Shown here: piece after piece, positions 1 to 64,000 of the stretch | Layout of the letters: each line of letters opens with the position of its first letter | Numbering within the stretch: the first letter of the stretch is position 1 | Assembly (NCBI RefSeq): GCF_964204645.1 | Contig: NC_134027.1 | Coordinates: 13,362,485-13,426,484 of the forward strand | Length of the DNA: 64,000 nucleotides | Source of the DNA: Tubulanus polymorphus | Lineage: Eukaryota; Animalia; Nemertea | Direction of reading: 5' to 3' | Notes under the pieces: generated by a model | Database searches by the model: none | What the model saw: only the letters and a program-made list of their open reading frames with translations | Told to the model about the DNA's origin: nothing | Translations under genes and position numbers: made by a program

Positions 1-1068
1 CGCTGAGAGATTATCTAAGTTTTTAATACGAAGGTAGTTTCATGGAGTAGTTGTGATTCGACCAGTAAAATTGTTATGTTACTTACATCTTTTTCTGCAA
101 TTAATGATGTCTTGAGCTTTGTTATCTTTGTTTTTAATTTTCGTTTTTCCTGGATTTGATCCGAGAAGGAATATTCCTTGTCCTTCACTTCCGGCTCGGC
201 ATCCTCGATTTGGTCCACGTCATCCATTTTGACAAGCGATGTCAGTCTATTTCGGAACGATTTAGAACGATTTTTACGATATTCACGATTGTCACGATGT
301 ATACTATCCGGTTCGAGGGACCGTGTGGGGACGATTGTCCACCAACACGATATCCTTAGGATTGAATTTGATACGAAAGAAGAATAACGAAAGAAAACGA
401 TGTATACTGTACAATGCTACGATGATGACTGTTTTTATTACTGATAACACGTGACTAAAAAGAAAACCTATTAGTATAGGAGATGGAGCTTGTAAAAATT
501 AGATTCATACAATCGGCGAGCCATACGGACTTTCTTGGTACCGATGGAAAGACAACATCTTGGGGCTTCGGACGCTGGGTGTTGTAACCCTGACAACAGA
601 TGCAGCGTTGCAATAATCGCTTGTCAAGGTGACGACGGTGCTTTTCTTTTTTCTTTTTACCTTATTTCTAAGCATCAACAAAATCAGCAATAACTGGAAA
701 ACTATGATATGTAGCCTTAAAATTTCAATAAAAAATATTATTGTGGATAACTGTCAACCATTATCTATAAAATATAAATACTTCATGTAGGTATTTACCA
801 CTGAACTAAGCGGTTCTTTCCGTAATTTGCGTTTTTCCCATGGTTCGGTCAGATTGATTATTCCTATAAAATTAACTCAAAATACTAGGATAACTTTGCA
901 TGGATTAAATTATAGTCTATGATTACAGCTTCATGTCCATCGTTGGTAAAAGATGAAAAATAGTCGTTTCCATGGTTACATAGACAACAATAGATGATAA
1001 GATATATTGATCAGAAGACCGCAGAGCAGTAACGCGCGAAATACCTCGGGATAATCTCGGGAACAACA

Positions 1069-1222
1069 ATCATAATCATAATCATAATCATAAAAATAAT
1101 CATAGTAATCATAATAATCATGATCATAATAATCATGATAATAATAATCATAATAATAATAATCATAATGATTATTACATTTATTACATTCCAATCTTAA
1201 TTATTATGATAATAATAATTAG
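1069..1222. repeat. Degenerate (AAT/CAT)n microsatellite
   Basis: Run of aatcat/aataat units; produces the spurious Y/D-rich ORF 976..1194. Confidence 0.9.
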
Positions 1223-1250
1223 ATAATAAAGAGGGTTTTCACGAGAGCAG

Positions 1251-1361
1251 CAAGATCACGAAATGTATATTAGTGAAGTTGAAAAAACTAGTTTATATTC
1301 CTTTGATGATAAGCGATTTATATTGCATGATGGAATAAAAACATTACTTTATGGTCATTAA
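1251..1361 (+). pseudogene. C-terminal fragment of Polinton pPolB
   Basis: Translates QDHEMYISEVEKTSLYSFDDKRFILHDGIKTLLYGH*, matching the PolB C-termini at ~52275-52368 and ~19170-19275. Confidence 0.85.
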
Positions 1362-3570
1362 TTAAATAATGCTAATCTTTTCTTTACTTATTCTATTTCT
1401 ATATGATTATGTTTTATAAAATAATCACGATTTTCTAGATTACTTAATTGTAAATATTAAGTACTCATATGTAAATTATTATAGTTTTCTGGGTTGCTAT
1501 TCTCTAAATTTTCATTGAACTTTCTTGTTTTTTCATCACCCCATGAAGTTTTTTTGATAACCTCATTCATTACAAAATATCGTAGAACTATCTTGGAATA
1601 AATTATTATGAATACATCTTGGACATTTATGTATATCATATTTTCTATTAGATGTGAGTCAAGTTTTTGATATTTGCTCACTTTTTTACGTTGTTTTTTT
1701 TATTTATTAAGTAGATTTTAATTACTTGCTGTAATAACCAACGTCCAATATTTACAATAATATGATTTTTGGTTTACCTATGTTATGGCTGTTGGTTTGC
1801 AGTCTGCCAATAGTATGTTAAATCGTGGCACAAAATTTAGTGGTAATACTTACGGCCGTTAAGCTTCGAACGGCCGATGCAATATTTTCGAGAAAAACGC
1901 GAAGAACATCGAAAACTCTTCGCTTTCTATAAGTAACTTGTGTTGACCTATATTTGTGTGTCGACACTTATATAAGGAATAGGATGAAAATGACGGGAGG
2001 CCACAAGAGAAAACAGATACGACGGACAAGAGAAGCGGGATTGGTAAGGGTGGGGAAAAAAGAAATAAAACAGGTTAGCCAGACTAGGAACCAACATCCA
2101 CCAAGATTACTTGCCCAGTTCACACGCATGGATGCCCGAAAACAAATGCGTGTTTCGTATGTTCGCCGTAGGTGACGCTGGTTTTCACTTAGGACATGGT
2201 CATATCTTAAGTGATACCATATCTCCCTGTGGCTCACATTTATATAAGGAATGGGATGAAAATGACAGGAGATAGCTCACAAGGGAAATAACACGTGGCG
2301 GGATGTGGAGGGTGCAATCGACCCCACTGACTCTCCCAAAACTCACAACAAGAAAAAAAATGAAAAAGACGTGGCTCACATATTATTATTTTTAGCCCAC
2401 TTGGGACTTTAACCTACTAGTTACCGCTTCAACGTCAATTAGAAAGCATAAAATTCTTTTGAATTTGTACATTTGCAGATGAAACATTTAACTGGCTTTC
2501 ACCAGAGAATAAATAAACCATAAATCAAGCAGAGACTTAAGTGACCAAAGGAAAAGAAAAAGGAAAATAGTTGATTTCCAAAAAAATTTAGAAATTTTTT
2601 AGATTATAGGAATTTTAAGTGTTCTCAGAGCATTTTTTGACCAGGAAAATGAATAAAAAATTGGAAATCCGTCGAAAAACGGAAGTCTTACATCTCTGAT
2701 CAAAGGGAGTTTTATTGAAAAAATCTAGACTTAATCAATGGGATACCGGCATCGCTACAGTGGCAAGCGATGATGCACTAGGATCGCTAGTGGCACTGGG
2801 TTACCGTGAATCAACTTCTCTCATTAGTTAATAAATTGACCATGGGCAAAGTGTGGTTTACCTTGAAAGTTAGAGGTTGTTTGGTGTAAGGGCTTTGCTT
2901 GAAAAAAACTTATTAATTCGTGAGTTCAAAGATCTAGAAGTTTATATTGTATTTTATCTTTCTTAAATAATCATTTTGTAGTCAAATAAGATCGAAGATA
3001 AACATTTGTTTATCGTCTTCGTCCAGAATATCGTAGGGTCCAAGTAGGCGCAGCAGCGGAAACTATTTTATATTTTCCAAAAAATATTTTTCACAATATG
3101 AAAAATTTTCAAATAAAATTCATATGATGTCACATATCAGGCTGAATATTGAGTTTTGGAAACGAAACCTCTTCCAATGTATAGCCGCAGAAGCTTAAAC
3201 ACCGGGCCGTAGTAATAGATCGTTTTAAATCCTGGAATTTACCACTACAATATTCAGACCTCGACTAATACCTATACTGCTTAGTATTTTCAGGTCACAA
3301 GAAATTACAATTTATAACAAATTCTATCAAACAGAAAACACAGCGCTCATCTTCTGCTACGACGATTATTCAGCCTTTTATTATATCAAACGTACACGCG
3401 CCAAGCAGCGTTACAGCATCACCATATAGTAGTCTGTATGAGCGTGTGTTTGTGAGTGCAACAGTCTAAGCACTCCGCGCACGTGGAGGCCTTGTGTAGT
3501 GAACGTTCGCTTTACTTCAATCTCAATCAACACAATCACCGGGTATTAAAATAAAACAATACCTATGGCG

Positions 3571-4358
3571 ATATGTGAAATGATTATATTCTCACCAGCA
3601 ATGAGCATTTAAAATTTGTACATATACGGCACCCAGGAAGAAAGACACTAAATATTTGGATGGATATATGAAAGCTGTGGGTACTGGAGTGTGTAATGGG
3701 TAGTGTAGTGTGATATGTGTGCATTTGTGGCCAGCACACAGATCACATTGTTCATTGGGGTTTGGTCCAGGACTCGCGAGATTTTCAACAACACGGAAGT
3801 AACGTGTAATAAATGATGACTTGAATTGCATGACTACCTACCACCCCTCATTATTGTTGGAAAACTAAACGTTCCGCACTGACTAAAAATTAGTAATAAC
3901 AACTTAGAAATGGCCAGAATTTTAACTTAGGTTCTATCCCATTTTTATTTTACAATTGCGATTGGTATATTTTTTTTAACGGCCGTTAAGGCTTCATGTT
4001 TCGTCTGCAATTCACTGCAAATAGTTACGCAACTACGCACATTTCAGTGTTTTTGGCAGCTCAATCGGCACCGTTCGTGACTAGCTTCACTGCGGAATTA
4101 TCATTAATTAACATCGCCATATCACATCATCAACTTATATTGTGCCTTAAAACCCAAACAGCCGAAATAATTGAAATGCACACACGATTTCTATCATTGA
4201 AAATTGAGAGAGTGGCCATGTTTGTGTTCTGTTGCTTCGCGTAAATCTCGCGCGGTGGCGCAACCGCGCGGAGTGGGGCCGATACGTCTAGTCCAATATG
4301 TGAAATGATTATATTCTCACCAGCAATGAGCATTTAAAATTTGTACATATACGGCACC
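3571..4358 (+). repeat. 63-bp exact direct repeat (3571-3633 and 4296-4358)
   Basis: atatgtgaaatgattatattctcaccagcaatgagcatttaaaatttgtacatatacggcacc occurs twice. Confidence 0.9.
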
Positions 4359-7235
4359 TAGTCCAATGAAACGTTCGCCAAACGCTTTCCCATAATTATT
4401 TTAGTAGCGCCGGAACGTATATCCCAAAAACAGCCTCGCTCGTAGAGACGACGCCCCCAACGAGGTCATTGCAATTTTATACGCAAGAGCTAAGAATTTT
4501 CCCGCCAAAACCAGTTTTCCGTCGAATTTAAACAAAGTTGACCATGTCATCGAAGGAGGTTCGTCATGTCTTCAATCGCATCGATTATACGTCGCTTTAC
4601 CCGAGAACCAATGAAAAAAATGCTCACATAAAAAAAAGTACCGCCATTTTACATGAATTGGCTCAATGCCAACCTCATTCTGCTGACAAAGGTAAACCAA
4701 AAACAGCAATGTTACCGCGCAGAAACGAAACAGACGAAGTAAGGAAGTTCTTTTCTGCGGGGTGCCGAAATGACTGCGCAGAAACTGGTTCATTTCTGTG
4801 CTCGTTTCTGCGCGGAAAATTTCGTTTTTGGGCCGCGCAGAAACGGACGAAAAAACGAAGAAATATATTTTTTGCACGTTATATTGCACGGATTTTTTTT
4901 CAACTTGGACCGAATCACCCACCATAGAATAGCTATAATTATAGTTCTATTCAACTATCTATCAGTAATGTTTTTCGGCCCGTTGTTCTTGCTCCTCATC
5001 CTGCAAGCTGAGTTGTTACTGAGCACTTGTACCTGTTTTGGTCAGCCATGTTGGATTACATCCCATTCCGCACACCATCTACCCAAGATGAAATCACTGA
5101 CATTCCCCATTCTGCTTATCACCTGGCTTGCCCTGGCCAGTTGCGACTATTAGTATTCATATTGTTAGTCTACATTTTCATAACATATTTTGCATGATGA
5201 TTTTTTTTGTTATGTAGGTGTAGTTCACATTTAGGTAGAGTTGGAGGAGATCAGTTTTTATATGTACACAGGGAATGTTTAGTAAGTTCTCACTTAAATC
5301 TGTAGTACCGTGCTCGTGAATAATGAAAATTCAGCTACATGTATGCTTATACTTTTAATCGATTTTTAGACAGTGGGGACAATAATACATGAGTTAGGAC
5401 ATACAATTGGATGGATACATGAACAGGCTCGGCCAGATAGAGATCGTCATATCAGGTACCGGTAAACGGAGATAATAGAATAACAGAATAAAGTTCACTA
5501 GGCTTATTTACTGGCGCTTTCACAGATAATAGGGTTTTCTAGTGTTTTTGTAGAAGGGCCTATTGTTATTCTGCGGACCATACATGCGGTGACAGGCAGC
5601 AGAAAATTTATAGCCATATAGGTATTTGCGTAACTATCTACTGCCACGTCAGTCACCGTGGAGATCATTGGTAGGTCACCGAAGCAAAAAATATTGACTC
5701 GAGATCGTGTCACCTTAAAATCAATAAAAAGTAGCGGGTGATATTCCGTACTTTAAAAAAAAATTTTCTTGAAGTAATGATATAATCAGTAAGCATTGGT
5801 CTATTTGAGTTCTTCGGTTCAAGCTTTCTACGATGATAAGGCTACAGGCGAAATGTCGTCATTTTGATGTATCGGTACTTGAATCAGGTAGGTGCATTTA
5901 GTTTTCCGTGCTGAATATCATAGAATAATCTAATCTAGCATACGAACTAGTAAGTGAAGCAATACTGGGTCCATGCTTGATAGAATTCTGACTTAGATAT
6001 ATAAAGTCGATATCTAAATGACAGTTTTTTACCTTGTTTAAAAAGAAAACAATGGCAACGGTTCGTCGTACCGGTGCTTAGGTTCGTTCGACCCCATGAA
6101 CCACCGTCGCGCACGCCATGTCCGCATAATAACCTAAGCTATTGTGTTAGAGATTTTCATTGAACCGATTTTGAAATATTTAGGGTGGTTTATTTATTTC
6201 GGTATGCGTATTTCTTCCACCACGCGCTTGACTATCAAGGTTACCATGGTTATCAAATTCAATTTAATTTATTTTGCCTTAATAATCCGCCGATCATCTG
6301 CTTATTATCATGTAAACCTTGGCCTACTGATGCTATACGTCAAATGGGTAAAATATTTAATCGGCATGTGTTCCCGTCAACCTTGTTTTGCTTTACTCCA
6401 TGAAATTAAATATTTCAGGATCGATGTGTGAACTCCTGAGATGATTTGGTTTTTGGGAGGAATTTTTATTGGCACTACAGAAAATTCATCCTCGACAATA
6501 GTGCAAGGTTCGGAAAAATAAGGGTTTTCAAATCGGATGAATGACCTTAATATGCTGATAAGCCATGTGATTGAATTGCAAATTCAATCAACTTTTATTC
6601 TACAAATGAAAAGAAAATCCAATTTAATTTTATTGAACGAATAACGTCCAATCCAATACAATTTTTTTATTGGACAAAATCAAAACAGTCCAATTCAATT
6701 TTATTCTGCAAACGAATCAATAAGACAAAGGGAAAGGATTCATATGAGCTATTCGTTCCTGTCGTCTGTGCTATTTTGAATAACACGATTGTATTGTTTA
6801 AATTACATGGGATTGTGGGGAGTGTGGCCAACATTGCATTATTTACAAAAAGCAAATGTGACAGGCTGGCCTCGGTACCCGGTGGGGGCTTATGTTTAAT
6901 GTTTTCATTTCTTTGAATATGGGATGGAGCAAGCTAGTACTACAGTTGTCGTAGACTTGCATGGGGTTGGGGGATGAAACGCATATGGCTTTGCCCGGGA
7001 GAGTTTTTTTTCAGATCTTGACACGGATTTTTTGCAAGTAACAGGGACGTGAATGAATGTTTCTTATAATGCTTAAAGGTCGAGTGCCCTCCAAATAGAA
7101 TATTGTATAAAACCTATTTTCTAAATGTGATATGTGTATAAATGATGTATGTGATATGTGTATGAATGAAGTGTGTTACTAATTCTGATTTTAGTAAAGC
7201 CATGAAATAGATTTCGAATAAAATATGTAAAATAA

Positions 7236-7981
7236 ATGGTAGAATTAAAAGAATATAGAATATTTGTTGATTCTAGAAGACTGACAAATTATAAATCACG
7301 TAATTTACTAGTACTATTAGATAGAGAATTTAAGAATTGTGTTGATTTAAAATTAGTAAATGTAATTCTTTTTATAATATATCGGATAAAAGTATTGAAC
7401 ATAGAGTCTTTTTAATTCATGACAGAAATAGGAATAGATGGTTTCATCTTTATCTTAAACCAGGATTATATAATTTAGAAACATTAGCTCAAGAAATTAA
7501 TCAAAGAGCTCGTTCAAAACTGGGTGCATCTGCTGGATTTGGATTAAGCCTTATTAAAAGTGATAGCTCTGATAAAGTAAGAATAATATTAGGAAATGAA
7601 GATCAACATCAATTTCTAGTTAAAAAACCTTTAGCTAAGATTTTAGGAATTAACCCAGATGTAAGGATACGTAATGCTGATGCTACACCAAACTTAATAC
7701 CCTTTACACACTTTTATATTTATTGCAATTTAATTGATCCAACTAAAGATACAATTTGTAGATCGAGTTTATTGAATATTTTACCATTGAAGAATGTTAA
7801 AGAATTTGGAACGCAAATAAATTATAATTTAGCTGAGTGTGATTTCAAACCTTGTATTCCTCAATTTAATAATTTTAGATTAGAAATTAGAAATAAATCA
7901 CAATGGATACTTAATTGATTTAAATAATTTCCCTGTAATTTATGAATTAGTTTTAAGATGTAATTGTAATTGTAGGAGTAA
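7236..7981 (+). pseudogene. Putative minor capsid (penton) protein, frameshifted
   Basis: Nucleotide homolog of intact 56360..57121 (MVELKEYRIFVDSR...). Confidence 0.75.
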
Positions 7982-7998
7982 TTTTTCACTATATAAAT

Positions 7999-8339
7999 AT
8001 GAATATAACTGTTGGACCGAGTCTATGTTTTGGGTTTGATTTTAAACATGGTAAAGAAATGAGAATTAAACTAAATGATGTAATTACTGATACTGACGTA
8101 AATCATTTAATAATGCACCAATGATTAATAAAGGAAATCATGATATAGAAAAAGTAATTGATTTAATCAAAACACCTTAAGAATATTATGAATTAAATGA
8201 AGATGGAATTATCGATGATATTAAAAGAATAATAACTGAAATATATGATAATCATAAAAGTAGTAATGAAATAAATGTTGAAATAATCATAACTAAGTTA
8301 ACTTAATATTTTGAAGATAGTAATTTTTTTGATTAATAA
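7999..8339 (+). pseudogene. Conserved ~113-aa viral protein, disrupted
   Basis: Homolog of 57138..57479 (MNxTVGPSxCFGFDFK). Confidence 0.7.
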
Positions 8340-8561
8340 ATGAGTGATAATAAGTGGATAATAACTGGATTATATAATGGTGCCTTACTATCAGCTGGAA
8401 CTGTTGGTTATTCAATGGTATTAAAAAAAGTATTCAAAATGGGAAGTATTAATGATGATAAATTTGATATCAATGATATTCTAAAATTAACATTAGCAGT
8501 TACTTTATCTCATTTAACTATTGATTATTTAGAACAACAAAAATATATTCCTCCTATATAA
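8340..8561 (+). CDS. Small hydrophobic viral protein (73 aa)
   Basis: Intact ORF, near identical to 57480..57701; two hydrophobic segments. Confidence 0.8.
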   Translation: MSDNKWIITGLYNGALLSAGTVGYSMVLKKVFKMGSINDDKFDINDILKLTLAVTLSHLTIDYLEQQKYIPPI

Positions 8562-8585
8562 ATGCGTAATTACTTTACTAAATAA

Positions 8586-9008
8586 ATGGCATCTGCAATT
8601 ATAACTATTATAGGATCGGCAATTGTTAACGCTTTAGCATTTACTGGTGGTGGATATTTATTTAAACATATCGACAAAAATGGATCATCAACAGAACAGA
8701 AAAGGCATAATTTAGCGTTAGAGAAATTAAATAAAGCAGCAGAAGAATATAGAGAAAAAAAGACAAAACTATATGGATTACATCAATAACGAATTATATA
8801 ATCAGAAAATTACACATAGAGATTTTCAATCAGTCGATGAAGCTATGAGTTTATATAACGCAGTAACAAATCGTGAAAAATTACATCTATATAAACCTAA
8901 ATTATCAGATTATTATACACCAAGTAGTGAACAGAAAAAAATGAAATAATTTGGATCTTAGGTGGAACAGTTATTGTATTATTTGTTGCTTATAAATTTT
9001 CTAATTAG
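8586..9008 (+). pseudogene. ~140-aa viral protein with N- and C-terminal hydrophobic helices, frameshifted
   Basis: MASAIITIIGSAIVNALAFTGGG; homolog of 57726..58148. Confidence 0.8.
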
Positions 9009-9027
9009 TAATTTCTTTTCTAAATAA

Positions 9028-9457
9028 ATGGTTGATAAAGTTGATGATATTGATATTATTCCTCATGATATAAATAAAACTAAATCAAAAACATATTTGG
9101 AAAAACAAATATTAGAATTTGAAAATGATTTAAAGGTTAAAAAGAAAAATATTTAAAAAGTAAAATTATTATTTCATTATCAGTGGTTCAGTTACAATTA
9201 GTTCTGTTATAACATTTCTAGCATTATTCTCACCATTAACACCTTTAGCTATCTCAATTGGAGCTTTAGGTTTAAGTTCAAGTGTATTAACCGGCGTAAG
9301 TTCAAAATTAAATATAAAAAGTTATAAAGAAAAAATATAATCTAATATAAAAGAAATTGATGAATTAGAAAATACATAAGATTATATAATAAGTTTAAAT
9401 GGTAATATAACAGTTGAAGAACAAGATAAATTATTAAAAGAATTAGTAAATTATTAA
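9028..9457 (+). pseudogene. ~141-aa two-TM viral protein, frameshifted
   Basis: Homolog of 58168..58593. Confidence 0.75.
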
Positions 9458-9473
9458 TTTTCTTATTATATAA

Positions 9474-10840
9474 ATGGGGTTTCCAAAAGCTTTCTAATAT
9501 AATAAATCAATTAAATATAATATTCCAGCAATAGATTTTAATAAAGATATTTCATATAGAAATGAAGTTTTAAATTCATTAATTAATTTAGATATTTATG
9601 TTACTGAAACTAATAATTTTCATGCAAAGATGGAAAATATATTTCATGTATATTTAATTAATTTTCAAAAATTGAAAGATGAAAAACAATCGTTATTAAA
9701 ATCTAATATGAAGTGTTGGCAGAACCAATTAAATTTTGCTGTTTATTGTGCAACAACAGGATGTGGAATTAGTTGGAATGATCATTTGACTAATTCAAAG
9801 TATAAATTAGTCAAAGTTTATTTAGATTCCATACTTATTTTCAAATAAGATTAATATTAAATGAATAAGAGACTCCTTTGCCAGGGTCTAGATATTTTAA
9901 AGAATTAGATAATAATATTAATTTATCAAAGTTTTGTAAAATTTGTATTGAATTTAATATAGATATAAATCATTCTGATTTTAGAACAAAAATTAGAACA
10001 ATAAAAGAAAATGTTTCAGCATATTGTACACTTCCCATACCATCTAATAGCTTTTATAATATCTATAATAATAAATTAGGTTATGGTAAAATAGAAACTA
10101 AAGATTTAGAATCATTAAATTTCAATAAATTACCGAAATTCTATGATAATTTAAAACAAGAAAACAATAATGTTTGGGTTTATTTTATTTTTGAAAATAG
10201 TGAAGGATTTACAAGATCAGGTATACAAAGAATAAATCAATCAATTAGAACTTATTTGATATGTATTCTAGGTGTTCAAGTTGAAACAAGATCCCCGATA
10301 ATTGGAAATTCAAATACATCATTTGATACACAAAAACAATTTAAAGAATTATTTGAAGATTCAATTCATAATGATAAAAATAGATCGATTCCAGAAAATA
10401 TAGTTAGGTACCAAAATTATTTAGATAAATCTCATGTAAGATTAAATTATTGTATAGGACCTAATTTATTAATTATTTCTGATGATTTTATATTAAAGAT
10501 GGGAAATATGATTGGTTATAATAATTTAATAAAGACTGCAACAATAAATAATTCATTTGGATTAAATGACATAAATAAAAAGATTATTACTGCTCCAAAA
10601 CTAATGGAAGGTGAAAAAATTAAAAAACATATTCGATCAACTGAAACTAGAACTAAAAATATCAAATTAAATAATGATTCTAAAATAAAAGATTATAATA
10701 CGTCAGAAAATATAAAAACTGATATTATTCAACATGATATAATTAAAACTAATAATGATAATAAATCCCATGAAAATACCAAATTAGCTATAACTTGTAT
10801 AGGAATTGTAATTGGAGGAATATTATATTTTAAATTTTAA
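9474..10840 (+). pseudogene. Conserved ~450-aa viral protein with C-terminal TM helix, disrupted
   Basis: QNQLNFAVYCATTGCGISW motif; homolog of 58610..59999; joins ORFs 9630..9848 and 9878..10840. Confidence 0.8.
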
Positions 10841-10856
10841 TTTTTATATGGTATAA

Positions 10857-12253
10857 ATGGATGTAGAAGGTGAAGCTTGTGAAATGGGAGAAATGGGAAA
10901 TAATAATGAAGGATTTATACCTGATGAACCACAACCTGATTTTAATGAAACTAATATGGATAATGATGATGGATCAGCATATAATTCTAATTTAGCAGAT
11001 AGTGGTTCTAAGGCCCCTTCAACAGACCAATTGATAACTAGATCGAGAATAAATCCTGAAAACGAAAATCCAGTAAAACAAAATTTAGTAAAACAAAATT
11101 TAGAATATAATGCATATATTTATAATTTCAAACCTATATTTGAAAAATCTGGATATAATATCAATGATAGAGGTGCTAGACTTTTAGTAAGAGAATTAAA
11201 ACTTTTAGATAGTGGTTAATATCATTATCATTTGAAAGATGATTATTATATTGATATCTCTTATAAAAATCTAAATAAAATATTAGCAGAATCAACTTTG
11301 AGTAATTTAGAACCATCTAGAATTAAAAGAATAAGTAATAGTAATGAAATAGAAAATGTTACACAAGAAGAAATAAATCAAAATAAAAGAGTATTTAAAC
11401 AAAGAATTAATGACTTATTTGAAACAATCAATAATAATTTAGAAACAGAAACAACCTCTGAACAGAATATAACTTCCAAAACTAGTAAACTTAAATCAAA
11501 TAAAGTTCCAATTGAAAAACTTTTACCAAATGGGTTACTAGATGCAAGACATCAAGAATTAGAAGATTTAAATATATTTTCTGATAAAGCAATTAGAGAA
11601 ATTTTTAGTATAAGACTTGCATCTGATAAAATTGCACATGCTAAAAGTATAAGGGAATTTAAATATAGAACTTTAGAAAAAGATAGAAGTGATAAAATTA
11701 AAGAATTAAAGTTAGATAGAGATAATAAAGTTATTGAAGAAATTGAATTCAAAAAAAGAAATGCATATTTAGAAAAAGAAAAAGATGATTTAGAATATAA
11801 CATAGAATTACAGAAAGAAGAAATTAAATTATTATTAATTAATTATTATTAATTAATTAATTATTAATAATATTAATAGATTAAAAGTTTATTTTTAAGG
11901 ATTTGTTGATAAAACCAAATTCTTAAATATCATTAAAAGATAGAATAAAATTATTATTTAAGTTAGAAGGTATAACAATTCTTTCAATTCTAACAGCTGT
12001 AACTATGGTATTCACAACAATAGGTTTAGCAATATTAAATTCAAAGTGAAAGATGGTTTGAAAAAATTAGCAAAATATTTATGGGAACTATCTAAAAAAT
12101 CTGCTGCAGCTTTACCCGGAATTATTGCATCTATTGTTGGTTTTGTTTAAAAATCTGCTGGGAATATTCTTAACTTTGCTGCTGAACATATTATTTCATT
12201 TTTTATAGTTGTAAGTGCAATTATTTTCGGTTAGTGAATATGATCAAAAATAA
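10857..12253 (+). pseudogene. Acidic N-terminus / coiled-coil / C-terminal hydrophobic viral protein, disrupted
   Basis: ORFs 10857..11219 and 11232..11852 plus tail KKLAKYLWELSKKSAAALPGIIASIVGF; homologs at 30711-32447 and 60015-61466. Confidence 0.75.
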
Positions 12254-12279
12254 ATAATCAATTTTTTTCTCTTAAATAA

Positions 12280-13537
12280 ATGAGTGGGAGTTACATAAAT
12301 CCCTCTAAGAATTCTAGAATATCTAATGCTATTCAAGCAGAGAGATCTCATCATATAATTACTCATAATCCTTCTAATATTAATCCCGATGAAACGTTAT
12401 ATGTTAGAATTCCTCGATTAACACAAAATACTTTTTATGTTCCAAATAGTATTTATTTGTCAGCTGATATAAAAGTAACTGGCCATGATAACAATTATGT
12501 TGTTGATAATGTTGGAAGATATTTGATTAAAAAATTAACTATAAAGATTGGACCAGAAACAGTTTATTTATTAGATGATTATAATTTATTAATGCATTAC
12601 AAAGATTTATGGTTAACAAAAGAAAATAGAAACAATATGATATTTCAAGGCATCCAATCAGAAAACCATAATAAATCAAGATCAGAAGCTAATAATGCAA
12701 TAATACAATAATAAAACTAATGCTACGGATAATTTGATTAAAAAGATTTATGGAAGCAAATATAAAATTCCATTAGACTTTGAATTGATAAATAATAATG
12801 CACCTTTATATAAATATGCTATACAAGAAGATATTATATTCGAAATAACATTTGCTCCTGTTAATGAAATAGTATTATCAAGCGTAGTTAAAGATATGGG
12901 TTATAAATTATCGAATATATGTTTAGAATATGACACAGTAACTAATGAAAATTTTTCAAGTATAATTCAAACTCAATACAATCAAGGATTTTCATTATTA
13001 TATGATTATAGTGATAAATTTAAAACTGTAACTATTAATGCAAATGATGAAATAATTAATGAGAATATTAACTTCCCAAGGAGATCTATTAAAGGCATAT
13101 TAATATTTTTTATCACTGCTACATATTCTAATGGTGCAATACAGGTTGATAAGTATTATAACCCAGAAATAACAAAAGTAGAAATAACTATCGAAGGTAT
13201 AGCTAATAAAATATTTTGCCAATGAATGAGAATGATTGATCAATGGCCAGAAATTAGAAAACATTTTATGAATCAAAAAGTAAAATCATCTGAAAATTGT
13301 AATATTAATCAAATTGATTATTATACCGGTAATAAATACGCATTATGGTTAGATTTTAGAACAACTAAAGATAATTTATTACATGGTTCTGGGAAAAAAT
13401 TACAGAACACTAAAGATGGAATACAATTATTCATGAAAAAGAAAAAAGGGAGCTTAGATTTCAAAATGCACATTTATATCATATCTGACGCGCAATTAAA
13501 TATTGTAAATTCTCAAATGAATAGTGTTATGTATTAA
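12280..13537 (+). pseudogene. Putative major capsid protein (double jelly-roll), premature stops
   Basis: Three consecutive ORFs (~410 aa in total, beta-rich; HNPSNINPDETLYVRIP...YALWLDFRT); size, position and high conservation among three copies fit a Polinton MCP. Confidence 0.75.
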
Positions 13538-13569
13538 AATTTTAATTTTAATGAAAAATTCTATAATAA

Positions 13570-14358
13570 ATGGAAGGTGGAATATATGAAATACAAACTA
13601 CAAGTGAAATAATGTCAGATATCTATTATATAATACCTTATGAACATAGTAAGTATTTTGGAGAATTCTATAATCAATTCAAATATAGAATAAGTAAAAT
13701 TGATAATAATAAAAGTGGTGTTGTTGATAATGTAAGTAATGAAATTGATATGTTATATAATAATGTTTTACCTTCTACATATAATAATAAAATAATATTA
13801 GATTATAGTGAAAATAGAAATTATTGTGGTTATTGTAAAGGTGCATTTTCAAACAGCCCATCAAATTGGAATAACCATATGAATACAGCTGTACATATTA
13901 CTAATGTTATAAAACGCGTTGGTTTAAGAGAATTTATAGAACACCCATTTAGATATGTAACAAAGTTTGTTTCAAATAAAAAAGTAAATGGTAAAGATTT
14001 ATATAAAGATTTATTATGTGAATTTTTATCTAAGGAACCTGAACACAGTAAAGATGAATTAGATTTAATTGATGCTAATAAAATATTAGGATCAAACATT
14101 GTAAATAAAATATTAAGGTCAAACACTAAGAAAGAGGATATAGTTACAGATAAGCATATTGATAATGAAGATTATTTAGATACAGATTGGACGAAACGTA
14201 AAGTAGTAACTATTAATGATGCGGTAGATCGGATGAAAAAGGATTATATTGAAAAAACTTATGATGATCCGGTAGATAGGGTTAATAGATTGTTAGAGTC
14301 TGATGATGAATTGGAGGATGATGATGAAAATGATGTTAATTATCTCACATTCACATAA
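13570..14358 (+). CDS. Element-specific protein with one C2H2-like zinc finger and acidic tail
   Basis: Intact 262-aa ORF with TAAATG start; CGYC...WNNHMNTAVH. Confidence 0.65.
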   Translation: MEGGIYEIQTTSEIMSDIYYIIPYEHSKYFGEFYNQFKYRISKIDNNKSGVVDNVSNEIDMLYNNVLPSTYNNKIILDYSENRNYCGYCKGAFSNSPSNWNNHMNTAVHITNVIKRVGLREFIEHPFRYVTKFVSNKKVNGKDLYKDLLCEFLSKEPEHSKDELDLIDANKILGSNIVNKILRSNTKKEDIVTDKHIDNEDYLDTDWTKRKVVTINDAVDRMKKDYIEKTYDDPVDRVNRLLESDDELEDDDENDVNYLTFT

Positions 14359-14394
14359 GATAATAGTTGAAAATGGTATAAAATAATAGTTAAT

Positions 14395-14715
14395 AAAAAA
14401 GGGGTTTTAAGCATTTAGGTATCTAATACGTATTCAATACGTATCTAATACGTATTTAAGTATTTATGTATCTAATATGTATTAATCTAAATAACCTTTA
14501 TTATTTTCAAACTTAGTTGAAAAATTAAAATATATTAGTTGAATAATTAAAATAAATAATATATTTTAAAAAAGGGGGTTTTAAGCATTTAGGTATTTAA
14601 TACGTATGTAATACGTATTTAATACGTATCTAATACGTATTTAATACGTATCTGATACGTACCTAATACGTATCTAATACGTATTTAATACGTATCTAAT
14701 ACATAAATGCTTTAA
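14395..14715. repeat. 11-bp tandem repeat (taatacgtatY)n in two blocks between convergent genes
   Basis: Repeated taatacgtatc/taatacgtatt; leader aaaaaggggttttaagcatttaggtat duplicated at ~14396 and ~14570. Confidence 0.9.
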
Positions 14716-14720
14716 ATGCC

Positions 14721-15318
14721 TTATTTTATAAATTTATATTCATAAGGAAATTGAAGCTTCAGAAGTAATTTTGAGCCTTTATTATTCTTTAATTTATTCA
14801 TATATTCATCATGTAATTCAGTAGGTATAATTTGATTCTCTTCCAATAATTGTTGCATAGATTTTCTATCTTTGTTATAAAATAAAACTAAAAATCTTAT
14901 ATTCTCCCTAAAATCTTTCACAATTGAATTATAACCCATGTTGTTATCCCAAAATGTCTCCCAGAGAAAGCTAAATAGCATAACTCACTTTCTCTTACTT
15001 TTGAATCATGTAAATTTGCACAATCATCTATAATGAATAATGTATTTCATCCTTTATAAATATCCATTGCTATTTTAATCAATTATCTAAATTTTCTTTT
15101 ACTGTTTTAGGATTTAATATGATAAACTTTTTTATCTTAACTATATCTCTATTATATGTTTTATTCATTTCATAAGTAGGGCATAATAATATTATATTAT
15201 CAAAATGATTCTTATAAATAGTTTCTAACAAATCTAATATGAAATGTGTTTTACCACAGTTGGTTACTCCAGTAACTAACATATTATGCGGTTCAAATAT
15301 AAATTAATCTTTATTCAT
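14721..15318 (-). pseudogene. A32/FtsK-like packaging ATPase, frameshifted
   Basis: Walker A GVTNCGKT; Walker B-like FIIDDC near 15020-15040. Confidence 0.88.
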
Positions 15319-16393
15319 TTATTCTTTTAATTTTACTAGATGAAATCCATTCATTAAATTTATCATCATACCCTTTATATTTCACCAAAGAATACTTTTT
15401 TCCTTTAAGAGTTTTTGTTTTCAATACTTTTTCTATTTTGTATTATATTTCATCTGGATTCGGTACACGTGATAATTCTTATTCATAGAAATAACCTAAT
15501 ATATCTTCATCTTTTAAATATTCTAATATATAAACAAAAGGTTTAGTAAGTATTATCTTTTTAATTTTAAATATATCTTCGGTAAAATTAGGAGTATAAC
15601 CTTTATAAAATGTTTTTCGATATTTAGATATTCTTACATGCTGTCCTATTTTGAATTTAGGTTCACCAAAATCATGTGTAACAAATGCTCCATATAAATT
15701 ATTCCAAACTATTTCTGAATTATCTTCTTTTCTAGCTTGTATAGGTTTCATATTTATAGAACTATGTTTAGAATTATTATAACCTTTCACTAAATCATCT
15801 AACACATCGATATATTTATATGTTTCAGTTGCTGTAAAATATTTCCACATTCTAGTTTTCAATGTTTTATTAAATCTTTCAATGATAGCTTTTTTATCTG
15901 AATGCGTTGAAAAATATTCTACATCGTTATCAGATAATAGTTTTTTAAAATGTTTATTATAGAATTCCTTACCTTCATCAAATTGTATCCTACCTGGATT
16001 AGCTTCTTTAAATATTGATTTAAAAGCATTAGTAACCTCTAAACCTGTTTTATTTTTGATTGGTATACTCCATGCGTATCTACTTAATATATCTATAACA
16101 TTTAATATCCAGAAATATCCTTTGTTGTATTCCTCTAAGTTCTTCATGTCAATTAAATCTGCTTGCCATTGTTGATCGATATATGAAACCATAACTTTCC
16201 TTGTTAAATAATTTTTATCCATTTTCTTATGGATTTGATATCTTGGTTGATTTTGTAACCATAATTTTAATTCACTATATTTTATATTTTCTTTATCAGA
16301 TTTAATTTTATCCCATAATTCTGAAACGCTAGAATACGATACTTCACTCTCTGGGTTATAATATAAATCTCTTAAATATTGTTCTTTTTTCAT
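15319..16393 (-). pseudogene. RVE (DDE) integrase with C-terminal chromodomain, stop before chromodomain
   Basis: WQADLIDM, IDILSRYAW, QFDEGKEF, IERFNKTLK motifs. Confidence 0.93.
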
Positions 16394-16398
16394 CTTCT

Positions 16399-16691
16399 TT
16401 TAATCCATTAATAATAATCTGGGTTTATTTTCAATGGTTTTATCATTTGACTTATTTTCTGGTATAATAGGTTTATCATCGGAATCATTATTATTAGATT
16501 TGGATTTATGTTTATATATTACGCCAGAAAATATAATAACTGTTACTAATCCAATTGTAATATATAATTTATTATTACTTCCTGCATTAGAAGAATCAGA
16601 CGGATTATCATTCGAATCAATAACAGATAATTTCTATGGTTCATTTAATTTGTTTTTCGGATCTAGGTTTCTTCTTAATATCATCACTCAT
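16399..16691 (-). pseudogene. Small membrane-anchored viral protein, internally deleted
   Basis: Homolog of 26371..26646. Confidence 0.65.
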
Positions 16692-17240
16692 TTATTTTAG
16701 TTAATTTTTGTTCTGATTCAATATCTTCTGATTTACTTTTATCTTTGTATTCTATAGGTTTGATGTTAGAAAATGTTATAAATCCAGTAGAAATCAATGT
16801 CATTATTCCTCCTAAATGGAATGAAGCGTATCCGACCCATTTCTGTAGTTTTGTCATAACTAAGTAGTCATTTTTTAAATCACTATATAATTTGTTTTCA
16901 TCATCAATTGGTATAATCCGGTTACATAATTTAGAGTAACATTTATAATACCATCTCTTATACAGTCGTTTATTCGAGCTAATCTAGCTTCTTCATATAT
17001 TTTGAAATGTTTTATTACTTTATCTGGTTTCATGGGATCTAGTTCTTGATAAGTTATAATTTCTCCCAAGAAGTCCTTAGATTTGCCGCCGGCAATTATT
17101 AACTCAAGATGATGCTTACATGTTAAATAGTATTCATAATCAATATTATTATCAACTTGAGCACAATTAGAAACAACTGTATCATTATTGCCAGTAATGC
17201 CCAAATCCTCAATTGTCTTTTCAATATCAGATTTCTTTGA
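16692..17240 (-). pseudogene. Hypothetical viral protein, frameshifted
   Basis: ORF 16875..17204 (IAGGKSKDFLG) with coding-like continuation ending in a hydrophobic stretch. Confidence 0.5.
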
Positions 17241-18398
17241 CTTTTATATTAGAGAAAAAAGCGAAAAAAAATACTATAAGTATTATAGAATGATACAAGT
17301 AACTCTTTAATTAACACTAGCTTAGTTAAGTTAAAGAATTCTAGGATTAACTAGATTTGAATAGCTAGTTGAAGTTATTGTTTTTTTATTCAATTCTATT
17401 CAAAATATAAAGTATTCTCCTTTTAAAAAGAAATATTAGATTTTGAAAAAAATCAAAATAGAATTCACTAGCTAGTTGAAGTTATTGTTTTTTAAATACT
17501 TTTTATTTAAATTAGGATTCAATATCTCACTACTTTTGTCTATCTATTAGGAGCAGTAATTATAACAGTCCAGATAAGTCATTTCGGATCCTCGATAATA
17601 AATCCTCAAACTGAAAATCAATTCAACGAAAACGTCGGGTGGAATTACTATTTCATAAACACATGTATTTTATTCTACAGTCAGTATCGATTTCAACATT
17701 CCAAGCCGCTCATTTCATGAGCGGTAAGGTATGCGCGGAATGCAGGAATCAATTCAAGTATAATACAACATCTGTCACTGTAACCATAAACAACGACTGA
17801 ATGACGCAATTGAAATTCCGGCAAACGTAATGCATTGAAAGTCTATACAGTATGGCTAAACTGCTTCAGTCACATAAGTTGAAATATCCGTAATTTCTGA
17901 TTTCACTTCCTTCCATATTCACTTTCATGACTCAAATAGCAATTGTCTTCTTGTTTCGCGTAGCATTTTGTTATCTAAAAGATAAATATCTAGCGTAGAA
18001 TAAAACTAACTTGAAGGTGTAGTTGTCAAATATGAATTACAGCACTTAAACATGTTTAACGTTTCCCAACACCTTAATAACAACAAAAACGGTACTTACA
18101 TTTATAACTGTAAACTCCCAATTGTGTTTCTAGCGAGAAATCCTATGCGTTCTGTATATTCCGTCTGTTCAGTTCGGTGCTCCAATGTGTTGTAATGCGT
18201 CTGCGCTATGGAACGCTAGTGACAGCTGTTCTTTTATGATGAAATTGATTAGGCCTAATTCTTTTCAACTGAAAGCGTTCGATCAATATTCAAATGAGGT
18301 ACTCCCCATTCAACTAGCTGCGACACAGATGCAAATAGCTAATACAATTGCATATAGGCAGTTTGACATAGATCGAGAGATACCGGTTTTCTAAGCAC

Positions 18399-19090
18399 TT
18401 AAGATTCAACGTATTTTTCATTATGTGTTGAGTAATTCCATAATTCAACAAATGTCTTTGCTTTACACAGCTGATCCAAATATAACTGAAAATCTAGTTT
18501 ATTTCCTTTCCTAATATTTTCAACTTTTTCTAAAGGTCTTAAGTTTTTCCAGCTCCAGATTAATTTCTGTTTGTCTTCATCATTCATGTTGAATTTAGAT
18601 ATTGGTAACACATGATCAATATGAAAATAATCTCCATAATTATCTATATTCATTTCACCATTGAACTGATCTATAATCTATGATTTTAAGAATTCATCTG
18701 AACAACCCAACAAATTAGATAGTGTTTCTGAGTGTTTATCTTTACCGAATAGTTGTGATAATCTAGAACTTAAACATCTTCTCATTTTAAAATTAAAATC
18801 TGTTTTATACCTTTCATTTTGATAATTATTACTGTAATCATTATAATGTCCACGATTATTATTTCTCCATTCTCTCATATATTCTGTCATATAATCTGGG
18901 TGATTTGTAAAATATGTTTTATTATTCTGTTTCCAACATGTTTTACAATTATTTCTTAAACTATCTTTCTTAGTTTTTGTGTGTAATATTCTGTAAATGG
19001 CTTATTCAACTCACATTTTGAACATTTCTTATAGTATATATTAACAAAACTATTTGTAATATTGATAGTTTGTGATTGTTCTGTCTCCAT
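18399..19090 (-). pseudogene. HNH endonuclease of the type common in large DNA viruses, disrupted
   Basis: MNIDNYGDYFHIDHVLPISKF...WKNLRPLEKVENIRKG; upstream FKMRRCLSSRL and CKTCW; TAAATG start at 19090. Confidence 0.8.
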
Positions 19091-19099
19091 TTATTATAC

Positions 19100-22000
19100 A
19101 TATTTTTTTTACTAAAATTTGATATTTCCTTTTCTTTCTCTTCTTCTCTTTTAAATATTAAGTATTCTTCTAAACCATACGCGACTGTATGAATTCCATC
19201 ATCCAGAATATATCTTTTATCATCGAATGGGTTTAAACTTATCTTCTCTATCTCTTCAATAAACATTTCGTGGTACTCAGATCTTAAACATTTCATCTTA
19301 TGTTTTCTAACTTCTTTATTAAATATACAATTGATGTAATCTTTAAAATGAATATTCTTTTCAACAACGCTTTTGGTTATTCCTTTCAATTTCTTTGATT
19401 CATGAGTTTTAGTTTTATATTAATACATTTTAGATCTAATTCCAATGAACTCTATCATTTCTTCACCTCCTAATTCATCCTTAAACTTCCCGGGCACCTT
19501 TTTATTATCATTGCTAGACAATTCATGAACTTTTGGATAATTACTGAAATCAAAATGATGATTTAATGTTTTTAAATCATCTGTTATGTTATTAGTTTTT
19601 ATCTTTGATACGTAACTGTCAGTATCAAAATATAAGATTTCTATATGCTTTTCTCCAAAATGAGGTTGTAATACGTTATAATAGAATTTATACATTAATA
19701 GTTTTGATATTTCTAAAACTGTTGCTCCAACATAAATTGGTTTATTAAATTTCATAGAAGTTCTCATTTTAACTGCAGCTAAATTTTCATCAAATATTCT
19801 GTTACCAGTAAATTTAGGATATGTTTATAAATGCCTTATCCTTTTACCATTACTAACTAACTCAATATCATTTCTATTTCTAATATTTTCACAAGTCTTA
19901 CCATAGAATGCATTATTCATTAGTTTGAAGAAATCTTTCTCGAAATCAGTTTTAGCTTTAGTTCTCTGTTTCGTGTTGAAATCTATATATTTTTCTAACC
20001 ATTTTGATTGACTGAATGAAATATTCCTATGTACCTTTTTTTTAGAATCATTTTTTAGAATCATTTTTTAGATTTAAATAAAACTTCAACATTCTATAAT
20101 AAACTACATAATTATATTTATCTTCCTGAGTTACCATTAATTTTTCTGTATGAATATGATTTTCGGGTTTAATTCTTTTTTGATAATTTGATAATTCTTC
20201 ATGTGTTACAGTTTTATGTTCGGGACAGTATGCTAGATTTCTGGATTTAAATTTTTTATCTTCAGGATATTCCAAGTCTACAACAAAGAAGTAACAAGTA
20301 TCTGAATCATCTGCAATATCTAGAATTCTTTTCTTCCAATCAAATTTAACATTATTTTCATGTTGTAAAACTTCACTTATTTCAAATACCACATAAGGTT
20401 GTGGTTCCATCATTGCCCAACCATATAAATTCTTTGCATCTATATATAATAACTTATATCCAGGGTTATCATTTACATTGAAATATCTATCACCTAATAC
20501 ACCTGAAACTCCTCCTCTTATTGATTTTTCAAATAATAATAATTGATCTATATTTGTGAACAAATCCATTTTTATATCTGTAAATTTTAAACCACAGTCC
20601 CAAGTTAATCCTGGACTAGAATAACAATGGCAAGGATCAATATTGAAATATTTTAGATTTACATCTCTAAACCTTTCAAATACATCTGATTTTAAATATA
20701 AATCTACTAATCCTCCATGATTTTTTATTTTGAAATGATTCCAAATATGCAATGTGCTATTATAAACTCCATCTTTAACATATTCATTTTTTAATTATCA
20801 TAGAATTGTTCTTTTAATAATTCAGTTATATTGAAATCATTATGCGATTTATAAAATGAATATGGAATTGCTCCTTTATATTTCATTAATTGAAAATCAT
20901 CATTATTTGGATAATGTTGTTTTAATATTTTTAATTTATCATCAACTAATGATTTTGATAAATTATCTAATGAACTGCTTAAAAATCTATATGAATCTAT
21001 AAATCTTAGACACCCAAATTGGAAAGATATATAATTCTCAGATGTTTTAGCTAACATTTTGAATTTATAAGTTGGTATTTTAGCAACACCTTTTGATCTA
21101 TTTGAATTTAATCTTTCTATTTCATTATTGATTTCTTCTATTTTATGACATAGCTGTTTGATGAATAAATGAGCATCATACCCTGGTAAATTATGAAATA
21201 TTACTGGAACAAAATTGATTTTCTTAGCTTGTAAGTTACAATTCTAATGCGCTGCACCTCTAAACTTTCCGTTCAAATGATTATGGTCTCTAACGTTTTT
21301 ATCTTTAAAATTAAATGTCTTTTCACAATAAAAACATTTATCTGCAAACTAAGATTCTTCTTTATCTTCTTCTGTCATTATAATTTCTATATTTGTATTT
21401 AATAGTTTACTAAATTTTATTTCATACTCAATTAATAAGTCACAAAAATGATTTATGACATGTTCATTTCTATAATGATAATATTCACTTTTAATTAGTT
21501 CTGGATAATCAGATTTTATATATAATCCAAAAGCTGCAGCAATTTGATGAATCTTTTTAATAGTATTCGTTATCAGAGGATCTGAATAATCAATTATATC
21601 ATTTTCAGAATTTAATTTCTTTCTTTTATAATATATTTCTTTTCTATCTTGATCAGTTAATTCCTTATTTAATGATTCAAAATCTCCATATATTACAAAT
21701 GGCACTTTATTCTTGTAATCATATTTTTTGAATTCTAATACTTTATCCTTTTCATTTGGTAAAACTATTTTACAATAATCATGATTATCGCATAATTGCT
21801 TATGATTTAATAATGCCCTTTCATTACTGAATTTAGTTATACATTTTCTACATAGATATATTTTATTGTGGTTATTTTCTGTTCTAAAAGATAATTCTAT
21901 TTGTTTAATCCACACATAATGATTTTCATAATATAATATATCTATAACACCATTTGAATCATAATCTTTTGATAAATACAAAGGTTCTAATGTAAAATGT

Positions 22001-23128
22001 TCAATTTTATTGCCTTTTGTTTTTGGTAATTTGACTAAATCAAACACATTTAGCTTTATTCTATTATCTCTTTCTATTTGTGGTATTTGTTTAATTCTAG
22101 CAGGATAATTATCTATCTTATAATTATTTTCAAATGGTTTATAATGCGTTAATCTAAAACTATGAGTAATATCTTCTGTTGGATGTAAGCAACTTATAAT
22201 TGACCATAGAACACATTTATCATCTTCATTTTGTACATTTATAACAGCATTAGTTTTAAATGGTAATTTTATATAACTTGGTCCATTTATATTATCATCT
22301 ATATAATATGATAAATTATTTTCATCAATTGGGTTCGATTTAGTAAATTTATTATATTTTGTGTTATAAACATGTAAAGTCATAAATATTATTTCATCGA
22401 ATATCAAACCAGATCCTTCAAAATATTCCTCTTCTATCTTATTTTTTATTTCATTATAACATTTATTTAATTTATCATCTATATGTTGTTTAGATGTGAT
22501 ATATTGTGAATGGGAATTTATATTATATATTGGTTTATCTTCTGATTTTAAAAATTTAACTTTATATACTCATTTTAGGGTATTCTACGTCTGTAATTAT
22601 TTTTACAATATTTTTCATATTTTCTAAATGTTTTTTTTTTTCTTCTAATGTTTTACCTTTATGAAATTTAAACTCGATAGCGGCTGGTCCTATATCACTT
22701 TTGAATGCTTCGGTTATTTATATTTCCTTTTTATTATCTAATGAATTAATATAATTTCTTACATCTTCCATGTATGGCCTTTTATTGTCTATTTCATTTT
22801 TTATTCTTTTAATTGTCTTCTGTTTCTCATCATTATCATTATCAAAATAATCTTCACCTAAAATATCATTATTCATATTTCTAATACGACTTTTAGATTT
22901 TAAATGTTCTTTATAATATCTTTTGTTACTAAATGATTGATTACATGTGTCACATTTATATACTTCTTTTTCATTCTTTAATTCATCTAATTTAGTTTCT
23001 AATATATCATCTTTATATTTTAACTTTGATTTATTTTCTAAATGTGTTTTAGTTTTATTATGTCTTGCTTTTTGAGATTTATCTATATCAATTTTACATG
23101 TTGAACAGTAGTACTTATTTGCTTCCAT
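19100..23128 (-). pseudogene. polB: Protein-primed family B DNA polymerase (intein-free allele), fragmented
   Basis: YGDFESL (Exo I), YIDAKNLYGWAM (motif A), KLMNNAFYGK (B), YFDTDS (C), KMY; N-terminal zinc fingers. Confidence 0.95.
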
Positions 23129-23171
23129 TTTAATATCCAATTTTTTTAATTAAAATTGATTTTACATATTT

Positions 23172-23473
23172 TATTCGAAATCTATTTTATTTTGCCCTTT
23201 TTCATTCTAACCTTTATATATGAAATAGAAATCACCAGAACATAATTCTTCTAAATCTTCACTTGATAATCTATGAAATCTATCTGGTAAATGTGTTCTG
23301 AATTTATATTTATTTCCTTTTAATCCTTCATATTCTAAGTGAATAACTAATTTATCTCCATATTTATTAGTAACTGTATCAATATTTGTAATTAAATATT
23401 TCTTATGAATTGTTAATTCTGTTAACTTCTTAAATGATTTGTTGTTCTCACTGTGTACTTGTTTACTCTCCAT
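23172..23473 (-). pseudogene. TIR-embedded small protein, possibly OB-fold ssDNA-binding
   Basis: FKKLTEL...TNKYGDKLVIHL...HLPDRF...FIYKG; copies at 25254-25595 (+) and 36050-36413 (-); function inferred. Confidence 0.55.
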
Positions 23474-23567
23474 TTTGATAACATATTTTTTATTAAAATT
23501 GCTTTTAGAAAGTATTAGATTAATATTTGAAGAGTAATAGGGATAATAGGTGTTCATAACAATGGTT

Positions 23568-23619
23568 GAAAGGTCGAAAAATAAATTCGAGTGTGCGAGA
23601 ATTTATTTTTCGACCTTTC
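23568..23619. repeat. Perfect 21-bp inverted repeat (hairpin, 10-nt loop) at the element 1 end
   Basis: gaaaggtcgaaaaataaattc-gagtgtgcga-gaatttatttttcgacctttc. Confidence 0.95.
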
Positions 23620-23636
23620 GACCTTTGGTATGGCGT

Positions 23637-24700
23637 AGTAGTAGTCGTAGTCGTAGTCGTAGTCGTAATAATAATAATAATAATAATAATAATAGTAATA
23701 ATAATAGTAATAATAATAGTAATAATAATAGTAATAATAATAGTAATAATAGTAATAATAATAGTAATAATAATAATAATAATAAAATATAGCTGCGTAG
23801 CAGCGATAACGGGTTTCGCTAATAGTAATTGTAGTAGCAGTAGCAGTAGCAGTGGCAGTGGCAGTGGCAGTGGCAGTGGCAGTGGCAGTGGCAGTGGCAG
23901 TGGCAGTGGCAGTGGCAGTGGCAGTGGCAGTGGCAGTGGCAGTGGCAGTGGCAGTGGCAGTGGCAGTGGCAGTGGCAGTGGCAGTGGCAGTGGCAGTGGC
24001 AGTGGCAGTGGCAGTGGCAGTGGCAGTGGCAGTGGCAGTGGCAGTGGCAGTGGCAGTGGCAGTGGCAGTGGCAGTGGCAGTGGCAGTGGCAGTGGCAGTG
24101 GCAGTGGCAGTGGCAGTGGCAGTGGCAGTGGCAGTGGCAGTGGCAGTGGCAGTGGCAGTGGCAGTGGCAGTGGCAGTGGCAGTAGCAGTAGCAGTAATAA
24201 TAGTAATAGTAATAATAGTAATAATAATAATAGTAATAATAATAATAGTAATAATAATATTAGTAATAATAATAATAGTAATAATAATAATAGTAATAAT
24301 AATAATAGTAATATAGTAATAATAATAATAATAGTAATAATAATAATAGTAATAATAATAATAGTAGTAATAATAATAGTAATAATAATAATAGTTATAA
24401 TAATAATAGTTATAATAATAATAGTTATAATAATAATAGTTATAATAATAATAGTTATAATAATAATAGTAATGATAATAATAGTTAAATTAATAATAGT
24501 TATAATAATAATAGTTATAATAATGATAGTTATAATAATAATAGTTAAATTAATAATAGTTATAATAATAATAGTTATAATAATGATAGTTATAATAATA
24601 ATAGTTATAATAATAATAGTAATAATACTAATAGTTATAATAATAGTAGTTATAATAATAGTAATAATAATAGTAATAATAATAATAATAATAATAAAAT
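23637..24700. repeat. Compound microsatellite: (AAT/AGT)n, ~55 x (GGCAGT), (AATAATAATAGT/TATAATAATAATAGT)n
   Basis: Directly visible; source of the poly-SG, poly-AV and poly-I ORFs. Confidence 0.97.
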
Positions 24701-25253
24701 ATAGCTGCCTAGCAGCGATAACGGGTTTCTGCCTAACTGGTTTACATGTCGCCCTGGGAAGCGTATAAAGATTTCATCGAAAAATTCTAATCCGTCCATA
24801 ACATATGACTATTTCCAAGAAGCGCAACCTGGGTCAACGTAATGCTGGATATGTGGATCCGTAAGGACTACCACGTAAAAAGTACTGATGGACCAAGTCT
24901 AGTCAAAATGGCTTTGAGGATACCGAAGATATAGTACCCTGGTGGCAGTTGCATGAACTCGAAAAAGTCTCGTGACGATGCAGGTGGTAGCCGAGAAAAA
25001 GAAATATTTTCGAGGAAAATTTTTGAAGACACAATGCAAACACACTTATTGTTCACTTTCTTTCCTATCACTATTTTGGAAATTGAAGTATTGTAATAAA
25101 CAATAGATTTTGTTTGGCAGGTCATCTTGCTCAGGATTCTGTTTATCAAAGCATCGGAGCAATACAGACTAACTTGTTTAAGTCTCCGATGCTGCGAGGC
25201 AGGGCGGTCATTATATTGCTGGCTTATCCAAATTAAACCAACAGAAGTAATAA

Positions 25254-25595
25254 ATGGAGAGTAAACAAATACACAGCGAATTCTTAAATAGAATCAAAGA
25301 TACTACAAATGTCAAATCTGTAGATTATAAATTCAAAAAGTAAACAGAATTAACGTTACATAAGAAATATTTAATTACAAATATTGAAACAATTACCAAT
25401 ACATATGATAATGAATTAGTTAGTCACTTAGAATATGAAGGATTAAAAGGAAATACATATGAATTCAGAACATATTTACCAGATAGATTTCATAGATTAT
25501 CTAGTGAAGTTCTAGAAGAAGTGTGTTCTGGTGATTTCTATTTAATATATAAAGGTATGAATGAAAATGGGCACCATGATATAAATTTCGAATAA
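25254..25595 (+). pseudogene. TIR-embedded small protein, left copy of element 2
   Basis: atggagagtaaacaa... homologous to 23172-23473 and 36050-36413. Confidence 0.7.
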
Positions 25596-25631
25596 TATAA
25601 AATCCATTTTAATACAAAATTTGATATCAAA

Positions 25632-26342
25632 ATGGAAGCAAATAAGAAGTACTACTGTCCAACATGTAAAATCAATATAGACAAATCTCAAATAGCAAGA
25701 TATAATGATACTAAATCTCACTTAGAAAGCAAATTGAAATTAGAATATAATAATGATATATTAGAAACTAAATAAGATGAATTAAAGAATGAAAAAGAAA
25801 TATATAAATGTGATACATATAATCAATCATTCCGTAACAAAAGATATTATAAACAAAATTTAGAATCTAAAAGGCATATTAGAAATATTAATAATGATAT
25901 TTTAGGTGAAGATTATTTTGATAAAGATATTAATAAGTAACAAAGCATGATTAAAAGAATTTAAAAAAGACCATACATGGAAGATGTTAGAAATTATATT
26001 AATTCATTAGATGATAAAAAGATATTGAAATTACTGAAGCATTTAAAAGTGATATCGGACCAGCTGCTATTGAATTTAAATATGATATTTTAACATAAGA
26101 AGAAAACAAAAAAAATGTAGAAAATATGACAAATATTATAAAAATAATTACAGACGTAGAATACCCTAAAATTTGTATATCTGATAAAGTTGATTTTATA
26201 AAATCTGTAGATAAACCACTATAATATAAATTCTCATTCACAACATAATATTTAAAAACAACATACTGATGATAAATTACATAAATGTTATAATGAAATA
26301 TTTAGTAGAAGAGAAATATTTTGAAGGATCTGGTTTGATATT
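25632..26342 (+). pseudogene. polB: pPolB N-terminal zinc-finger region only, truncated by deletion
   Basis: MEANKKYYCPTCKI...YFEGSGLI matches 22400-23128 (-). Confidence 0.85.
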
Positions 26343-26370
26343 GAAACAGAACAAAAATTAACTAAAATAA

Positions 26371-26646
26371 ATGAGTGAAGATGTTAAGAAGAAGCCTAGA
26401 TCCGAAAAACAAAGTAAATGGGCAAGGGAATTAGGCAAAAGATCTTCAGAATTAAAAAGAGCTAAGAAAAAGAAATTAACTGATATAAATGAATCACAGA
26501 AATTATCTGATATTAATTCGAATGATAATCCATCTGATTCTTCTAATGCAGGAAGTAATAATAAATTATATATTACAATTGGATTAGTAACAGTTATTAT
26601 ATTTTCTGGCGTAATATATAAATATAAGTATAAATCTGATTATTAA
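26371..26646 (+). CDS. Basic N-terminus, single-TM small viral protein
   Basis: 91 aa, KKKPRSEKQSKW..., LYITIGLVTVIIFSGVIY; the gene probably ran on to ~26715. Confidence 0.65.
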   Translation: MSEDVKKKPRSEKQSKWARELGKRSSELKRAKKKKLTDINESQKLSDINSNDNPSDSSNAGSNNKLYITIGLVTVIIFSGVIYKYKYKSDY

Positions 26647-26721
26647 CCTATTATACCAGAAAAAAAATCAAATGATAAAATCATTGAAAATAAACCAAGA
26701 TTATTAATGGATTAAAATAAA

Positions 26722-27798
26722 ATGAAAAAGGAACAATATTTAAGAGAGTTATATTATAACCCTGAGAGTGAAGTATCATATTCTAGTATTTCAGAATTAT
26801 GGGATAAAATAAAATTTGATAAAGAAAATATAAAATGTGAAGTGAATTAAGATTATGGCTAAAAAATCGACCCACATATCAAATACATAAGAAAATGGAT
26901 ACAAATTATTTAACAAGAAAAGTTATGGTTTCATATATTGATCAACAATGGCAAGCAGATTTGATTGACATGAAGAACTTAGAAGAACACAATAAAGGAT
27001 ATTTCTGGACACTGAATGTTATAGATATATTCAGCAGAAGTATTGGAGTATTCCAATCAAAAATAAAACTGGTATAGAAGTAACCAATGCTTTTAAATCA
27101 ATATTTAAAGAAGCTATTCCAGGTAAGATCCAATTTGATGAAGGTAAGGAATTTTATAATAAACATTTTTTTAAACTATTATCTGATAACGATGTAGAGT
27201 ATTTTTCAACACACTCAGATAAAAAAGCATCTATTATAGAACGGTTTAATAAATCATTGAAAACTAGAATGTGGAAATACTTTACTGCTAATGAAACATA
27301 TAAATATATCGATGTATAAGATGATTTAGTGAACGGTTATAATAATTCCAAACATTCAAGTATTTGTATGAAACCTATACAAGCTAGAAAAGAAGATAAT
27401 TCCGAAATGGTATGGAATAATTTATATGGAGCATTTGTTACACTTGATTTCGGAGAACCTAAATTTAAAATTGGACAACATGTAAGAATATCTAAATATC
27501 GAAAAACATTTTATAAAGGTTATACTCCAAATTTTACTGAAGAAATATTTAAGATTAAAAAGATAATATTAACGAAAGCTTTTGTATATAAATTAGAAGA
27601 TTTAAAAGATGAAGATATATTAGGTTATCTTTATGAACAAGAATTATCACTTGTACCAAATCCAGATGAAATAGAATACAAAATAGAAAAAGTATTGAAA
27701 ACAAAAACTCTTACAAGAAAATTATTCTTTGGTGAAATATAAAGGGTATGATGATAAATTTAATGAATGGATTTTATCTAGTAAAATTAAAAGAATAA
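26722..27798 (+). pseudogene. RVE integrase with chromodomain, frameshifted
   Basis: WQADLIDM; YKIEKVLKTK; close copy of 15319-16393. Confidence 0.92.
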
Positions 27799-28322
27799 AT
27801 GAATAAAGATTTATTTATATTTGAGCCACATAATATGTCAGTTACTGGTGTAACCAACTGTGGTAAAACACATTTCATATTAGATTTGTTAGAAACTATT
27901 TTTAGAAATCATTTTGATAATATAATATTATTCTGTCCTACTTATGAAATGAATAAAACATATAATAGAGATATAGTTATGATAAAAAAGTTTATTATCT
28001 CATAAATTGTGCTAATTTACATGATTCAAAAATTAGAGAAAGTGAGTTATGCTATTTAGCTTTCTCTGGAAGACATTTTGGAATAACAACATGGGTTTTA
28101 AATCAAAAATGTAATTCAATTGTGAAAGACTTTAGAGAAAACATTAGAATTTTAGTATTATTCTACAATAAAGATAGAAAATCAATGCAACAATCATTGG
28201 AAGAAAATAAAATTATACCTACTGAATTACATGATGAATGTATGAATAAATCAAAAAGTAATAAAGGTTCCAAATCATTACTGAGACTACAATTTCCTTA
28301 TGAATATAAATTTATAAAATAA
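27799..28322 (+). pseudogene. Packaging ATPase with internal deletion
   Basis: GVTNCGKT Walker A; C-terminal LQFPYEYKFIK as in element 1. Confidence 0.88.
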
Positions 28323-28359
28323 AATCATAATTTGGAATATGTTAGAATTTTGAATTGTG

Positions 28360-28408
28360 TATGAATGGATGAGTGGATGAATTGGATGAATGGATGAATG
28401 GATGAGTG
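28360..28408. repeat. (GAATGGAT)-like short tandem repeat at the convergent gene junction
   Basis: atgaatggatgagtggatgaattggatgaatggatgaatggatgagtg. Confidence 0.8.
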
Positions 28409-28489
28409 TAATCATATATAATTTACATATGTTTTTATTTAAAAAACACTAAGAGTTTGATTTTAAGTTATTTATACTATATTTAAATA

Positions 28490-29406
28490 TTATCTTAATG
28501 AAGTGAATGTTGCTCTTGAAAATATTTTTGGAATATAATTTTCGATTTCAGTTTTAGATGGATGGTTATTTAAAAATTCTCTAAAATCATCATATTTAAG
28601 TTCAACTAAGTTCATTGCATAAGTTACATTTGGTTTAAAGTTATTTAACTTTTTCAATATGGTAACTATATCATTACTCGAGAAATAATCTATAAATGTT
28701 TTTCTATACCACCGATAATCTAATATATTCATTTGATTAAATTTTGGATTTATAATTAATGGATTTTCTATTACATTATCTGTACCTATATGTTTAATTG
28801 AGCATTTATGATTCAATTGTTTATCATATATTACATATTCTTTACATTTTTCACACCAAGATTTAAATACGTATATTGCATGGGCTGAATCATTTCCACC
28901 TTTTGTTTTTAATTTATAATGTTTTGCCCAATAAGCGTTTGATATACATTCATTACAGAAGGCACAATAATTTTGGTCTTCTTTGCATTTATCTTTACAT
29001 ATATTAGTATATATTTTTACTGATTGTAAAATATGTTCATCTTTTTTGACGTGCAATAAATGATCATTATTATTATCAAAATCTTCTTCACAATACACAC
29101 ATCTGATGTTATCTTCTATTTTAGATTCAACATTATCTTCTTTTTTTGTTTCAATATTATCTTCTATTTTTGTTTCAATATTCTTATTATTAGATGTAGA
29201 AGGTATATTATCTATATTATCATTATTATTATCTTTTTTATTTATATCATTATTACGTTCAATTAAATATTCTTTGTATTGATTTAATTCATTAAATAAA
29301 AATGTTCCAATATATTCATTTATTCTTTATAAGGTATTACATAATACAAATCATCATTGATTTCTTTATCAGCTTTGATTCTTTCATATAACTTACCTTC
29401 ATCCAT
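28490..29406 (-). pseudogene. Element-specific Cys/His-rich (zinc-finger) protein
   Basis: ORF 28490..29098 with CAFCNEC..HYKLKT, CEKCK..HKCSIKH; occupies the same slot as 13570..14358. Confidence 0.6.
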
Positions 29407-29438
29407 TCATTATAGAATTTTTTATTAAAACTGAAATT

Positions 29439-30686
29439 TTAATACATAACACTATTAAATTGAGAATTTACGAAATTTAATTGCGCGTCAGATATGATAT
29501 AAATGTACATTTTGAAATTTTTGATTCCTATTTTCTTTTTCATGAATAATTGTATTCCATCTGTAGTGTTCTGTAGTTCTTTCCCAGAACCATGTAATGA
29601 ATTATCCTCAGTTGTTCTAAAATCTAACAATAATGTGTATTTATTACCGGTATAATAATCAATTTGATTAATATTACAATTTTCAGATGATTTCATTTTT
29701 TCATTCATAAAATGTTTTCTAATTTCTGGCCATTGATCAATCACTCTCATTCCTTGACAGAATATTTTATTTGCTATACCTTCGATGGTTATTTCTACTT
29801 TTGTTATTTCAGGATTATAATACTTATCAACCTGTATTGCACCATTAGAATATGTTCCATTTGTAAAAAAATATTAATATACCTTTAATAGATCTTCTAG
29901 GGAAGTTAATATTCTCATTAATTATTTCATCATTTGCATTAATAGTTACAGTTTTAAATTTATCAATATAATCATATAATAATGAAAATCCCTGATTGTA
30001 TTGAGTTTGAATTATGCTTGAAATATTTTGATCAGTTACTGTATCATATTCTAAACATATATTCGATAATTTATAACCCATATATTTAACAACGCTTGAT
30101 AATACAATTTCATTAACAGGAGCAAATGTTATTTCAAATATAATATCTTCTTGAATTGCATATTTATACAAAGGTGCATTATTATTTATCAATTCAAAAT
30201 CTAATGGAATTTTGTATTTGCTTCCATAAATCTTTTTTATCAAATTATCTGTAGCATTAGTTATTATTGCATTATTAGCTTCTGATCTTAATTTATTATG
30301 GTTTTCTGATTGGATGCTTGAAATATCATATTATTTCTATTTTCTTTTGTTAACCATAAATCTTAATAATGCATAAATAAATTATAATCATCTAATGAAT
30401 AAACTGTTTCTGGTCCAATCTTTATAGTAAATTTTTTAATCAAATATCTTCCAACATTATCAACAACATAATTGTTATCATGGCCAGTTACTTTTATATC
30501 AGCTGATAAATAAATACTATTTGGAACATAAAAAGTATGTTGTGTTAATCGAGGAATTCTAACATATAAAGTTTCATCGGGATTAATATTAGAAGGATTA
30601 CGAGTTATTATATGATGAGATCTTTCTGCTTTAATAGCATTAGATATTCTAGAACTCTTAGAAGGATTTATGTAACTCCCACTCAT
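29439..30686 (-). pseudogene. Putative major capsid protein, disrupted
   Basis: Three ORF pieces nearly identical to 12280-13537. Confidence 0.75.
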
Positions 30687-30710
30687 TTATTTAACAAAAA
30701 AATTAATTAT

Positions 30711-32447
30711 TTATTTTTTATTATATTCACTAACCCAAAAATCATTGCACTTACAACTGTAATTGAAAAAAAAAATAATATGTTCAGCAGCAAAGTTGAT
30801 AATATTCCCAGCAGATTTTAATATAAAACCAACAATCGATGCAATAATTCCGGGTAAAGCCGCAGCAGATTTTTTAGATAGTTCCCATAAATATTTTGCT
30901 AATTTCTTTAAACCATCTTTAACTTTAACTTGTATAGAATTATTATTATTCGGTGGTTTATCAGGTGGTTTAGGATTTGGTGTAGGAGTAGATTTTAATG
31001 AATTTGACATAGCTAAACCTATTGTTGTGACCATAGTTGCAGCTGTTAGAATTGAAAGAATTGTTATACCTTCTAACTTAGATAATAATTTTATTCCATC
31101 TTTCAATGATATTTTAGAAGAATCTGGTTTAATTATTAAATCTTTAAAAATAACTTTTAATTTTTTTAATATGATTAAGATCATATGATTTTGATAATAT
31201 ATCTCTTTCTTTTTCCTGTAATTCTTTGTTATATTTTAAATCATCAATTTCTTTTTCTAAAGCTAATTTTCTGCATTCATATATAACTTCATCAATTACT
31301 TGAAGATATTTATTTAATTCTAATTGTTTTAATTCTTCATTTGCATTAGTTAATTATTTTTCTAACATGGTTATTTTAGAAAATCTCATCTTAATATTAG
31401 CAATTTCACCAGCTGATTCTTGCATACCTTTAATTTCTCTACGTGCTTGTTCAGGAAATATTTTTAATTGTTCTTCATTTAAATCAAGTAATCCTTTTTT
31501 AATAAAGATTGCATTCGATTTGTCCCAGTTTCAGTACCAGGTGTATCTAAAACACTAATCATATCTTCTTCAAATGAATTCATTGTATCCAGTAAGTTAT
31601 CTAAATGTTTTCCTAATTGTAATTGACTTGAATCATTATCAAGTTGTTGAATATCTCTTCTCGATGTTTCTGGTGTTGAAGTTCTTAATTTATCTAATCG
31701 ATCTCCATACTCTTCCATTTCTGGATCAACATAAGTAGGATTTAAATTTGGATTTTTAAATGGTGAATATTTGTTAATATCAATATTCGGATTTGGTCTT
31801 TCTTCATTTATTCTATCGAGTGAATTCCATATAATTCTGAGAAATTCTGAACGACCTTTTGAACATTCAATTGAAGATCTTGCTAGCATTCCAGGTTCAA
31901 ATATATTTTCTTGACCCATTCTAGATAATAGTATTGATACAGTTCTGTTATTTAATTCAACATTATAAAACCATGCATCATTTTTAAATTCTAAATTATT
32001 CATAAAAAATGGGTCATCTTGCAAAAAAATTTGCATTACAACACCTTCTGAATCAACTTTATCTATTACATCTTTTGGTAATAGTTCGTTAACAATTGTA
32101 ACTATTACTCTACTTTTCATTAATTATAATTATTCTTTCAATTCAGGGTTTTCTGTTTTTTCTAATCTATCAATTAAATCTTTTCTAAATATTATGGGTT
32201 TAATTACTCCCCTTTCGTGAGCTGTCATATATTCTTCAAATTTTTTGCGCGTTTCAGTATCATCTTTAAATTCATCATAATCATATAATATAGGCCCACT
32301 AGAATCATCTTAACCTAAATTATTATTATATGCTGCTCCATCATCCTTATCAATATTAGTTTCATTAAATTCAGGTTGTGGTTCATCACTTATACCAGGG
32401 GCGTCACCAAAAGTATCCAATGGAATTTCTTCTCCACCTTCTACCAT
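30711..32447 (-). pseudogene. Acidic / coiled-coil / hydrophobic-tail viral protein with a divergent middle
   Basis: Tail TPTPNPKPPDKPP...SAAALPGIIASIVGFILK; middle ORF 31479..32120 unlike the other copies. Confidence 0.75.
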
Positions 32448-32464
32448 TTACATAATAAAGAAAA

Positions 32465-33764
32465 TTAAGATTTAAATTATAATATTCCTCCAATTACAAT
32501 TCCTATACAAGTAATAGCTAATTTAGTATTTTCATGTGATTTATTATCATTATTAGTTTTACTTATTTCATGTTGAATAATATCAGTTTTTATATTTTCC
32601 GATGTATTGTAATCTTTTATTTTAGAAACATAGTTTTAGTTTCTGTTGATTGAATATTTTTTTAAATTTTTTTCACCTTCCATTAATTTTGGAGCAGTAA
32701 TAATCTTTTTATTTATATCATTTAATCCAAATGAATTATTTATTGTTGCAGTTTTAATTAGATTATTATAACCAATTATATTTCCCATTTTTAAAACTAA
32801 ATCATTAGAAATAAATAATAAATTAGGGCCTATACAATAATTTAATCTAATATGTGATTTATCTAAATAATTTGATATCTAACTATATTTTCTGGAATCG
32901 ATCTATTTTTATCATTATGAATGGAATCTTCAAATAAAAATAAATTGTTTCTGCGCGTGAAATGAAGTATTATCATTTCCAACTATTGATGATCTTGTTT
33001 CAACCTGTAAACGTAACAACTTAAATCAAATAAGTTCTAATTGATTGATTTATTCTCCGTATTCCAGCTTTAGTAAAACCTTCACTATTTTCTAGAATAA
33101 AATAAATCCATCCATTATTGTTTTGTTGTTGTATATTATTATAATATTTTCGTAATTCATTCCAATTTAGTTTTCTAGTATCTGTATTTGTTATTATTTT
33201 ACCAAATTCTTTAATATATAATATTCCTAATCCACCCATTGTACCAATTTTTGCTCTAAAATCATTATTTGAGTTAATATTGAATTCATTGCATATCTTA
33301 TAAAACTTAGAAAAATTGATATTATTATTTAGTTCATTAAAATATTTTGAAGCTGGTAAAGAACAATCTAATTCATCTAATATTAATTTTATTTGAAAAT
33401 ATGTATGAAATCTAAAAAGTGATAATACTACTGGTAAACTTGGTTTATTTAAATGATCATTCCAACTTATACCACACCCTGTTGTTGCACAATAAACTGC
33501 AAAATTTAATTGGTTCTGCCAATATTTCATATTAGATTTTAATAACCATTGTTTTGCCTCATTTAAATTTTCAAAATTAATTACGTAAACATTGAATATA
33601 TTTTCCACCTTAACATTAAAATTATTAGTTTCAGTAACATAAATATCTAAATTAATTAATGAATCTAAAACTTCATTTCTATATGAAATATCTTTATTAA
33701 AATCAATTGCAGGAATATTATATTTAATTGATTTATTATATTGGAAAGCTTTTGGAAACCCCAT
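32465..33764 (-). pseudogene. Conserved ~450-aa viral protein, disrupted
   Basis: MGFPKAFQYNKSIKYNIP...QNQLNFAVYCATTGCGISW. Confidence 0.8.
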
Positions 33765-33780
33765 TTATATAATTAAAAAA

Positions 33781-34899
33781 TTAATAATTTATTGATTCTT
33801 TTAATAATTTATCTTGTTCTTCAACTGTTATATTACCATTTAAACTTATTATATAATCTAATGTATTTTTTAATTTATTAATTTCGTTTATATTAGATTT
33901 TATTTTTTCTTTATTACTTTTTATATTTAATTTTGAACTTATACCGGTTAATACACTTGAACTTAAACCTAACACACCAATTGATATAGCTAAAGGCGTT
34001 AATGGACTGAATATTGCTAGAAATGTTATAACGGAACTAAGTGTAACTGAACCACTAATAATAAAATAATATATAATTTTAGATTTTAAATATTTTTTCT
34101 TTTTTATCTTTAAGTCACTTTAAAATTCTAATATTTGTTTTTCCAAATATGATTTTAATTTAGTTTTATTTATATTATGAGGAATAATATTAATATTATC
34201 AACTTTATCATCCATTTATTTTGAAAAGAAATTACTAATTAGTAAATTTATATGCTACAAATATAACAATAACAGTTCCACCTAAAATCCAAATTATTTC
34301 ATATTTCTTCTGTTCACTACTTGGGATATAATAATCTGATATTGTAGGTTAATGTACATGTAATTTTTCTTTATTTGTTACTGCGTTGTATAAACTCATA
34401 GCTTCATCGACTGATTGTAAATCTCTATGTGAAATCTTCTGATCATATAATTCTTTATTGATGTAATCCATATAGTTTTGTCTTTTTTCTCTATATTCTT
34501 CTGCTGCTTTATTATATTTCTCTAATGCTAAATTATGTCTTTTTTGTTCTGATAATGATCAATTTTTATCAATATGCTTAATATCCACCACCAGTAAATG
34601 CCAAAGCGTTAACAATTGCTGACCCTATAATAGTTATAATTGCAGATGCCATTTATTTAGCAAAAAAATTATGCATTTATATAGGAGGAATATATTTCTG
34701 TTTTTCCTAAATAATCAATAGTTTAATTAGATAAAGTTACAGCTAATGTTAATTTTAAGATATCATTTATATCAAATCTATCAACATTAACACTTCCCAT
34801 TTTAAATACTTTTTTTAATACCATTGAATAACCAACAGTTCCAAATGATAGTAAGGCACCATTATATAATCCAGTTATTATCCACTTATTATCACTCAT
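33781..34899 (-). pseudogene. Three small hydrophobic viral genes (73-, 140- and 141-aa homologs), disrupted
   Basis: Starts at 34899, 34652 and 34215; reverse-complement homologs of 57480-58593. Confidence 0.75.
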
Positions 34900-35255
34900 T
34901 TATTTATCAAAAAATCACCTTCTTCAAAATATTTAGTTATATTATTTATGATTAATTCAACATTCATTTCATTACTACTTTCATTGGTATATATTTCAAT
35001 TATTATTTTTTTAATATCATCGATGATAAAATATTCATCTAATTCATAAAATCTTAATGACACTCTAATTAAATCAATAATCTTTTCTACATTAAAAGTT
35101 TCTTTATTTATTGTTTTTTTATACTCAAATGTTGTTTCATTAAAAAATGCAATATTCTTAATATGTGTAATTATATCATTAATGTTAAATTTCATTTCTT
35201 TCTCACGTTTAAAATCAAATCCAAAACATATACTCGGTCCTACTGTAATATTCAG
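34896..35255 (-). pseudogene. Homolog of the 113-aa viral protein
   Basis: VGPSICFGFDFKREKEMKFNIND... Confidence 0.65.
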
Positions 35256-35271
35256 TTATATAATGAAAGAA

Positions 35272-36026
35272 TTACTCTCTACATCATATAATTAATTCTT
35301 AAATTGCAGGAAAGTCATTCAAATCAATTAAATAACCATTATGATTTCTTATTTCTAATTTGAAATTATTGAAATGTGGAATGCATGGTTTAAATACGCA
35401 TTCTGTTAAATTATAATTAATTTGCGTTCCAAATTGTTTAACATTTTTTAATGGCAGAATATTTAATATACTAGAATTACAAATTACGTCTTTAGTTGCT
35501 TCGAATATTTTTGTTGGATCAATTAAATTGCAATAAATATGAAAATGCGTAAAAGGTATTATATTTGAGCTACCTCCTGCGTTTCCAGTAACAACATGCG
35601 GTTTAATTCCTAACATTTTAGCTACTGGTTTGTTAACCATACATTTAGGTTGATCATTAGCTATCTTTATTCTTATTTTATTAGAACTATCAATTTTATT
35701 AAATTTAATTTCAAATACAGAAGTACCACCGATTTTCAACCGAGCTCTTCTATTAATTTCCTGCGCTAATGATTCTAAATTATATAATCCTGGTTTTAAA
35801 AATAGATGATACCATTTATTTTTATTTCTCAAATAAACCATAAACCCTCTATGTTCGAAAGTTTTATCCGATATATTATAAAAGAATTACATAAACTTAC
35901 ATTTACTAATTTTAAATCAACACAATTCTTAAATTCTCTATCTAATTGTTCTAGTAAATTATGCGATTTAGAATTTAACAGTTTTCTTGAATCAACAAAT
36001 ATTCTATATTCTTTTAATTCTGCCAT
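35272..36026 (-). pseudogene. Putative minor capsid (penton) protein, frameshifted
   Basis: MAELKEYRIFVDSRK...KLEIRNHNGYLIDLNDFP. Confidence 0.75.
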
Positions 36027-36049
36027 TTATTTTACATATTTTTATATTA

Positions 36050-36413
36050 TTCAAAATCTATATCATGGTGCCCTTTTTCATTCTTACCCTTATATGTGAA
36101 ATAGAAATCACCTGAACATAATTATTCTAGATCTTCACTTGATATTCTATGAAATCTATCTGGTAAATATGTTCTGAATTTATATGTATTTCCTTTTAAT
36201 CCTTCATATTCTAAGTGGATAACTAATTTATCTCCATATTTGTTAGTAACTGTATCAATATTTGTAATTATATATTTCTTATGAATTGTTAATTCATTTA
36301 ACTTCTTGAATTTATAATCTACAGATTATAAATTAATCTACAGCATTTGTGATATCTTTGATTCTATCTAGAAATGATTTGTTGTTCTCACTGTGTACTT
36401 GTTAACTCTCCAT
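36050..36413 (-). pseudogene. TIR-embedded small protein, right copy of element 2
   Basis: Inverted homolog of 25254-25595. Confidence 0.7.
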
Positions 36414-36577
36414 TTTAATAACATATTTTAAATCAAAACTGAACATAACACTTACCTCTCAACGCGTCCCGCCGCCACGTATGAGTCCCACCACGTTTGC
36501 GTCCCGCCTATTTATACTACTATATATATACAGTGGGGAAAACCCAGTTGCGTGTTGAGACTTGTAAATTATGAGGC

Positions 36578-36732
36578 TTGTGATTGGCTATTGCAATAGG
36601 GAATACTCAACTGTGATTGGATAGACTAATACTCAACTGTGATTGGATAGAGTAATAGGGAATACTCAACTGTGATTGGCTGGAAATACTCAACTGTGAT
36701 TGGCTAGAGTAATACTGAACTGTGATTGGCTA
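36578..36732. repeat. Tandem array of aatactcaactgtgattgg (5 full copies plus 1 partial) in the element 2 TIR
   Basis: Visible repeats, each containing CCAAT on the - strand. Confidence 0.88.
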
Positions 36733-39700
36733 ATAACACATTATTATTCGAAAATGGAATTATTAAATTCATGAAATCAATTGTTAAGCTGAAAAAAGAA
36801 AAACGGTTATGCTTCGGTCAAAGGAATGATAGAGAAATTGTTACCTAGCAGTGCGGGTTTGCGTAGAACGTGTGATTCAGCTGTTAGCACTGACCGAGGC
36901 TACAATATTGTAACCTAGGTCAGTTCACTGCACAACTTTTTTTGTAAACACTGACCGAGGCTACAATATTGTAGCCTAGGTCGGTTCACTGCATGACCTT
37001 TGCTTGCGATTACTGGCCCAACCCCAGTCGGTTGTTTTTACAGTATTTGAAGTACTGGCTAATTGGATGTTACCATAAATAAACAGTATTTTGAAGATGG
37101 ACAGAGAGAATCTATTTTTCATTTCGTCTTGAGAAGGTCCTACTGTTCAAAATATGAATTGAAATATAAAGGATGGAGTTAGTTTCCTTTCCCAATACTG
37201 TATTTATGCTTTTAATCACGAAGGATAATTGTGTTATAGCAATTATAGTGATAACCTACGACAGTTTCAAATTCACGTATTAGAAAACGACAATTATCTT
37301 TAAATTCCAAATTTCATTTGGAAAGCGGCGTTTATGCGCACAATTCCTAATATGTCAGAATTCCGAAAACTATGGATTCACACGGTTAGAATGTTAACTA
37401 AATAAGTTTCGTCCGAGCAACGGCGAAACTTCACGGGTTGGTGCGGTCTGTGCGCTGTATGAACGGGTTTTTGGTATCAAATGTAAAATACCGGCCGTGT
37501 ACATGTTCGGATTTGTACCGATACATTGAGTTTAGTTCAATTTTTGGATCATTATAGTTTAGGAGCTCTGTGTGACGTCACTGAGCGCGCTGATCAAAAA
37601 CAGTCTGCACACTGTGAGCATCACATGTTGCTTGGTTTTAAAGGACAGTGTGCTAATTGACTATACATGAAAATGGGCTTGACCAAAATTTTCTTCCTGA
37701 CAGAGGAATGTATAATCGCACTGATATAGCTGTCTTGCAAGGTTGAAGGGTGTTTGAACTTCGCCGAATTCAGTTAAAATTCAATTAAACACAATAATTA
37801 ATAAAATCTTATTGACGGAAATTTACCGCTATATTTAGGTTATTTTTCAGTACGTTTTAAAATTACATTGATTTCATCGTTCGAGAGGTCACTGATGGGC
37901 GCAAAAGAATTTTAATTGAGTCCAGTTGGGAGAATATTCCCTTACTTTAGGGTGATTTAGTATTTTATGAATCAAGAAATTATTTACAATGGACTAATTT
38001 CCGCTAGCAGCAAAACAACACACTGTTATCTGAACTGTCAATCATTACGTCGTGTCTAAATAAATATGCGTGATTTCCACGCGAGAACCAAACAAGACGG
38101 TTGTTAGTAGACGTACTCAAGTTGGATGGTCAGGAGTCAACAACGGTTTAAATAATTTATAAAAACAGATGTAAGCACTTGTAAACTTGTGAACAGAGGA
38201 AATATCAACATATATACATAATTGTGTCTAACTTTCTCCTGTCTGGTTTTATGTTAAATATATCCCGAACAAAGATTTTGTTTGAATGAATATTCAAATA
38301 TCGATCCGGAAGATAAATTCGGCCAACAACATTTTATTTTGAGTTGAAATAATGACCTGTTGACTCGGTAAGACAGCTGTTCGATTTACCGGGTGCGCAC
38401 TACTATGTTTTAAATGGCTATGAAAACGGAGTCGAACCAAGAACAGCAATTAAGCTTGATGTCTCGTTTCCCTCACAGTTGACATATCAGAATCAGTTTT
38501 CTCAAAATCTGTTTCTTACCGAAGTCCTTAGCTTGATTCGTGCTTGAATATGTACATAAGATTTTACAAATGAACACAAAGATATAACAAGAATTGAGGT
38601 CTTGGTTATTCGGTGACAAGTCGAATCGTTTGGAACTAAGAAAAATCCTCAGACTTAGAAAAGTCTGGCTTAAGTTGAATTTCCGAAAAGTACGACTACT
38701 AATTGTTTCTGTTATCGGAAATTAAATCAACATCTACATCTAATGTATCTATTGATACGAAACGGTTTTAGGAACGTAGATTGATTGAAAGTTACGGAGA
38801 GGGAGGGGTAGCTAGCTCTATCGCATTAAAACGTTATTGCTCAGTTATACAGATGGCATTCACCCATTTAGCTCAAACAACAAACACATTTCTGCGCAGA
38901 AAAATACCAAGGCTATATATGCTTAATTATGTATTTTATTGATACAGACAATAAAATCGCTGTCCGCGTTTTGTCCCCTTGCTTAAGTCAATTACGTTTG
39001 TTGTCGAATACAAATTAATACAGGTCAGCAGAATTTAAGGGCTTTCACCGTTGAGTAGTTGCCTATCTGTCATGAGGCCTGATCAGGCACATGTGTTATA
39101 TTAGAAATACAATATGACTTTTCAATTTTTTAGGCGAAACGATGCCTTAAATATATTCCCCGCGTCTTGATTTTCTTGAGGGATTTCTCTTGATTGTTAA
39201 AACAATATCAAATCATCCTGTCTCAAAAAGTATGAAATCTAGGCTGAAATATGTAGCCCATTTGGAATTGTATGAAATGTTCAAAATAAGCCATTCGACC
39301 CTGTTATCAAACATATCATTGTTCTTTAAAACACTTATCAAATATCTGAGGATTTTTAAGCCGAGCTTCAAACATTTCGATTCCTGAACTAAAATAATTA
39401 TGTGGCAGGTAATTATCGAAGCCTATATGACTATGAATATGTTTTTTAGGTGACTGTTTAAGGTGTTCCTTTTATCCGGGAAGGATTTGTTTCAATCTCA
39501 CTTTTAAGATATCAACTATGAAAAGTAACGGTATCGAGTAATCGCTGGCAGATTTAGCAGTTAAAATCGTCACATTTTTTAAATGTTTGCGTTGATGAAG
39601 GCGATTAGAGGGACACATGGCATCCACTGCTTATAAAACAGTAGATAGATTTCTGGAGATTTAGTTTGGATGCTCTGATGAACTCTATCAGCTGTTGGTT

Positions 39701-40039
39701 GGTTAAAGTATAGCAGTGCTAAATTTCTATGGTTATAGTACATTGCAGGTGACCCAAATGATTCGCCTGCTGCCTGGATACTATAAACCTGGTACCTACG
39801 AGCATGGACTCGTTTAGATGGATGTCTGGACGTTATAGTACAGTGTTCATGACTATAGACCCGGGTGACCCGAATTCCCCACCTGCCTGAAAATCTCGTA
39901 GCGGAGGTAACGCGTATATCTTTGCTGCACACCGATCTCCTTGAAAGGTCAAAATGCTATTTTTGTGAAGAAGTACACGGGCCTCTCCATACTCTGATAC
40001 TTTTAACGCAGGATACATAAATATTTAACCAATACTTTT

Positions 40040-41560
40040 AAACAAGATTTCTTCAGGATAAAAACTACGTCCAAATATCTGGCTAAAGTACTCCCCGGCT
40101 CTGGGTACTTTTTCTGATTCTCACATTCGGCACAATATGATTCTTTTAGACAAACTCAAAAATCTCAAACCTGATTGCCAAGAATTTATATCTTTCGACG
40201 CTATATCCTTGTTTACAAATATACCATTGGAACCAACTCTCAATTTATTAAGAAGAAATTACTCCCGGACTCCAATCTTGATCTCCCGATTCCTGTAGAT
40301 TGCTTACTTGAACTTTTGGAGCTCTGTACAACCAATCTATACTTCCAATTCAAAGACAATTTCTATGAACAAATTTTCGGTTTCGCTATGGGTAACCCAT
40401 AATCCCCCATTTTGGCTAATCTTTTCCTTGAACATTTTGAATCCGAAATTCTTCCCAATTACGCTGGCTCTAAACCTAACTTTTAGAGATGTGTTGATGA
40501 CATTCTGTGCTTAGTTTCTGATGATTTTGATCTTAACTCTTTTATTGACTTCATCAGCTCTCAATATCCATCTTTGAAATTCACATTTGAATGGGAACAA
40601 AATGACCAAATTCCGTTTTTAGATGTTCTAATCCACAATAAATACTCTCATTTGTTTTTTCAGTCTACCGTAAACCGATCAACGCTGAGGCATATCTCCA
40701 TTTCTTTTCGTTTACTGCTAAATCAATCAAAATTGGTCTCGCTCAAGGCCTCTTTCTCCGTGGACTGCAGATCTGCGATGAAACCTTCCTTTCGGCTGAA
40801 TTTGACCATATATCCAACTCTCTTAAAAAATTGGCTTACCCTGATCACATTTTGAAAATCGCTATTTCTAAGGCTAAACGTACTTTCTTTAACTCTAAAC
40901 CTCCAAAAAATAAAAAACACATTTCAGAATTCATTGTAGTTCCGTATGTACCTGTTTTGGAAAAGTTTCGTCACTCTCTCCCTTAAATGGATAAACAAAT
41001 CATTTTCACGTATGAAAACAAAATTAGCAAGACTTTGGTAAAAAACAATCAATCTAAACCTTTGGACTGCGGAGTTTACGAAATTCCATGTTTTGGCTGT
41101 GATAAAATGTACTTTGGAGAAACTGGTCGTGATTTAAAAACTCGAATTTCGGAACACAAAAAGGATATAATAAATCAAAAACCGGCTAGTGGCGTAGCCA
41201 ATCACGTTTGGAACACTGATCATCGTTTTAATTTTGAAAGCCGAAATTATTTATACTTCCAGCAATTACACTAAACGCCACACAGTTGAGTCTGCCCTAA
41301 TTACTCGTCACTCAGATATTAGTACCAATCTAAATAATGGCTTTTCTTCCAACAATTCCATTACTCCATGCCTTGCCAAACACTAATTAGTTACTCACTC
41401 ACCAATTTACTCAATTAACCTGTTCTCCTCTTTATATATACCCCTGTTTTTAGTCAATATCTCACACCTGACGATGATCTCTAGTGTGAGATTGAAACGT
41501 CGTGTTCTTAAATTTTAGATTGTTTCAATAAATAATTCTCGATTTTAGATTTCTTTTAAT
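40040..41560 (+). mobile_element. Penelope-like retroelement, 5'-truncated and decayed (RT + GIY-YIG)
   Basis: SFDAISLFTNIP, FYEQIFGFAMGNP, RCVDD, KFTFEWEQNDQIPFLDVLI; GVYEIPCFGCDKMYFGETGRDLKTRISEH; TATA at 41431 and AATAAA at 41527. Confidence 0.92.
41464..41505 (+). ncRNA. Minimal type I hammerhead ribozyme in the Penelope pseudo-LTR
   Basis: acac-CTGACGA-t-gatctc/tagtgt/gagatt-GAAAC-GTC-gtgt: conserved core, stems I and II, palindromic ACGT in place of stem III. Confidence 0.85.
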
Positions 41561-44500
41561 TTTTAAATAGTGGGTTTTTATCTTACGTCTGATAATATCA
41601 TCATTTTTTTATGCATGTTGCTTGCTAAAAGTCACGAATTATGTCATCTTATATGTACGCAGCTTAGTAAAAGTCACAGATTATTCAAGATGAATGTTGG
41701 GAAAAACAACACCGAAAATTTGAAATTTTTGAAACGATTTAAGCTTTTCAAAATCAGAATATTGAAGTATTTTATTAAATTTATTTAGGAGGGACAGAGG
41801 AGATTTTTACCGGGGGGGGGGGGATATTTACTGGGGGATTTTTCCGAATATAAACCATTTTAATGGCAAAAATAATCAAAAATAATGTTGACCTATACTT
41901 GAAAAAGCTGCATTTCTTCCAATTAAATTTTCATTAAATTATTGCCATGAAATAAAGGCAATTACGATTAATCTTAAAACTTCAAAACTTATCACATCAT
42001 ACAAACAGATTTAGCTCGATGGTTATCGGTTAGAGTTTTATCGCTCATATATTTCACATCCTCAAAGAGCATATTCAGAATCTTTAGATTTTAACTGCCC
42101 TGAAAACTATATAGCGTTTGCATACAGTTTTGCACTACTGTTTATACACTGTTTATATTGTCACGAATCACTGCAAATCTGAAGCACATGTCGCTATTTA
42201 TAACAGGGAATCTGGCAAGCGAATCCAAACTGAAAAGAAGATGCTTATGGAGAATGGCATGATCGCGGGGGGGGGCAGACTTGAAATAAATGCCATTGAG
42301 AAATTTAGATAAATGTTCGAGAATCTAGCTTTTGAAGGGCCACAGGTGCGTAAGGCACAAAAGGGGTATGGTCTTTAAAGAATGAGATGCGTTTAGGTGC
42401 TTTCTGAGCACTTTCTTAGTTGAAATTAGGAATGGTATATGCTCACGATTTCAGGCATGTTTTATGTAAAAAGGACAATAATAACAATAGATTCAAGGAG
42501 GCTAAGAATATATAATGTATAAAATGAAGGTTAAAATCTATCTAAGCCCACGAACTGTTGAAGAATTTCAGAATGTAACGCTATGCAGAAATACGACAAT
42601 AACGGTTTTACACTGGTATCCTTTAACAGCAGGCGATGAAAAAAATTGTCAGAAAAGTGGATGAGGGCCTGGCCCCATGTCTATGTATTGTTCTCTGAAT
42701 CCAAGAACATGTCTATCGCACATTTGAGCCTAAACGTCTACTTTTATTTAGTAGCCATTTAAGATTTGCGGTGATACGTGACAACATGAACACACTGAGA
42801 AACTAGTGGAAAATTCTATACTCACGCTATAAGTTGGGGTACAGTTGTATTTTGAGCGACTCAGTTAAGTTCTGAAGATACTCTGACCAATAAAAATCGA
42901 GATTGGAGTAAATTAGTTTACAAATTGTCATTGGTTATGCAGTTTTACGATGAATTGAAATGTCCTTCTTTTTATGGCGATATTAGTTTAATGAAGAATT
43001 CGATTTTAACAAATGCAGCTATTTTCGAGCATGTCTGCATTCATTTTTGATTTGATTTCTTAAATTAAAAGCGTAATCATAAATTCAGGCTAACCTCTCA
43101 TTATTGAAATGGTCGTTTATTTTCAAAGGGGGTCTGGATGTCTTTGCATCATAAATTAAGATGTGCATTTTGGAGTGTTCGAACCTCCCATGATTTTATA
43201 TTAATTTCGCTGAATCGTTGATTCAAAAAATAAAATATGCTGTATCTATAATGGATTGATGTGGATCTATCAATGCATTCTAAAGAAATCTTCCGAACTG
43301 AGGCCGAATTTAATAGAAATAAGAAATTTCGTATAGTATTCAAGATTTCATTTGGATTACGGTAACGGCCTTTGGTGATCTTCACCGTGGGGTCATGAAT
43401 GAAGAAATACCGTAATAAAACTCTTCATATGATAACATGTGTTAAGACGAAGCCGCAACGTTTTGACTGTTGACTAACAGCCATCATCAGGTGGAATGTA
43501 GACATTCCAGTGATTTGAGCTTTAAGTCAGATGGCAGTCACTGAAAATCCGAACGTTGTTGTGGTTTAACTTTGATAATTAAATGTCATCGTATAAAATG
43601 TTATTGCGGAATTTCTTCATTTATCGGATTAGTGTTCTATTCGACTACTTCGGGTCATGTAGTCGTTTAGATAGAAAATTATTTACTTGTCGGCACGGAA
43701 GGTATATACAACCGTGTCAGTCGCTTTGGGAGAGATTCTCTGTATATCGGCATCTTAAATCAGCACCTTTGTTGGTCCTAGCCTGCATTCACTTCCAAAT
43801 TAACGCATTGGTAACGTTATTCCTACTCTGAATGCACTTCTGTCGTAGAATATGGTGCCACTGATATAAAAGTAGTTTTTATTTTACGATAATTTGAGAA
43901 AATGAGTTATATTGGAAAAATACTGATGAAGTACCTTAAAATTCAGCGATTCATTGGCATTCTATTTCATTGGCATCTTTAAATAGAGTTTTGAGGTGCT
44001 AAGTCTATTACTATTAAGAGGTCGCAATTTTGGTTCGTGGTCAGTGCAGTTTGTTTATTTGTTCATCAATCACTGTCTAGTTAGCCAGTGTAATTCACCT
44101 GTTGACCGGGCTTTTGATAACCTATACAAACAATTCACTGAACAAAGTAGGAAAGCATGTGAAACTGAAATTTCAGCCTTGCATTCTTTTAGTTAGACCA
44201 GAAGAGGTTTTTTTTATCAAGTTGAAATAACTGATTTCAAAATTACGTGAACATCTCAACTGAATTTATTTCAGTATTTCAATCAATAATGATAATTGTT
44301 AGGCTTATTCTCACTGGCATACGCTCAGTGAGTAATAGGTATTAGATTATAATATAATGCACTATTATTTTAATCTTATATTAGAAGTTGTTATATCATT
44401 TCAACCAAACTGTATAACTATGAAATGAAATTTCGGTTAAGGTATATCAATTCTAACAAGCGATAAAAGGGTTCAATATTCATAAACGAACAAGCAGAGA

Positions 44501-45997
44501 ACAGCGTGACAAAGTGAACATCACATGGATTACTTAAAAATTGATTGTCTTTCATCCAAGTAAAGAGATCTAAAGACATAATCCATTTCATGAACATATG
44601 ATTTTATTTGTATTTTCGTCTCTCATATATCCTTGAAGACAAATTCATTTCTACAGAATCAAAGATTTATGACAGTATGAATGCACGAGCATGTTTTATT
44701 ATCGCAATTATAAAACAAAAATCATAAAATTCCAAATTAGATCTGGCACAACACTTGTGTTAACGGATTTAATCCATAATGATGTTATATAAATCAATAG
44801 TTTTCCTACTGGTTATTCCCATTTTGTTGAGCGTGATATAATTTAGGGGGTTCTTAGCAACTCAGAAACTAGGATTTCTATTGACAGAACTGTATTCAAA
44901 GCATACAGAGTTCTGTATACAAGGCATATGGGGTTTAACAGTACCTTTGACCCTGTCACGTATCACTGCAAATTTTTAACAGATGTGGCTATTTTGACCA
45001 GGAAATTACCGTGCCATCTCAAAATGGTCATTTTTCACTAGTTGACTTTTAGAAACGATGTGTTTTGAGAGTAGCTATTGTGGTAGGAATTACTATCACT
45101 AAGTCGCTGTTTACAATCGGTTGGTTACAGTCACATCTACTGCCAGTGTGCACTATCAAAATGCTAGCACACTAGCACATCAGATGTTTTACAACAGTCA
45201 CTTTTCAGCAGTAGACTCTTTCAAACAGCTTCTATGGAAAACCAACTGAATTGAAAGGTAGACTATTTCGGCGTCAGTTTATTTGTTATTTGTGATTACA
45301 TCCAGCAGTCAAATGATTTCATTTCAATCGTTGCCTCAACTTACAATCGTCACGATTTTTTATATATTTTTCTGTCATATCTGAAACTCGGGTCCCCAGG
45401 GCGAATCCCTATCAAAGCCGTAAGACTACATCGAAGTACCGATGACGTAAGCCGAAAGCCGTTACCGCTCTCCGCAAAATAGATTCGTTACCGTAATCCA
45501 ACTGAATTTTTATAGAATATATGTAACGAAATTTATCAATGAATCGGTCAAATGAAACATTTTCTTTAGAATATGTAAAATGTGCATGGATTCAGCGTAA
45601 ATTCAAATCAGCGAAATTAATATAATAATCAACGATTCAGTGATTCAGCGAAGTTCGAACACCCCCAAAACAATGCACATCTGACTCCAATTCTATATAA
45701 ATTGTCATCCGATTCTAGAAACGTTTTCGTATCAATCATGGCAATTGCGCAATTATAAGGCTCTCACTTAAACTTCTTTTAAACCCTTAATTTGGAATGT
45801 GTACGATGTACATTCCTAACTGTTCAAGTCATTCCTCAATGATAGGAGACGTTTGACTGAAACACTTTTGGATTCCTCGTTAGTCAAAACTACAAATCAA
45901 CCGACTGATATCGGACCAGCAATAACTTCAAAAACTGATCAAGTTAACTGACTGATCTTAATCTTGGATTAGTGAATACTGCAAATATAATGCAGTA

Positions 45998-46221
45998 AAC
46001 CGACCTAGGTTACAATATTGTAGCCTCGATCAGTGTATGCAGATAAATCCGCGCGAGTCAACCGACCTAGGTTACAATATTGTAGCCTCGGTCAGTGTAT
46101 GCAGATAAATCCGCACGAGTCAACCGACCTAGGTTACAATATTGTAGCCTCGGTCAGTGTATGCAGATAAATCCGCGCGAGTCAACCGACCTAGGTTACA
46201 ATATTGTAGCCTCGGTCAGTG
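45998..46221. repeat. 62-bp tandem repeat (~3.6 copies) with near-palindromic core
   Basis: aaccgacctaggttacaatattgtagcctcggtcagtgtatgcagataaatccgcgcgagtc; inverted core copies at 36888-36990. Confidence 0.93.
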
Positions 46222-46470
46222 TTCCACTGATGAATCATACATTTGCCTCAACCTAGTCTGCCAGGTTACTTATTGCTTTGTCTTCATCCTGGCCCAATCA
46301 TAACGGTATTTCTTTTTTCAGCTTTACAACTGATTCCACGAATTTAATAATTCCATTTTCGAATAGTGTTTAATGTAGTTTTCTAGATGGATGGTTCTAG
46401 AATCAACATGTATTACGCAATACTCAACGTGTTGGGGCTTGTAAATTTATGAGACTCGTGATTATATAGA

Positions 46471-46603
46471 AGTAATAGGGTATTTGTTGTTTTGTATCAA
46501 AGGTTGAGGGGTCGAAAAATAAATTCGAGTGTGCGAGACCCTTTTGCGAGACCCTTTTTCGACCCTTCGACCTTTGGTATAGTACAACTAATACCCTATT
46601 ACT
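46471..46603. repeat. 133-bp imperfect palindrome AGT...ACT, probable Polinton terminus
   Basis: agtaatagggtatttgttgt ... acaactaataccctattact; core homologous to the hairpin at 23568-23619. Confidence 0.75.
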
Positions 46604-47822
46604 AACATCTATATCTAATGAATGCTCCTGTACTTTCTTAAGAACAAATAGAGGCTTTCGTAGCTTGCTCAGACAAACTCCTGCGGCATTTGGCAAATGT
46701 CCCATTATGGGCAAACAGGATGCCGAGGTACTTAAATCGATCGACAATTTCGATGATTTTATCACCAATGTGGAAATCCGGCGTCCTTCTAGTTTTCCTT
46801 TTTTTGGAAAATGACCGCTTTAGTTTTTAGCATTGGTTGACGTCTATGACGTCATGCCAATGCTAGTAAAATGGATCGAAAATAGTAGTACGAAAAAATA
46901 GCGCCGACTCTTCTCATTTTCATAGTAACTTCAAATTGTCACTCCGTTCACGTAAAACACTAGAAACAGCTGAAAATGACTAAAAAAATGTTTCAATTAT
47001 TCCCCATAACATAGCGTCGCCAGATTTCTGATTTAATGGTCCAAAAAATTATTCCATCGCATTTTTCTCGTTCATTATCTGGTAGATGAGAGCGGGTTAA
47101 ACAATCGCGTAGCGATATGTCAGCATTGACATTGGCAGTAAAGAATGGGGAACAGCCTCTTCTGAATAGAAAAACATAAAATTATATACCGCCGGTTAAT
47201 AAATATCACAGTGTTTGGATATCACTGTTTTTCCAACTATCAGTATCCATGGGATTATTTGGGATTCATTCTCGGCGTCAGAATACGTATTTCTAGAGCA
47301 GTGGAACGGCAGCCTACTCGTGACTGAAACCCGTATGTGATCGTGCGGGAACGCCTTTATAAAGTTAAAACCATTTCATGATGACACGAAACATCAAACG
47401 GTAAACGGTAGGCTACCACCATGATACGATATCACCAATAAAGATAGATCATTTTTATTCAATTTTACCAGAGTTGTTTATTGGAGGAAAATATCATTGT
47501 TAATATCATTGTTAAGTACGCCAAGAACAACCATGTTGTATCATCAATCAGTTGACTGACATTGTAAAATTCGATTCGGCTATATTCTAATATAAGTTTT
47601 CACTTTAGGACGCCCTACCCACCTGCTGCGCACTCATAAGGCGGTAGCACCCTCTTACGCACTCGGCAGAGATTCGCTTTGTAATGCGCGTCGGGAAAAA
47701 ATACCTTTTATTATCTTTTCCATGCGTTAAACAACAGTGATTGAATTTACGCGTTGTTTGTCGTAAATTGCAATAATGCGATGGTTATTTGCCGCTGCTG
47801 TAGTTTTTTGGAATTGAATCGA

Positions 47823-48056
47823 GCGGCCTCGGTAGCTCAGTGAGATAAGGCGTGATGCTGTTGAATCCACTATCAATGCTACTAATGAGTGACAAATGGG
47901 TTCGAGTCCTGCTGGCTGCGAACAGTGTGCGGGCAACACTTCAAAGACCGTCGTACCGTCGTGAGGTTAAATGAACAATCCAATAGGAATAGTCTTGGAA
48001 AACCAAGATCCAAACGATGTACGTAAAGGCAAACGAACAAAAAGACAAACAAACAA
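47823..48056 (+). mobile_element. tRNA-derived SINE
   Basis: Box A tagctcagtgag, box B ggttcgagtcc with over-long spacing, gcggcc/ggctgc acceptor-like stem, (acaa)n tail. Confidence 0.75.
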
Positions 48057-50861
48057 TCATCAGCCGGCCGCAGTGACACCAACGCCGACATCGCTCTCTG
48101 CGACGTTTTGCATGCGTACATGCATCAGAGCTTGCCGCTCTAAGATCAGAGGGTCTTGCAAATGCATTCAGAAAAATCGTTCTGTTTTTGTTTTCATTAT
48201 TCAGTGGGGCCTAACAGTTCATGCGTAAAAATAGGTTTTTGTATCCAAATCTTGATTGATATAAATATCTTGGCTGAGACATGAATAATTGGAAAAGTAG
48301 GCTTTCATACCAGAGGACGCGAGGACGAGACACCACTCATCACCACAAGTAATTTTTTTTCCTAATAAATGGGAGAGAATGGACACCAGACAGAAAACAA
48401 TAATGTTAATAAAAATCAATATTATTGCACATATTGTAAAAAATACATCGATACATCTAATAAAACACGACATGAAAAAACTGCAAATCATATAAAAAAT
48501 GTAATAGATTTTGAAACTCCAGAAAATTCCAATGAAAGAAAAGAAAGATTAGAAAATATGAATGTGGATGAAATAAAATGTGAAGTTTGTAATGAATTTA
48601 TAGTAAAAAGGAATTATAATAGACATCTCGAATCACAAAAACATTATAAAAATTTAAATAAAAATGTTTTAGTAAAAAAACCAAGTTCAAAAACTAAATC
48701 CATTTCAAATAAACCTTACATGGAAAATGTTAGAAATTATATTGATTCATTAGAAATAAAAGATACAATTGAAATTTTAGAAACATTACGCAGTAAAATT
48801 GGTCCTGCAGCTATTATATTTAGATTTTTTAAAGGTACAACAATAGAAGATTATAGTAAATTTAATGAAATAATAGAAAAAATACTAGATTTGATAACAG
48901 ATGTTGAATATCCAAAAATTAGTATCTCTGGGAAAGTAAGTTTTATAAAGTCAGAAGAAAAAATGGATTATAATATTCAAACACTCTCTGAAGAAATAAT
49001 TTCAAAAACACAAATAAAAGAGAAGTTAGAAAAAATATTTAATGAATTTAAACGTCAAAATGACAAAATGATTGAATTAGAAAGTGATTTTGCAAAATTA
49101 TTAAACAAAAATAAAAGAATAGTTATGACAAAAGAAGATGAAATTGATTTTAATTATGCAACTCATTGTTGTTATTGTGAAAAACGTTTTTATTCATTTG
49201 ATAAAAAAGTTAGAGATCATGATCATTTAAATTCAAAATATCGTGGAGCTGCTCATGAAGATTGCAATTTACAAGCTAAGAAAGTTAATTTCGTACCAAT
49301 ATTATTTCATAATTTATCAGGCTATGATACCCATCTATTTATAAAACAATTATCGGGAAAATTGGGTGCAATTAATCAAGAAATAGAAGAATATAATGCT
49401 ATGAATGGTGTAAATGTAAGAAAATATGATTTTAAACTATTAGCTAAAACATCCGAAAATTATATTTCATTTCAATTTGGTTGCATTAGATTTTTAGATT
49501 CTTATAGATTTCTAGCAAGTTCATTAGATTATTTATCAAAAAGTTTAGTTGATAATGATTTTGTTATAACTCGATATTATTATCCAAATGAACAAGATTT
49601 TAAATTATTGAGATATGAAGGCGCAATTCCTTATTCATTTTATAAAACACACAATGATTTTAATGTAACAGAATTATTAAAAGATCAATTTTATGATCAA
49701 TTAAAAGAGGAGTATGTGAAAGACGAAGTGTTTAATAGAACATTAAATATTTGGAGCCATTTTAAGATGAAAAATCATGGTGAATTAGTTGATTTATATT
49801 TAAAATCAGATGTTATGATATTGGCTGACATATTTGAAAAATTTAGAGAAGTTAATTTGAATCATTTTAATGTTGATCCTTGTTATTGCTACTCTAGTCC
49901 TGGTTTAACCTGGCAATGTGGTTTAAAATATACAAATGTAGAATTAGATTTATTAAAAGAACCAGATATGGTTTTATTATTTGAAAAATCAATTAGAGGT
50001 GGAATTAGTGGTGTTATGGGTGATAGATATTTTAAAGCAAATGATGAATATAAATTATTATATATTGATGCCAATAATTTATATGGTTGGGCAATGATGC
50101 AACCCCAACCATACAAAAATTTTATATTAACAGAAGTTGAAAATGATAACAAAACTGATTGGGAAAGCGCAATTGCGAGTTTAAAAGATGAAGCACCAAT
50201 TGGTTATTTCTTTGTAGTTGATTTAGAATATCCTGAAAATATAAAGTTTAAAACAAGAAACTTACCTTATTGCCCAGAACATTTAACCGTAGATGATAGT
50301 TATTTAAGTGAATACCAGAAGAAAATAAAACCGAAAGATCATGATTTTACAGAAAAATTAATACTTACTCAAAATAATAAATACAATTATATTGTTCATT
50401 ATAGAATGTTAAAATTTTATCTAAAGCAAGGAATGAAATTAAAGAAAGTACATAGATATATTGAATTTAATCAATCGAAGTGGTTAGAAAAAATATATAG
50501 ATTTCAATACTCAACAGAGAACCATATCAAAAACAGATTTTGAAAAAGATTTCTTCAAATTAATGAACAATAGTTTTTATGGTAAAACATGCGAAAATAT
50601 TAGAAATAGAAATGATATTGAATTAGTAAATAATTCTGAAAGATTAAGACATTTACAATCAAGTCCTAGACATTTAGGAAAAAAAGATTTGAAGATTATT
50701 TCACAGCAGTTAAATTAAAAAGAACGTCAATGAAATTTAATAAACCTATATTCATTGGTTCAACTGTTTTAGAAGTATCAAAATTATTAATGTATGATTT
50801 TTATTATAATGTTTTTCAACCACTTTTTGGGGAAAAGCATATTGAAATATTATATTTTGAT

Positions 50862-51926
50862 TCTGTAACAGCTGACACCCCAATATTATTAAAATGTAAT
50901 GATAAAATATTAATTAGAAGAATTTCAGAAATAATTCCAAAACAAAATGAATGTTATATTTCATATGGTGAAAAAGAATTAATACAAATAAATGGATTAA
51001 TGGATGTTTGGACAAGAAATGGATGGAAAAAATTAAAGAATATTATTAGACATAAAACAAATAAGAAAATCTATAGAGTTAGAACTAAATTAGGATTTGT
51101 AGATGTTACAGAAGATCATAGTTTAATTAAACGAAATGGCGATGAAATAAAACCAACTGATATAAAAATTGGAGACGAATTATTACATAAAAGATTTTTC
51201 CAAAGAATGAATCATATGACATTCGATGAAATTATTGATAATATTTATAATATAGAACCCGAAACATTAGAAGAAAAAGAATATTTTATCAAAGGATTTT
51301 TTATGGGAGATGGTTCAGCAGGTGTGTATAAATATGTTAATCGCACTCAATATCGTTGGTATTTATGCAATCAAGATTTGAAATTATTAGAAAGAATAAA
51401 GAAATTCTGCGAAGAAGTTTATTCACATAAAACATTTAGAATCATGGATCATATGAAATCATCCGCGGTTTATAGAATATTTGTAAATAATCCTAAAAAT
51501 TTTGCTACAAAATATAATGATGAATTCTATATTCATGCAATAGTGAAAAGTAATACTTCAACAAAAGAAAAGATAGTTCCAGATTATGTATTAAATGCAA
51601 AAATTAATTTAAGAAAATGGTTCTTCATTGGGTTCTATGCTGCAGATGGTTTAAAAAGTTTCAAAAACCGCAAAACGATATCTTTAGCTCAAAAAGGAAA
51701 AGTTGCTATATCAGGATTGAATATATTATGCAATTCATTAGGTTTTAATATGAATATTGGATTGATTAAATCTAAACCAAATTGCTTTTATTTAAGCCAT
51801 GTAGAAAATGAGTTAACAGAAGAAGTTAAAGATTTATTTGAAATATATAACCCAACAGATTATGTTTATGATTTATCAACTGAAGATGGTACATTTAACT
51901 GTGGATTTCCATTAATAGCGGTCAAT
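50862..51926 (+). mobile_element. Intein (355 aa) with LAGLIDADG-type homing endonuclease
   Basis: Block A SVTADTPILL, block B VDVTEDHSL, FIKGFFMGDGS and FFIGFYAADG, block F YVYDLSTEDGTF, terminal AVN followed by +1 Thr; removal restores YFDTDSY as in 19420..19767. Confidence 0.95.
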
Positions 51927-52368
51927 ACTGACAGTTACATACTAAAAATCAAGACAAATGATATAACAAAAGACTTAAAAACATTAAAACATCATTTTGA
52001 TTTTAGCAATTATCCCAAAGATCATGAACTATTTAGCAATGATAATAAAAAGATTCCTGGTAAATTTAAAGATGAATTAGGGGGTGATGAAATGATTGAA
52101 TTTGTTGGGATAAGAAGTAAAATGTATAGTTATAGAACAAAAGATCATGAAGCTAAAAAGTTAAAAGGAATAACAAAACATGTGGTTGATAAACATATAG
52201 AATTTCAAGATTATATAAAGTGCTTATATAACTCAATTGTAATGAAACACAAAATGAATTGTTTAAGATCAGAAGATCACGAGATATACATTAATGAAGT
52301 TGAAAAAACTAGTTTGAATCCATTTGATGATAAAAGGCATATTTTAGATGATGGAATAAAAACATTAC

Positions 52369-52849
52369 TATTCTGCCCGTGCGGCAGATAGCGAACCGGA
52401 AACCGACGAAAACGCAAACAAACAGGCAATTCCGGAGAAGTCTGTATTTATTGATACGCCGTCGATTCGAGACGGTAAAAAACTGAAATAACAGAGATAA
52501 TTTTAATTATTAACTGAAACGACTAAATAAACTAAATCTCAGGACAATGAATAAAGGATAAATGCTTACACTGTACGTGGGCAAGTTCCAAGGTAGATAC
52601 GCGAAGAGATACAGATACGCGGATGTATGGAAGATTTTCCTAGTTACAGCAAGTATTAGCAGACAATAAAAATAGACACGTATACGGAAGTAAACAAACT
52701 CCGGGGAACTAAAAAATACGTATATAGACTCTGGAGCTAAACCGCGGTTACAGACTCACTAAACTGACTGTATAAAAAAGTGTAGATCTCACTACAGACA
52801 AGCACTAAATCTAAATGCATGCATAACGATGTAACCATGTTACAGCACA
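52369..52849. mobile_element. Probable solo LTR (481 bp) with 5-bp TSD
   Basis: ATTAC duplicated at 52364-52368 and 52850-52854; ends tattctg...cagcaca; removal restores KTLPYGY*. Confidence 0.75.
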
Positions 52850-53012
52850 ATTACCTTATGGTTATTAAAACATAAAATCAATATCATCGAACTCGAAATC
52901 ACTATTGGCTTCTTCATTTTTATTTAATTGTTTAGGTTCTTCTTCCATTTCATTTTTCTCATTTAAATAAAGTTCTATCTTGTTCCACATTTCATCTCGC
53001 TCTCTTTGTTTC

Positions 53013-53063
53013 TTTTTTGATGGGTTTCGTCGTCAGACGAACCCATCTATGGCATCGTCGTCA

Positions 53064-53107
<44 letters not shown>

Positions 53108-53130
53108 GATGTTTCTTTATGACACGATTT
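53013..53130 (+). mobile_element. DINE-1/HINE-like (Helentron-associated) fragment
   Basis: T-run, hairpin gatgggtttcgtc-gtca-gacgaacccatc, then (GTCT)n/GTCC microsatellite. Confidence 0.55.
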
Positions 53131-54949
53131 AAGCTGTTTGTGTGGACCGACAATTCTGTAATTTCACACAGGTATTCTCTACTTGATGTAGATGGTGCAG
53201 CTTGGTTTATATTTGATTCCGATGGTTATAAGTGCTCTAATTTGGTTAAAAGATAATTAACGTTACTCGCTAGTTCAAGCCGCTGTATAGCGCGTTGCTA
53301 CGACGACGCTCGATCAACATACTGGTACTCGCTGTGTAATACTGAACACGTGATCGTACTAGCACCGGTTTTAGATAGCGCGCGCGCTGATCGGTCTTAA
53401 CACTTCTCGGAACTGCTGTGCTAAATGCTGATAGGCCGAATCTATGCGCAATCATTTATTGGGCTCGTCACATTTGATAGTGAATGGATAAATAACCGGT
53501 GTCAATGACGGTCGCTACTCCCCATCAGTATAACTCATCAGTATAAGAAATAATTCTTTCGAGTTTTTTTTTTCAATCCCCGAAGTTGTTGTTACTATGT
53601 TGACCTCGCCGTTTTATAAGCTTACCGATGATTCTTCTAGTATTTTCAGGGTCACAAGACATGACGAAGTCGCAAAGTTTTGTACAAATTTCACGAAACA
53701 AACAATTATTTAGGCGGCACCTGATCTATTGATTAATTATGATAAATAATGTTTATTTCATTAAAAATTTGTTTTATTCAAACACTACTTTCATCGCACA
53801 TAGCGTGATCGGTAGGCCCTACTATTCTACGGTAGGCCATGGACTCTTTCATGTGGTAGGCCTATTACAAATGATACAATCCGCGTGTCCGTGAATAAGT
53901 GACACGTGGTGGGGCGGGTTGTGAGGAGCATCGAAACTAATCCGTCACAAATAATAGATAGAAAACAATACCTTAAGTGGTTAACTTTTATTAACATCAT
54001 TACCAAATCAAAACCTGCACATCCTATCATAAATAGAAATTCTAAGAATTCATTTCAAAGAATAATAAATTACGTCTAAATTTTGGGATTCGAACTCGTA
54101 GCATCGATTCAGGTGCCTTTCCCAAAGCGGGTATCCCGCGGGGAAAACCCATTACTATTTATATCGAGAATCGCCTTTTTGCGACAGCGCCACGGCGCTG
54201 GAGCATATTAAGTTGATCGAACCACCTGGTGTCTTCCAATACCACCACCTAGTGGGCTCAAATTCAAGTTCAAATATACTTTATTGATACTCATCAAATA
54301 TACTTAATTGTTACTTTATTCAATACTTTATTGTTCCCAGTACGGCAAATACATCGGATTTCCGCAATTAAGTAGACAGAACACAAATAAAATCAAGAAT
54401 CTTTTAGTATTCAGAAAACAACGTACATGTTATTTTTCAATTTTAATTAGCAATGAGATAATTTTTTGCGACACTCACGGATGATGCGCATTCCCTTTCT
54501 GGAAGGCTGATCGGCTCTTCCCTGAAAAATTAATTTCTGAATCGACGTCCCGTAATGATGAATACTATTTTTAGATCCCCTGATTTCAAAATTCAAAAAT
54601 ATAGATTTATATGAACCTTAGGGGTACCCTTGTAATTAACAAATTATTCGAAAGCAAAGATCTTGCATTTTAAGCATTTTCTTTATTTCAAGCCGCCGAA
54701 TTGATTGTCTAAATCTCTTTGCTCTTCTCGGAACTTGTATTCAATTAAATTTTCTATTCTCATTCTACAATTTGTACATGAATACTATCAACGGTAGCAT
54801 TTGTTTCTTTTCATTTCGTTTTTCATAATGATTTTGTAATATTTAAATCTTCATTTTATCGCGACGGGTGCTTCCGCTTTTAAACTGTTCGTTTGTTACT
54901 TCCGATTTTGTAATCTTCTTTAATTTATTCATTCTTTATGACTTCTCTC

Positions 54950-56291
54950 TCTCCAAAATCGGAATAATTGTATCCTTAGATACAATAGGATCTTGATTTT
55001 TAATGACTTTGCAAAACCATCTGTCGCAGTATATTTCCTTTTAGAAATATACCTTGTTGACAGCGAGTTCGGTGAATGAAACAGAAACAATTACACAGAA
55101 ACCCATCATGGAAAGTTTCTTTCTGGTGTTTGTTAATTCATCAAATGGAATTATAATATCTAGGTTTAAATAATTTACAATCTTATTTAAAAAGAATTCA
55201 TAATTTATTGAATCTGTTATTCTATTTTCCAAATAATACATTATTATTTGTTTGAATATTTTTTTTATATTTTTCATATCTTCTTCTGTTAATTTAGGTT
55301 TTTCATAATAATCGTTAAATAATAAATATAAATACATTTTCTTTTGTTTTGTGTTAAATGTTGACGGAATAATTGTTTTTATAATATCTTTTTTTGTTAT
55401 TTCACCATTTTTATTTTCTATCATTTTCATTTTTTCAAGCCATTGCATATATTCTGGTGTATGATCTTCTATAGAAAATATTTTAAAAATTTCATCAAGA
55501 TAATTTAATTTTGGATCTATGAGAAAATTTCTAGTTTTTTCTTCACCCAATAAATTCTTTTGCCATCCACATTCATTACAAAATAACACAGTACCTTCTT
55601 GCCCTAAGGTCGTATAACTACATTGTGGACATTTTCGTTTATAATTTATTGGTAATAGATCTTCATTAAGCTCTTGGTATTTTCTTACGTTTTCTTTATG
55701 TTTTATTGTTCTATTATGTAGATTTGAATTACTTGTTGTAATAATCAATTTACAATATTTACAATAATATGTTTTTCTTGTTAATTCATTATATTGTTTT
55801 TCTAACTTTTCAACTGTTTCCTTATTATCTGGTAACGTTTTCTCATATTTTATTTTTTCTAATAAATTATTTTTTCTTTCATTGAATTCAGTTTCAAATT
55901 TATTAGAAATTTTATCTATATGTGCTTTACGAAATTGATGATTCTCCCAATCTTCTATATTTTCAGGGTTATATTTTATTCAACAAGGCTTACAGAAATG
56001 ATCTTTTATATTATCCTTGTCATAGAATAAGAAAGGTCTTTTCCAAATAATTTCAGGTTCAACTTCAACAGAATTACTATTACTTTCATTACTATCAACA
56101 TTAGCCGTTGCACCATTAATTTTACACTTCTCTGAATGTTTTTTAACATAATTTCTTGAGAATAGTTTATTACATTTTGGGCAGTTTAGTTTAGGGGGTT
56201 TATAATTTTCTTCATGTTTTTTCATATGTCGAGCCATATTACTTTTTCTTAGAAGTTCACCACAAATTTCGCATGCTATCTTCTCATCCAT
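54950..56291 (-). pseudogene. Multi-C2H2 zinc-finger protein fused to a VLTF3-like late transcription factor domain
   Basis: 55980..56291 and 55041..55748 are in frame across one TGA; CPQC..FCNECG zinc ribbon; IFKQI...SINYEFFLNKIVNYL resembles the VLTF3 NY.Y.L.K motif; 3' end approximate. Confidence 0.6.
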
Positions 56292-56359
56292 TTATTTAGG
56301 AAAAATTTTATTAAAATTAATTTTTAGTGATGAGCGGTAATTTTTTTATGTTATAAATA

Positions 56360-57121
56360 ATGGTAGAATTAAAAGAATACAGAATATTTGTTGATTCTAG
56401 AAAACTTACAAATTATAAATCACATAATTTACTAGTACAATTAGATAGAGAATTTAAGAATTGTGTAGATTTAAAATTAGTTAATATAAGTTTATGTAAT
56501 TCTTTTTATAATATATCGAATAAAACTATTGAACATAGAGCCTTTTTAATTTTTGATAAAGGTAAAAATGAATGGTCCTATATATATTTAAAACCGGGGT
56601 TATATAATTTAGATACATTAGCACAAGAAATTAATAGAAAAGCCTGGCACAAGTTAGGTAGTAGTTCTGGGTTTAGTATTAGATTTTTAAAAAGTGAGAG
56701 TTCTGATAGAATAAAGATAAGGTTGTCTAATAGTGAAAAACATAAATTTATGGTAAAAAAACCTATAGCTAAACTGTTAGGAATTCTTCCAGATAGATCT
56801 TTTAAAAATATTGACGCTACTACACCAAACTTAATACCTTACACACATTTCTATATTTATTGCAATTTAATCGATCCTACAAAAACATTCGAAGCAACTA
56901 AAGATATAACTTGTAATTCTGGTTTACTAAACATTTTACCATTGAAGAATGTTAAAGAATTTGGAACGCAAATAAATTATAATTTAACAGAATGTGATTT
57001 CAAACCTTGTATTCCACATTTCAATAATTTTAAATTAGAAATAAGAAATCATAATGGTTATTTAATTGATTTGAATAACTTTCCTGTAATTTATGAATTA
57101 GTTATAAGATGTAAAGAGTAA
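56360..57121 (+). CDS. Putative minor capsid (penton) protein
   Basis: IFVDSR...LDREFKNCVDLKLVNISLCNSFYNI and KLEIRNHNGYLIDLN fit single jelly-roll penton patterns of Polinton-like and large DNA viruses. Confidence 0.75.
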   Translation: MVELKEYRIFVDSRKLTNYKSHNLLVQLDREFKNCVDLKLVNISLCNSFYNISNKTIEHRAFLIFDKGKNEWSYIYLKPGLYNLDTLAQEINRKAWHKLGSSSGFSIRFLKSESSDRIKIRLSNSEKHKFMVKKPIAKLLGILPDRSFKNIDATTPNLIPYTHFYIYCNLIDPTKTFEATKDITCNSGLLNILPLKNVKEFGTQINYNLTECDFKPCIPHFNNFKLEIRNHNGYLIDLNNFPVIYELVIRCKE

Positions 57122-57137
57122 TTTTTTCACTGTATAA

Positions 57138-57479
57138 ATGAATAGAACTGTTGGACCGAGTATATGTTTTGGATTTGATTTTAAACGTGAGAAAGAAATA
57201 AGAATTAAACTAAATGATGTAATTACTGATATAAAAAGTAAATCATTTAACAATGCATCAATGATTAATAAAGAAAATTATAATATAGAAAAAGTAATTG
57301 ATTTAATTAAATCACCTTTAAAATATTATGAATTAAATGAAGATGGAATTATTGATGATATTAAAAACATATTAACCGAAATATATGATAATCATAAAAG
57401 TAATAATGAAATAAATGTTGATTTAATCATAAATAAGTTAACTAAATATTTTGATGATAGTAATTTTTTTGATAAATAA
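57138..57479 (+). CDS. Conserved hypothetical viral protein (113 aa)
   Basis: Intact; homologs in elements 1 and 2. Confidence 0.75.
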   Translation: MNRTVGPSICFGFDFKREKEIRIKLNDVITDIKSKSFNNASMINKENYNIEKVIDLIKSPLKYYELNEDGIIDDIKNILTEIYDNHKSNNEINVDLIINKLTKYFDDSNFFDK

Positions 57480-57701
57480 ATGAGTGATAAAAAGTGGATA
57501 ATAACTGGATTATATAATGGAGCATTACTATCAGTTGGAACTGTTGGTTACTCAATGGTATTAAAAAAAGTATTTAAAATGGGAAGTGTTAATGTTGATA
57601 GATTTGATATAAATGATATTTTAAAATTAACATTAGCAGTTACTTTATCTAATTTAACTATTGATTATTTAGAAAAACAAAAATATATTCCTCCCATATA
57701 A
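57480..57701 (+). CDS. Small hydrophobic viral protein (73 aa)
   Basis: Intact, conserved in three copies. Confidence 0.8.
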   Translation: MSDKKWIITGLYNGALLSVGTVGYSMVLKKVFKMGSVNVDRFDINDILKLTLAVTLSNLTIDYLEKQKYIPPI

Positions 57702-57725
57702 ATGCGTAATTATTTTACTAAATAA

Positions 57726-58148
57726 ATGGCTTCTGCAATTATAACTATTATAGGATCGGCAATTGTTAACGCTTTAGCATTTACTGGTGGCGGTTATTTA
57801 TTTAAGCATATTGATAAAAATAGTTCATTAGGAGAACAAAGAAGACATAATTTAGCATTAGAGAAATATAATAAAGCAGCAGAAGAATACAGAGAAAAGA
57901 GACAAAACTATATGGATTACATCAATAAAGAATTATATGATCAGAAGATTTCACATAGAGATTTTCAATCAGTTGATGATGCAATGAGTTTATATAACGC
58001 GGTAACCAATAAAGAAAAATTACATCTATACAAACCTAAATTATCAGATTATGATACCCCAAGTAAAGAACAACAGAAATATGAAATAATATGGATTTTA
58101 GGTGGAACAGTTATTGTTATATTTGTAGCATATAAATTTAATAATTAG
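57726..58148 (+). CDS. Viral protein with hydrophobic termini and coiled-coil (140 aa)
   Basis: Intact; C-terminal TM IIWILGGTVIVIFVAY. Confidence 0.8.
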   Translation: MASAIITIIGSAIVNALAFTGGGYLFKHIDKNSSLGEQRRHNLALEKYNKAAEEYREKRQNYMDYINKELYDQKISHRDFQSVDDAMSLYNAVTNKEKLHLYKPKLSDYDTPSKEQQKYEIIWILGGTVIVIFVAYKFNN

Positions 58149-58167
58149 TAATTTTTTTTCTAAATAA

Positions 58168-58593
58168 ATGGAAGATAATATTGATATTATTCCTCATGAT
58201 ATAAATAAAACTAAATTAAAAATATATTTAGAAAAACAAATATTAGAATTTGAAAGTGACTTAAAAGTTAAAAAGAAAAAATATCTAAAAAGTAAAATTA
58301 TATATTATTTGATTATAAGTGGTTCGGTTACAATTAGTTCTGTAATAACATTTCTAGCAATATTCAGTCCATTAACACCTTTAGCTATATCAATTGGTGT
58401 GTTAGGATTAAGTTCAAGTGCTTTAACTGGTATAAGTTCAAAATTAAATATAAAAAGTAATAAAGAAAAAATTAAAACTAATATAAAAGAAATTAATAAA
58501 TTAAAGAACACACTAGATTATATAATAAGTTTAAATGGCCATATAACAGTTGAAGAACAAGATAAATTATTAAAAGAATTAATAAATTATTAA
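58168..58593 (+). CDS. Two-TM viral protein (141 aa)
   Basis: Intact; hydrophobic hairpin flanked by basic helices. Confidence 0.8.
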   Translation: MEDNIDIIPHDINKTKLKIYLEKQILEFESDLKVKKKKYLKSKIIYYLIISGSVTISSVITFLAIFSPLTPLAISIGVLGLSSSALTGISSKLNIKSNKEKIKTNIKEINKLKNTLDYIISLNGHITVEEQDKLLKELINY

Positions 58594-58609
58594 TTTTTTA
58601 ATTATATAA

Positions 58610-59999
58610 ATGGTAGATAGTTTTCCAAAAGCTTTCCAATATAATAAATCAATTAAATATAATATTCCAGCCATAGATTTTAATAAAGATATTACATATA
58701 GAAATGAAGTTTTAGATTCATTAACTAATTTAGAAATTTATGTTACTGAAACTAATAATTTTAATGCAAAGATGGAAAATATATTTCATGTATATTTAAT
58801 TAATTTTAAAAAATTGAAAGATGAAAAACAATGGTTATTAAAATCTAATATGAAGTATTGGCAGAACCAATTAAATTTTGCTGTTTATTGTGCAACAACA
58901 GGTTGTGGAATTAGTTGGAATGATCATTTGAATAATTCTAAATATAAATTAATTCAAAGTTTATTTAGATTTCATACATACTTTCAAATCAGAATAATAT
59001 TAAATGAATTAGAGTGCGCTTTACCAGGATCTAGATATTTTAAAAAATTAGATAATAATATTAATTTATCAAAGTTTTATAAAATTTGTAATGAATTTAA
59101 TATAGATATAAATAATTCTGATATTAGAACAAAAATTGGAACAATAAGATCACTTCCTTGCCCTAAACAGATTGCAGAATATTGTGCACTTCCCATACCA
59201 TCTAATAGTTTTTATAATATCTATAATAATAAATTAGGTTATGGTAAAATAGAAACAAAGGATTTAGAAACATTAAATTTCAATAAATTACCGAAATTTT
59301 ATGATCATTTAAAACAAGAAAACAATAATGGTTGGGTTTATTTCATTTTAGAAAATAATGAAGGTTTTACAAAATCAGGTATACAAAGAATAAATCAATC
59401 TATTAGAACTTATTTGATATGTATTCTAGGTGCACAAGTTGAAACAAGATCACCGATAATTGGAAATTTGAATACATCATTCGATACACAAAAACAATTT
59501 AAAGTATTATTTGAAGATTCAATTCATAATGATAAAAATAGATCGATTCCAGAAAACATTGTAAGATATCAAAATTATTTAGATAAATCACATATTAGAT
59601 TAAATTATTGTATAGGCCCTAATCTATTAATTATTTCTAATGATTTAGTATTAAAGATGGGAAATATAATTGGTTATAATAATCTAATTAAAACTGCAAC
59701 AATAAATAATTCATTTGGATTGAATGATATAAATAAAAAGATAATTACTGCTCCAAAATTAATGGAAGTTGAATAAAATAAAAAACATATTCAATCAATA
59801 GAAACTAAAACTAAGAATATTAAATTGGATAATGATTCCAAAATAAAAGATTACAATACTATAGAAAATATTAAAACTGATAATATTCAACATGATATAA
59901 TTAAAACTGATAATGATAATAAATTACATGAAAATACTAAATTAGCTTTAACTTGTATAGGAATTGTTATAGGAGGAATATTATATTTTAAATTTTAAT
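58610..59999 (+). pseudogene. Conserved viral protein, 388-aa ORF with premature stop before the TM tail
   Basis: Tail ...ALTCIGIVIGGILYFKF continues past the stop at 59776, as in 9878..10840. Confidence 0.8.
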
Positions 60000-60014
60000 T
60001 TTTTTATTATATAA

Positions 60015-61466
60015 ATGGATGTAGAAGGTGGAGAAGATATTGGAATGGATAATTTTGATGAACCTGGTATAACTCATGAACAACCACCTGATTTTGATGA
60101 AACAAGTTTCAGTAACGAAAATGAAACAGCATATAATTCTAATTTAGCAAGACCTGATACTAATGAATATGTTAATAAAGCACGTTCAAGATTGGACATT
60201 GAAAATGAAAATCCAGATTTAATGAAAAAAGAACTAGAATATGACGAATTAACTGATAAATTCAAACCAATATTAGAAAAATCTGGATTCAATATAACAA
60301 ATAAAGGTGTGAATTATTTAGTAAAAGATTTGAAATATTTAAATGGTGATTATTATTGGCATTTGAAAGATGACTATTATTTTAAGATATCTTCTAATAA
60401 AAGTCTCGATAAAATAATAACAAAACCAACTTTAATTAAATTAGAACAATCTAGAATTAAGAAAATCAACAATGATGTTATAACTGATGTTACAGAACAA
60501 GAGATTAATCAAAATAGAAGAGAATTTAATCGAAGAAATAATGATTTTTTGAAGATAATTAGTGAAAATTTAGAACCAGAAACAATTCCTAAAGAAGATA
60601 TAACTTCCAAAACTAGTAAACTTAAATCAAATAAAGTTCAAACTGAAAAACTTTTACCGAAGGCATAACTTGATGCTACAAAACAAGAATTAGAAGATTT
60701 AGATATATTTTCTGGTAAAGCAATAAGAGAAATTGAAAGTATAAGACATGCATCTGATAAAATTGCGCATGAAAAAGAAATAAGAGATATTAAAATCAGA
60801 TTTTTAGAAAAAGAATTAACTGATAAAAATAAAGAAATAGAACAATTAAAGTCTGATTTAGATCATCAAGTAATTGATGAAATAGAATATAGGCAAAAAG
60901 AATTACGTTTAGAAAAAGAAAAAGATGATTTAGAATATAACATAGAATTACAAAAAGAAGAAATTAAATTATTATTAAAATCATATGATTATAATATAAA
61001 TAGATTAAAAGATGTTTTTAAAAGATATCTAATAAAACCAAATTCTAAAATATCATTGAAAGATAGAATGAAATTATTATTTAAGTTTAAAGGAATCACA
61101 ATTCTTTCAATTCTAACAACTGTAACTATGTTATTTACAACAATAGGTTTAACAATATCAAATGCTTTGAAATCTACTCCTACTCCCAATAAACCAGATA
61201 AACCCCCGAATGATAATAATTCTATACAAGATAAAGATAAAGATGGTTTAAAGAAATTAGCAAAATATTTATGGGAACTATCTAAAAAATCTGCTGCAGC
61301 TTTACCAGGAATTATTGCATCAATTGTTGGTTTTATACTGGGAATATTCTTAACTTTGCTGCTGAACATATTATTTTATTTTTAATTACAATTGTAAGTG
61401 CTATTATTTTTGGGTTAGTGAATATGATATCAAAAAGATATCAAGAAAAAAATAATAAAAAATAAA
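60015..61466 (+). pseudogene. Acidic / coiled-coil / hydrophobic-tail viral protein, disrupted
   Basis: ORFs 60015..60668 and 61056..61385. Confidence 0.75.
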
Positions 61467-61489
61467 TAATTAATTTTTTTGTTAAATAA

Positions 61490-62735
61490 ATGAGTGGGAG
61501 TTATATAAGTCGTTCTAAGATTTCTAGAATATCTAATGCTATTAAAGCAGAAAGATCACATCATATAATTACTCATAATCCTTCAAATATTAATCCCGAT
61601 GAAACTTTATATGTTAGAATTCCTAGATTAACACAAAATACTTTTTATGTTCCCAATAGTATTTATTTATCAGCTGATATAAAAGTAATTGGTCATGATA
61701 ATAATTATGTTGTTGATAATGTTGGGAGATATTTGATTAAAAAATTAACTATAAAGATTGGTCCAGAAACAGTTTTCTCATTAGATGATTATAATTTATT
61801 TATGCATTATAAAGATTTATGGTTAACTAAAGAAAATAGAAATAATATGATATTTCAAGGAATCCAATCAGAAAACCATAATAAATTAAGATCCGGAGCT
61901 AATGACGCAATAGTAACTCGTGCCACAGATAATTTGATTAAAAAGATTTATGGAAGCAAATATAAAATTCCATTAGACTTTGAATTGATAAATAATAATG
62001 CACTTTTATATAAATACGCAATTCAAGAAGATATTATATTTGAGATAAAATTTGCTCCTGTAAATGAAATTGTATTATCTAGCGTTGTTAAAGATATGGG
62101 TTATAAATTATCGAATATATGTTTAGAATATGACACAGTAACTAATGAAAATATTGCTAGCACAATTCAAACTCAATACAATCAAGGATTTTCATTATTA
62201 TATGATTATATTGATAAATTTAAAACTGTAACTATTAATGCAAATGATAAAATAATTAATGAGAATATTAACTTCCCAAGAAGATCTATTAAAGGTATAT
62301 TAATATTTTTTACCATTGCAACACAACATATACTAATGGCGCAATAAAGGTAGATAATTAATATAATCCTGAAATAACAAAAGTAGAAATAACTATCGAA
62401 GGAATAGCAAATAAAATATTATGTCAAGGAATGAGAATGACTGATCAATGGCCAGAAATTAGAAAACATTTTATGAATGAAAAAGTAAAATCATTTGAAA
62501 ATTGTAATATTAATCAAATTGATTATTATACCGGCAATAAATATGCATTATGGTTAGAACAACAGAGGATAATTCATTACATGGTTCTGGAAAAAAACTA
62601 CAGAACACTAAAGATGGAATACAATTATTCATGAAAAAGATAAGAGGAGACAAAAATTTTAAAATGCACATTTATATTATATCTGATGCCCAATTAAATA
62701 TTGTAAATTCACAATTAGATAGTATTCAATATTAG
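61490..62735 (+). pseudogene. Putative major capsid protein, frameshifted
   Basis: Near identical to 12280-13537. Confidence 0.75.
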
Positions 62736-62765
62736 AAATATAAAGTTAAAATTAACGATGTATAA

Positions 62766-63851
62766 ATGGGAGGTAAAAAAACTACTAATACTAAAGAACA
62801 ATATTTAAGAAATTTATATTACAACCCTGAGAGTTCGGTTGCTTATTCTTCTACCAAAAATATATGGCGCCAAGTAAAACAAGATAAATTAGATAAGATA
62901 ATCCCACATTTAGTTAAATATAAAGATATAAATGAATTTATGTTAGAACAACCAACATATACAACACATAAAAAAATTGTTAGAAAATATAAAACTCGTA
63001 AAACTATGGTAAGTTATGTATATCAACAGTGGCAAGGAGATTTAATTGATATGAAAAATGTTAAGAAAGATAATGATGATTATTGGTGGTTATTGAATAT
63101 AATTGATATTTTTAGTCGTTATGTATGGAGTTTCCCACTTTATAGAAAAGATGCTGTACAAACATCAAATGTTTTAAGAAAATTTCTTTCGGATGATAAA
63201 CTAAAACCAGAAAAAATACAATTTGATGATGGAAAAGAGTTTGATAATTCACTTGTTCATGAACTCTTAGATAATCATAATATTAAATATTTTTCAACAA
63301 AATCGGATAAAAAAGCAGCAGTTGTTGAACGATTTAATAGAACATTAAGAACAAGAATGTGGAAATATTTTACAGCAAATAATACTTTTAAATGGATTGA
63401 TGTTTTACCAAAATTGATAGAAGGATATAATAATTCTTATCATTCTTCTATTGGAATGAAACCTATTGATGCTAGAAAACCTGAAAATGCTGAAATTGTT
63501 TGGAATAATTTATATGGAGCATTTCTTGTAGATGATTTTGGTGAACCTAAATTTAAAGTTGGTCTAAATGTTAGAATTTCTAAGTATAAAAAGATATTTG
63601 GTAAAGGATACGATCGAAATTTTACTAGAGAAATATATGAAATAAAAAAGGTAATAACAACAAAACCATATGTCTACTTTTATGAAGAAGAATTAAGTTT
63701 AACTACAGAAAATCTAGAACAAGAATATAAAATTGAAAAAGTATTAAAAACAAAAACTATTAAAAGAAAAAAATATTCTTTAGTAAAATGGGTTGGATGG
63801 CCAGATAAATTCAATGAATGGATATTGTCAAGTAAAATTAAAAATATATAA
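62766..63851 (+). CDS. RVE integrase with C-terminal chromodomain
   Basis: WQGDLIDM, IDIFSRY, QFDDGKEF, VERFNRTLR; YKIEKVLK...LVKWVGWPDKFNEWI; small in-frame deletion near 63675. Confidence 0.95.
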   Translation: MGGKKTTNTKEQYLRNLYYNPESSVAYSSTKNIWRQVKQDKLDKIIPHLVKYKDINEFMLEQPTYTTHKKIVRKYKTRKTMVSYVYQQWQGDLIDMKNVKKDNDDYWWLLNIIDIFSRYVWSFPLYRKDAVQTSNVLRKFLSDDKLKPEKIQFDDGKEFDNSLVHELLDNHNIKYFSTKSDKKAAVVERFNRTLRTRMWKYFTANNTFKWIDVLPKLIEGYNNSYHSSIGMKPIDARKPENAEIVWNNLYGAFLVDDFGEPKFKVGLNVRISKYKKIFGKGYDRNFTREIYEIKKVITTKPYVYFYEEELSLTTENLEQEYKIEKVLKTKTIKRKKYSLVKWVGWPDKFNEWILSSKIKNI

Positions 63852-63852
63852 A

Positions 63853-64000
63853 TGAATGAGGAATTATTTATATTTGAACCTCATAATATGTTAATTTCTG
63901 GTGTAACAAATTGTGGAAAAACTTATTTTATATTAAATTTGTTAGAAACTGTTTATAAAAACTATTTTGATAATATAGTATTATTTTGTCCAACATATGA
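63853..64000 (+). CDS. Packaging ATPase, 5' part (truncated by the window)
   Basis: MNEELFIFEPHNMLISGVTNCGKT. Confidence 0.88.

Follow-up and report, generated by a model that had tools for sequence, protein, structure and literature searches.

The window, that is, the whole stretch of 64,000 nucleotides of Tubulanus polymorphus DNA analysed here, contains remains of Polinton/Maverick elements, one of which carries an intein in its protein-primed DNA polymerase (pPolB) and another of which has the same polymerase position empty. The most probable reading of this pair is that the empty site belongs to the catalytic centre of a dead and diverged Polinton, that the intein homes among near-identical elements of its own lineage, and that the site in element 1 is probably cut and rarely converted. 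Beyond the window, we see about an even chance that Polintons carry active homing inteins which came from giant viruses at least twice and were brought into animal germline genomes, with filled, empty and cleavage-escaping alleles coexisting in dozens of copies.

Three decayed Polinton/Maverick elements were recognised in AT-rich blocks of the window by self-comparison and Pfam searches. Their positions and those of the features discussed below are as follows.

7200..23500 (approximate ends), strand not assigned: element 1, with a capsid module (+), an integrase at 15479-16399 (-) and a pPolB (-)
19153..23116, - strand: pPolB pseudogene of element 1, intein-free
19612..19635, - strand: empty intein insertion site, codons L-Y-F-D / T-D-S-Y of polymerase motif C, insertion point between 19624 and 19623
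25250..36440, strand not assigned: element 2, an inverted sister of element 1 (82-90% in DNA) with terminal inverted repeats
25632-26349: pPolB remnant of element 2, start of the gene only, the rest deleted
48300..64000 (left end approximate, runs off the window), + strand: element 3, with a pPolB, a capsid module at 56355-62749 including a major capsid gene at 61490-62347, and an integrase at 62766-63851
48369..52368, + strand: pPolB pseudogene of element 3, host of the intein
50850..50861, + strand: upstream extein flank that matches the empty site
50862..51926, + strand: intein, open frame of 355 aa with Ser1, a TxxH block B, two LAGLIDADG motifs, the block F Asp, terminal Val-Asn and Thr+1
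51927..51938, + strand: downstream extein flank that matches the empty site

The gene set is that of Polinton/Maverick elements and includes an integrase (rve, E 2e-10, with a chromodomain), a capsid protein (Capsid_N, E 0.003) and pPolB genes with relatives that match PF03175. No Pfam match to a packaging ATPase or a protease was obtained among the 23 pieces scanned, and Rfam and tRNA scans of the window gave no matches. Terminal inverted repeats are present in element 2 (82%) and partly in element 1; 6-base target duplications were not recognised by eye. The named polymerases nearest in sequence come from a brittle star and a mussel, and arthropod and mollusc members occur in the clusters of capsid look-alikes; an animal host is therefore likely. 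The polymerase gene of element 1 is interrupted by in-frame stops at 22720, 21351, 21246, 19827 and 19422 and by frame changes near 22564, 20795 and 20040-20075, and one piece of it gave a weak match to DNA_pol_B_2 (E 0.004). The polymerase of element 3 is without approximately residues 235-551 of its relative P0157, has frame breaks near 50488 and 50680, and is broken off at 52368 by unrelated DNA. Element 2 has lost all but the start of its polymerase gene and therefore has no intein site. The DNA at 52369-55000, which cuts into the end of the element 3 polymerase, is GC-richer; at 52368, 223 reads of the run described below continue unlike the window and the depth falls to 11-37.

Elements 1 and 3 resemble each other unequally along their length. 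Their capsid modules (7230-13551 and 56355-62749) are 84-88% identical, their integrases (15170-16387 and 62793-64000) 70% identical, and their polymerases 74-76% identical in DNA over the aligned gene, and the order of the genes differs. The two elements are thus mosaics and not simple sisters, and modules appear to have been shuffled between Polinton lineages. Other mobile DNA is found nearby. Positions 1244-1358 and 1518-1769 hold the remnant of a fourth element, with the final codons of a polymerase like that of element 3 and, after them, part of a zinc-finger gene. A long simple-repeat block between elements 1 and 2 (23520-24800) has short inverted ends like 46471-46580 and is perhaps another mobile element. 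A broken retroelement piece at 40487-41274, with reverse-transcriptase-like text by eye and a GIY-YIG match (E 0.003), is presumably Penelope-like.

The insert in the element 3 polymerase is 1065 bases long and encodes 355 residues with no stop. Its removal restores the conserved extein motif, and an empty orthologue is found in the window as well as in relatives. The insertion point lies between D and TDS of motif C, which places the intein at the pol-c allele; passages of PMC549080 describe this point for the intein of the Mimivirus PolB and as position III of the archaeal PolI. Both LAGLIDADG motifs have their acidic residues, and the intein motifs are conserved in a comparison with 47 relatives. 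A structure model (pLDDT 89, pTM 0.90) gave TliVMA, PI-PkoII, PI-PfuI and PI-SceI as best fold matches (E 1e-17 to 1e-10), and as modelled the intein has the full Hint-plus-endonuclease fold with canonical anatomy. The penultimate residue is Val, so the canonical penultimate His is absent. Across 48 inteins this position is His in 23, Lys in 21, Val in 2 and Ser in 2, and it is Lys in P0437, the closest relative; with such variation, His is evidently not required in this intein group. The Val, together with the private changes carried by element 3, means that this particular copy may be impaired. An ATG at 50730, 44 codons upstream of the intein, opens a frame of 553 residues that contains the whole intein, so that endonuclease could in principle be made from the broken copy. 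From these sequence features the intein is likely a protein-splicing, DNA-cutting parasite.

The first-pass annotation had reported 24 bp of identity between positions 19612-19635 and the joined flanks of an intein about 31 kb away, and both the identity and the distance were confirmed: on the minus strand, 19635-19612 matches 50850-50861 joined to 51927-51938 at 24/24 bases. The match ends on both sides at a mismatched base, no second copy of the 24-mer within 6 or fewer mismatches occurs elsewhere in the window, and its chance expectation from base composition is approximately 1e-8. The match exists because the two polymerase genes are homologous. Ungapped identity around the insertion point is 28/30 upstream and 23/30 downstream, or 86/100 and 83/100 over 100 bases. 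Given the same eight amino acids, the probability of eight identical codons at a preset place is about 0.03-0.04; elsewhere in the gene the two copies share codon runs of 9, 8 and 7, so that for this gene pair the 24 bp are unremarkable. The element 1 site is an intein-free catalytic site, YFD/TDS, at the pol-c position. With an empty site beside a filled element in the same window, the earlier proposal of a candidate target in the same genome stands, and judging from its letters the site is plausibly a good cleavage substrate. In the reads described below, 25 depart from element 1 at 19610, 13 bases off the insertion point, and small indels are seen at 19611 in 7 and 5 of 283 reads; these are possible repair scars or may be unrelated.

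The same annotation took element 1 to be a sister of the intein-bearing element and held homing between such integrated copies to be testable, with co-conversion tracts to be searched for. For element 1, the role of a close sister allele or likely recipient was not supported. The two polymerases share 69.4% amino acid identity over 748 residues, and each has a closer relative elsewhere, P0157 for element 1 (79%) and P0160 for element 3 (82%), both of which are empty; on sequence grounds they represent separate lineages. Identity at silent sites is 318/493 over the two genes (64% background) and 24/38 and 29/42 on the two sides adjoining the insertion site, which is the background level and argues against a conversion tract. 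Site patterns in four aligned rows gave 72 concordant positions against 9 and 4 discordant ones that are not clustered at the site. No conversion tract between elements 1 and 3 was thus found by either silent sites or site patterns. Since element 1 is diverged, has an intact site with neither tract nor repair scar, and both genes are pseudogenes, element 1 is an unlikely homing recipient.

Filled and empty alleles were also followed in the reads of run X5, which is whole-genome DNA with the same species label from another study and sample and of which 12% was read. The depth averaged 210 over the intein (9 bins, 125-257) and 372 over the element 3 exteins (17 bins, lowest 279-295), was approximately 495 just upstream of the element 3 insertion site, and was approximately 280 across the element 1 site at 90% likeness; these estimates are coarse, as 150-base reads cannot separate a converted element-1-type allele from an element-3-type allele. 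At several positions the window's own letter was present in only 0-6 of 160-460 reads. A single locus therefore yields few reads, and each allele type likely numbers dozens of copies or more. Of 66 loose ends, the 6 listed (17-173 reads) all lay away from the element 1 insertion point, none of the listed ones joined the intein to element-1-type flanks, and no exact intein-skipping joint on element-3-type flanks was among the joints listed, which leave 18 more unlisted. In 27 reads an additional empty allele appeared that encodes the same peptide by different codons. The contig runs X1, X2 and X6 contributed little. Filled and empty alleles are both multi-copy at roughly equal depth, and their coexistence, which had been proposed from the window, extends to the reads. 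Most element-3-type alleles are apparently filled and most element-1-type alleles empty, an apparent sorting by lineage.

Relatives of the intein were sought among public proteins, from which 120 of 333 longer homologues were listed. The closest of those listed (40-62% identity) occupy the same site in other protein-primed polymerases, and the next-closest are RNA-primed PolB inteins at the pol-c site. Over the C-terminal half of the intein, P0437 shows 74% identity; its downstream extein is of the element 3 type. Relatives from IMG/VR (37 loci) and from metagenomes (best 80 of 130) were at most about 42% identical over the full intein. In a tree of 48 inteins hand-chosen from the listed homologues, 10 of the 11 pPolB inteins grouped together as a clade (100/100), next to 12 PolB inteins; support for this link to the giant-virus inteins is only 84/94. 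The P0270 intein fell outside the pPolB clade, elsewhere in the tree, and this separate position suggests a second invasion. The Polinton inteins likely came from pol-c inteins of giant-virus PolB at least twice. Related inteins were also seen in type II topoisomerase-like proteins (D/TDG) and other hosts, including P0008, P0084, P0103, P0110, P0115, P0289 and P0354, and in P0098, a named green-algal DNA polymerase delta. A tree of exteins was built by a quick method from 57 rows hand-chosen for length (13 filled, 44 empty). Intein presence changed at least 9 times over these rows, so that it does not track the extein phylogeny exactly; exact tracking, together with no cleavage of the site, had been named in advance as what would refute homing. 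In their deep split, the intein and extein trees agree with the exception of P0006, which indicates spread mostly among relatives. A comparison of branch-length ratios between the intein and extein trees as a test of transfer was inconsistent and was dropped.

The strongest evidence for homing is found in clusters of public proteins and not in the pair of elements 1 and 3. Three clusters contain both filled and empty alleles with exteins 94-99.8% identical; the clusters consist of proteins only, and the members of one cluster may be from different genomes. In the P0004 cluster (15 members listed of 136), 7 are filled, 6 are empty and 2 do not cover the site. The filled and empty members have 11 fixed differences, of which 10 lie between -7 and +44 and one at +104 (p 9e-14), and zero fixed differences in the first 1034 residues. 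In the P0270 cluster (10 members), just 3 of 1256 residues, those at -3, +4 and +5, distinguish the filled P0270 and P0425 from the empty P0424 (p 4e-7). In the P0009 cluster (15 listed of 121), the filled P0140 differs from the empty P0143 at 3 of 746 residues, none near the site. Four more clusters have only filled members where the site is covered, and three others only empty ones. Invasion by inteins has been reported in passages of PMC10643990 to co-convert flanking codons and to fail with short homology. The site-centred differences would fit such co-conversion, or else escape changes in the empty alleles, and either would imply an active endonuclease. At -2, +4 and +8 the outside lineages show the filled state, as would fit escape changes. 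Unusual motif C residues (TDA or CDS in place of TDS) were observed in P0129, P0131-P0133, P0135, P0136, P0422 and P0437, with three haplotypes among the 6 empty alleles of one cluster; these are possibly escapes from cleavage.

In the reading that we prefer, the intein would splice itself out of pPolB by means of Ser1, the terminal Asn and Thr+1 and so restore the catalytic motif, and its endonuclease would cut empty motif C DNA. The break would be repaired from a filled, near-identical element, with the intein and a short flank copied. Homing would take place chiefly during joint replication of elements in a single nucleus and would need high flank identity, so that the intein stays mostly inside its extein lineage. 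A diverged dead copy such as element 1 could be cut, but would offer poor homology and no onward spread. The first-pass annotation saw element 1 instead as a recipient awaiting invasion, with the intein homing between integrated copies. Between -30 and +15, element 1 does match element 3 at 42 of 45 positions, including the 24 identical ones; the majority of reads depart from element 1 immediately outside the 24-base core (19611), so that other copies may match further; and the swapping of capsid modules (84-88% identity against 70-76% for polymerase and integrase) indicates that the lineages do recombine. We nevertheless consider such a role for element 1 improbable, as its site is intact between flanks that are 15-25% diverged, empty alleles persist at about 280-fold beside filled ones at about 210-250-fold with no intein junction on element-1-type flanks among those listed, and the gene that would act as donor in the window is disrupted upstream of its intein.

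The presence of both allele types could also be due to an old, vertically inherited intein with an inactive endonuclease and repeated precise loss, the 24-base identity reflecting the conserved catalytic motif only. The agreement of deep intein and extein groups apart from P0006, the clustering of intein presence beyond that of shuffled data (7-8 of 500), and the equally long runs of identical codons elsewhere in the gene are all in line with vertical descent, but in the P0004 and P0270 clusters the differences are concentrated around the site, the acidic residues of both LAGLIDADG motifs are kept in 11/11 pPolB inteins shown, and two intein lineages share one and the same site. This explanation we regard as no more probable than that of element 1 as a recipient. 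Less probable still is that the element 1 site was overwritten in a short exchange with the intein lineage, by micro-conversion or precise loss. Both elements use a rare Asp codon (4-5 of approximately 55 uses) and a Tyr codon (5-6 of approximately 48), both have Leu at -4 where the nearest relatives have Met, and the empty allele of the 27 reads encodes the same peptide with other codons. The shared codons and Leu are a weak hint of exchange; however, the p value for the identical codons is only about 0.03-0.04, position -4 belongs to a scattered set of 7-11 sites that the two share, and Leu at -4 is also found in more distant relatives. Homing among near-identical elements of the intein's own lineage remains the probable account, with element 1 a diverged bystander.

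The pol-c inteins of Mimivirus and of archaeal PolI share with the element 3 intein the xxD/TDS insertion point, Ser1, terminal Asn, Thr+1, LAGLIDADG motifs and a length of approximately 350 aa, and relatives on giant-virus contigs are 40-42% identical to it. In contrast to the pol-c inteins, the element 3 intein has as its host the protein-primed PolB of an integrating Polinton with many chromosomal copies; the Polinton flanks are YFD, YMD, YSD, ASD or FTD as opposed to YGD, and the penultimate residue in element 3 is Val. PI-SceI homes into empty alleles. PI-SceI/VMA1, PI-PkoII, PI-PfuI and TliVMA have the same fold of Hint and two-motif LAGLIDADG domains at 11-18% identity; PI-SceI/VMA1 and the archaeal inteins reside in single-copy host genes, whereas the element 3 intein resides in a multi-copy mobile element. 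Nuclease domains inside Polinton polymerases have been described before, as HNH and VSR insertions in pPolB2, in 10.1101/2023.08.22.554363, in which the words intein, LAGLIDADG and homing do not occur. The domains inserted there are fixed, and no splicing module has been described for them, whereas here a complete intein lies in the active site and empty alleles exist. A passage of PMC11161782 suggests that nuclease insertions in pPolB stem from intein invasions, and genes of the GIY-YIG and HNH types are described in Polinton-like viruses in parts of PMC12220804. A 2018 survey of eukaryotic inteins (PMC5784728) places them in nuclear genes of fungi, plastids of algae, a few protists and large DNA viruses, iridoviruses among them, and Polintons are absent as hosts from its abstract, table and passages on hosts. 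PMC2530865 and PMC3671162 gave nothing further. No description of an intein in a Polinton polymerase was found in the literature searched, which covered few subscription papers, so that an earlier mention is possible.

The interest lies in the intein family and its homing signatures and not in the pair of elements 1 and 3. For the study of homing, the P0004 and P0270 families are better suited than the pair in the window, whose empty site is handy as a natural substrate. In Polinton pPolB, a complete homing intein would be a natural site-specific homing element present in many copies, likely on animal chromosomes, and would directly support the 2024 suggestion that inteins invaded Polinton polymerases. 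Homing would also demonstrate that Polinton genomes encounter one another in a nucleus and recombine there. Each family offers many copies that are dated, which makes it possible to tally invasions, tract lengths and escape alleles. If true, the cycle of a homing endonuclease would be running inside animal transposon families, legible copy by copy in genome assemblies.

Follow-up and report, generated by a model that had tools for sequence, protein, structure and literature searches.

The DNA polymerase gene of an endogenous Polinton carries an intact intein with a LAGLIDADG endonuclease domain, inserted into motif C of a protein-primed polymerase (pPolB). The gene lies in the window, the stretch of 64,000 nucleotides analyzed here. 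At positions 50862–51926 of the plus strand, 355 codons without a stop run from SVTADTP to AVN between the YFD and TDS of a family B polymerase, so that the insertion point falls after the first Asp of motif C and before TD (YFD/TDS; the slash marks the site). Both junctions are fixed because a paralogue on the minus strand, in which the site is empty, aligns with the gene up to position 50865 and again from 51925. The features of the intein-bearing element and of the paralogue are as follows:

48369–50861, plus strand: part of the polymerase 5' of the intein
50862–51926, plus strand: intein of 355 aa, open frame, Ser1 to Asn355, followed by Thr(+1) (from the ORF, profiles and the empty paralogue)
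50862–51191, plus strand: N-terminal Hint (splicing) region, approximately aa 1–110, with block A SVTADTP and block B TEDH
51267–51800, plus strand: LAGLIDADG (DOD) homing endonuclease domain, approximately aa 136–313, with acidic residues D150 and D262
51819–51926, plus strand: C-terminal Hint region, approximately aa 320–355, with block F VYDL and the end GFPLIAVN (from sequence, alignment and model)
51927–52368, plus strand: C-extein, beginning with TDS
52369–52849, no strand assigned: secondary insertion of 481 bp in the last polymerase codons, flanked by 5-bp direct repeats, probably solo-LTR-like
61490–62732, plus strand: putative double-jelly-roll major capsid protein, fragmented (Capsid_N, Atlas)
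62766–63851, plus strand: retroviral-type integrase with a chromo-like tail (PF00665 at 62766–63848, E 2.2e-10, above cut-off)
19009–23149, minus strand: second, fragmented Polinton polymerase, with an empty YFD/TDS near 19620–19625

The first-pass annotation, made from the sequence alone, had described an in-frame insert of 1065 bp with SVTADTP, TEDH, two LAGLIDADG motifs, VYDL and a final AVN before Thr, and its coordinates, frame and motifs proved correct (T83-E-D-H86, GFFMGDG with D150, GFYAADG with D262, and VYDL at 335–338). The Hint-domain match on which that reading was to stand or fall was also found: the NCBIfam profile intein_Nterm (TIGR01445) matched aa 2–88 with 30.9 bits (cut-off 24.5), and solved inteins were the top fold matches. 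The N-terminal Hint region is furthermore all-beta in the structural model and aligns to PI-PkoII, the sole PDB sequence match of the intein (E 4e-6). The Pfam profile LAGLIDADG_3 (PF14528) matched with 29.3 bits (cut-off 22.5), and the endonuclease domain is also defined by model helices at 136–150 and 248–262 and by matches to I-DmoI. Intein_splicing (PF14890) scored 33.5 bits, slightly below its cut-off of 35.8. The AlphaFold model, built on a 12-row alignment (pLDDT 87.6, pTM 0.89), shows beta-strand Hint regions at either end and an alpha/beta endonuclease core between them. When this model was compared with the PDB by Foldseek, the TliVMA, PI-PkoII, PhoVMA, PI-PfuI and PI-SceI inteins were best (E 3e-17 to 4e-11), and among viral models NCLDV polymerase entries were best (TM up to 0.84). 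All class 1 residues are in place (S1, T83/H86, D337, N355 and T+1), and the penultimate residue is Val and not the usual, non-obligatory His. By each defining feature that the sequence allows to be tested, this is a class 1 intein of the PolB-c (pol-c, position III) family, and self-splicing is predicted. A base-composition shift marking recent transfer was looked for and rejected, the intein being like its exteins both in GC (0.255 versus 0.239/0.269) and in GC3 (0.149 versus 0.121/0.201). Its observed/expected CpG is 0.78.

The protein-primed assignment of the host gene comes from 3541 matches at E ≤ 1e-50, many with PF03175 on record; the PF03175 profile itself was weak on the paralogue of the window and gave no match on the intein-bearing copy. 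The latter is a decayed fossil, because two frame changes lie upstream of the intein (at approximately 50.49 kb and at 50.68–50.70 kb) and the 481-bp insertion interrupts the last codons; the intein would therefore be out of reach of translation from the polymerase start. The first-pass annotation had remarked on an intein free of lesions beside a frameshifted gene. This is as seen, but it lacks significance: with 3 lesions in 2935 extein bases, the chance of none in the 1065 intein bases is 0.34–0.40, and the unbroken intein was discarded as a sign of selection or of recent arrival. The empty paralogue is 74–76% identical in nucleotide sequence to the intein-bearing gene on either side of the insert. 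The 24 identical bases round its empty site are unexceptional, as runs of 29, 24 and 23 occur elsewhere between both genes. The sequence at 52369–52849 is identical to the end of a 3905-base contig (X1) and near-identical to the end of a 6973-base contig (X4), as a young solo LTR might be.

Three elements, decayed and related to one another, lie in the window (at about 7.2–23.5 kb, 25.3–36.4 kb, and 48.3 kb to the window end). Their GC content is approximately 23–24%, their capsid blocks are 82–90% identical, and the spacers between them are gene-free DNA of 36% GC. In having capsid-like, integrase and polymerase genes they follow the Polinton plan, and the earlier description of the intein host as an endogenous Polinton-like virus holds on the protein-primed polymerase and the PF00665 integrase. 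The capsid gene matched Capsid_N at E 0.003, below cut-off, and Atlas capsid clusters at 0.96–0.97, with recognition below the Atlas threshold. ATPase and protease Pfam matches were absent among the 48 window ORFs; the intein-bearing element extends past the window end. The two other Polinton-type elements lie head to head at 7200–36415, and the neighboring one has inverted ends at 25252–25602 and 36040–36415. The third element differs from the other two in the order and orientation of polymerase and integrase, and its integrase is only 70% identical; these differences point to module swapping between Polinton subfamilies. Two nested secondary insertions (53017–55126 and 54179–55056) are missing from other copies. 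A long simple-repeat tract lies between two elements (23500–24800) and an 11-bp tandem array within the first (14357–14710). Observed/expected CpG is 0.54–0.61 in the Polinton segments and 1.0–1.4 in the spacers, and the low values may stem from element-targeted methylation or from viral composition.

Copy number in the species was analyzed in raw reads (X5) that carry the same species label but come from another sample and study; approximately 12% of the run was read. Depth over the intein was 233, 184 and 129, the four extein bins upstream of it had 240–311, and the bin with the lowest coverage had 19. The intein therefore exists in many copies, and most close copies of the gene apparently carry it. 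Reads skipping the secondary insertions numbered 156 for the 481-bp one and 177 and 334 for the two nested ones, so that in other copies the polymerase is joined to the capsid-integrase block. The first frame break was not shared by 197 of 228 reads, and the lesions are therefore copy-specific or assembly errors. Among the 15 joints listed of 174, none was that of an intein-skipping read. Differences within the intein fell at third codon positions in 5 of 8 cases among the 40 rows listed (670 further rows), a weak signal. Each intein junction is also crossed by contigs (X1 records 1 and 2, X4 record 19).

Searching with the intein among longer proteins gave 321 matches at E ≤ 1e-10. The best 120 of these included ten protein-primed polymerases whose intein occupies the same site, among them 6 of the best 7; the remainder were mostly RNA-primed-type PolBs, with some type II topoisomerases. 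A profile search of representatives gave 2110 matches (E ≤ 0.001). Altogether, 422 complete distinct inteins were extracted from 291 proteins and at least 268 loci, of which 350 occupy xxD/TD sites in motif C of a polymerase and 17 have a protein-primed host. No pPolB carriers were found among those extracted from the at least 268 loci, which come from the matches listed in scans of viral, metagenome and prokaryote-genome contigs. The window intein is 40–62% identical to the 17 distinct pPolB inteins and at most 42% identical to any RNA-primed-type one, and its nearest relative, the partial P0126, is 74% identical. A GFPL-type ending is common to all 17 distinct complete pPolB inteins, and 17 of 17 keep Ser1, the block B His, both LAGLIDADG acidic residues, the block F Asp, the final Asn and Thr+1.

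For the trees, prokaryotic NHE/SPR-site inteins and those longer than 400 aa were dropped (336 left) and the set was reduced to 149 representatives; a 69-row tree contained all 33 pPolB or GxPL-ending rows and 36 of the 116 others. Ten pPolB inteins formed one clade in this tree (SH-aLRT 100) and in a careful 24-row tree (100/99), on a long stem (0.44–0.45) among giant-virus-type PolB-c inteins. Its sister in the quick tree, with a support of 87, was a clade of 23 GxPL-ending rows, a placement that collapsed in the careful tree. Six genomes of this GxPL clade are Imitervirales, five of IM_01 and one of IM_07, according to the part of the PMC8575486 supplement available (6 of 12 names found there); P0019, P0021, P0022 and P0135 are further carriers. 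Inteins of these uncultured Imitervirales (IM_01 genus g329, and IM_07) have the top non-Polinton identity to the window intein, up to 42%, and share the GxPL C-terminus. The window intein belongs to an old clade of Polinton-polymerase inteins, probably gained and lost repeatedly. The first-pass annotation had pointed to a resemblance to the Mimivirus intein, but the immediate relatives are other Polinton inteins (40–62%). Its idea that an intein passed between a giant-virus PolB and a Polinton PolB survives insofar as the nearest non-Polinton relatives are giant-virus-type, but the age of the clade speaks against a recent single jump.

The penultimate Val had also been singled out at first pass. 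It is present, but as an oddity it fails, since residues other than His are ordinary in the 350 same-site inteins (His 166, Lys 143, Ser 17, Phe 13, Val 3, others 8). The missing His is no family-level obstacle because 184 of the 350 are without it and the Mimivirus and HaV01 inteins, in the available part of the PMC5784728 supplement, end in Lys-Asn. A special mechanism with Val was ruled out as a family feature, and the residue may reflect private drift: because Val occurs in only 3 of 350 and P0126 has Lys, the window copy may have drifted.

The searches also returned related inteins in other settings. PolB-c-related inteins (≤35% identity) occur in type II topoisomerases at DQD/TDG or EGD/SAA-type sites (P0007, P0083, P0091, P0102, P0105, P0107, P0109, P0112, P0114 and P0120), and probably represent non-allelic spread to a look-alike Asp-Thr-Asp motif. 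P0097, which is named DNA polymerase delta and comes from a 1.86-Mb contig of Chloropicon primus, a green alga, has a PolB-c intein at YGD/TDS; polymerase delta is not among the nuclear intein hosts in the available text of PMC5784728 Table 1. Loci L196–L268, many of them from Solirubrobacterales/Thermoleophilia MAGs, hold an actinobacterial intein family of approximately 342 aa at NHE/SPR, with Cys or Ser at position 1 and 19–23% identity to the window intein.

To follow the movement of the intein, we compared intein and extein trees, as the first-pass annotation had proposed: the pPolB inteins form one clade and their presence is scattered over the polymerase tree. Fifty-one homologues have an empty site. 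The N-extein tree comprised 32 rows, 12 filled and 20 empty (71 proteins with an unreadable site and the unalignable P0005 were left out). The filled or empty state requires 8 changes on this tree, and 62–65 of 500 shuffles were equally low, which is a chance-like scatter; the closest extein relatives of the window polymerase are empty. The three main intein groups correspond to the three main extein groups, so that the intein moved mostly inside lineages and some of the scatter may reflect loss. In the main polymerase class, intein identities were 62, 49 and 46% versus extein identities of 55/59, 44/44 and 41/42%, and the intein was at least as conserved as the N-extein in each pair. P0005, which has PF03175 on record, differs in motif A. 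Its intein is 48% identical to that of the window, and its exteins have no BLAST match to the window exteins at E 1e-3. A position of P0005 outside the other nine pPolB inteins was marginally rejected (AU p 0.044, in a test made after the first tree had been inspected).

Homing by break and copy leaves an exchange of flanking sequence that is centred on the insertion point. Among the 15 listed of the 136 members of the P0003 cluster, 7 are filled, 6 are empty and 2 end short of the site. The N-exteins of the empty copies are 95–99% identical to that of P0003, yet 13–19 of the 55 residues from −10 to +45 differ, a span picked post hoc after inspection of the data. Elsewhere these copies have 7–51 differences in 850–1136 residues (Fisher p 5e-6 to 4e-18), and filled copies show 1–3 differences in the 55. 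These site-centred differences are likely a homing footprint. Survival of resistant empty alleles would look the same, and also implies cutting; plain recombination could likewise produce the contrast. Among the 15 listed of the 121 members of the P0008 cluster is an empty copy whose flanks are 100% and 99% identical. The site sequence is TDS in 17 of 17 filled genes and TDG or TDA in 20 of 47 empty ones.

Altogether, we consider it very probable that the intein is a member of the Polinton-polymerase clade, with splicing predicted and spread by cutting of intein-free Polinton copies likely. Class 1 splicing would proceed through an ester at Ser1, transfer to Thr+1 and cyclization of Asn355. 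Splicing is needed to rebuild motif C, therefore the polymerase would tolerate the parasite only while the intein splices. Once excised, the protein would cut the polymerase gene of other copies where the site is empty, whether these are chromosomal or being replicated. Repair of the double-strand break would then copy the intein by gene conversion, with exchange of short flanks between Polinton copies that are dispersed or replicate together. A single ancient entry from the PolB-c pool of giant viruses may have been followed by one or more later jumps from one class of protein-primed polymerase to another, distant one. The fuller account, in which these are animal nuclear inteins of a giant-virus-derived clade that act as a gene drive among invertebrate Polintons and jump between polymerase classes, is the one we lean towards, with some reserve.

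This account depends on where the DNA resides. Location of the elements in a eukaryotic chromosome is well supported, because the window contains a cluster of decayed copies, nested insertions that have target-site repeats, spacer repeats of high copy number, and a retroelement-like fragment. This fragment (40487–41271) is decayed, has a reverse-transcriptase-like VDD motif and a GIY-YIG end (weak, E 0.003), and is one which we take to be a Penelope-type retroelement; its first Atlas clusters include two all-eukaryote ones with few records and, at equal score, one bacterial. Telomeric repeat runs were absent from the window. The host is a eukaryote and probably an animal, likely an invertebrate. 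That the intein is real and the host is a protist or another non-animal eukaryote, which would make this one more protist or virus intein, seems to us unlikely. Such a host would fit the lack of host genes in the window (73 short ORFs; tRNA, Rfam and Pfam searches), the nearest capsid relatives on short metagenomic contigs, and the integrase-linked pPolBs also described in Metamonada and Oomycota in the accessible part of bioRxiv 2023.08.22.554363; the same text describes such polymerases as most abundant in invertebrates. The gene-free, repeat-rich spacers, with a read depth of up to approximately 990 versus 19, and the length of contigs with related filled polymerases (up to 1.02 Mb) argue for an animal, as do the GIY-YIG fragment, in whose two all-eukaryote Atlas clusters Arthropoda and Chordata are commonest (a lead only), and the relative P0012. 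The record of P0012 is labeled as a MAG of a symbiont of the clam Ctena, and its DNA is probably from the clam host. An insert produced by an assembly chimera or a giant-virus contaminant fragment is hardly credible. The frame breaks of the window gene, missing from many reads, may be assembly errors, but the junctions are exact, in frame and at the motif, raw reads of another sample and study cover them without a break, contigs cross them, the same arrangement is found in ten unrelated database proteins, and the base composition of the intein is that of the extein.

Two further explanations concern the history of the clade. A single ancient entry with vertical inheritance and many losses, in which homing has ceased and the flank differences reflect ordinary recombination between subfamilies, would agree with the broad congruence of intein and extein groups, with intein identity tracking extein identity within the main polymerase class, and with change counts that do not distinguish gain from loss. 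We regard it as improbable, given that both acidic residues of the endonuclease are kept in every complete pPolB intein, that the intein is no less conserved than the N-extein within the class, that filled and empty copies differ chiefly around the site, that TDS is invariant in filled genes and often replaced in empty ones, and that P0005 requires transfer between polymerase classes. Precise intein loss is itself usually explained through the homing cycle. It is also possible, if doubtful, that the transfer was reversed or indirect, from a source that is unsampled (for example animal-infecting iridoviruses) or with Polintons as donors to part of the giant-virus pool. Either the trees have no root or their outgroup is not monophyletic, the sister relation collapses in the careful tree and the stem is long, and the available text of PMC5784728 Table 1 gives DNA polymerase inteins in Iridoviridae. 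Against this, the pPolB clade makes up a single small branch in a diverse set of several hundred PolB-c inteins of the RNA-primed type, it shares the GxPL-type C-terminus with the 23-row clade that includes Imitervirales IM_01 and IM_07, and the allele is also archaeal in the part of PMC549080 available. Entry from the giant-virus pool followed by homing among Polintons is the reading that we retain.

Inteins at the same motif C point are present in the PolBs of Mimivirus (APMV R322) and Heterosigma akashiwo virus (HaV01), with YGD/TDS there and YFD/TDS here, and in the sources as available the Mimivirus intein also agrees in length (351 aa versus 355) and in its Ser/Asn/Thr nucleophiles. The first-pass annotation was right about the site, which the accessible part of PMC549080 gives as YGD/TDS, with a pol-c allele that is also archaeal; the same text doubts single homing events across distant hosts. 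It was also right about the likeness to Mimivirus: within the part of the PMC5784728 supplement available, IRHKT, GFFMGDGS and KSSSVY stand in the Mimivirus/Mamavirus rows, and IRHKT, TEDH, GFFMGDGS and KSS are common to Mimivirus/HaV01-type inteins and the window intein. The GFPL string of the C-terminus here was not in that supplement as searched. Unlike in Mimivirus and HaV, the host is a protein-primed Polinton polymerase whose exteins lack BLAST-detectable similarity to RNA-primed PolB, and the element is integrated in many copies in a eukaryotic genome. Nucleases inside Polinton pPolBs have likewise been described as HNH/VSR domains (bioRxiv 2023.08.22.554363; PMC11071308), and PMC11071308 suggests that such domains stem from intein invasions. 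In the available passages these domains are fused to the polymerase ahead of its catalytic core and a splicing domain is not described, whereas here a full Hint and LAGLIDADG arrangement sits in the active-site motif; the words intein, LAGLIDADG and homing do not occur in the accessible text of the nematode Polinton paper (bioRxiv 2023.08.22.554363).

Homing-endonuclease inteins in eukaryotic nuclei are likewise known from fungal VMA1, Prp8 and Anaeramoeba (PMC10710043, in the passages available, which do not mention polintons or animals). According to the available part of PMC5784728, nuclear inteins occur in fungi, algae, amoebae and other protists, and viral ones in four NCLDV families including Iridoviridae and in unclassified viruses; iridovirus inteins are likewise in viruses of animals, and viruses are proposed as vectors. 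In these known nuclear cases the target is a single-locus host gene, whereas here it is a dispersed multi-copy mobile element. A text search of the PMC5784728 supplements available found neither polinton nor maverick. Metazoan genomes are stated to be intein-free in the part of PMC8529194 available, which agrees with the first-pass statement that inteins are not recognised in animal nuclear genes. The word intein does not occur in PMC8502044 or PMC11071296, nor, by listing of the part available, in PMC11131425, and the mentions in PMC12220804, PMC3671162, PMC13768754 and PMC5718144 are generic only. The literature covered, with Repbase, InBase, most subscription papers and bioRxiv supplements outside its scope, describes no splicing intein in any protein-primed polymerase, whether of a Polinton or not. 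What is probably new here is therefore the class of intein host, the protein-primed polymerases of endogenous Polintons, and residence in an animal.

A multi-copy intein family in endogenous Polintons would revise the statements that inteins are absent from metazoans and that viral ones are found only in NCLDV families and unclassified viruses, the genes being viral and not those of the host. The metazoan absence has been used as an argument for inteins as selective drug targets (PMC8529194, in the part available). Polinton inteins would also mark past physical contact between Polintons and giant viruses. The accessible part of PMC549080 asks how the insertion site of an intein can stay the same in hosts that ordinary homing should be unable to bridge; Polinton inteins bear on this question, and the two classes of intein host here have little in common beyond the motif. 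Where a single family has both filled and empty alleles and their flanks have been exchanged, homing among dispersed repeats would become measurable in genome data, and one could also test if the Polintons of animals are still replicating and recombining.

Follow-up and report, generated by a model that had tools for sequence, protein, structure and literature searches.

TAAATG at gene starts distinguishes one clade of Polinton-like elements, which may depend on a large DNA virus in the manner of virophages

Our results revealed that the hexamer TAAATG, lying over the start codon, occurs far above chance at the gene starts of a group of Polinton-like elements, that it is not a product of stop-start coupling, and that it is the property of one clade. 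By analogy with known viral promoters, we consider it probable that this signal is a promoter of the late type, used by the RNA polymerase of some co-infecting member of Nucleocytoviricota, and that the elements lead a virophage-like life. The stretch analysed (64,000 nucleotides of Tubulanus polymorphus DNA, hereafter the window) carries three decayed Polinton-like copies, E1, E2 and E3, whose starts are orthologous between them; these are decayed fossils which retain the TAAATG signal. In the literature searched, no description of a promoter signature of this kind in an animal Polinton clade was found.

E1 lies at about 7200..23500, with structural genes on the plus strand, ATPase, integrase and PolB on the minus strand, and 11 listed TAAATG starts; E2, with a partial PolB and 10 such starts, lies at about 25250..36420; E3, the least decayed copy, occupies 48.37-52.4 kb and 55-64 kb and runs past the window end. 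Of the broad features of Polintons/Mavericks, protein-primed PolB, rve integrase, A32 ATPase and double jelly-roll capsid are present. No clear terminal inverted repeats were seen at the decayed element ends in the window, and an Rfam search gave no match. In the flanking DNA, an exon of a host astacin metalloprotease at 5373..5456 (plus strand, between AG and GT; Pfam Astacin E=1.5e-9) points to an animal host.

In E3, the TAAATG at 56289..56294 on the minus strand opens a zinc-finger gene (ORF 55980-56291), and head-to-head with it, 68 bp off, stands the gene of a probable minor capsid protein (56360..57121, plus strand; weak DUF5901 match, E=0.003), whose start reads TAAATA-ATG, that is, the initiator is kept and the ATG shifted, while the E1 and E2 copies have TAAATG. 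Further along the plus strand, the hexamer opens gene 57138 (57135..57140; 113 aa, function unassigned), gene 57480 (57477..57482; 73 aa, hydrophobic), where TAA doubles as the upstream stop, a coupling not present in the relative L001, gene 57726 (57723..57728; 140 aa, hydrophobic N-terminus), whose sister-clade orthologues are without the motif, and gene 58168 (58165..58170; 141 aa, two hydrophobic segments), an orthologue of which weakly matches SLATT. It also opens the conserved core gene 58610 (58607..58612; function unassigned), for whose orthologue the structural model was poor (pLDDT 49.5) and the structure search matched nothing, and the broken gene 60015 (60012..60017), which reaches about 485 aa in L001; the dNK gene of that relative has merely unnamed or generic homologues. 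The major capsid gene, of the double jelly-roll type (61490..62735, plus strand; TAAATG at 61487..61492), is in pieces here and matches intact 415-aa relatives at 77%. It is followed on the same strand by the rve integrase with a C-terminal chromodomain (62763..63851, TAAATG included) and by the start of the A32 packaging ATPase with a stop-coupled TAAATG (63849..64000), which is cut by the window end and whose orthologue matches Pox_A32 with E=5e-11. The protein-primed PolB gene of E3 (48366..52391, plus strand) is broken and has a TAAATG start with TAATTTTTTTT upstream and no gene upstream; it matches intact sister pPolBs with DNA_pol_B_2 at 35-43%, and the range for PolB is 35-44% against those of L016 and L021, which match that domain. 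An intein of 355 aa with a LAGLIDADG domain (50862..51926, plus strand) occupies its motif C site and is missing from E1.

The original prediction held that most viral genes in the window start at TAAATG, and this is borne out: the hexamer is present at all 32 starts that it listed (one position, 63853, should read 63852), and at 32 of the 41 starts in a table chosen by homology. Among the other nine, one has lost its ATG and five retain TAAA(T/A) directly before it (56360, 7999, the E2 integrase, the E1 PolB and a second copy of gene 25254); the exceptions named beforehand, PolB and integrase of E1 and E2, are indeed without the exact TAAATG. Each of the 16 gene groups in the table retains the hexamer in one copy or more. 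Another three starts (ORF 32120, one near 17243 in E1, and that of gene 13570 in E2) either are without the motif or have decayed, and with such extra starts counted it is found in 16 of at least 18 groups. The proposed check, enrichment over a composition null, came out in its favour, since E3 alone has TAAATG at 11 of 12 starts (p ~3e-11 against a 9% null), compared with TAA before the first ATG after a stop in 7.2% of cases in the shuffled window elements and 2-9% in shuffled relatives. Among all ATGs, TAA precedes 129 of 1645 in the elements and 20 of 705 in host DNA.

Across the relatives, the signal is sharply restricted. In the 16 loci with capsid identity of at least 52%, TAAATG is found at 55 of 65 ORFs (at least 100 aa); the 18 sister loci have it at 2 of 90 ORFs, and the 8 weak loci at 0 of 26. 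The loci are related, and a Fisher p on the clade-versus-sister counts therefore overstates their independence. In the capsid tree, the 14 of those loci that it contains form one clade together with the window (support 100/99), and orthologous genes which have the motif in this clade differ at the same place in the sister clade. Taking one locus per lineage, the counts are 14/15 (L001), 3/4 (L006), 2/3 (L008), 4/4 (L009), 3/4 (L011) and 2/2 (L012). Outside the clade, a distant second Polinton with 38% GC (L176) has TAAATG at 7 of 7 starts, one of them chosen by the search pattern itself, and a virophage-like locus with an integrase 40-44% similar (L179) has it at 1 of 9. In the sister lineage of L020, L026 and L032, each of the 8 distinct starts has a TATA no more than 14 bases away, resembling an asfarvirus late signal. 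Scans of IMG/VR with the capsid and with the ATPase returned no relative, and the GTDB scan gave one sister-type fragment (L052) without TAAATG.

Upstream of the hexamer there is a second conserved part. The T-run noted in the original prediction is real and fixed in position: counting from the T of TAAAT, position -9 is T in 27 of 32 window starts and -15 is A in 26 of 32. In the clade, -9 is T in 49 of 55 starts (89%), compared with 34% of 95 non-start TAAATG, and T is found at -10 in 73% and at -11 in 62%; the fixed run comprises A at -15 to -13 and T at -12 to -9. For vaccinia, the 10th base ahead of TAAAT is described as a conserved T among further Ts (PMC11980589), and the -9 T of the clade, counted from the T of TAAAT, is one base off in this comparison, which is drawn from reviews rather than promoter logos. 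The sequences thus support a resemblance of the two-part architecture to the vaccinia late promoter. The early-terminator motif TTTTTNT is depleted in clade genes (16 seen, 40.6 expected, 0.39), but so are TTTTT (0.53) and A7 (0.39), and the depletion is largely a general homopolymer avoidance; the same test detected a signal in entomopoxvirus non-TAAATG genes (5 against 13.1). AAAATTTGA and AAAATTGGA before the E1 and E2 PolB were considered as an early promoter and ruled out, lying about 8 bases from the ATG.

As for the proteins, the modelled capsid of relative P0002 (pLDDT 87) matches the SGIV and PBCV-1 capsids with E 1e-15, and in the fold search giant-virus capsids rank first, above adintovirus entries, while those of mavirus and Sputnik come at ranks 46-47 with 10-11% identity; the capsid profile had no match among PDB sequences, nor did the window ORFs match the virophage capsid Pfam. 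Related inteins (34-41%) occupy the PolB intein site in RNA-primed polymerases of the delta-like type as well; the intein-bearing polymerases that were examined all belong to this type, and their PDB matches name no poxvirus polymerase. Such a shared site may be a hint of co-infection with large viruses. Neither an RNA polymerase nor a capping domain exceeded the cut-off among the ORFs of the window and the clade, and a search of 38 unexplained ORFs for a captured poxvirus RNA polymerase subunit gave nothing above it. The elements yielded no gene for poxvirus transcription either, nor did the window or relatives yield a helper-virus gene.

We propose that the polymerase is that of a co-infecting virus. 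The elements would alternate between virophage-like parasitism of a large cytoplasmic DNA virus and spells of integration. If vaccinia is a guide, late factors of the helper would bind the T-rich core, and the polymerase would start within the AAA, slip and append a 5' poly(A) leader, so that the mRNAs would be almost leaderless and the poor T at -3 would be turned into A; TAAAT slippage is known to yield poly(A) leaders (PMC6211774). If mavirus is a guide, all genes, including PolB and integrase, would be switched on together at the late phase of the helper, and integrated copies would stay silent until it infects. The original prediction of a pox-like or other large-virus polymerase thus remains the best explanation in view of the enrichment, clade restriction and late architecture, but a pox helper in particular fared less well, because giant-virus contigs also have TAAATG, the spacing in the entomopoxvirus stretch L174 seems unlike in a small sample, and no helper gene was found in the window or relatives. 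A helper of the pox lineage is accordingly no more than a tentative choice, to which we give somewhat less than half of the total probability, within the larger share given to any Nucleocytoviricota helper. It is a bolder and rather doubtful extension that the whole animal-integrated clade consists of obligate virophages of a pox-like invertebrate virus, with related lineages, such as that of L020, L026 and L032, having rewired their starts to other helpers; if true, the sequence around the start codons would tell which helper any endogenous Polinton uses, and would bring poxviruses to light that have gone unseen.

The same mechanism could operate with a non-pox helper, such as an irido-, asco-, asfar- or algal-virus-like member of Nucleocytoviricota with a TAAATG-like late initiator, a reading that is possible but which we would not favour, its share being counted within that of any Nucleocytoviricota helper. 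In fact, TAAATG starts are not confined to poxviruses. The extended pattern was found, in its exact form, in 9 IMG/VR contigs, of which the four annotated ones resemble non-pox giant viruses (TFIIB, A32, RNR); unselected starts carry TAAATG in 15 of 42 cases in a set that we take, from its gene content, to be prasinovirus-like; and the relatives of the intein in delta-like polymerases point the same way, as does the TAAAT described upstream of the ranavirus DNA polymerase (PMC5294985). However, TAAATG is a minority start in giant-virus contigs (57 of 523, or 11%, of other viral ORFs; 2 of 9 in L180), where -9 is T in 42% and the position is not fixed, and reviews present TAAAT(G) over the start codon, combined with a T core further upstream, as a poxvirus late hallmark (PMC11980589, PMC5294985). 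The entomopoxvirus stretch itself has TAAATG at 9 of 20 starts; of the 10 starts compared, a small sample, 4 have T at -9 and 9 have T at -11.

It is unlikely, in our estimate, that host RNA polymerase II transcribes the elements in the nucleus, with the motif as a compact host-type core promoter or short-leader translation signal. The elements are integrated in nuclear DNA, a purine stands at +4 in 62 of 65 clade genes, as for cap-scanning translation, and AATAAA is found near the stop of 19 of 49 clade genes, though the DNA is very AT-rich. On the other hand, AATAAA is not avoided in coding DNA (154 seen, 154.6 expected in clade genes; 41 against 52.9 in sisters, a weak effect), and the -3 base is T, a poor Kozak base, in 56 of 65 clade genes, whereas sisters use A (50 of 90). 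The absence of AG ahead of the ATG also rules out a trans-splice acceptor. For tandem genes, the argument of the original prediction from spacers too short for a Pol II promoter carries little weight by itself, because the promoter could sit within the upstream gene; but 11 clade starts are head-to-head, with gaps of 19, 28, 28, 30, 64 and 72 bp, and ATGs 19-30 bp apart leave almost no room for a leader. Cytoplasmic linear plasmids of the pGKL kind are known from fungi, and a polymerase from such a co-resident plasmid, or from the element itself, with a TAAAN initiator, is very improbable: the virus-like elements of yeast, which are replicons with a pPolB, do have TAAAN initiators and poly(A) leaders (PMC6211774), but no RNA polymerase or capping domain was found above cut-off, as described above, and PolB is the sole ORF large enough for a polymerase, the longest clade locus being 11.5 kb and incomplete. 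We give hardly any credence to an origin of the motif in stop-start coupling, AT-richness or ORF-calling bias. It is true that an in-frame TAA guarantees the ATG to be the first of its frame and that 2 of 16 window groups are coupled (57480 and the ATPase at 63852), but both are uncoupled in most relatives, the clade has 1 coupled start in 55, and the shuffle nulls contain the same bias. Moreover, the motif occurs at 44% GC (L006) and 40% GC (L008), while AT-rich sister loci (26-32% GC) have it at 1 of 20 starts, and therefore composition does not explain it. The nulls, the rarity of coupling and the fixed -9 T together refute such an origin.

Virophages sharing the promoters of their helpers are already known in protists, and the present case touches the question of how animal Polintons live, be it as viruses in their own right, as transposons or by parasitizing larger viruses; no virions of them have been seen to date according to a 2026 preprint (bioRxiv 10.64898/2026.06.19.733378). 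The signature separates a TAAATG clade from its sister clades within one family, which makes the idea directly testable. If dependence on a large virus is right, the mavirus-type provirophage strategy would reach animals, possibly as antiviral defence, and large DNA viruses would still be unsampled in the animal hosts of the clade.

Among known systems, Maverick/Polintons and adintoviruses likewise combine pPolB, rve integrase, A32 ATPase, double jelly-roll capsid and integration in animals, as described in PMC8502044 and bioRxiv 10.64898/2026.06.19.733378, from both of which the word promoter is absent. This clade differs from adintoviruses in a capsid fold nearer to giant-virus capsids and in that no adenain-like cysteine protease was matched by Pfam or PHROG in the window and the scanned clade ORFs, where the loci are incomplete and Pfam can miss the family. 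A few elements of Octocorallia, Hydrozoa and Bivalvia, placed by the same preprint near Aquintoviruses (bioRxiv 10.64898/2026.06.19.733378), may belong to the TAAATG family. The PLVs in entomopoxvirus occlusion bodies, a link by co-purification (PMC11296320), are likewise Polinton-like and tied to poxviruses in animals. Compared by their description, each of the four has a gene for a cysteine protease, which was not detected in this clade, and the capsid of one lineage falls outside the Maverick groups (PMC11296320); the main text of that paper makes no mention of promoter, TAAAT, motif or transcription. Gezel-14T (PgVV) is a PLV likewise described as sharing a promoter motif with its giant helper (bioRxiv 10.1101/2022.07.28.501842), but this is an early AAAATTGA motif at 5 genes in an algal host, unlike the TAAATG clade. 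The late promoter of vaccinia and mpox, as reviewed, likewise has TAAAT+G over the start codon and a T-rich core about 10 bases upstream, yet in poxviruses TAAATG is limited to the late gene class, while in this clade nearly all genes bear it. Mavirus, whose promoters are reported to match the late motif of CroV (bioRxiv 10.1101/068312), likewise integrates, carries pPolB and an rve integrase, and copies the late motif of the large virus that switches it on; it differs by its protist host, its Imitervirales helper, another motif and a virophage-type capsid, while the host here is apparently an animal.

The recurrence of TAAATG at the gene starts of the Polinton-like elements in the window is real and strong. 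All 32 coordinates of the original prediction carry TAAATG on an ATG, one of them displaced by a base, and with starts chosen by homology the motif is found at 32 of 41, against 7.2% in shuffles of the window elements; the enrichment over a null is thus upheld. The null comes from dinucleotide shuffling, and the tendency of an in-frame TAA to make the following ATG the first of its frame is built into it. Among the nine misses, five retain TAAA(T/A) beside the ATG and one is without its ATG. All 16 tabulated gene groups have TAAATG in at least one copy, and three further starts outside these groups are without it or decayed. In the copy E3 alone, 11 of 12 starts bear the motif (p ~3e-11 at a 9% null). 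Stop-start coupling is not borne out as the cause; it accounts for 2 of the 16 window gene groups.

The three element copies, namely E1 (about 7.2-23.5 kb), E2 (about 25.25-36.4 kb) and E3 (PolB at 48.37-52.4 kb, the remainder at 55-64 kb and continuing past the window end), are decayed and have a GC content of 20-26% versus about 36% in host DNA. Their structural blocks share 82-90% DNA identity, and the integrase and PolB of E3 are about 70% identical to those of E1 and E2. PolB is protein-primed, at 35-44% to intact sister enzymes matching DNA_pol_B_2; the integrase combines rve with a chromodomain, the gene set includes an A32 ATPase, the capsid is a double jelly-roll, and one gene is a probable minor capsid protein. 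A capsid model of an intact relative (pLDDT 87) has its best structural matches in iridovirus and chlorovirus capsids, and no protease was detected in the elements. A host astacin exon at 5373-5456 (+), lying between AG and GT (E=1.5e-9), points to an animal host.

Several other features of the window can be observed. Remnants of a fourth copy, a PolB end and a zinc-finger gene region, lie at 1248-1770; long AAT-based tandem arrays with 12- and 15-bp units occupy 23560-24770 between E1 and E2; an 11-bp tandem array at 14395-14710 separates the converging gene blocks of E1; CTGTGATTGG units are repeated past the end of E2 (36573-36732); and a weak GIY-YIG fragment at 40987-41274 (+) is possibly a Penelope-type remnant. 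A small conserved gene recurs at 23210-23557 (-), 25254 (+) and 36040-36415 (-), as well as at 125-469 of the metagenome locus L001; of the named Atlas clusters, the one closest to it is that of a phi29-type single-strand binding protein (0.87), which serves as a lead only.

A capsid profile built from 39 of the 63 homologues found retrieved 42 metagenome loci, in which starts were counted as the first ATG of each ORF that spans 100 aa or more and overlaps no other counted ORF. TAAATG is present at 55 of 65 starts in the 16 loci with capsid identity of at least 52%, while it is present at 2/90 in 18 loci at 29-46% (the sisters) and at 0/26 in 8 weak loci. In a tree of 23 capsids, with rows aligned over at least 280 residues and the partial L015 and L027 excluded, the 14 loci of high identity group with the window in a single clade (support 100/99). 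The clade's ATPase, integrase and minor capsid genes, along with genes of unknown function, have the motif, and their orthologues in the sisters lack it. Because some loci are near-duplicates, single lineages weigh more: L001 has 14/15, L006 3/4 (44% GC), L008 2/3 (40% GC), L009 4/4, L011 3/4 and L012 2/2, whereas the AT-rich sisters have 1/20. Coupling to an upstream stop affects a single one of the 55 clade TAAATG starts, and 11 of the 55 stand head-to-head, their ATG-ATG gaps being 19 to 72 bp. When TAAAT is allowed within 10 bases of the ATG, the counts become 59/65 in the clade versus 5/90 in the sisters.

The motif has a second part further upstream. Counting from the T of TAAAT, clade starts have A at -15 in 78% and T at -12 to -10 in 55-73%, and T at -9 is found in 49 of the 55 TAAATG starts versus 34% of 95 non-start TAAATG sites. 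The T-run that had been noticed in the window follows the same pattern, with T at -9 in 27 of its 32 sites. A two-part motif marks nearly all start codons across the clade, independent of composition and coupling. At -3 from the ATG, T stands in 56/65 clade starts, which is a poor Kozak base, and A in 50/90 sister starts. In vaccinia, TAAAT and a G overlap the start codon, and 10 bases upstream a conserved T stands among other Ts (PMC11980589), and the poxvirus late promoter is described with a T core 5-7 bp away from TAAAT(G/A) (PMC5294985). In both vaccinia and yeast plasmids the polymerase slips at TAAAT and the mRNA gains a poly(A) leader at its 5' end (PMC6211774); with such a leader, A would occupy -3.

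Side observations were also made in individual loci. A deoxynucleoside kinase gene at 10340-10981 (-) of the clade element L001 starts with TAAATG. Genes of the sister loci L017 and L034 begin at sequences of the TATAAA(A)ATG type, which may represent an intermediate. In an AT-rich sister lineage without TAAATG (L020/L026/L032), 8/8 distinct starts have a TATA no more than 14 bases from the ATG (background 14-28%, p ~4e-5, post hoc); ASFV late promoters are described as requiring TATA at the initiation site (PMC5294985). L052, from GTDB, is a sister-type Polinton fragment inside an archaeal MAG, and is probably mis-binned.

We propose that TAAATG would act as a late promoter for the cytoplasmic polymerase of a helper, that element mRNAs would acquire a slippage leader, that all element genes would be switched on in the helper's late phase, and that integrated copies would await this helper. 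The rival that the motif is an artefact is scarcely credible, considering the stop-coupling (1/55), the AT-rich sisters (1/20) and the shuffles (7.2%). Transcription by host Pol II is unlikely: clade genes show no avoidance of AATAAA in their coding sequence (154 seen versus 154.6 expected from codon usage; 30/37.9 and 11/15.0 in sisters, not significant), which lends weak support to transcription outside the nucleus. A polymerase of the element's own or from a plasmid is very improbable.

The helper quite probably belongs to Nucleocytoviricota, and its assignment to the pox lineage is tentative. An exact 23-base pattern matched 9 IMG/VR contigs, four annotated ones of which resemble non-pox giant viruses. 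With the pairs used for selection omitted, TAAATG starts amount to 57/523 ORFs in other viral contigs, 15/42 in a set which we take to be prasinovirus-like, and 7/18 in an entomopoxvirus stretch identified from its VLTF3, NAD ligase and MSV199 domains. The fixed T at -9 is shared neither by the other contigs (42% T) nor by the ten entomopoxvirus starts (40%). No pox transcription genes were found in the elements. A non-pox helper within Nucleocytoviricota, whose share is included in the probability for that group, is somewhat unlikely; the 23-base pattern in non-pox-looking giant-virus contigs speaks for it, while the lack of a fixed -9 T in other viral contigs speaks against it. As a result, the poxvirus signature of the original prediction holds only in part: the virophage-like reading is likely, but the signature also occurs in contigs that look like non-pox giant viruses, and the ten entomopoxvirus starts do not share the fixed -9 T.

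An intein of 355 aa with a LAGLIDADG domain, at 50862-51926 (+), lies in motif C of the E3 PolB, in an animal nuclear genome, and is missing from E1. Among the best 120 of 305 matches, its closest relatives are in other pPolBs (62, 49 and 48%), followed by inteins at the same site of RNA-primed polymerases (34-41%). The two of the latter that were checked are delta-like, and the intein-bearing RNA-primed polymerases would be giant-virus enzymes. These relatives fit co-infection, not a poxvirus in particular. The available text of Krupovic et al. mentions an intein once, as a suggested source of endonuclease inserts.

More distantly, an IMG/VR scan for head-to-head TAAATG pairs gave at least 121 loci, and L176 (IMG/VR 1-9034) is the only small Polinton-like element among the matches listed. 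It has a PolB at 33% to E3, A32 and an integrase, 38% GC, and TAAATG at 7/7 starts, one of which was selected by the search pattern. Its integrase is 45-48% identical to clade integrases; an additional 140-aa N-terminal domain looks protease-like by eye, with no Pfam match. Two further PolB relatives have TAAATG at 0/13 and 0/1 starts, and a virophage-like element with an integrase 40-44% similar has it at 1/9.

By title and abstract opening, no paper on TAAATG starts in polintons was found. None of the following uses the word 'promoter' in its main text: the paper on entomopoxvirus-associated PLVs (PMC11296320), the adintovirus paper (PMC8502044), the coral polintovirus paper, the nematode Polinton and egovirus preprints, Buck et al., Krupovic et al. 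and two 2026 classification preprints, including bioRxiv 10.64898/2026.06.19.733378; the available text of PMC6950620 has nothing on invertebrate poxviruses. The closest likeness is to mavirus, which waits for CroV (bioRxiv 10.1101/068312), as the integrated copies here would wait for their helper.

Follow-up and report, generated by a model that had tools for sequence, protein, structure and literature searches.

A zinc-finger-bearing VLTF3-like gene and poxvirus-late-type promoters in Polinton elements of the nemertean Tubulanus polymorphus

Homologues of the late transcription factor VLTF3 have been reported in stony-coral polintoviruses, where they were credited to Krupovic and Koonin 2016 (PMC11131425), and VLTF3 also appears in the figure keys of a study of MELD viruses under the label 'VLTF' (PMC8502044) and in Polinton-like groups (10.64898/2026.06.19.733378). 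The presence of VLTF3 in a Polinton is thus not new in itself and has already been published (PMC11131425). However, VLTF3 was stated elsewhere to be not detectable outside Nucleocytoviricota (PMC11253617), so its occurrence in Polintons is not settled even among specialists. Gene transfer from egoviruses to Polintons has been reported as well (10.1101/2024.03.23.586382). The element described here, element C, is similar to the coral polintoviruses and MELD viruses in being a Polinton-class element with a very probable VLTF3 homologue, while no finger fusion, promoter motif or helper was described for them in the portions of the two reports covered, the comparison being one of descriptions (PMC11131425; PMC8502044).

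Previous work showed that the late promoter of the helper virus is located upstream of all Mavirus genes (PMC6723459). Mavirus, which has an integrase and a protein-primed polymerase, and Sputnik are comparable to element C in carrying a large-virus late promoter before their genes, replication genes included, whereas they have a protist host and an Imitervirales helper and element C has a poxvirus-type motif and its own late factor (PMC6723459). Polinton-like viruses also occur in entomopoxvirus occlusion bodies (PMC11296320) and, as in the reading of element C given below, these are Polinton-type elements proposed to be hyperparasites of animal poxviruses. The main text of that paper makes no mention of promoter, motif, transcription, VLTF or intein, and the covered parts of two further sources (10.64898/2026.10.13.758929; PMC12945077) contain nothing on the VLTF3-like gene or on these promoters. 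Literature searches of incomplete coverage brought up, among the papers listed, nothing on poxvirus late promoters in the Polintons of animals.

The window, i.e., the whole stretch of 64,000 nucleotides analysed here (contig NC_134027.1, positions 13,362,485 to 13,426,484), consists of repeat-rich DNA of 35-40% GC alternating with gene-dense blocks of 22-25% GC. The gene-dense blocks are related Polinton-type elements, including a relic (about 1240-1780), element A (about 7100-23450), element B (about 25300-36340) and element C, which runs from about 48300 past the window end. An intein-bearing polymerase gene, a capsid module and an rve integrase make up element C together with the VLTF3-like gene, which lies on the strand opposite to the polymerase gene. 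The polymerase gene (48369..52391, plus strand) is in pieces, encodes U1-type fingers at its N-terminus, is convergent with the VLTF3-like gene, and is collinear at 58-82% with the intact 1336-aa polymerase of a homologous contig (L001). Pfam scans of 34 open reading frames of the window gave no direct match of this polymerase to DNA_pol_B_2, and PF03175 was found in polymerase relatives that bear the same intein. Judged from these sequences, element C possesses the protein-primed DNA polymerase B that characterizes Polintons/Mavericks (Polintoviricetes). The capsid module (56360..62347, plus strand) ends with a putative major capsid gene (61490-62347), and the capsid genes match Capsid_N and DUF5901 (both E 0.003), both under the Pfam cut-off. 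A retroviral-type integrase with a chromodomain and a TAAATG start (62766..63851, plus strand) matches rve above the cut-off (E 2e-10).

The capsid module of sister element A is about 80-96% identical to that of element C, in a different gene order and together with an intein-free polymerase. Element B spans about 11 kb between 295-bp inverted repeats and carries capsid and integrase genes with only a short polymerase fragment, and it is possibly non-autonomous. A gene of about 130 codons without a Pfam family lies inside the terminal repeats of both elements (23207-23602 and 36043-36311). Orphan Cys/His-rich genes, mutually dissimilar, follow the major capsid gene at the same position in A and B (13570-14358 and 28490-29326), and this position is a variable cargo slot. 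As well, an 11-bp tandem array (14395-14710) separates the convergent halves of element A, and a 1.2-kb compound microsatellite (23520-24773) lies between A and B. An open reading frame adjoining the end of the element A polymerase (18678-19001) has no Pfam match, and we take it to resemble a giant-virus endonuclease; a frameshifted fragment at 40487-40986, also without a Pfam match, presumably resembles a reverse-transcriptase retroelement.

The VLTF3-like gene starts at the ATG at 56291 on the minus strand and, as the original prediction held, forms a single frame broken by one TGA (55980-55982). This premature stop is private to this copy or to few copies, as 221 of 229 reads of run X5, one of several runs of raw short reads under the same species label, differ in the codon. 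The 5' piece (55983..56291, minus strand) encodes a C2H2 finger (aa 7-26, Pfam zf-C2H2 E 4e-5), a C2HC finger (aa 37-56) and the first half of a C2-H2 finger (aa 100-124) that extends across the stop. The middle piece (55127..55979, minus strand) continues with the rest of this third finger, a coiled segment, a U1-type finger (aa 174-205, Pfam zf-U1 above cut-off), a zinc ribbon and the helical VLTF3 domain. The ribbon is of CxxC-x13-CxxC type (CxxC-x13-CxxCG, aa 221-242; 55569..55631, minus strand) and aligns to the A2L ribbon of poxvirus VLTF-3, and SINYEFFLNKI (55179..55211, minus strand) is the best-conserved VLTF3 motif. The true 3' piece (52865..53016, minus strand), placed by homology to a natural relative (P0002) and by the domain profile, encodes the last VLTF3 helix, an acidic tail and the stop codon. 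The order of the protein is therefore four fingers (C2H2, C2HC, C2-H2 and U1-type), C4 ribbon, helical domain and acidic tail, and the C2H2-like fingers, the ribbon and the motif that had been predicted are all borne out by the sequence and by Pfam zf-C2H2 and zf-U1.

An HMMER search with the C-terminal part against 1.84 billion representatives retrieved two proteins, P0002 (E 1.5e-35; 41-43% identity) and P0003 (E 1.6e-15; 30% identity). Both are intact and collinear with the window protein, and the alignment covers the fingers and the sequence before and after the stop, so the two pieces in element C belong to one gene. The gene for P0002 lies on contig L001 and converges with that of the 1336-aa polymerase, tail to tail as in element C. 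On this contig, the VLTF3-like and polymerase genes meet stop codon to stop codon with zero spacer (2135-2140), leaving no room for separate 3' signals. The homologous gene on the AT-rich contig L002 has two in-frame copies of a GC-rich direct repeat (671-693 and 1505-1527, read DAAGGSGA). Only three distinct homologue lineages were found. Word-seeded searches yielded no homologue among 4125 candidates for the read-through protein or among 2191 for the domain alignment, and viral contigs scanned with the domain, the alignment, the capsid and the polymerase yielded no relative. A lineage-specific pattern gave four matches, one being an unrelated 1738-aa open reading frame and the other three lacking the in-frame motif, and searches of a phage collection, PHROGs and PDB sequences returned nothing meaningful.

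The 3' part of the gene differs from the original prediction, in which the gene ended near 54950 and contained a short insert near 55040-55115. The insert is really 2,110 bp long (53017-55126), as seen from the gap in homology and from X5 reads, and what had been translated below about 55126 belongs to the transposon. The alignment to P0002 breaks off at about 55116 and restarts at 53014-52877, and when the window was scored in six frames against the end of the domain profile, the piece at 52865-53016 was the only further sequence with a high score (11.0 bits; next, -2.5). Moreover, 177 X5 reads (87 start sites) join 53016 directly to 55127, and contigs of runs X2 and X3, which derive from one sample, carry the same joint.

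The insert (53017..55126, plus strand) is a non-autonomous transposon of the Helentron/DINE-1 type, as indicated by X5 reads and by comparison of its features with those described in PMC4067079. Similar to DINE-1/HINE Helentrons, it has subterminal inverted repeats, an internal 5' inverted repeat forming a hairpin, a TGTC microsatellite and a T-rich target site without duplication (PMC4067079), and it is dispersed, since 296 and 497 reads exit its two ends into other flanks. Unlike the published elements (PMC4067079), as far as their description is covered here, it is 2.1 kb long, has a weak 3' stem-loop and contains a nested second insert of 878 bp (54179..55056) with a 3-bp repeat on its flanks that is skipped by 334 X5 reads. 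A further 486-bp insert (52364..52849) lies at the polymerase 3' end, between the ends of both convergent genes, and is skipped by 151 X5 reads. A second, more decayed relic of the VLTF3-like gene (1514..1769, minus strand; 74% nucleotide identity), identified by sequence match, adjoins a polymerase 3' end at 1244-1348.

The VLTF3-like copy in element C is thus decayed, and most sister copies have neither the insert nor the stop, these breaks being counted site by site in short reads. Read depth over the VLTF3-like gene is 198-284. It falls to about 19-21 in the bins of lowest coverage and reaches 622 where the capsid module begins, and 335 reads run from the first capsid-module gene into a flank seen in elements A and B; therefore, about one third to one half of capsid-module copies have the VLTF3-like gene alongside. 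In six-frame profile scans of the window, the gene was detected only in element C and the relic and not in element A, which has kept the promoter motif. VLTF3 accordingly looks optional, and element A seems to manage without VLTF3 in cis.

The identification of the protein as a VLTF3 homologue, which the original prediction had proposed, is very probable from profile-profile, language-model and fold evidence, on which Pfam Pox_VLTF3 itself is silent. Pox_VLTF3 and A2L_zn_ribbon matched none of six proteins even at E 10, while reference sequences score 143-188 bits, and the element C protein is on its sequence best filed as a remote VLTF3 homologue and not as a Pfam-level member. In hhalign, the three-sequence domain alignment matched 23 poxvirus A2 sequences at 97.4% over 190 columns and 69 giant-virus VLTF3 sequences at 96.0% over 176 columns, with merely 66.6% between the two reference sets themselves. 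The shared motif was then masked, because the pox set had been fished with the window's motif, and values of 93.0% (pox) and 93.8% (giant-virus) were obtained. The window sequence upstream of the motif also outscores every one of 500 shuffles against the pox profile, while L001 is no better than shuffles on the giant-virus profile. For the pox references, a degenerate form of the window motif located 117 loci in viral contigs, of which 23 distinct ones were kept (22 full-length proteins of 224-228 aa and one divergent fragment) after chance matches and other fragments were dropped; for the giant-virus references, a short motif located 120 loci, and 69 distinct open reading frames of at least 280 aa were kept. 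All seven references tested, sampled from both sets, are Pfam Pox_VLTF3.

In the ESM Atlas, the Pox_VLTF3 set makes up 27 of 30 matches for the window domain (top 0.96), a query whose recognition lies under the tool's threshold, and 26 of 30 for P0002 (0.93). The original prediction had also suggested comparing structures with VLTF3 and TFIIB-like folds. The AlphaFold model of the intact L001 domain (pLDDT 75.7; the single-sequence model of the window's own domain is poor, pLDDT 46) retrieved annotated VLTF3 late factors at ranks 1-3 of a Foldseek search of BFVD, namely two entomopoxvirus late factors and cowpox VLTF3 (E 2e-5 to 2e-4, TM 0.52-0.61), with many giant-virus VLTF3 below them. Against PDB the same model found nothing at E 0.001, and archaeal TFB, the TFIIB-like comparison, stood at ranks 4-5 as weak matches (E 0.94-1.3, TM 0.17). 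All three lineages have the zinc ribbon, aligned to the A2L ribbon, before the helical domain. With poxvirus A2/VLTF-3 and NCLDV VLTF3 (PF04947, PF08792), the element C protein thus shares a zinc ribbon followed by a helical domain over about 190 collinear residues, an [IVL]NYxF[FY]LxxI motif and a C-terminal W helix. It differs from them in its identity of about 20%, which is under Pfam detection, in an N-terminal extension of about 215 residues that carries four zinc fingers, in an acidic tail, and in being encoded by a Polinton.

The comparisons do not single out a donor of the gene, and a specifically poxviral origin, which was considered, is not adopted. A tree of 35 rows (three Polinton, 10 of the 23 pox and 22 of the 69 giant-virus sequences), built without entomopoxvirus, asfarvirus, iridovirus or egovirus sequences, is a three-way star of groups on long stems of similar length, and the masked hhalign scores are equal for the two sets. 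The identity to pox VLTF3 is 18-22% and that to giant-virus VLTF3 is 18%, and the pox profile gives 37 bits against 8 bits for the giant-virus profile, the pox set having been fished with the window's motif.

In vaccinia late promoters, according to previous studies, TAAAT sits on the start codon and mostly continues with G, and a T located ten bases further upstream, surrounded by other Ts, is conserved (PMC11980589; also PMC5294985), and a TAAAT motif was reported at ranavirus polymerase genes too (PMC5294985). When aligned on TAAAT, 11 of 11 starts picked from the element C list of open reading frames, eight of them from the capsid module, show TAA at -16..-14, T at -10 within a T-tract and A at -1, one start having been shifted by three bases after inspection. 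In ten of the 11, TAAAT runs into the ATG and continues with G. These include the start of the VLTF3-like gene (TAA, T-tract, TAAATG; 56289..56310, minus strand). The eleventh is that of the first capsid-module gene (56338..56362, plus strand), divergent from it, where TAAATA stands three bases before the ATG and the T-tract has moved equally, so that the spacing of the promoter follows TAAAT and not the start codon. The 11 starts thus match in sequence the vaccinia-type late promoter, which has TAAAT(G/A) at the start codon and, within a T-tract, a T at -10.

The strict promoter pattern has 20 matches in the window, 16 of which stand at gene starts in elements A, B and C, whose promoters are homologous and hence not independent, and one match stands at the L001 gene. 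A scan of spacings gave 19 matches at the right spacing (gap 7) and 1-12 at others (12 at gap 3), and the same scan is flat in 112 kb of AT-rich giant-virus DNA. In a mechanical, blind count the promoter was present at 9 of 14 starts in element C and at 3 of 11 in A and 2 of 7 in B, where the starts counted are those of decayed frames; all three starts in L001 and L002 are TAAATG, compared with 20 of 68 starts in poxvirus loci and 5 of 87 in AT-rich giant-virus loci. The TAAATG starts named in the original prediction are therefore real and far above chance (9/14 vs 5/87, Fisher p 1.5e-6), and the co-occurrence of TAAATG with VLTF3, for which a survey had been proposed, extends to L001 and L002 (3/3), as surveyed in those contigs and the window.

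The element C polymerase also carries a 355-aa intein with a LAGLIDADG domain at the YFD/TDS motif (50862..51926, plus strand), identified by Pfam and alignment and absent from the polymerases of L001 and element A. The original prediction had called this intein giant-virus-like and regarded it, together with the TAAATG starts, as agreeing with a helper virus. The intein is real and the TAAATG starts do agree; its closest relatives, however, sit in other protein-primed polymerases (62%, 49% and 48%), followed by RNA-primed family B polymerases (at most 41%) and topoisomerases. Consequently, the intein adds little to the helper reading, and it was discarded as a pointer to a particular helper. 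Homing endonuclease or intein insertions in Polinton polymerases are already known (PMC11161782).

The reading we favour, with a probability of roughly 0.55, is that a poxvirus-like helper virus transcribes the element and that VLTF3 from intact sister copies, an optional component, would recruit the helper polymerase to the element promoters. That the element redirects or competes for the late transcription of a helper had been predicted, and this gains from gene starts that match the vaccinia late consensus at a fixed spacing, from which we still infer the helper itself. The simplest account would be the Mavirus model with a poxvirus-type helper, in which all genes, the polymerase gene included, are under the helper's late promoter. 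An integrated copy would be released, or would re-infect, upon co-infection with the helper, and the helper's late machinery would start inside TAAAT, as in vaccinia. The VLTF3 of the element may then join or replace the helper's A2-like factor and bias transcription toward the element, while its zinc fingers may grip element DNA within the helper's late complex. It would be an accessory factor, since it is not detectable in a sister element whose promoters are the same.

A VLTF3 gene alone does not imply a helper, because mriyaviruses, which are considered nuclear, retain VLTF2 and VLTF3 but have no RNA polymerase of their own (PMC11253617). Pfam scans of 34 open reading frames of the window showed no VLTF2, which likewise weighs against a helper, and no poxvirus polymerase subunit. 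By analogy with mriyaviruses, although we consider it unlikely, element C may be autonomous and nuclear, its VLTF3 working with host RNA polymerase II, reading the TAA-T-tract-TAAAT sequence and switching on the virion genes. The added fingers could confer sequence-specific DNA binding, the VLTF3-like gene is divergent from the capsid module across a shared 68-bp bidirectional spacer, and sisters without VLTF3 could be supplied with it in trans. However, a TAAAT that overlaps the start codon leaves no ordinary distance from TATA to start, and a T at -3 is a poor translation context unless slippage adds a poly(A) leader, which also counts against autonomous nuclear expression. Moreover, the motif fits the vaccinia consensus down to the T at -10, and the polymerase and VLTF3 genes would themselves need the same promoter, leaving no early trigger.

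Still more doubtful is the proposal that the element depends on a helper while its VLTF3 acts as a decoy, poisoning or titrating the helper's late complex and thereby limiting the helper. It draws on the same promoter evidence as the recruiting role, and some Polinton-like viruses suppress their helpers (PMC12945077). The optional occurrence of VLTF3 among sisters, as seen in the depth of about one third to one half of that of the first capsid-module gene and in the 335 reads with a different flank, and its great divergence from pox A2 (about 20%) are compatible with such a role as well. Nevertheless, a block of late transcription would hit the element as well, whose own promoters are of the late type and would fall silent, and the ribbon, the core motif and the C-terminal helix have all been retained. 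It is quite improbable that the VLTF3-like gene is passenger cargo acquired when the element long ago exchanged genes with a large DNA virus, and that the motif is only an AT-rich stop-spacer-start convention, as might be supposed from the decay of the element C copy and the relic, the three of 11 upstream TAAs that double as stop codons and the score of 12 at gap 3 against 19 at gap 7, given that intact, collinear homologues exist at 43% and 30% identity, that the motif also precedes three genes without an upstream neighbour on their own strand, and that 16 of 20 strict matches stand at gene starts.

The mode of gene expression in animal Polintons and their dependence on a helper virus are in question, and no Maverick-Polinton virion is on record in the literature covered. 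With an exact vaccinia-type late promoter at each gene start examined and a late factor besides, the helper question becomes accessible to simple tests, and transcription by a poxvirus-like helper would extend the Mavirus model to animals and to poxvirus-like helpers. With the odds somewhat against it, this animal Polinton lineage could more broadly represent endogenous virophages of poxvirus-type viruses, with all genes on a poxvirus late promoter and some members using a finger-armed VLTF3 to reprogram the helper. If true, element C would encode a parasite's own adapter for the RNA polymerase of another virus, and the lineage would be the trace, left in the genome, of a poxvirus-like virus that this host is not yet known to carry.
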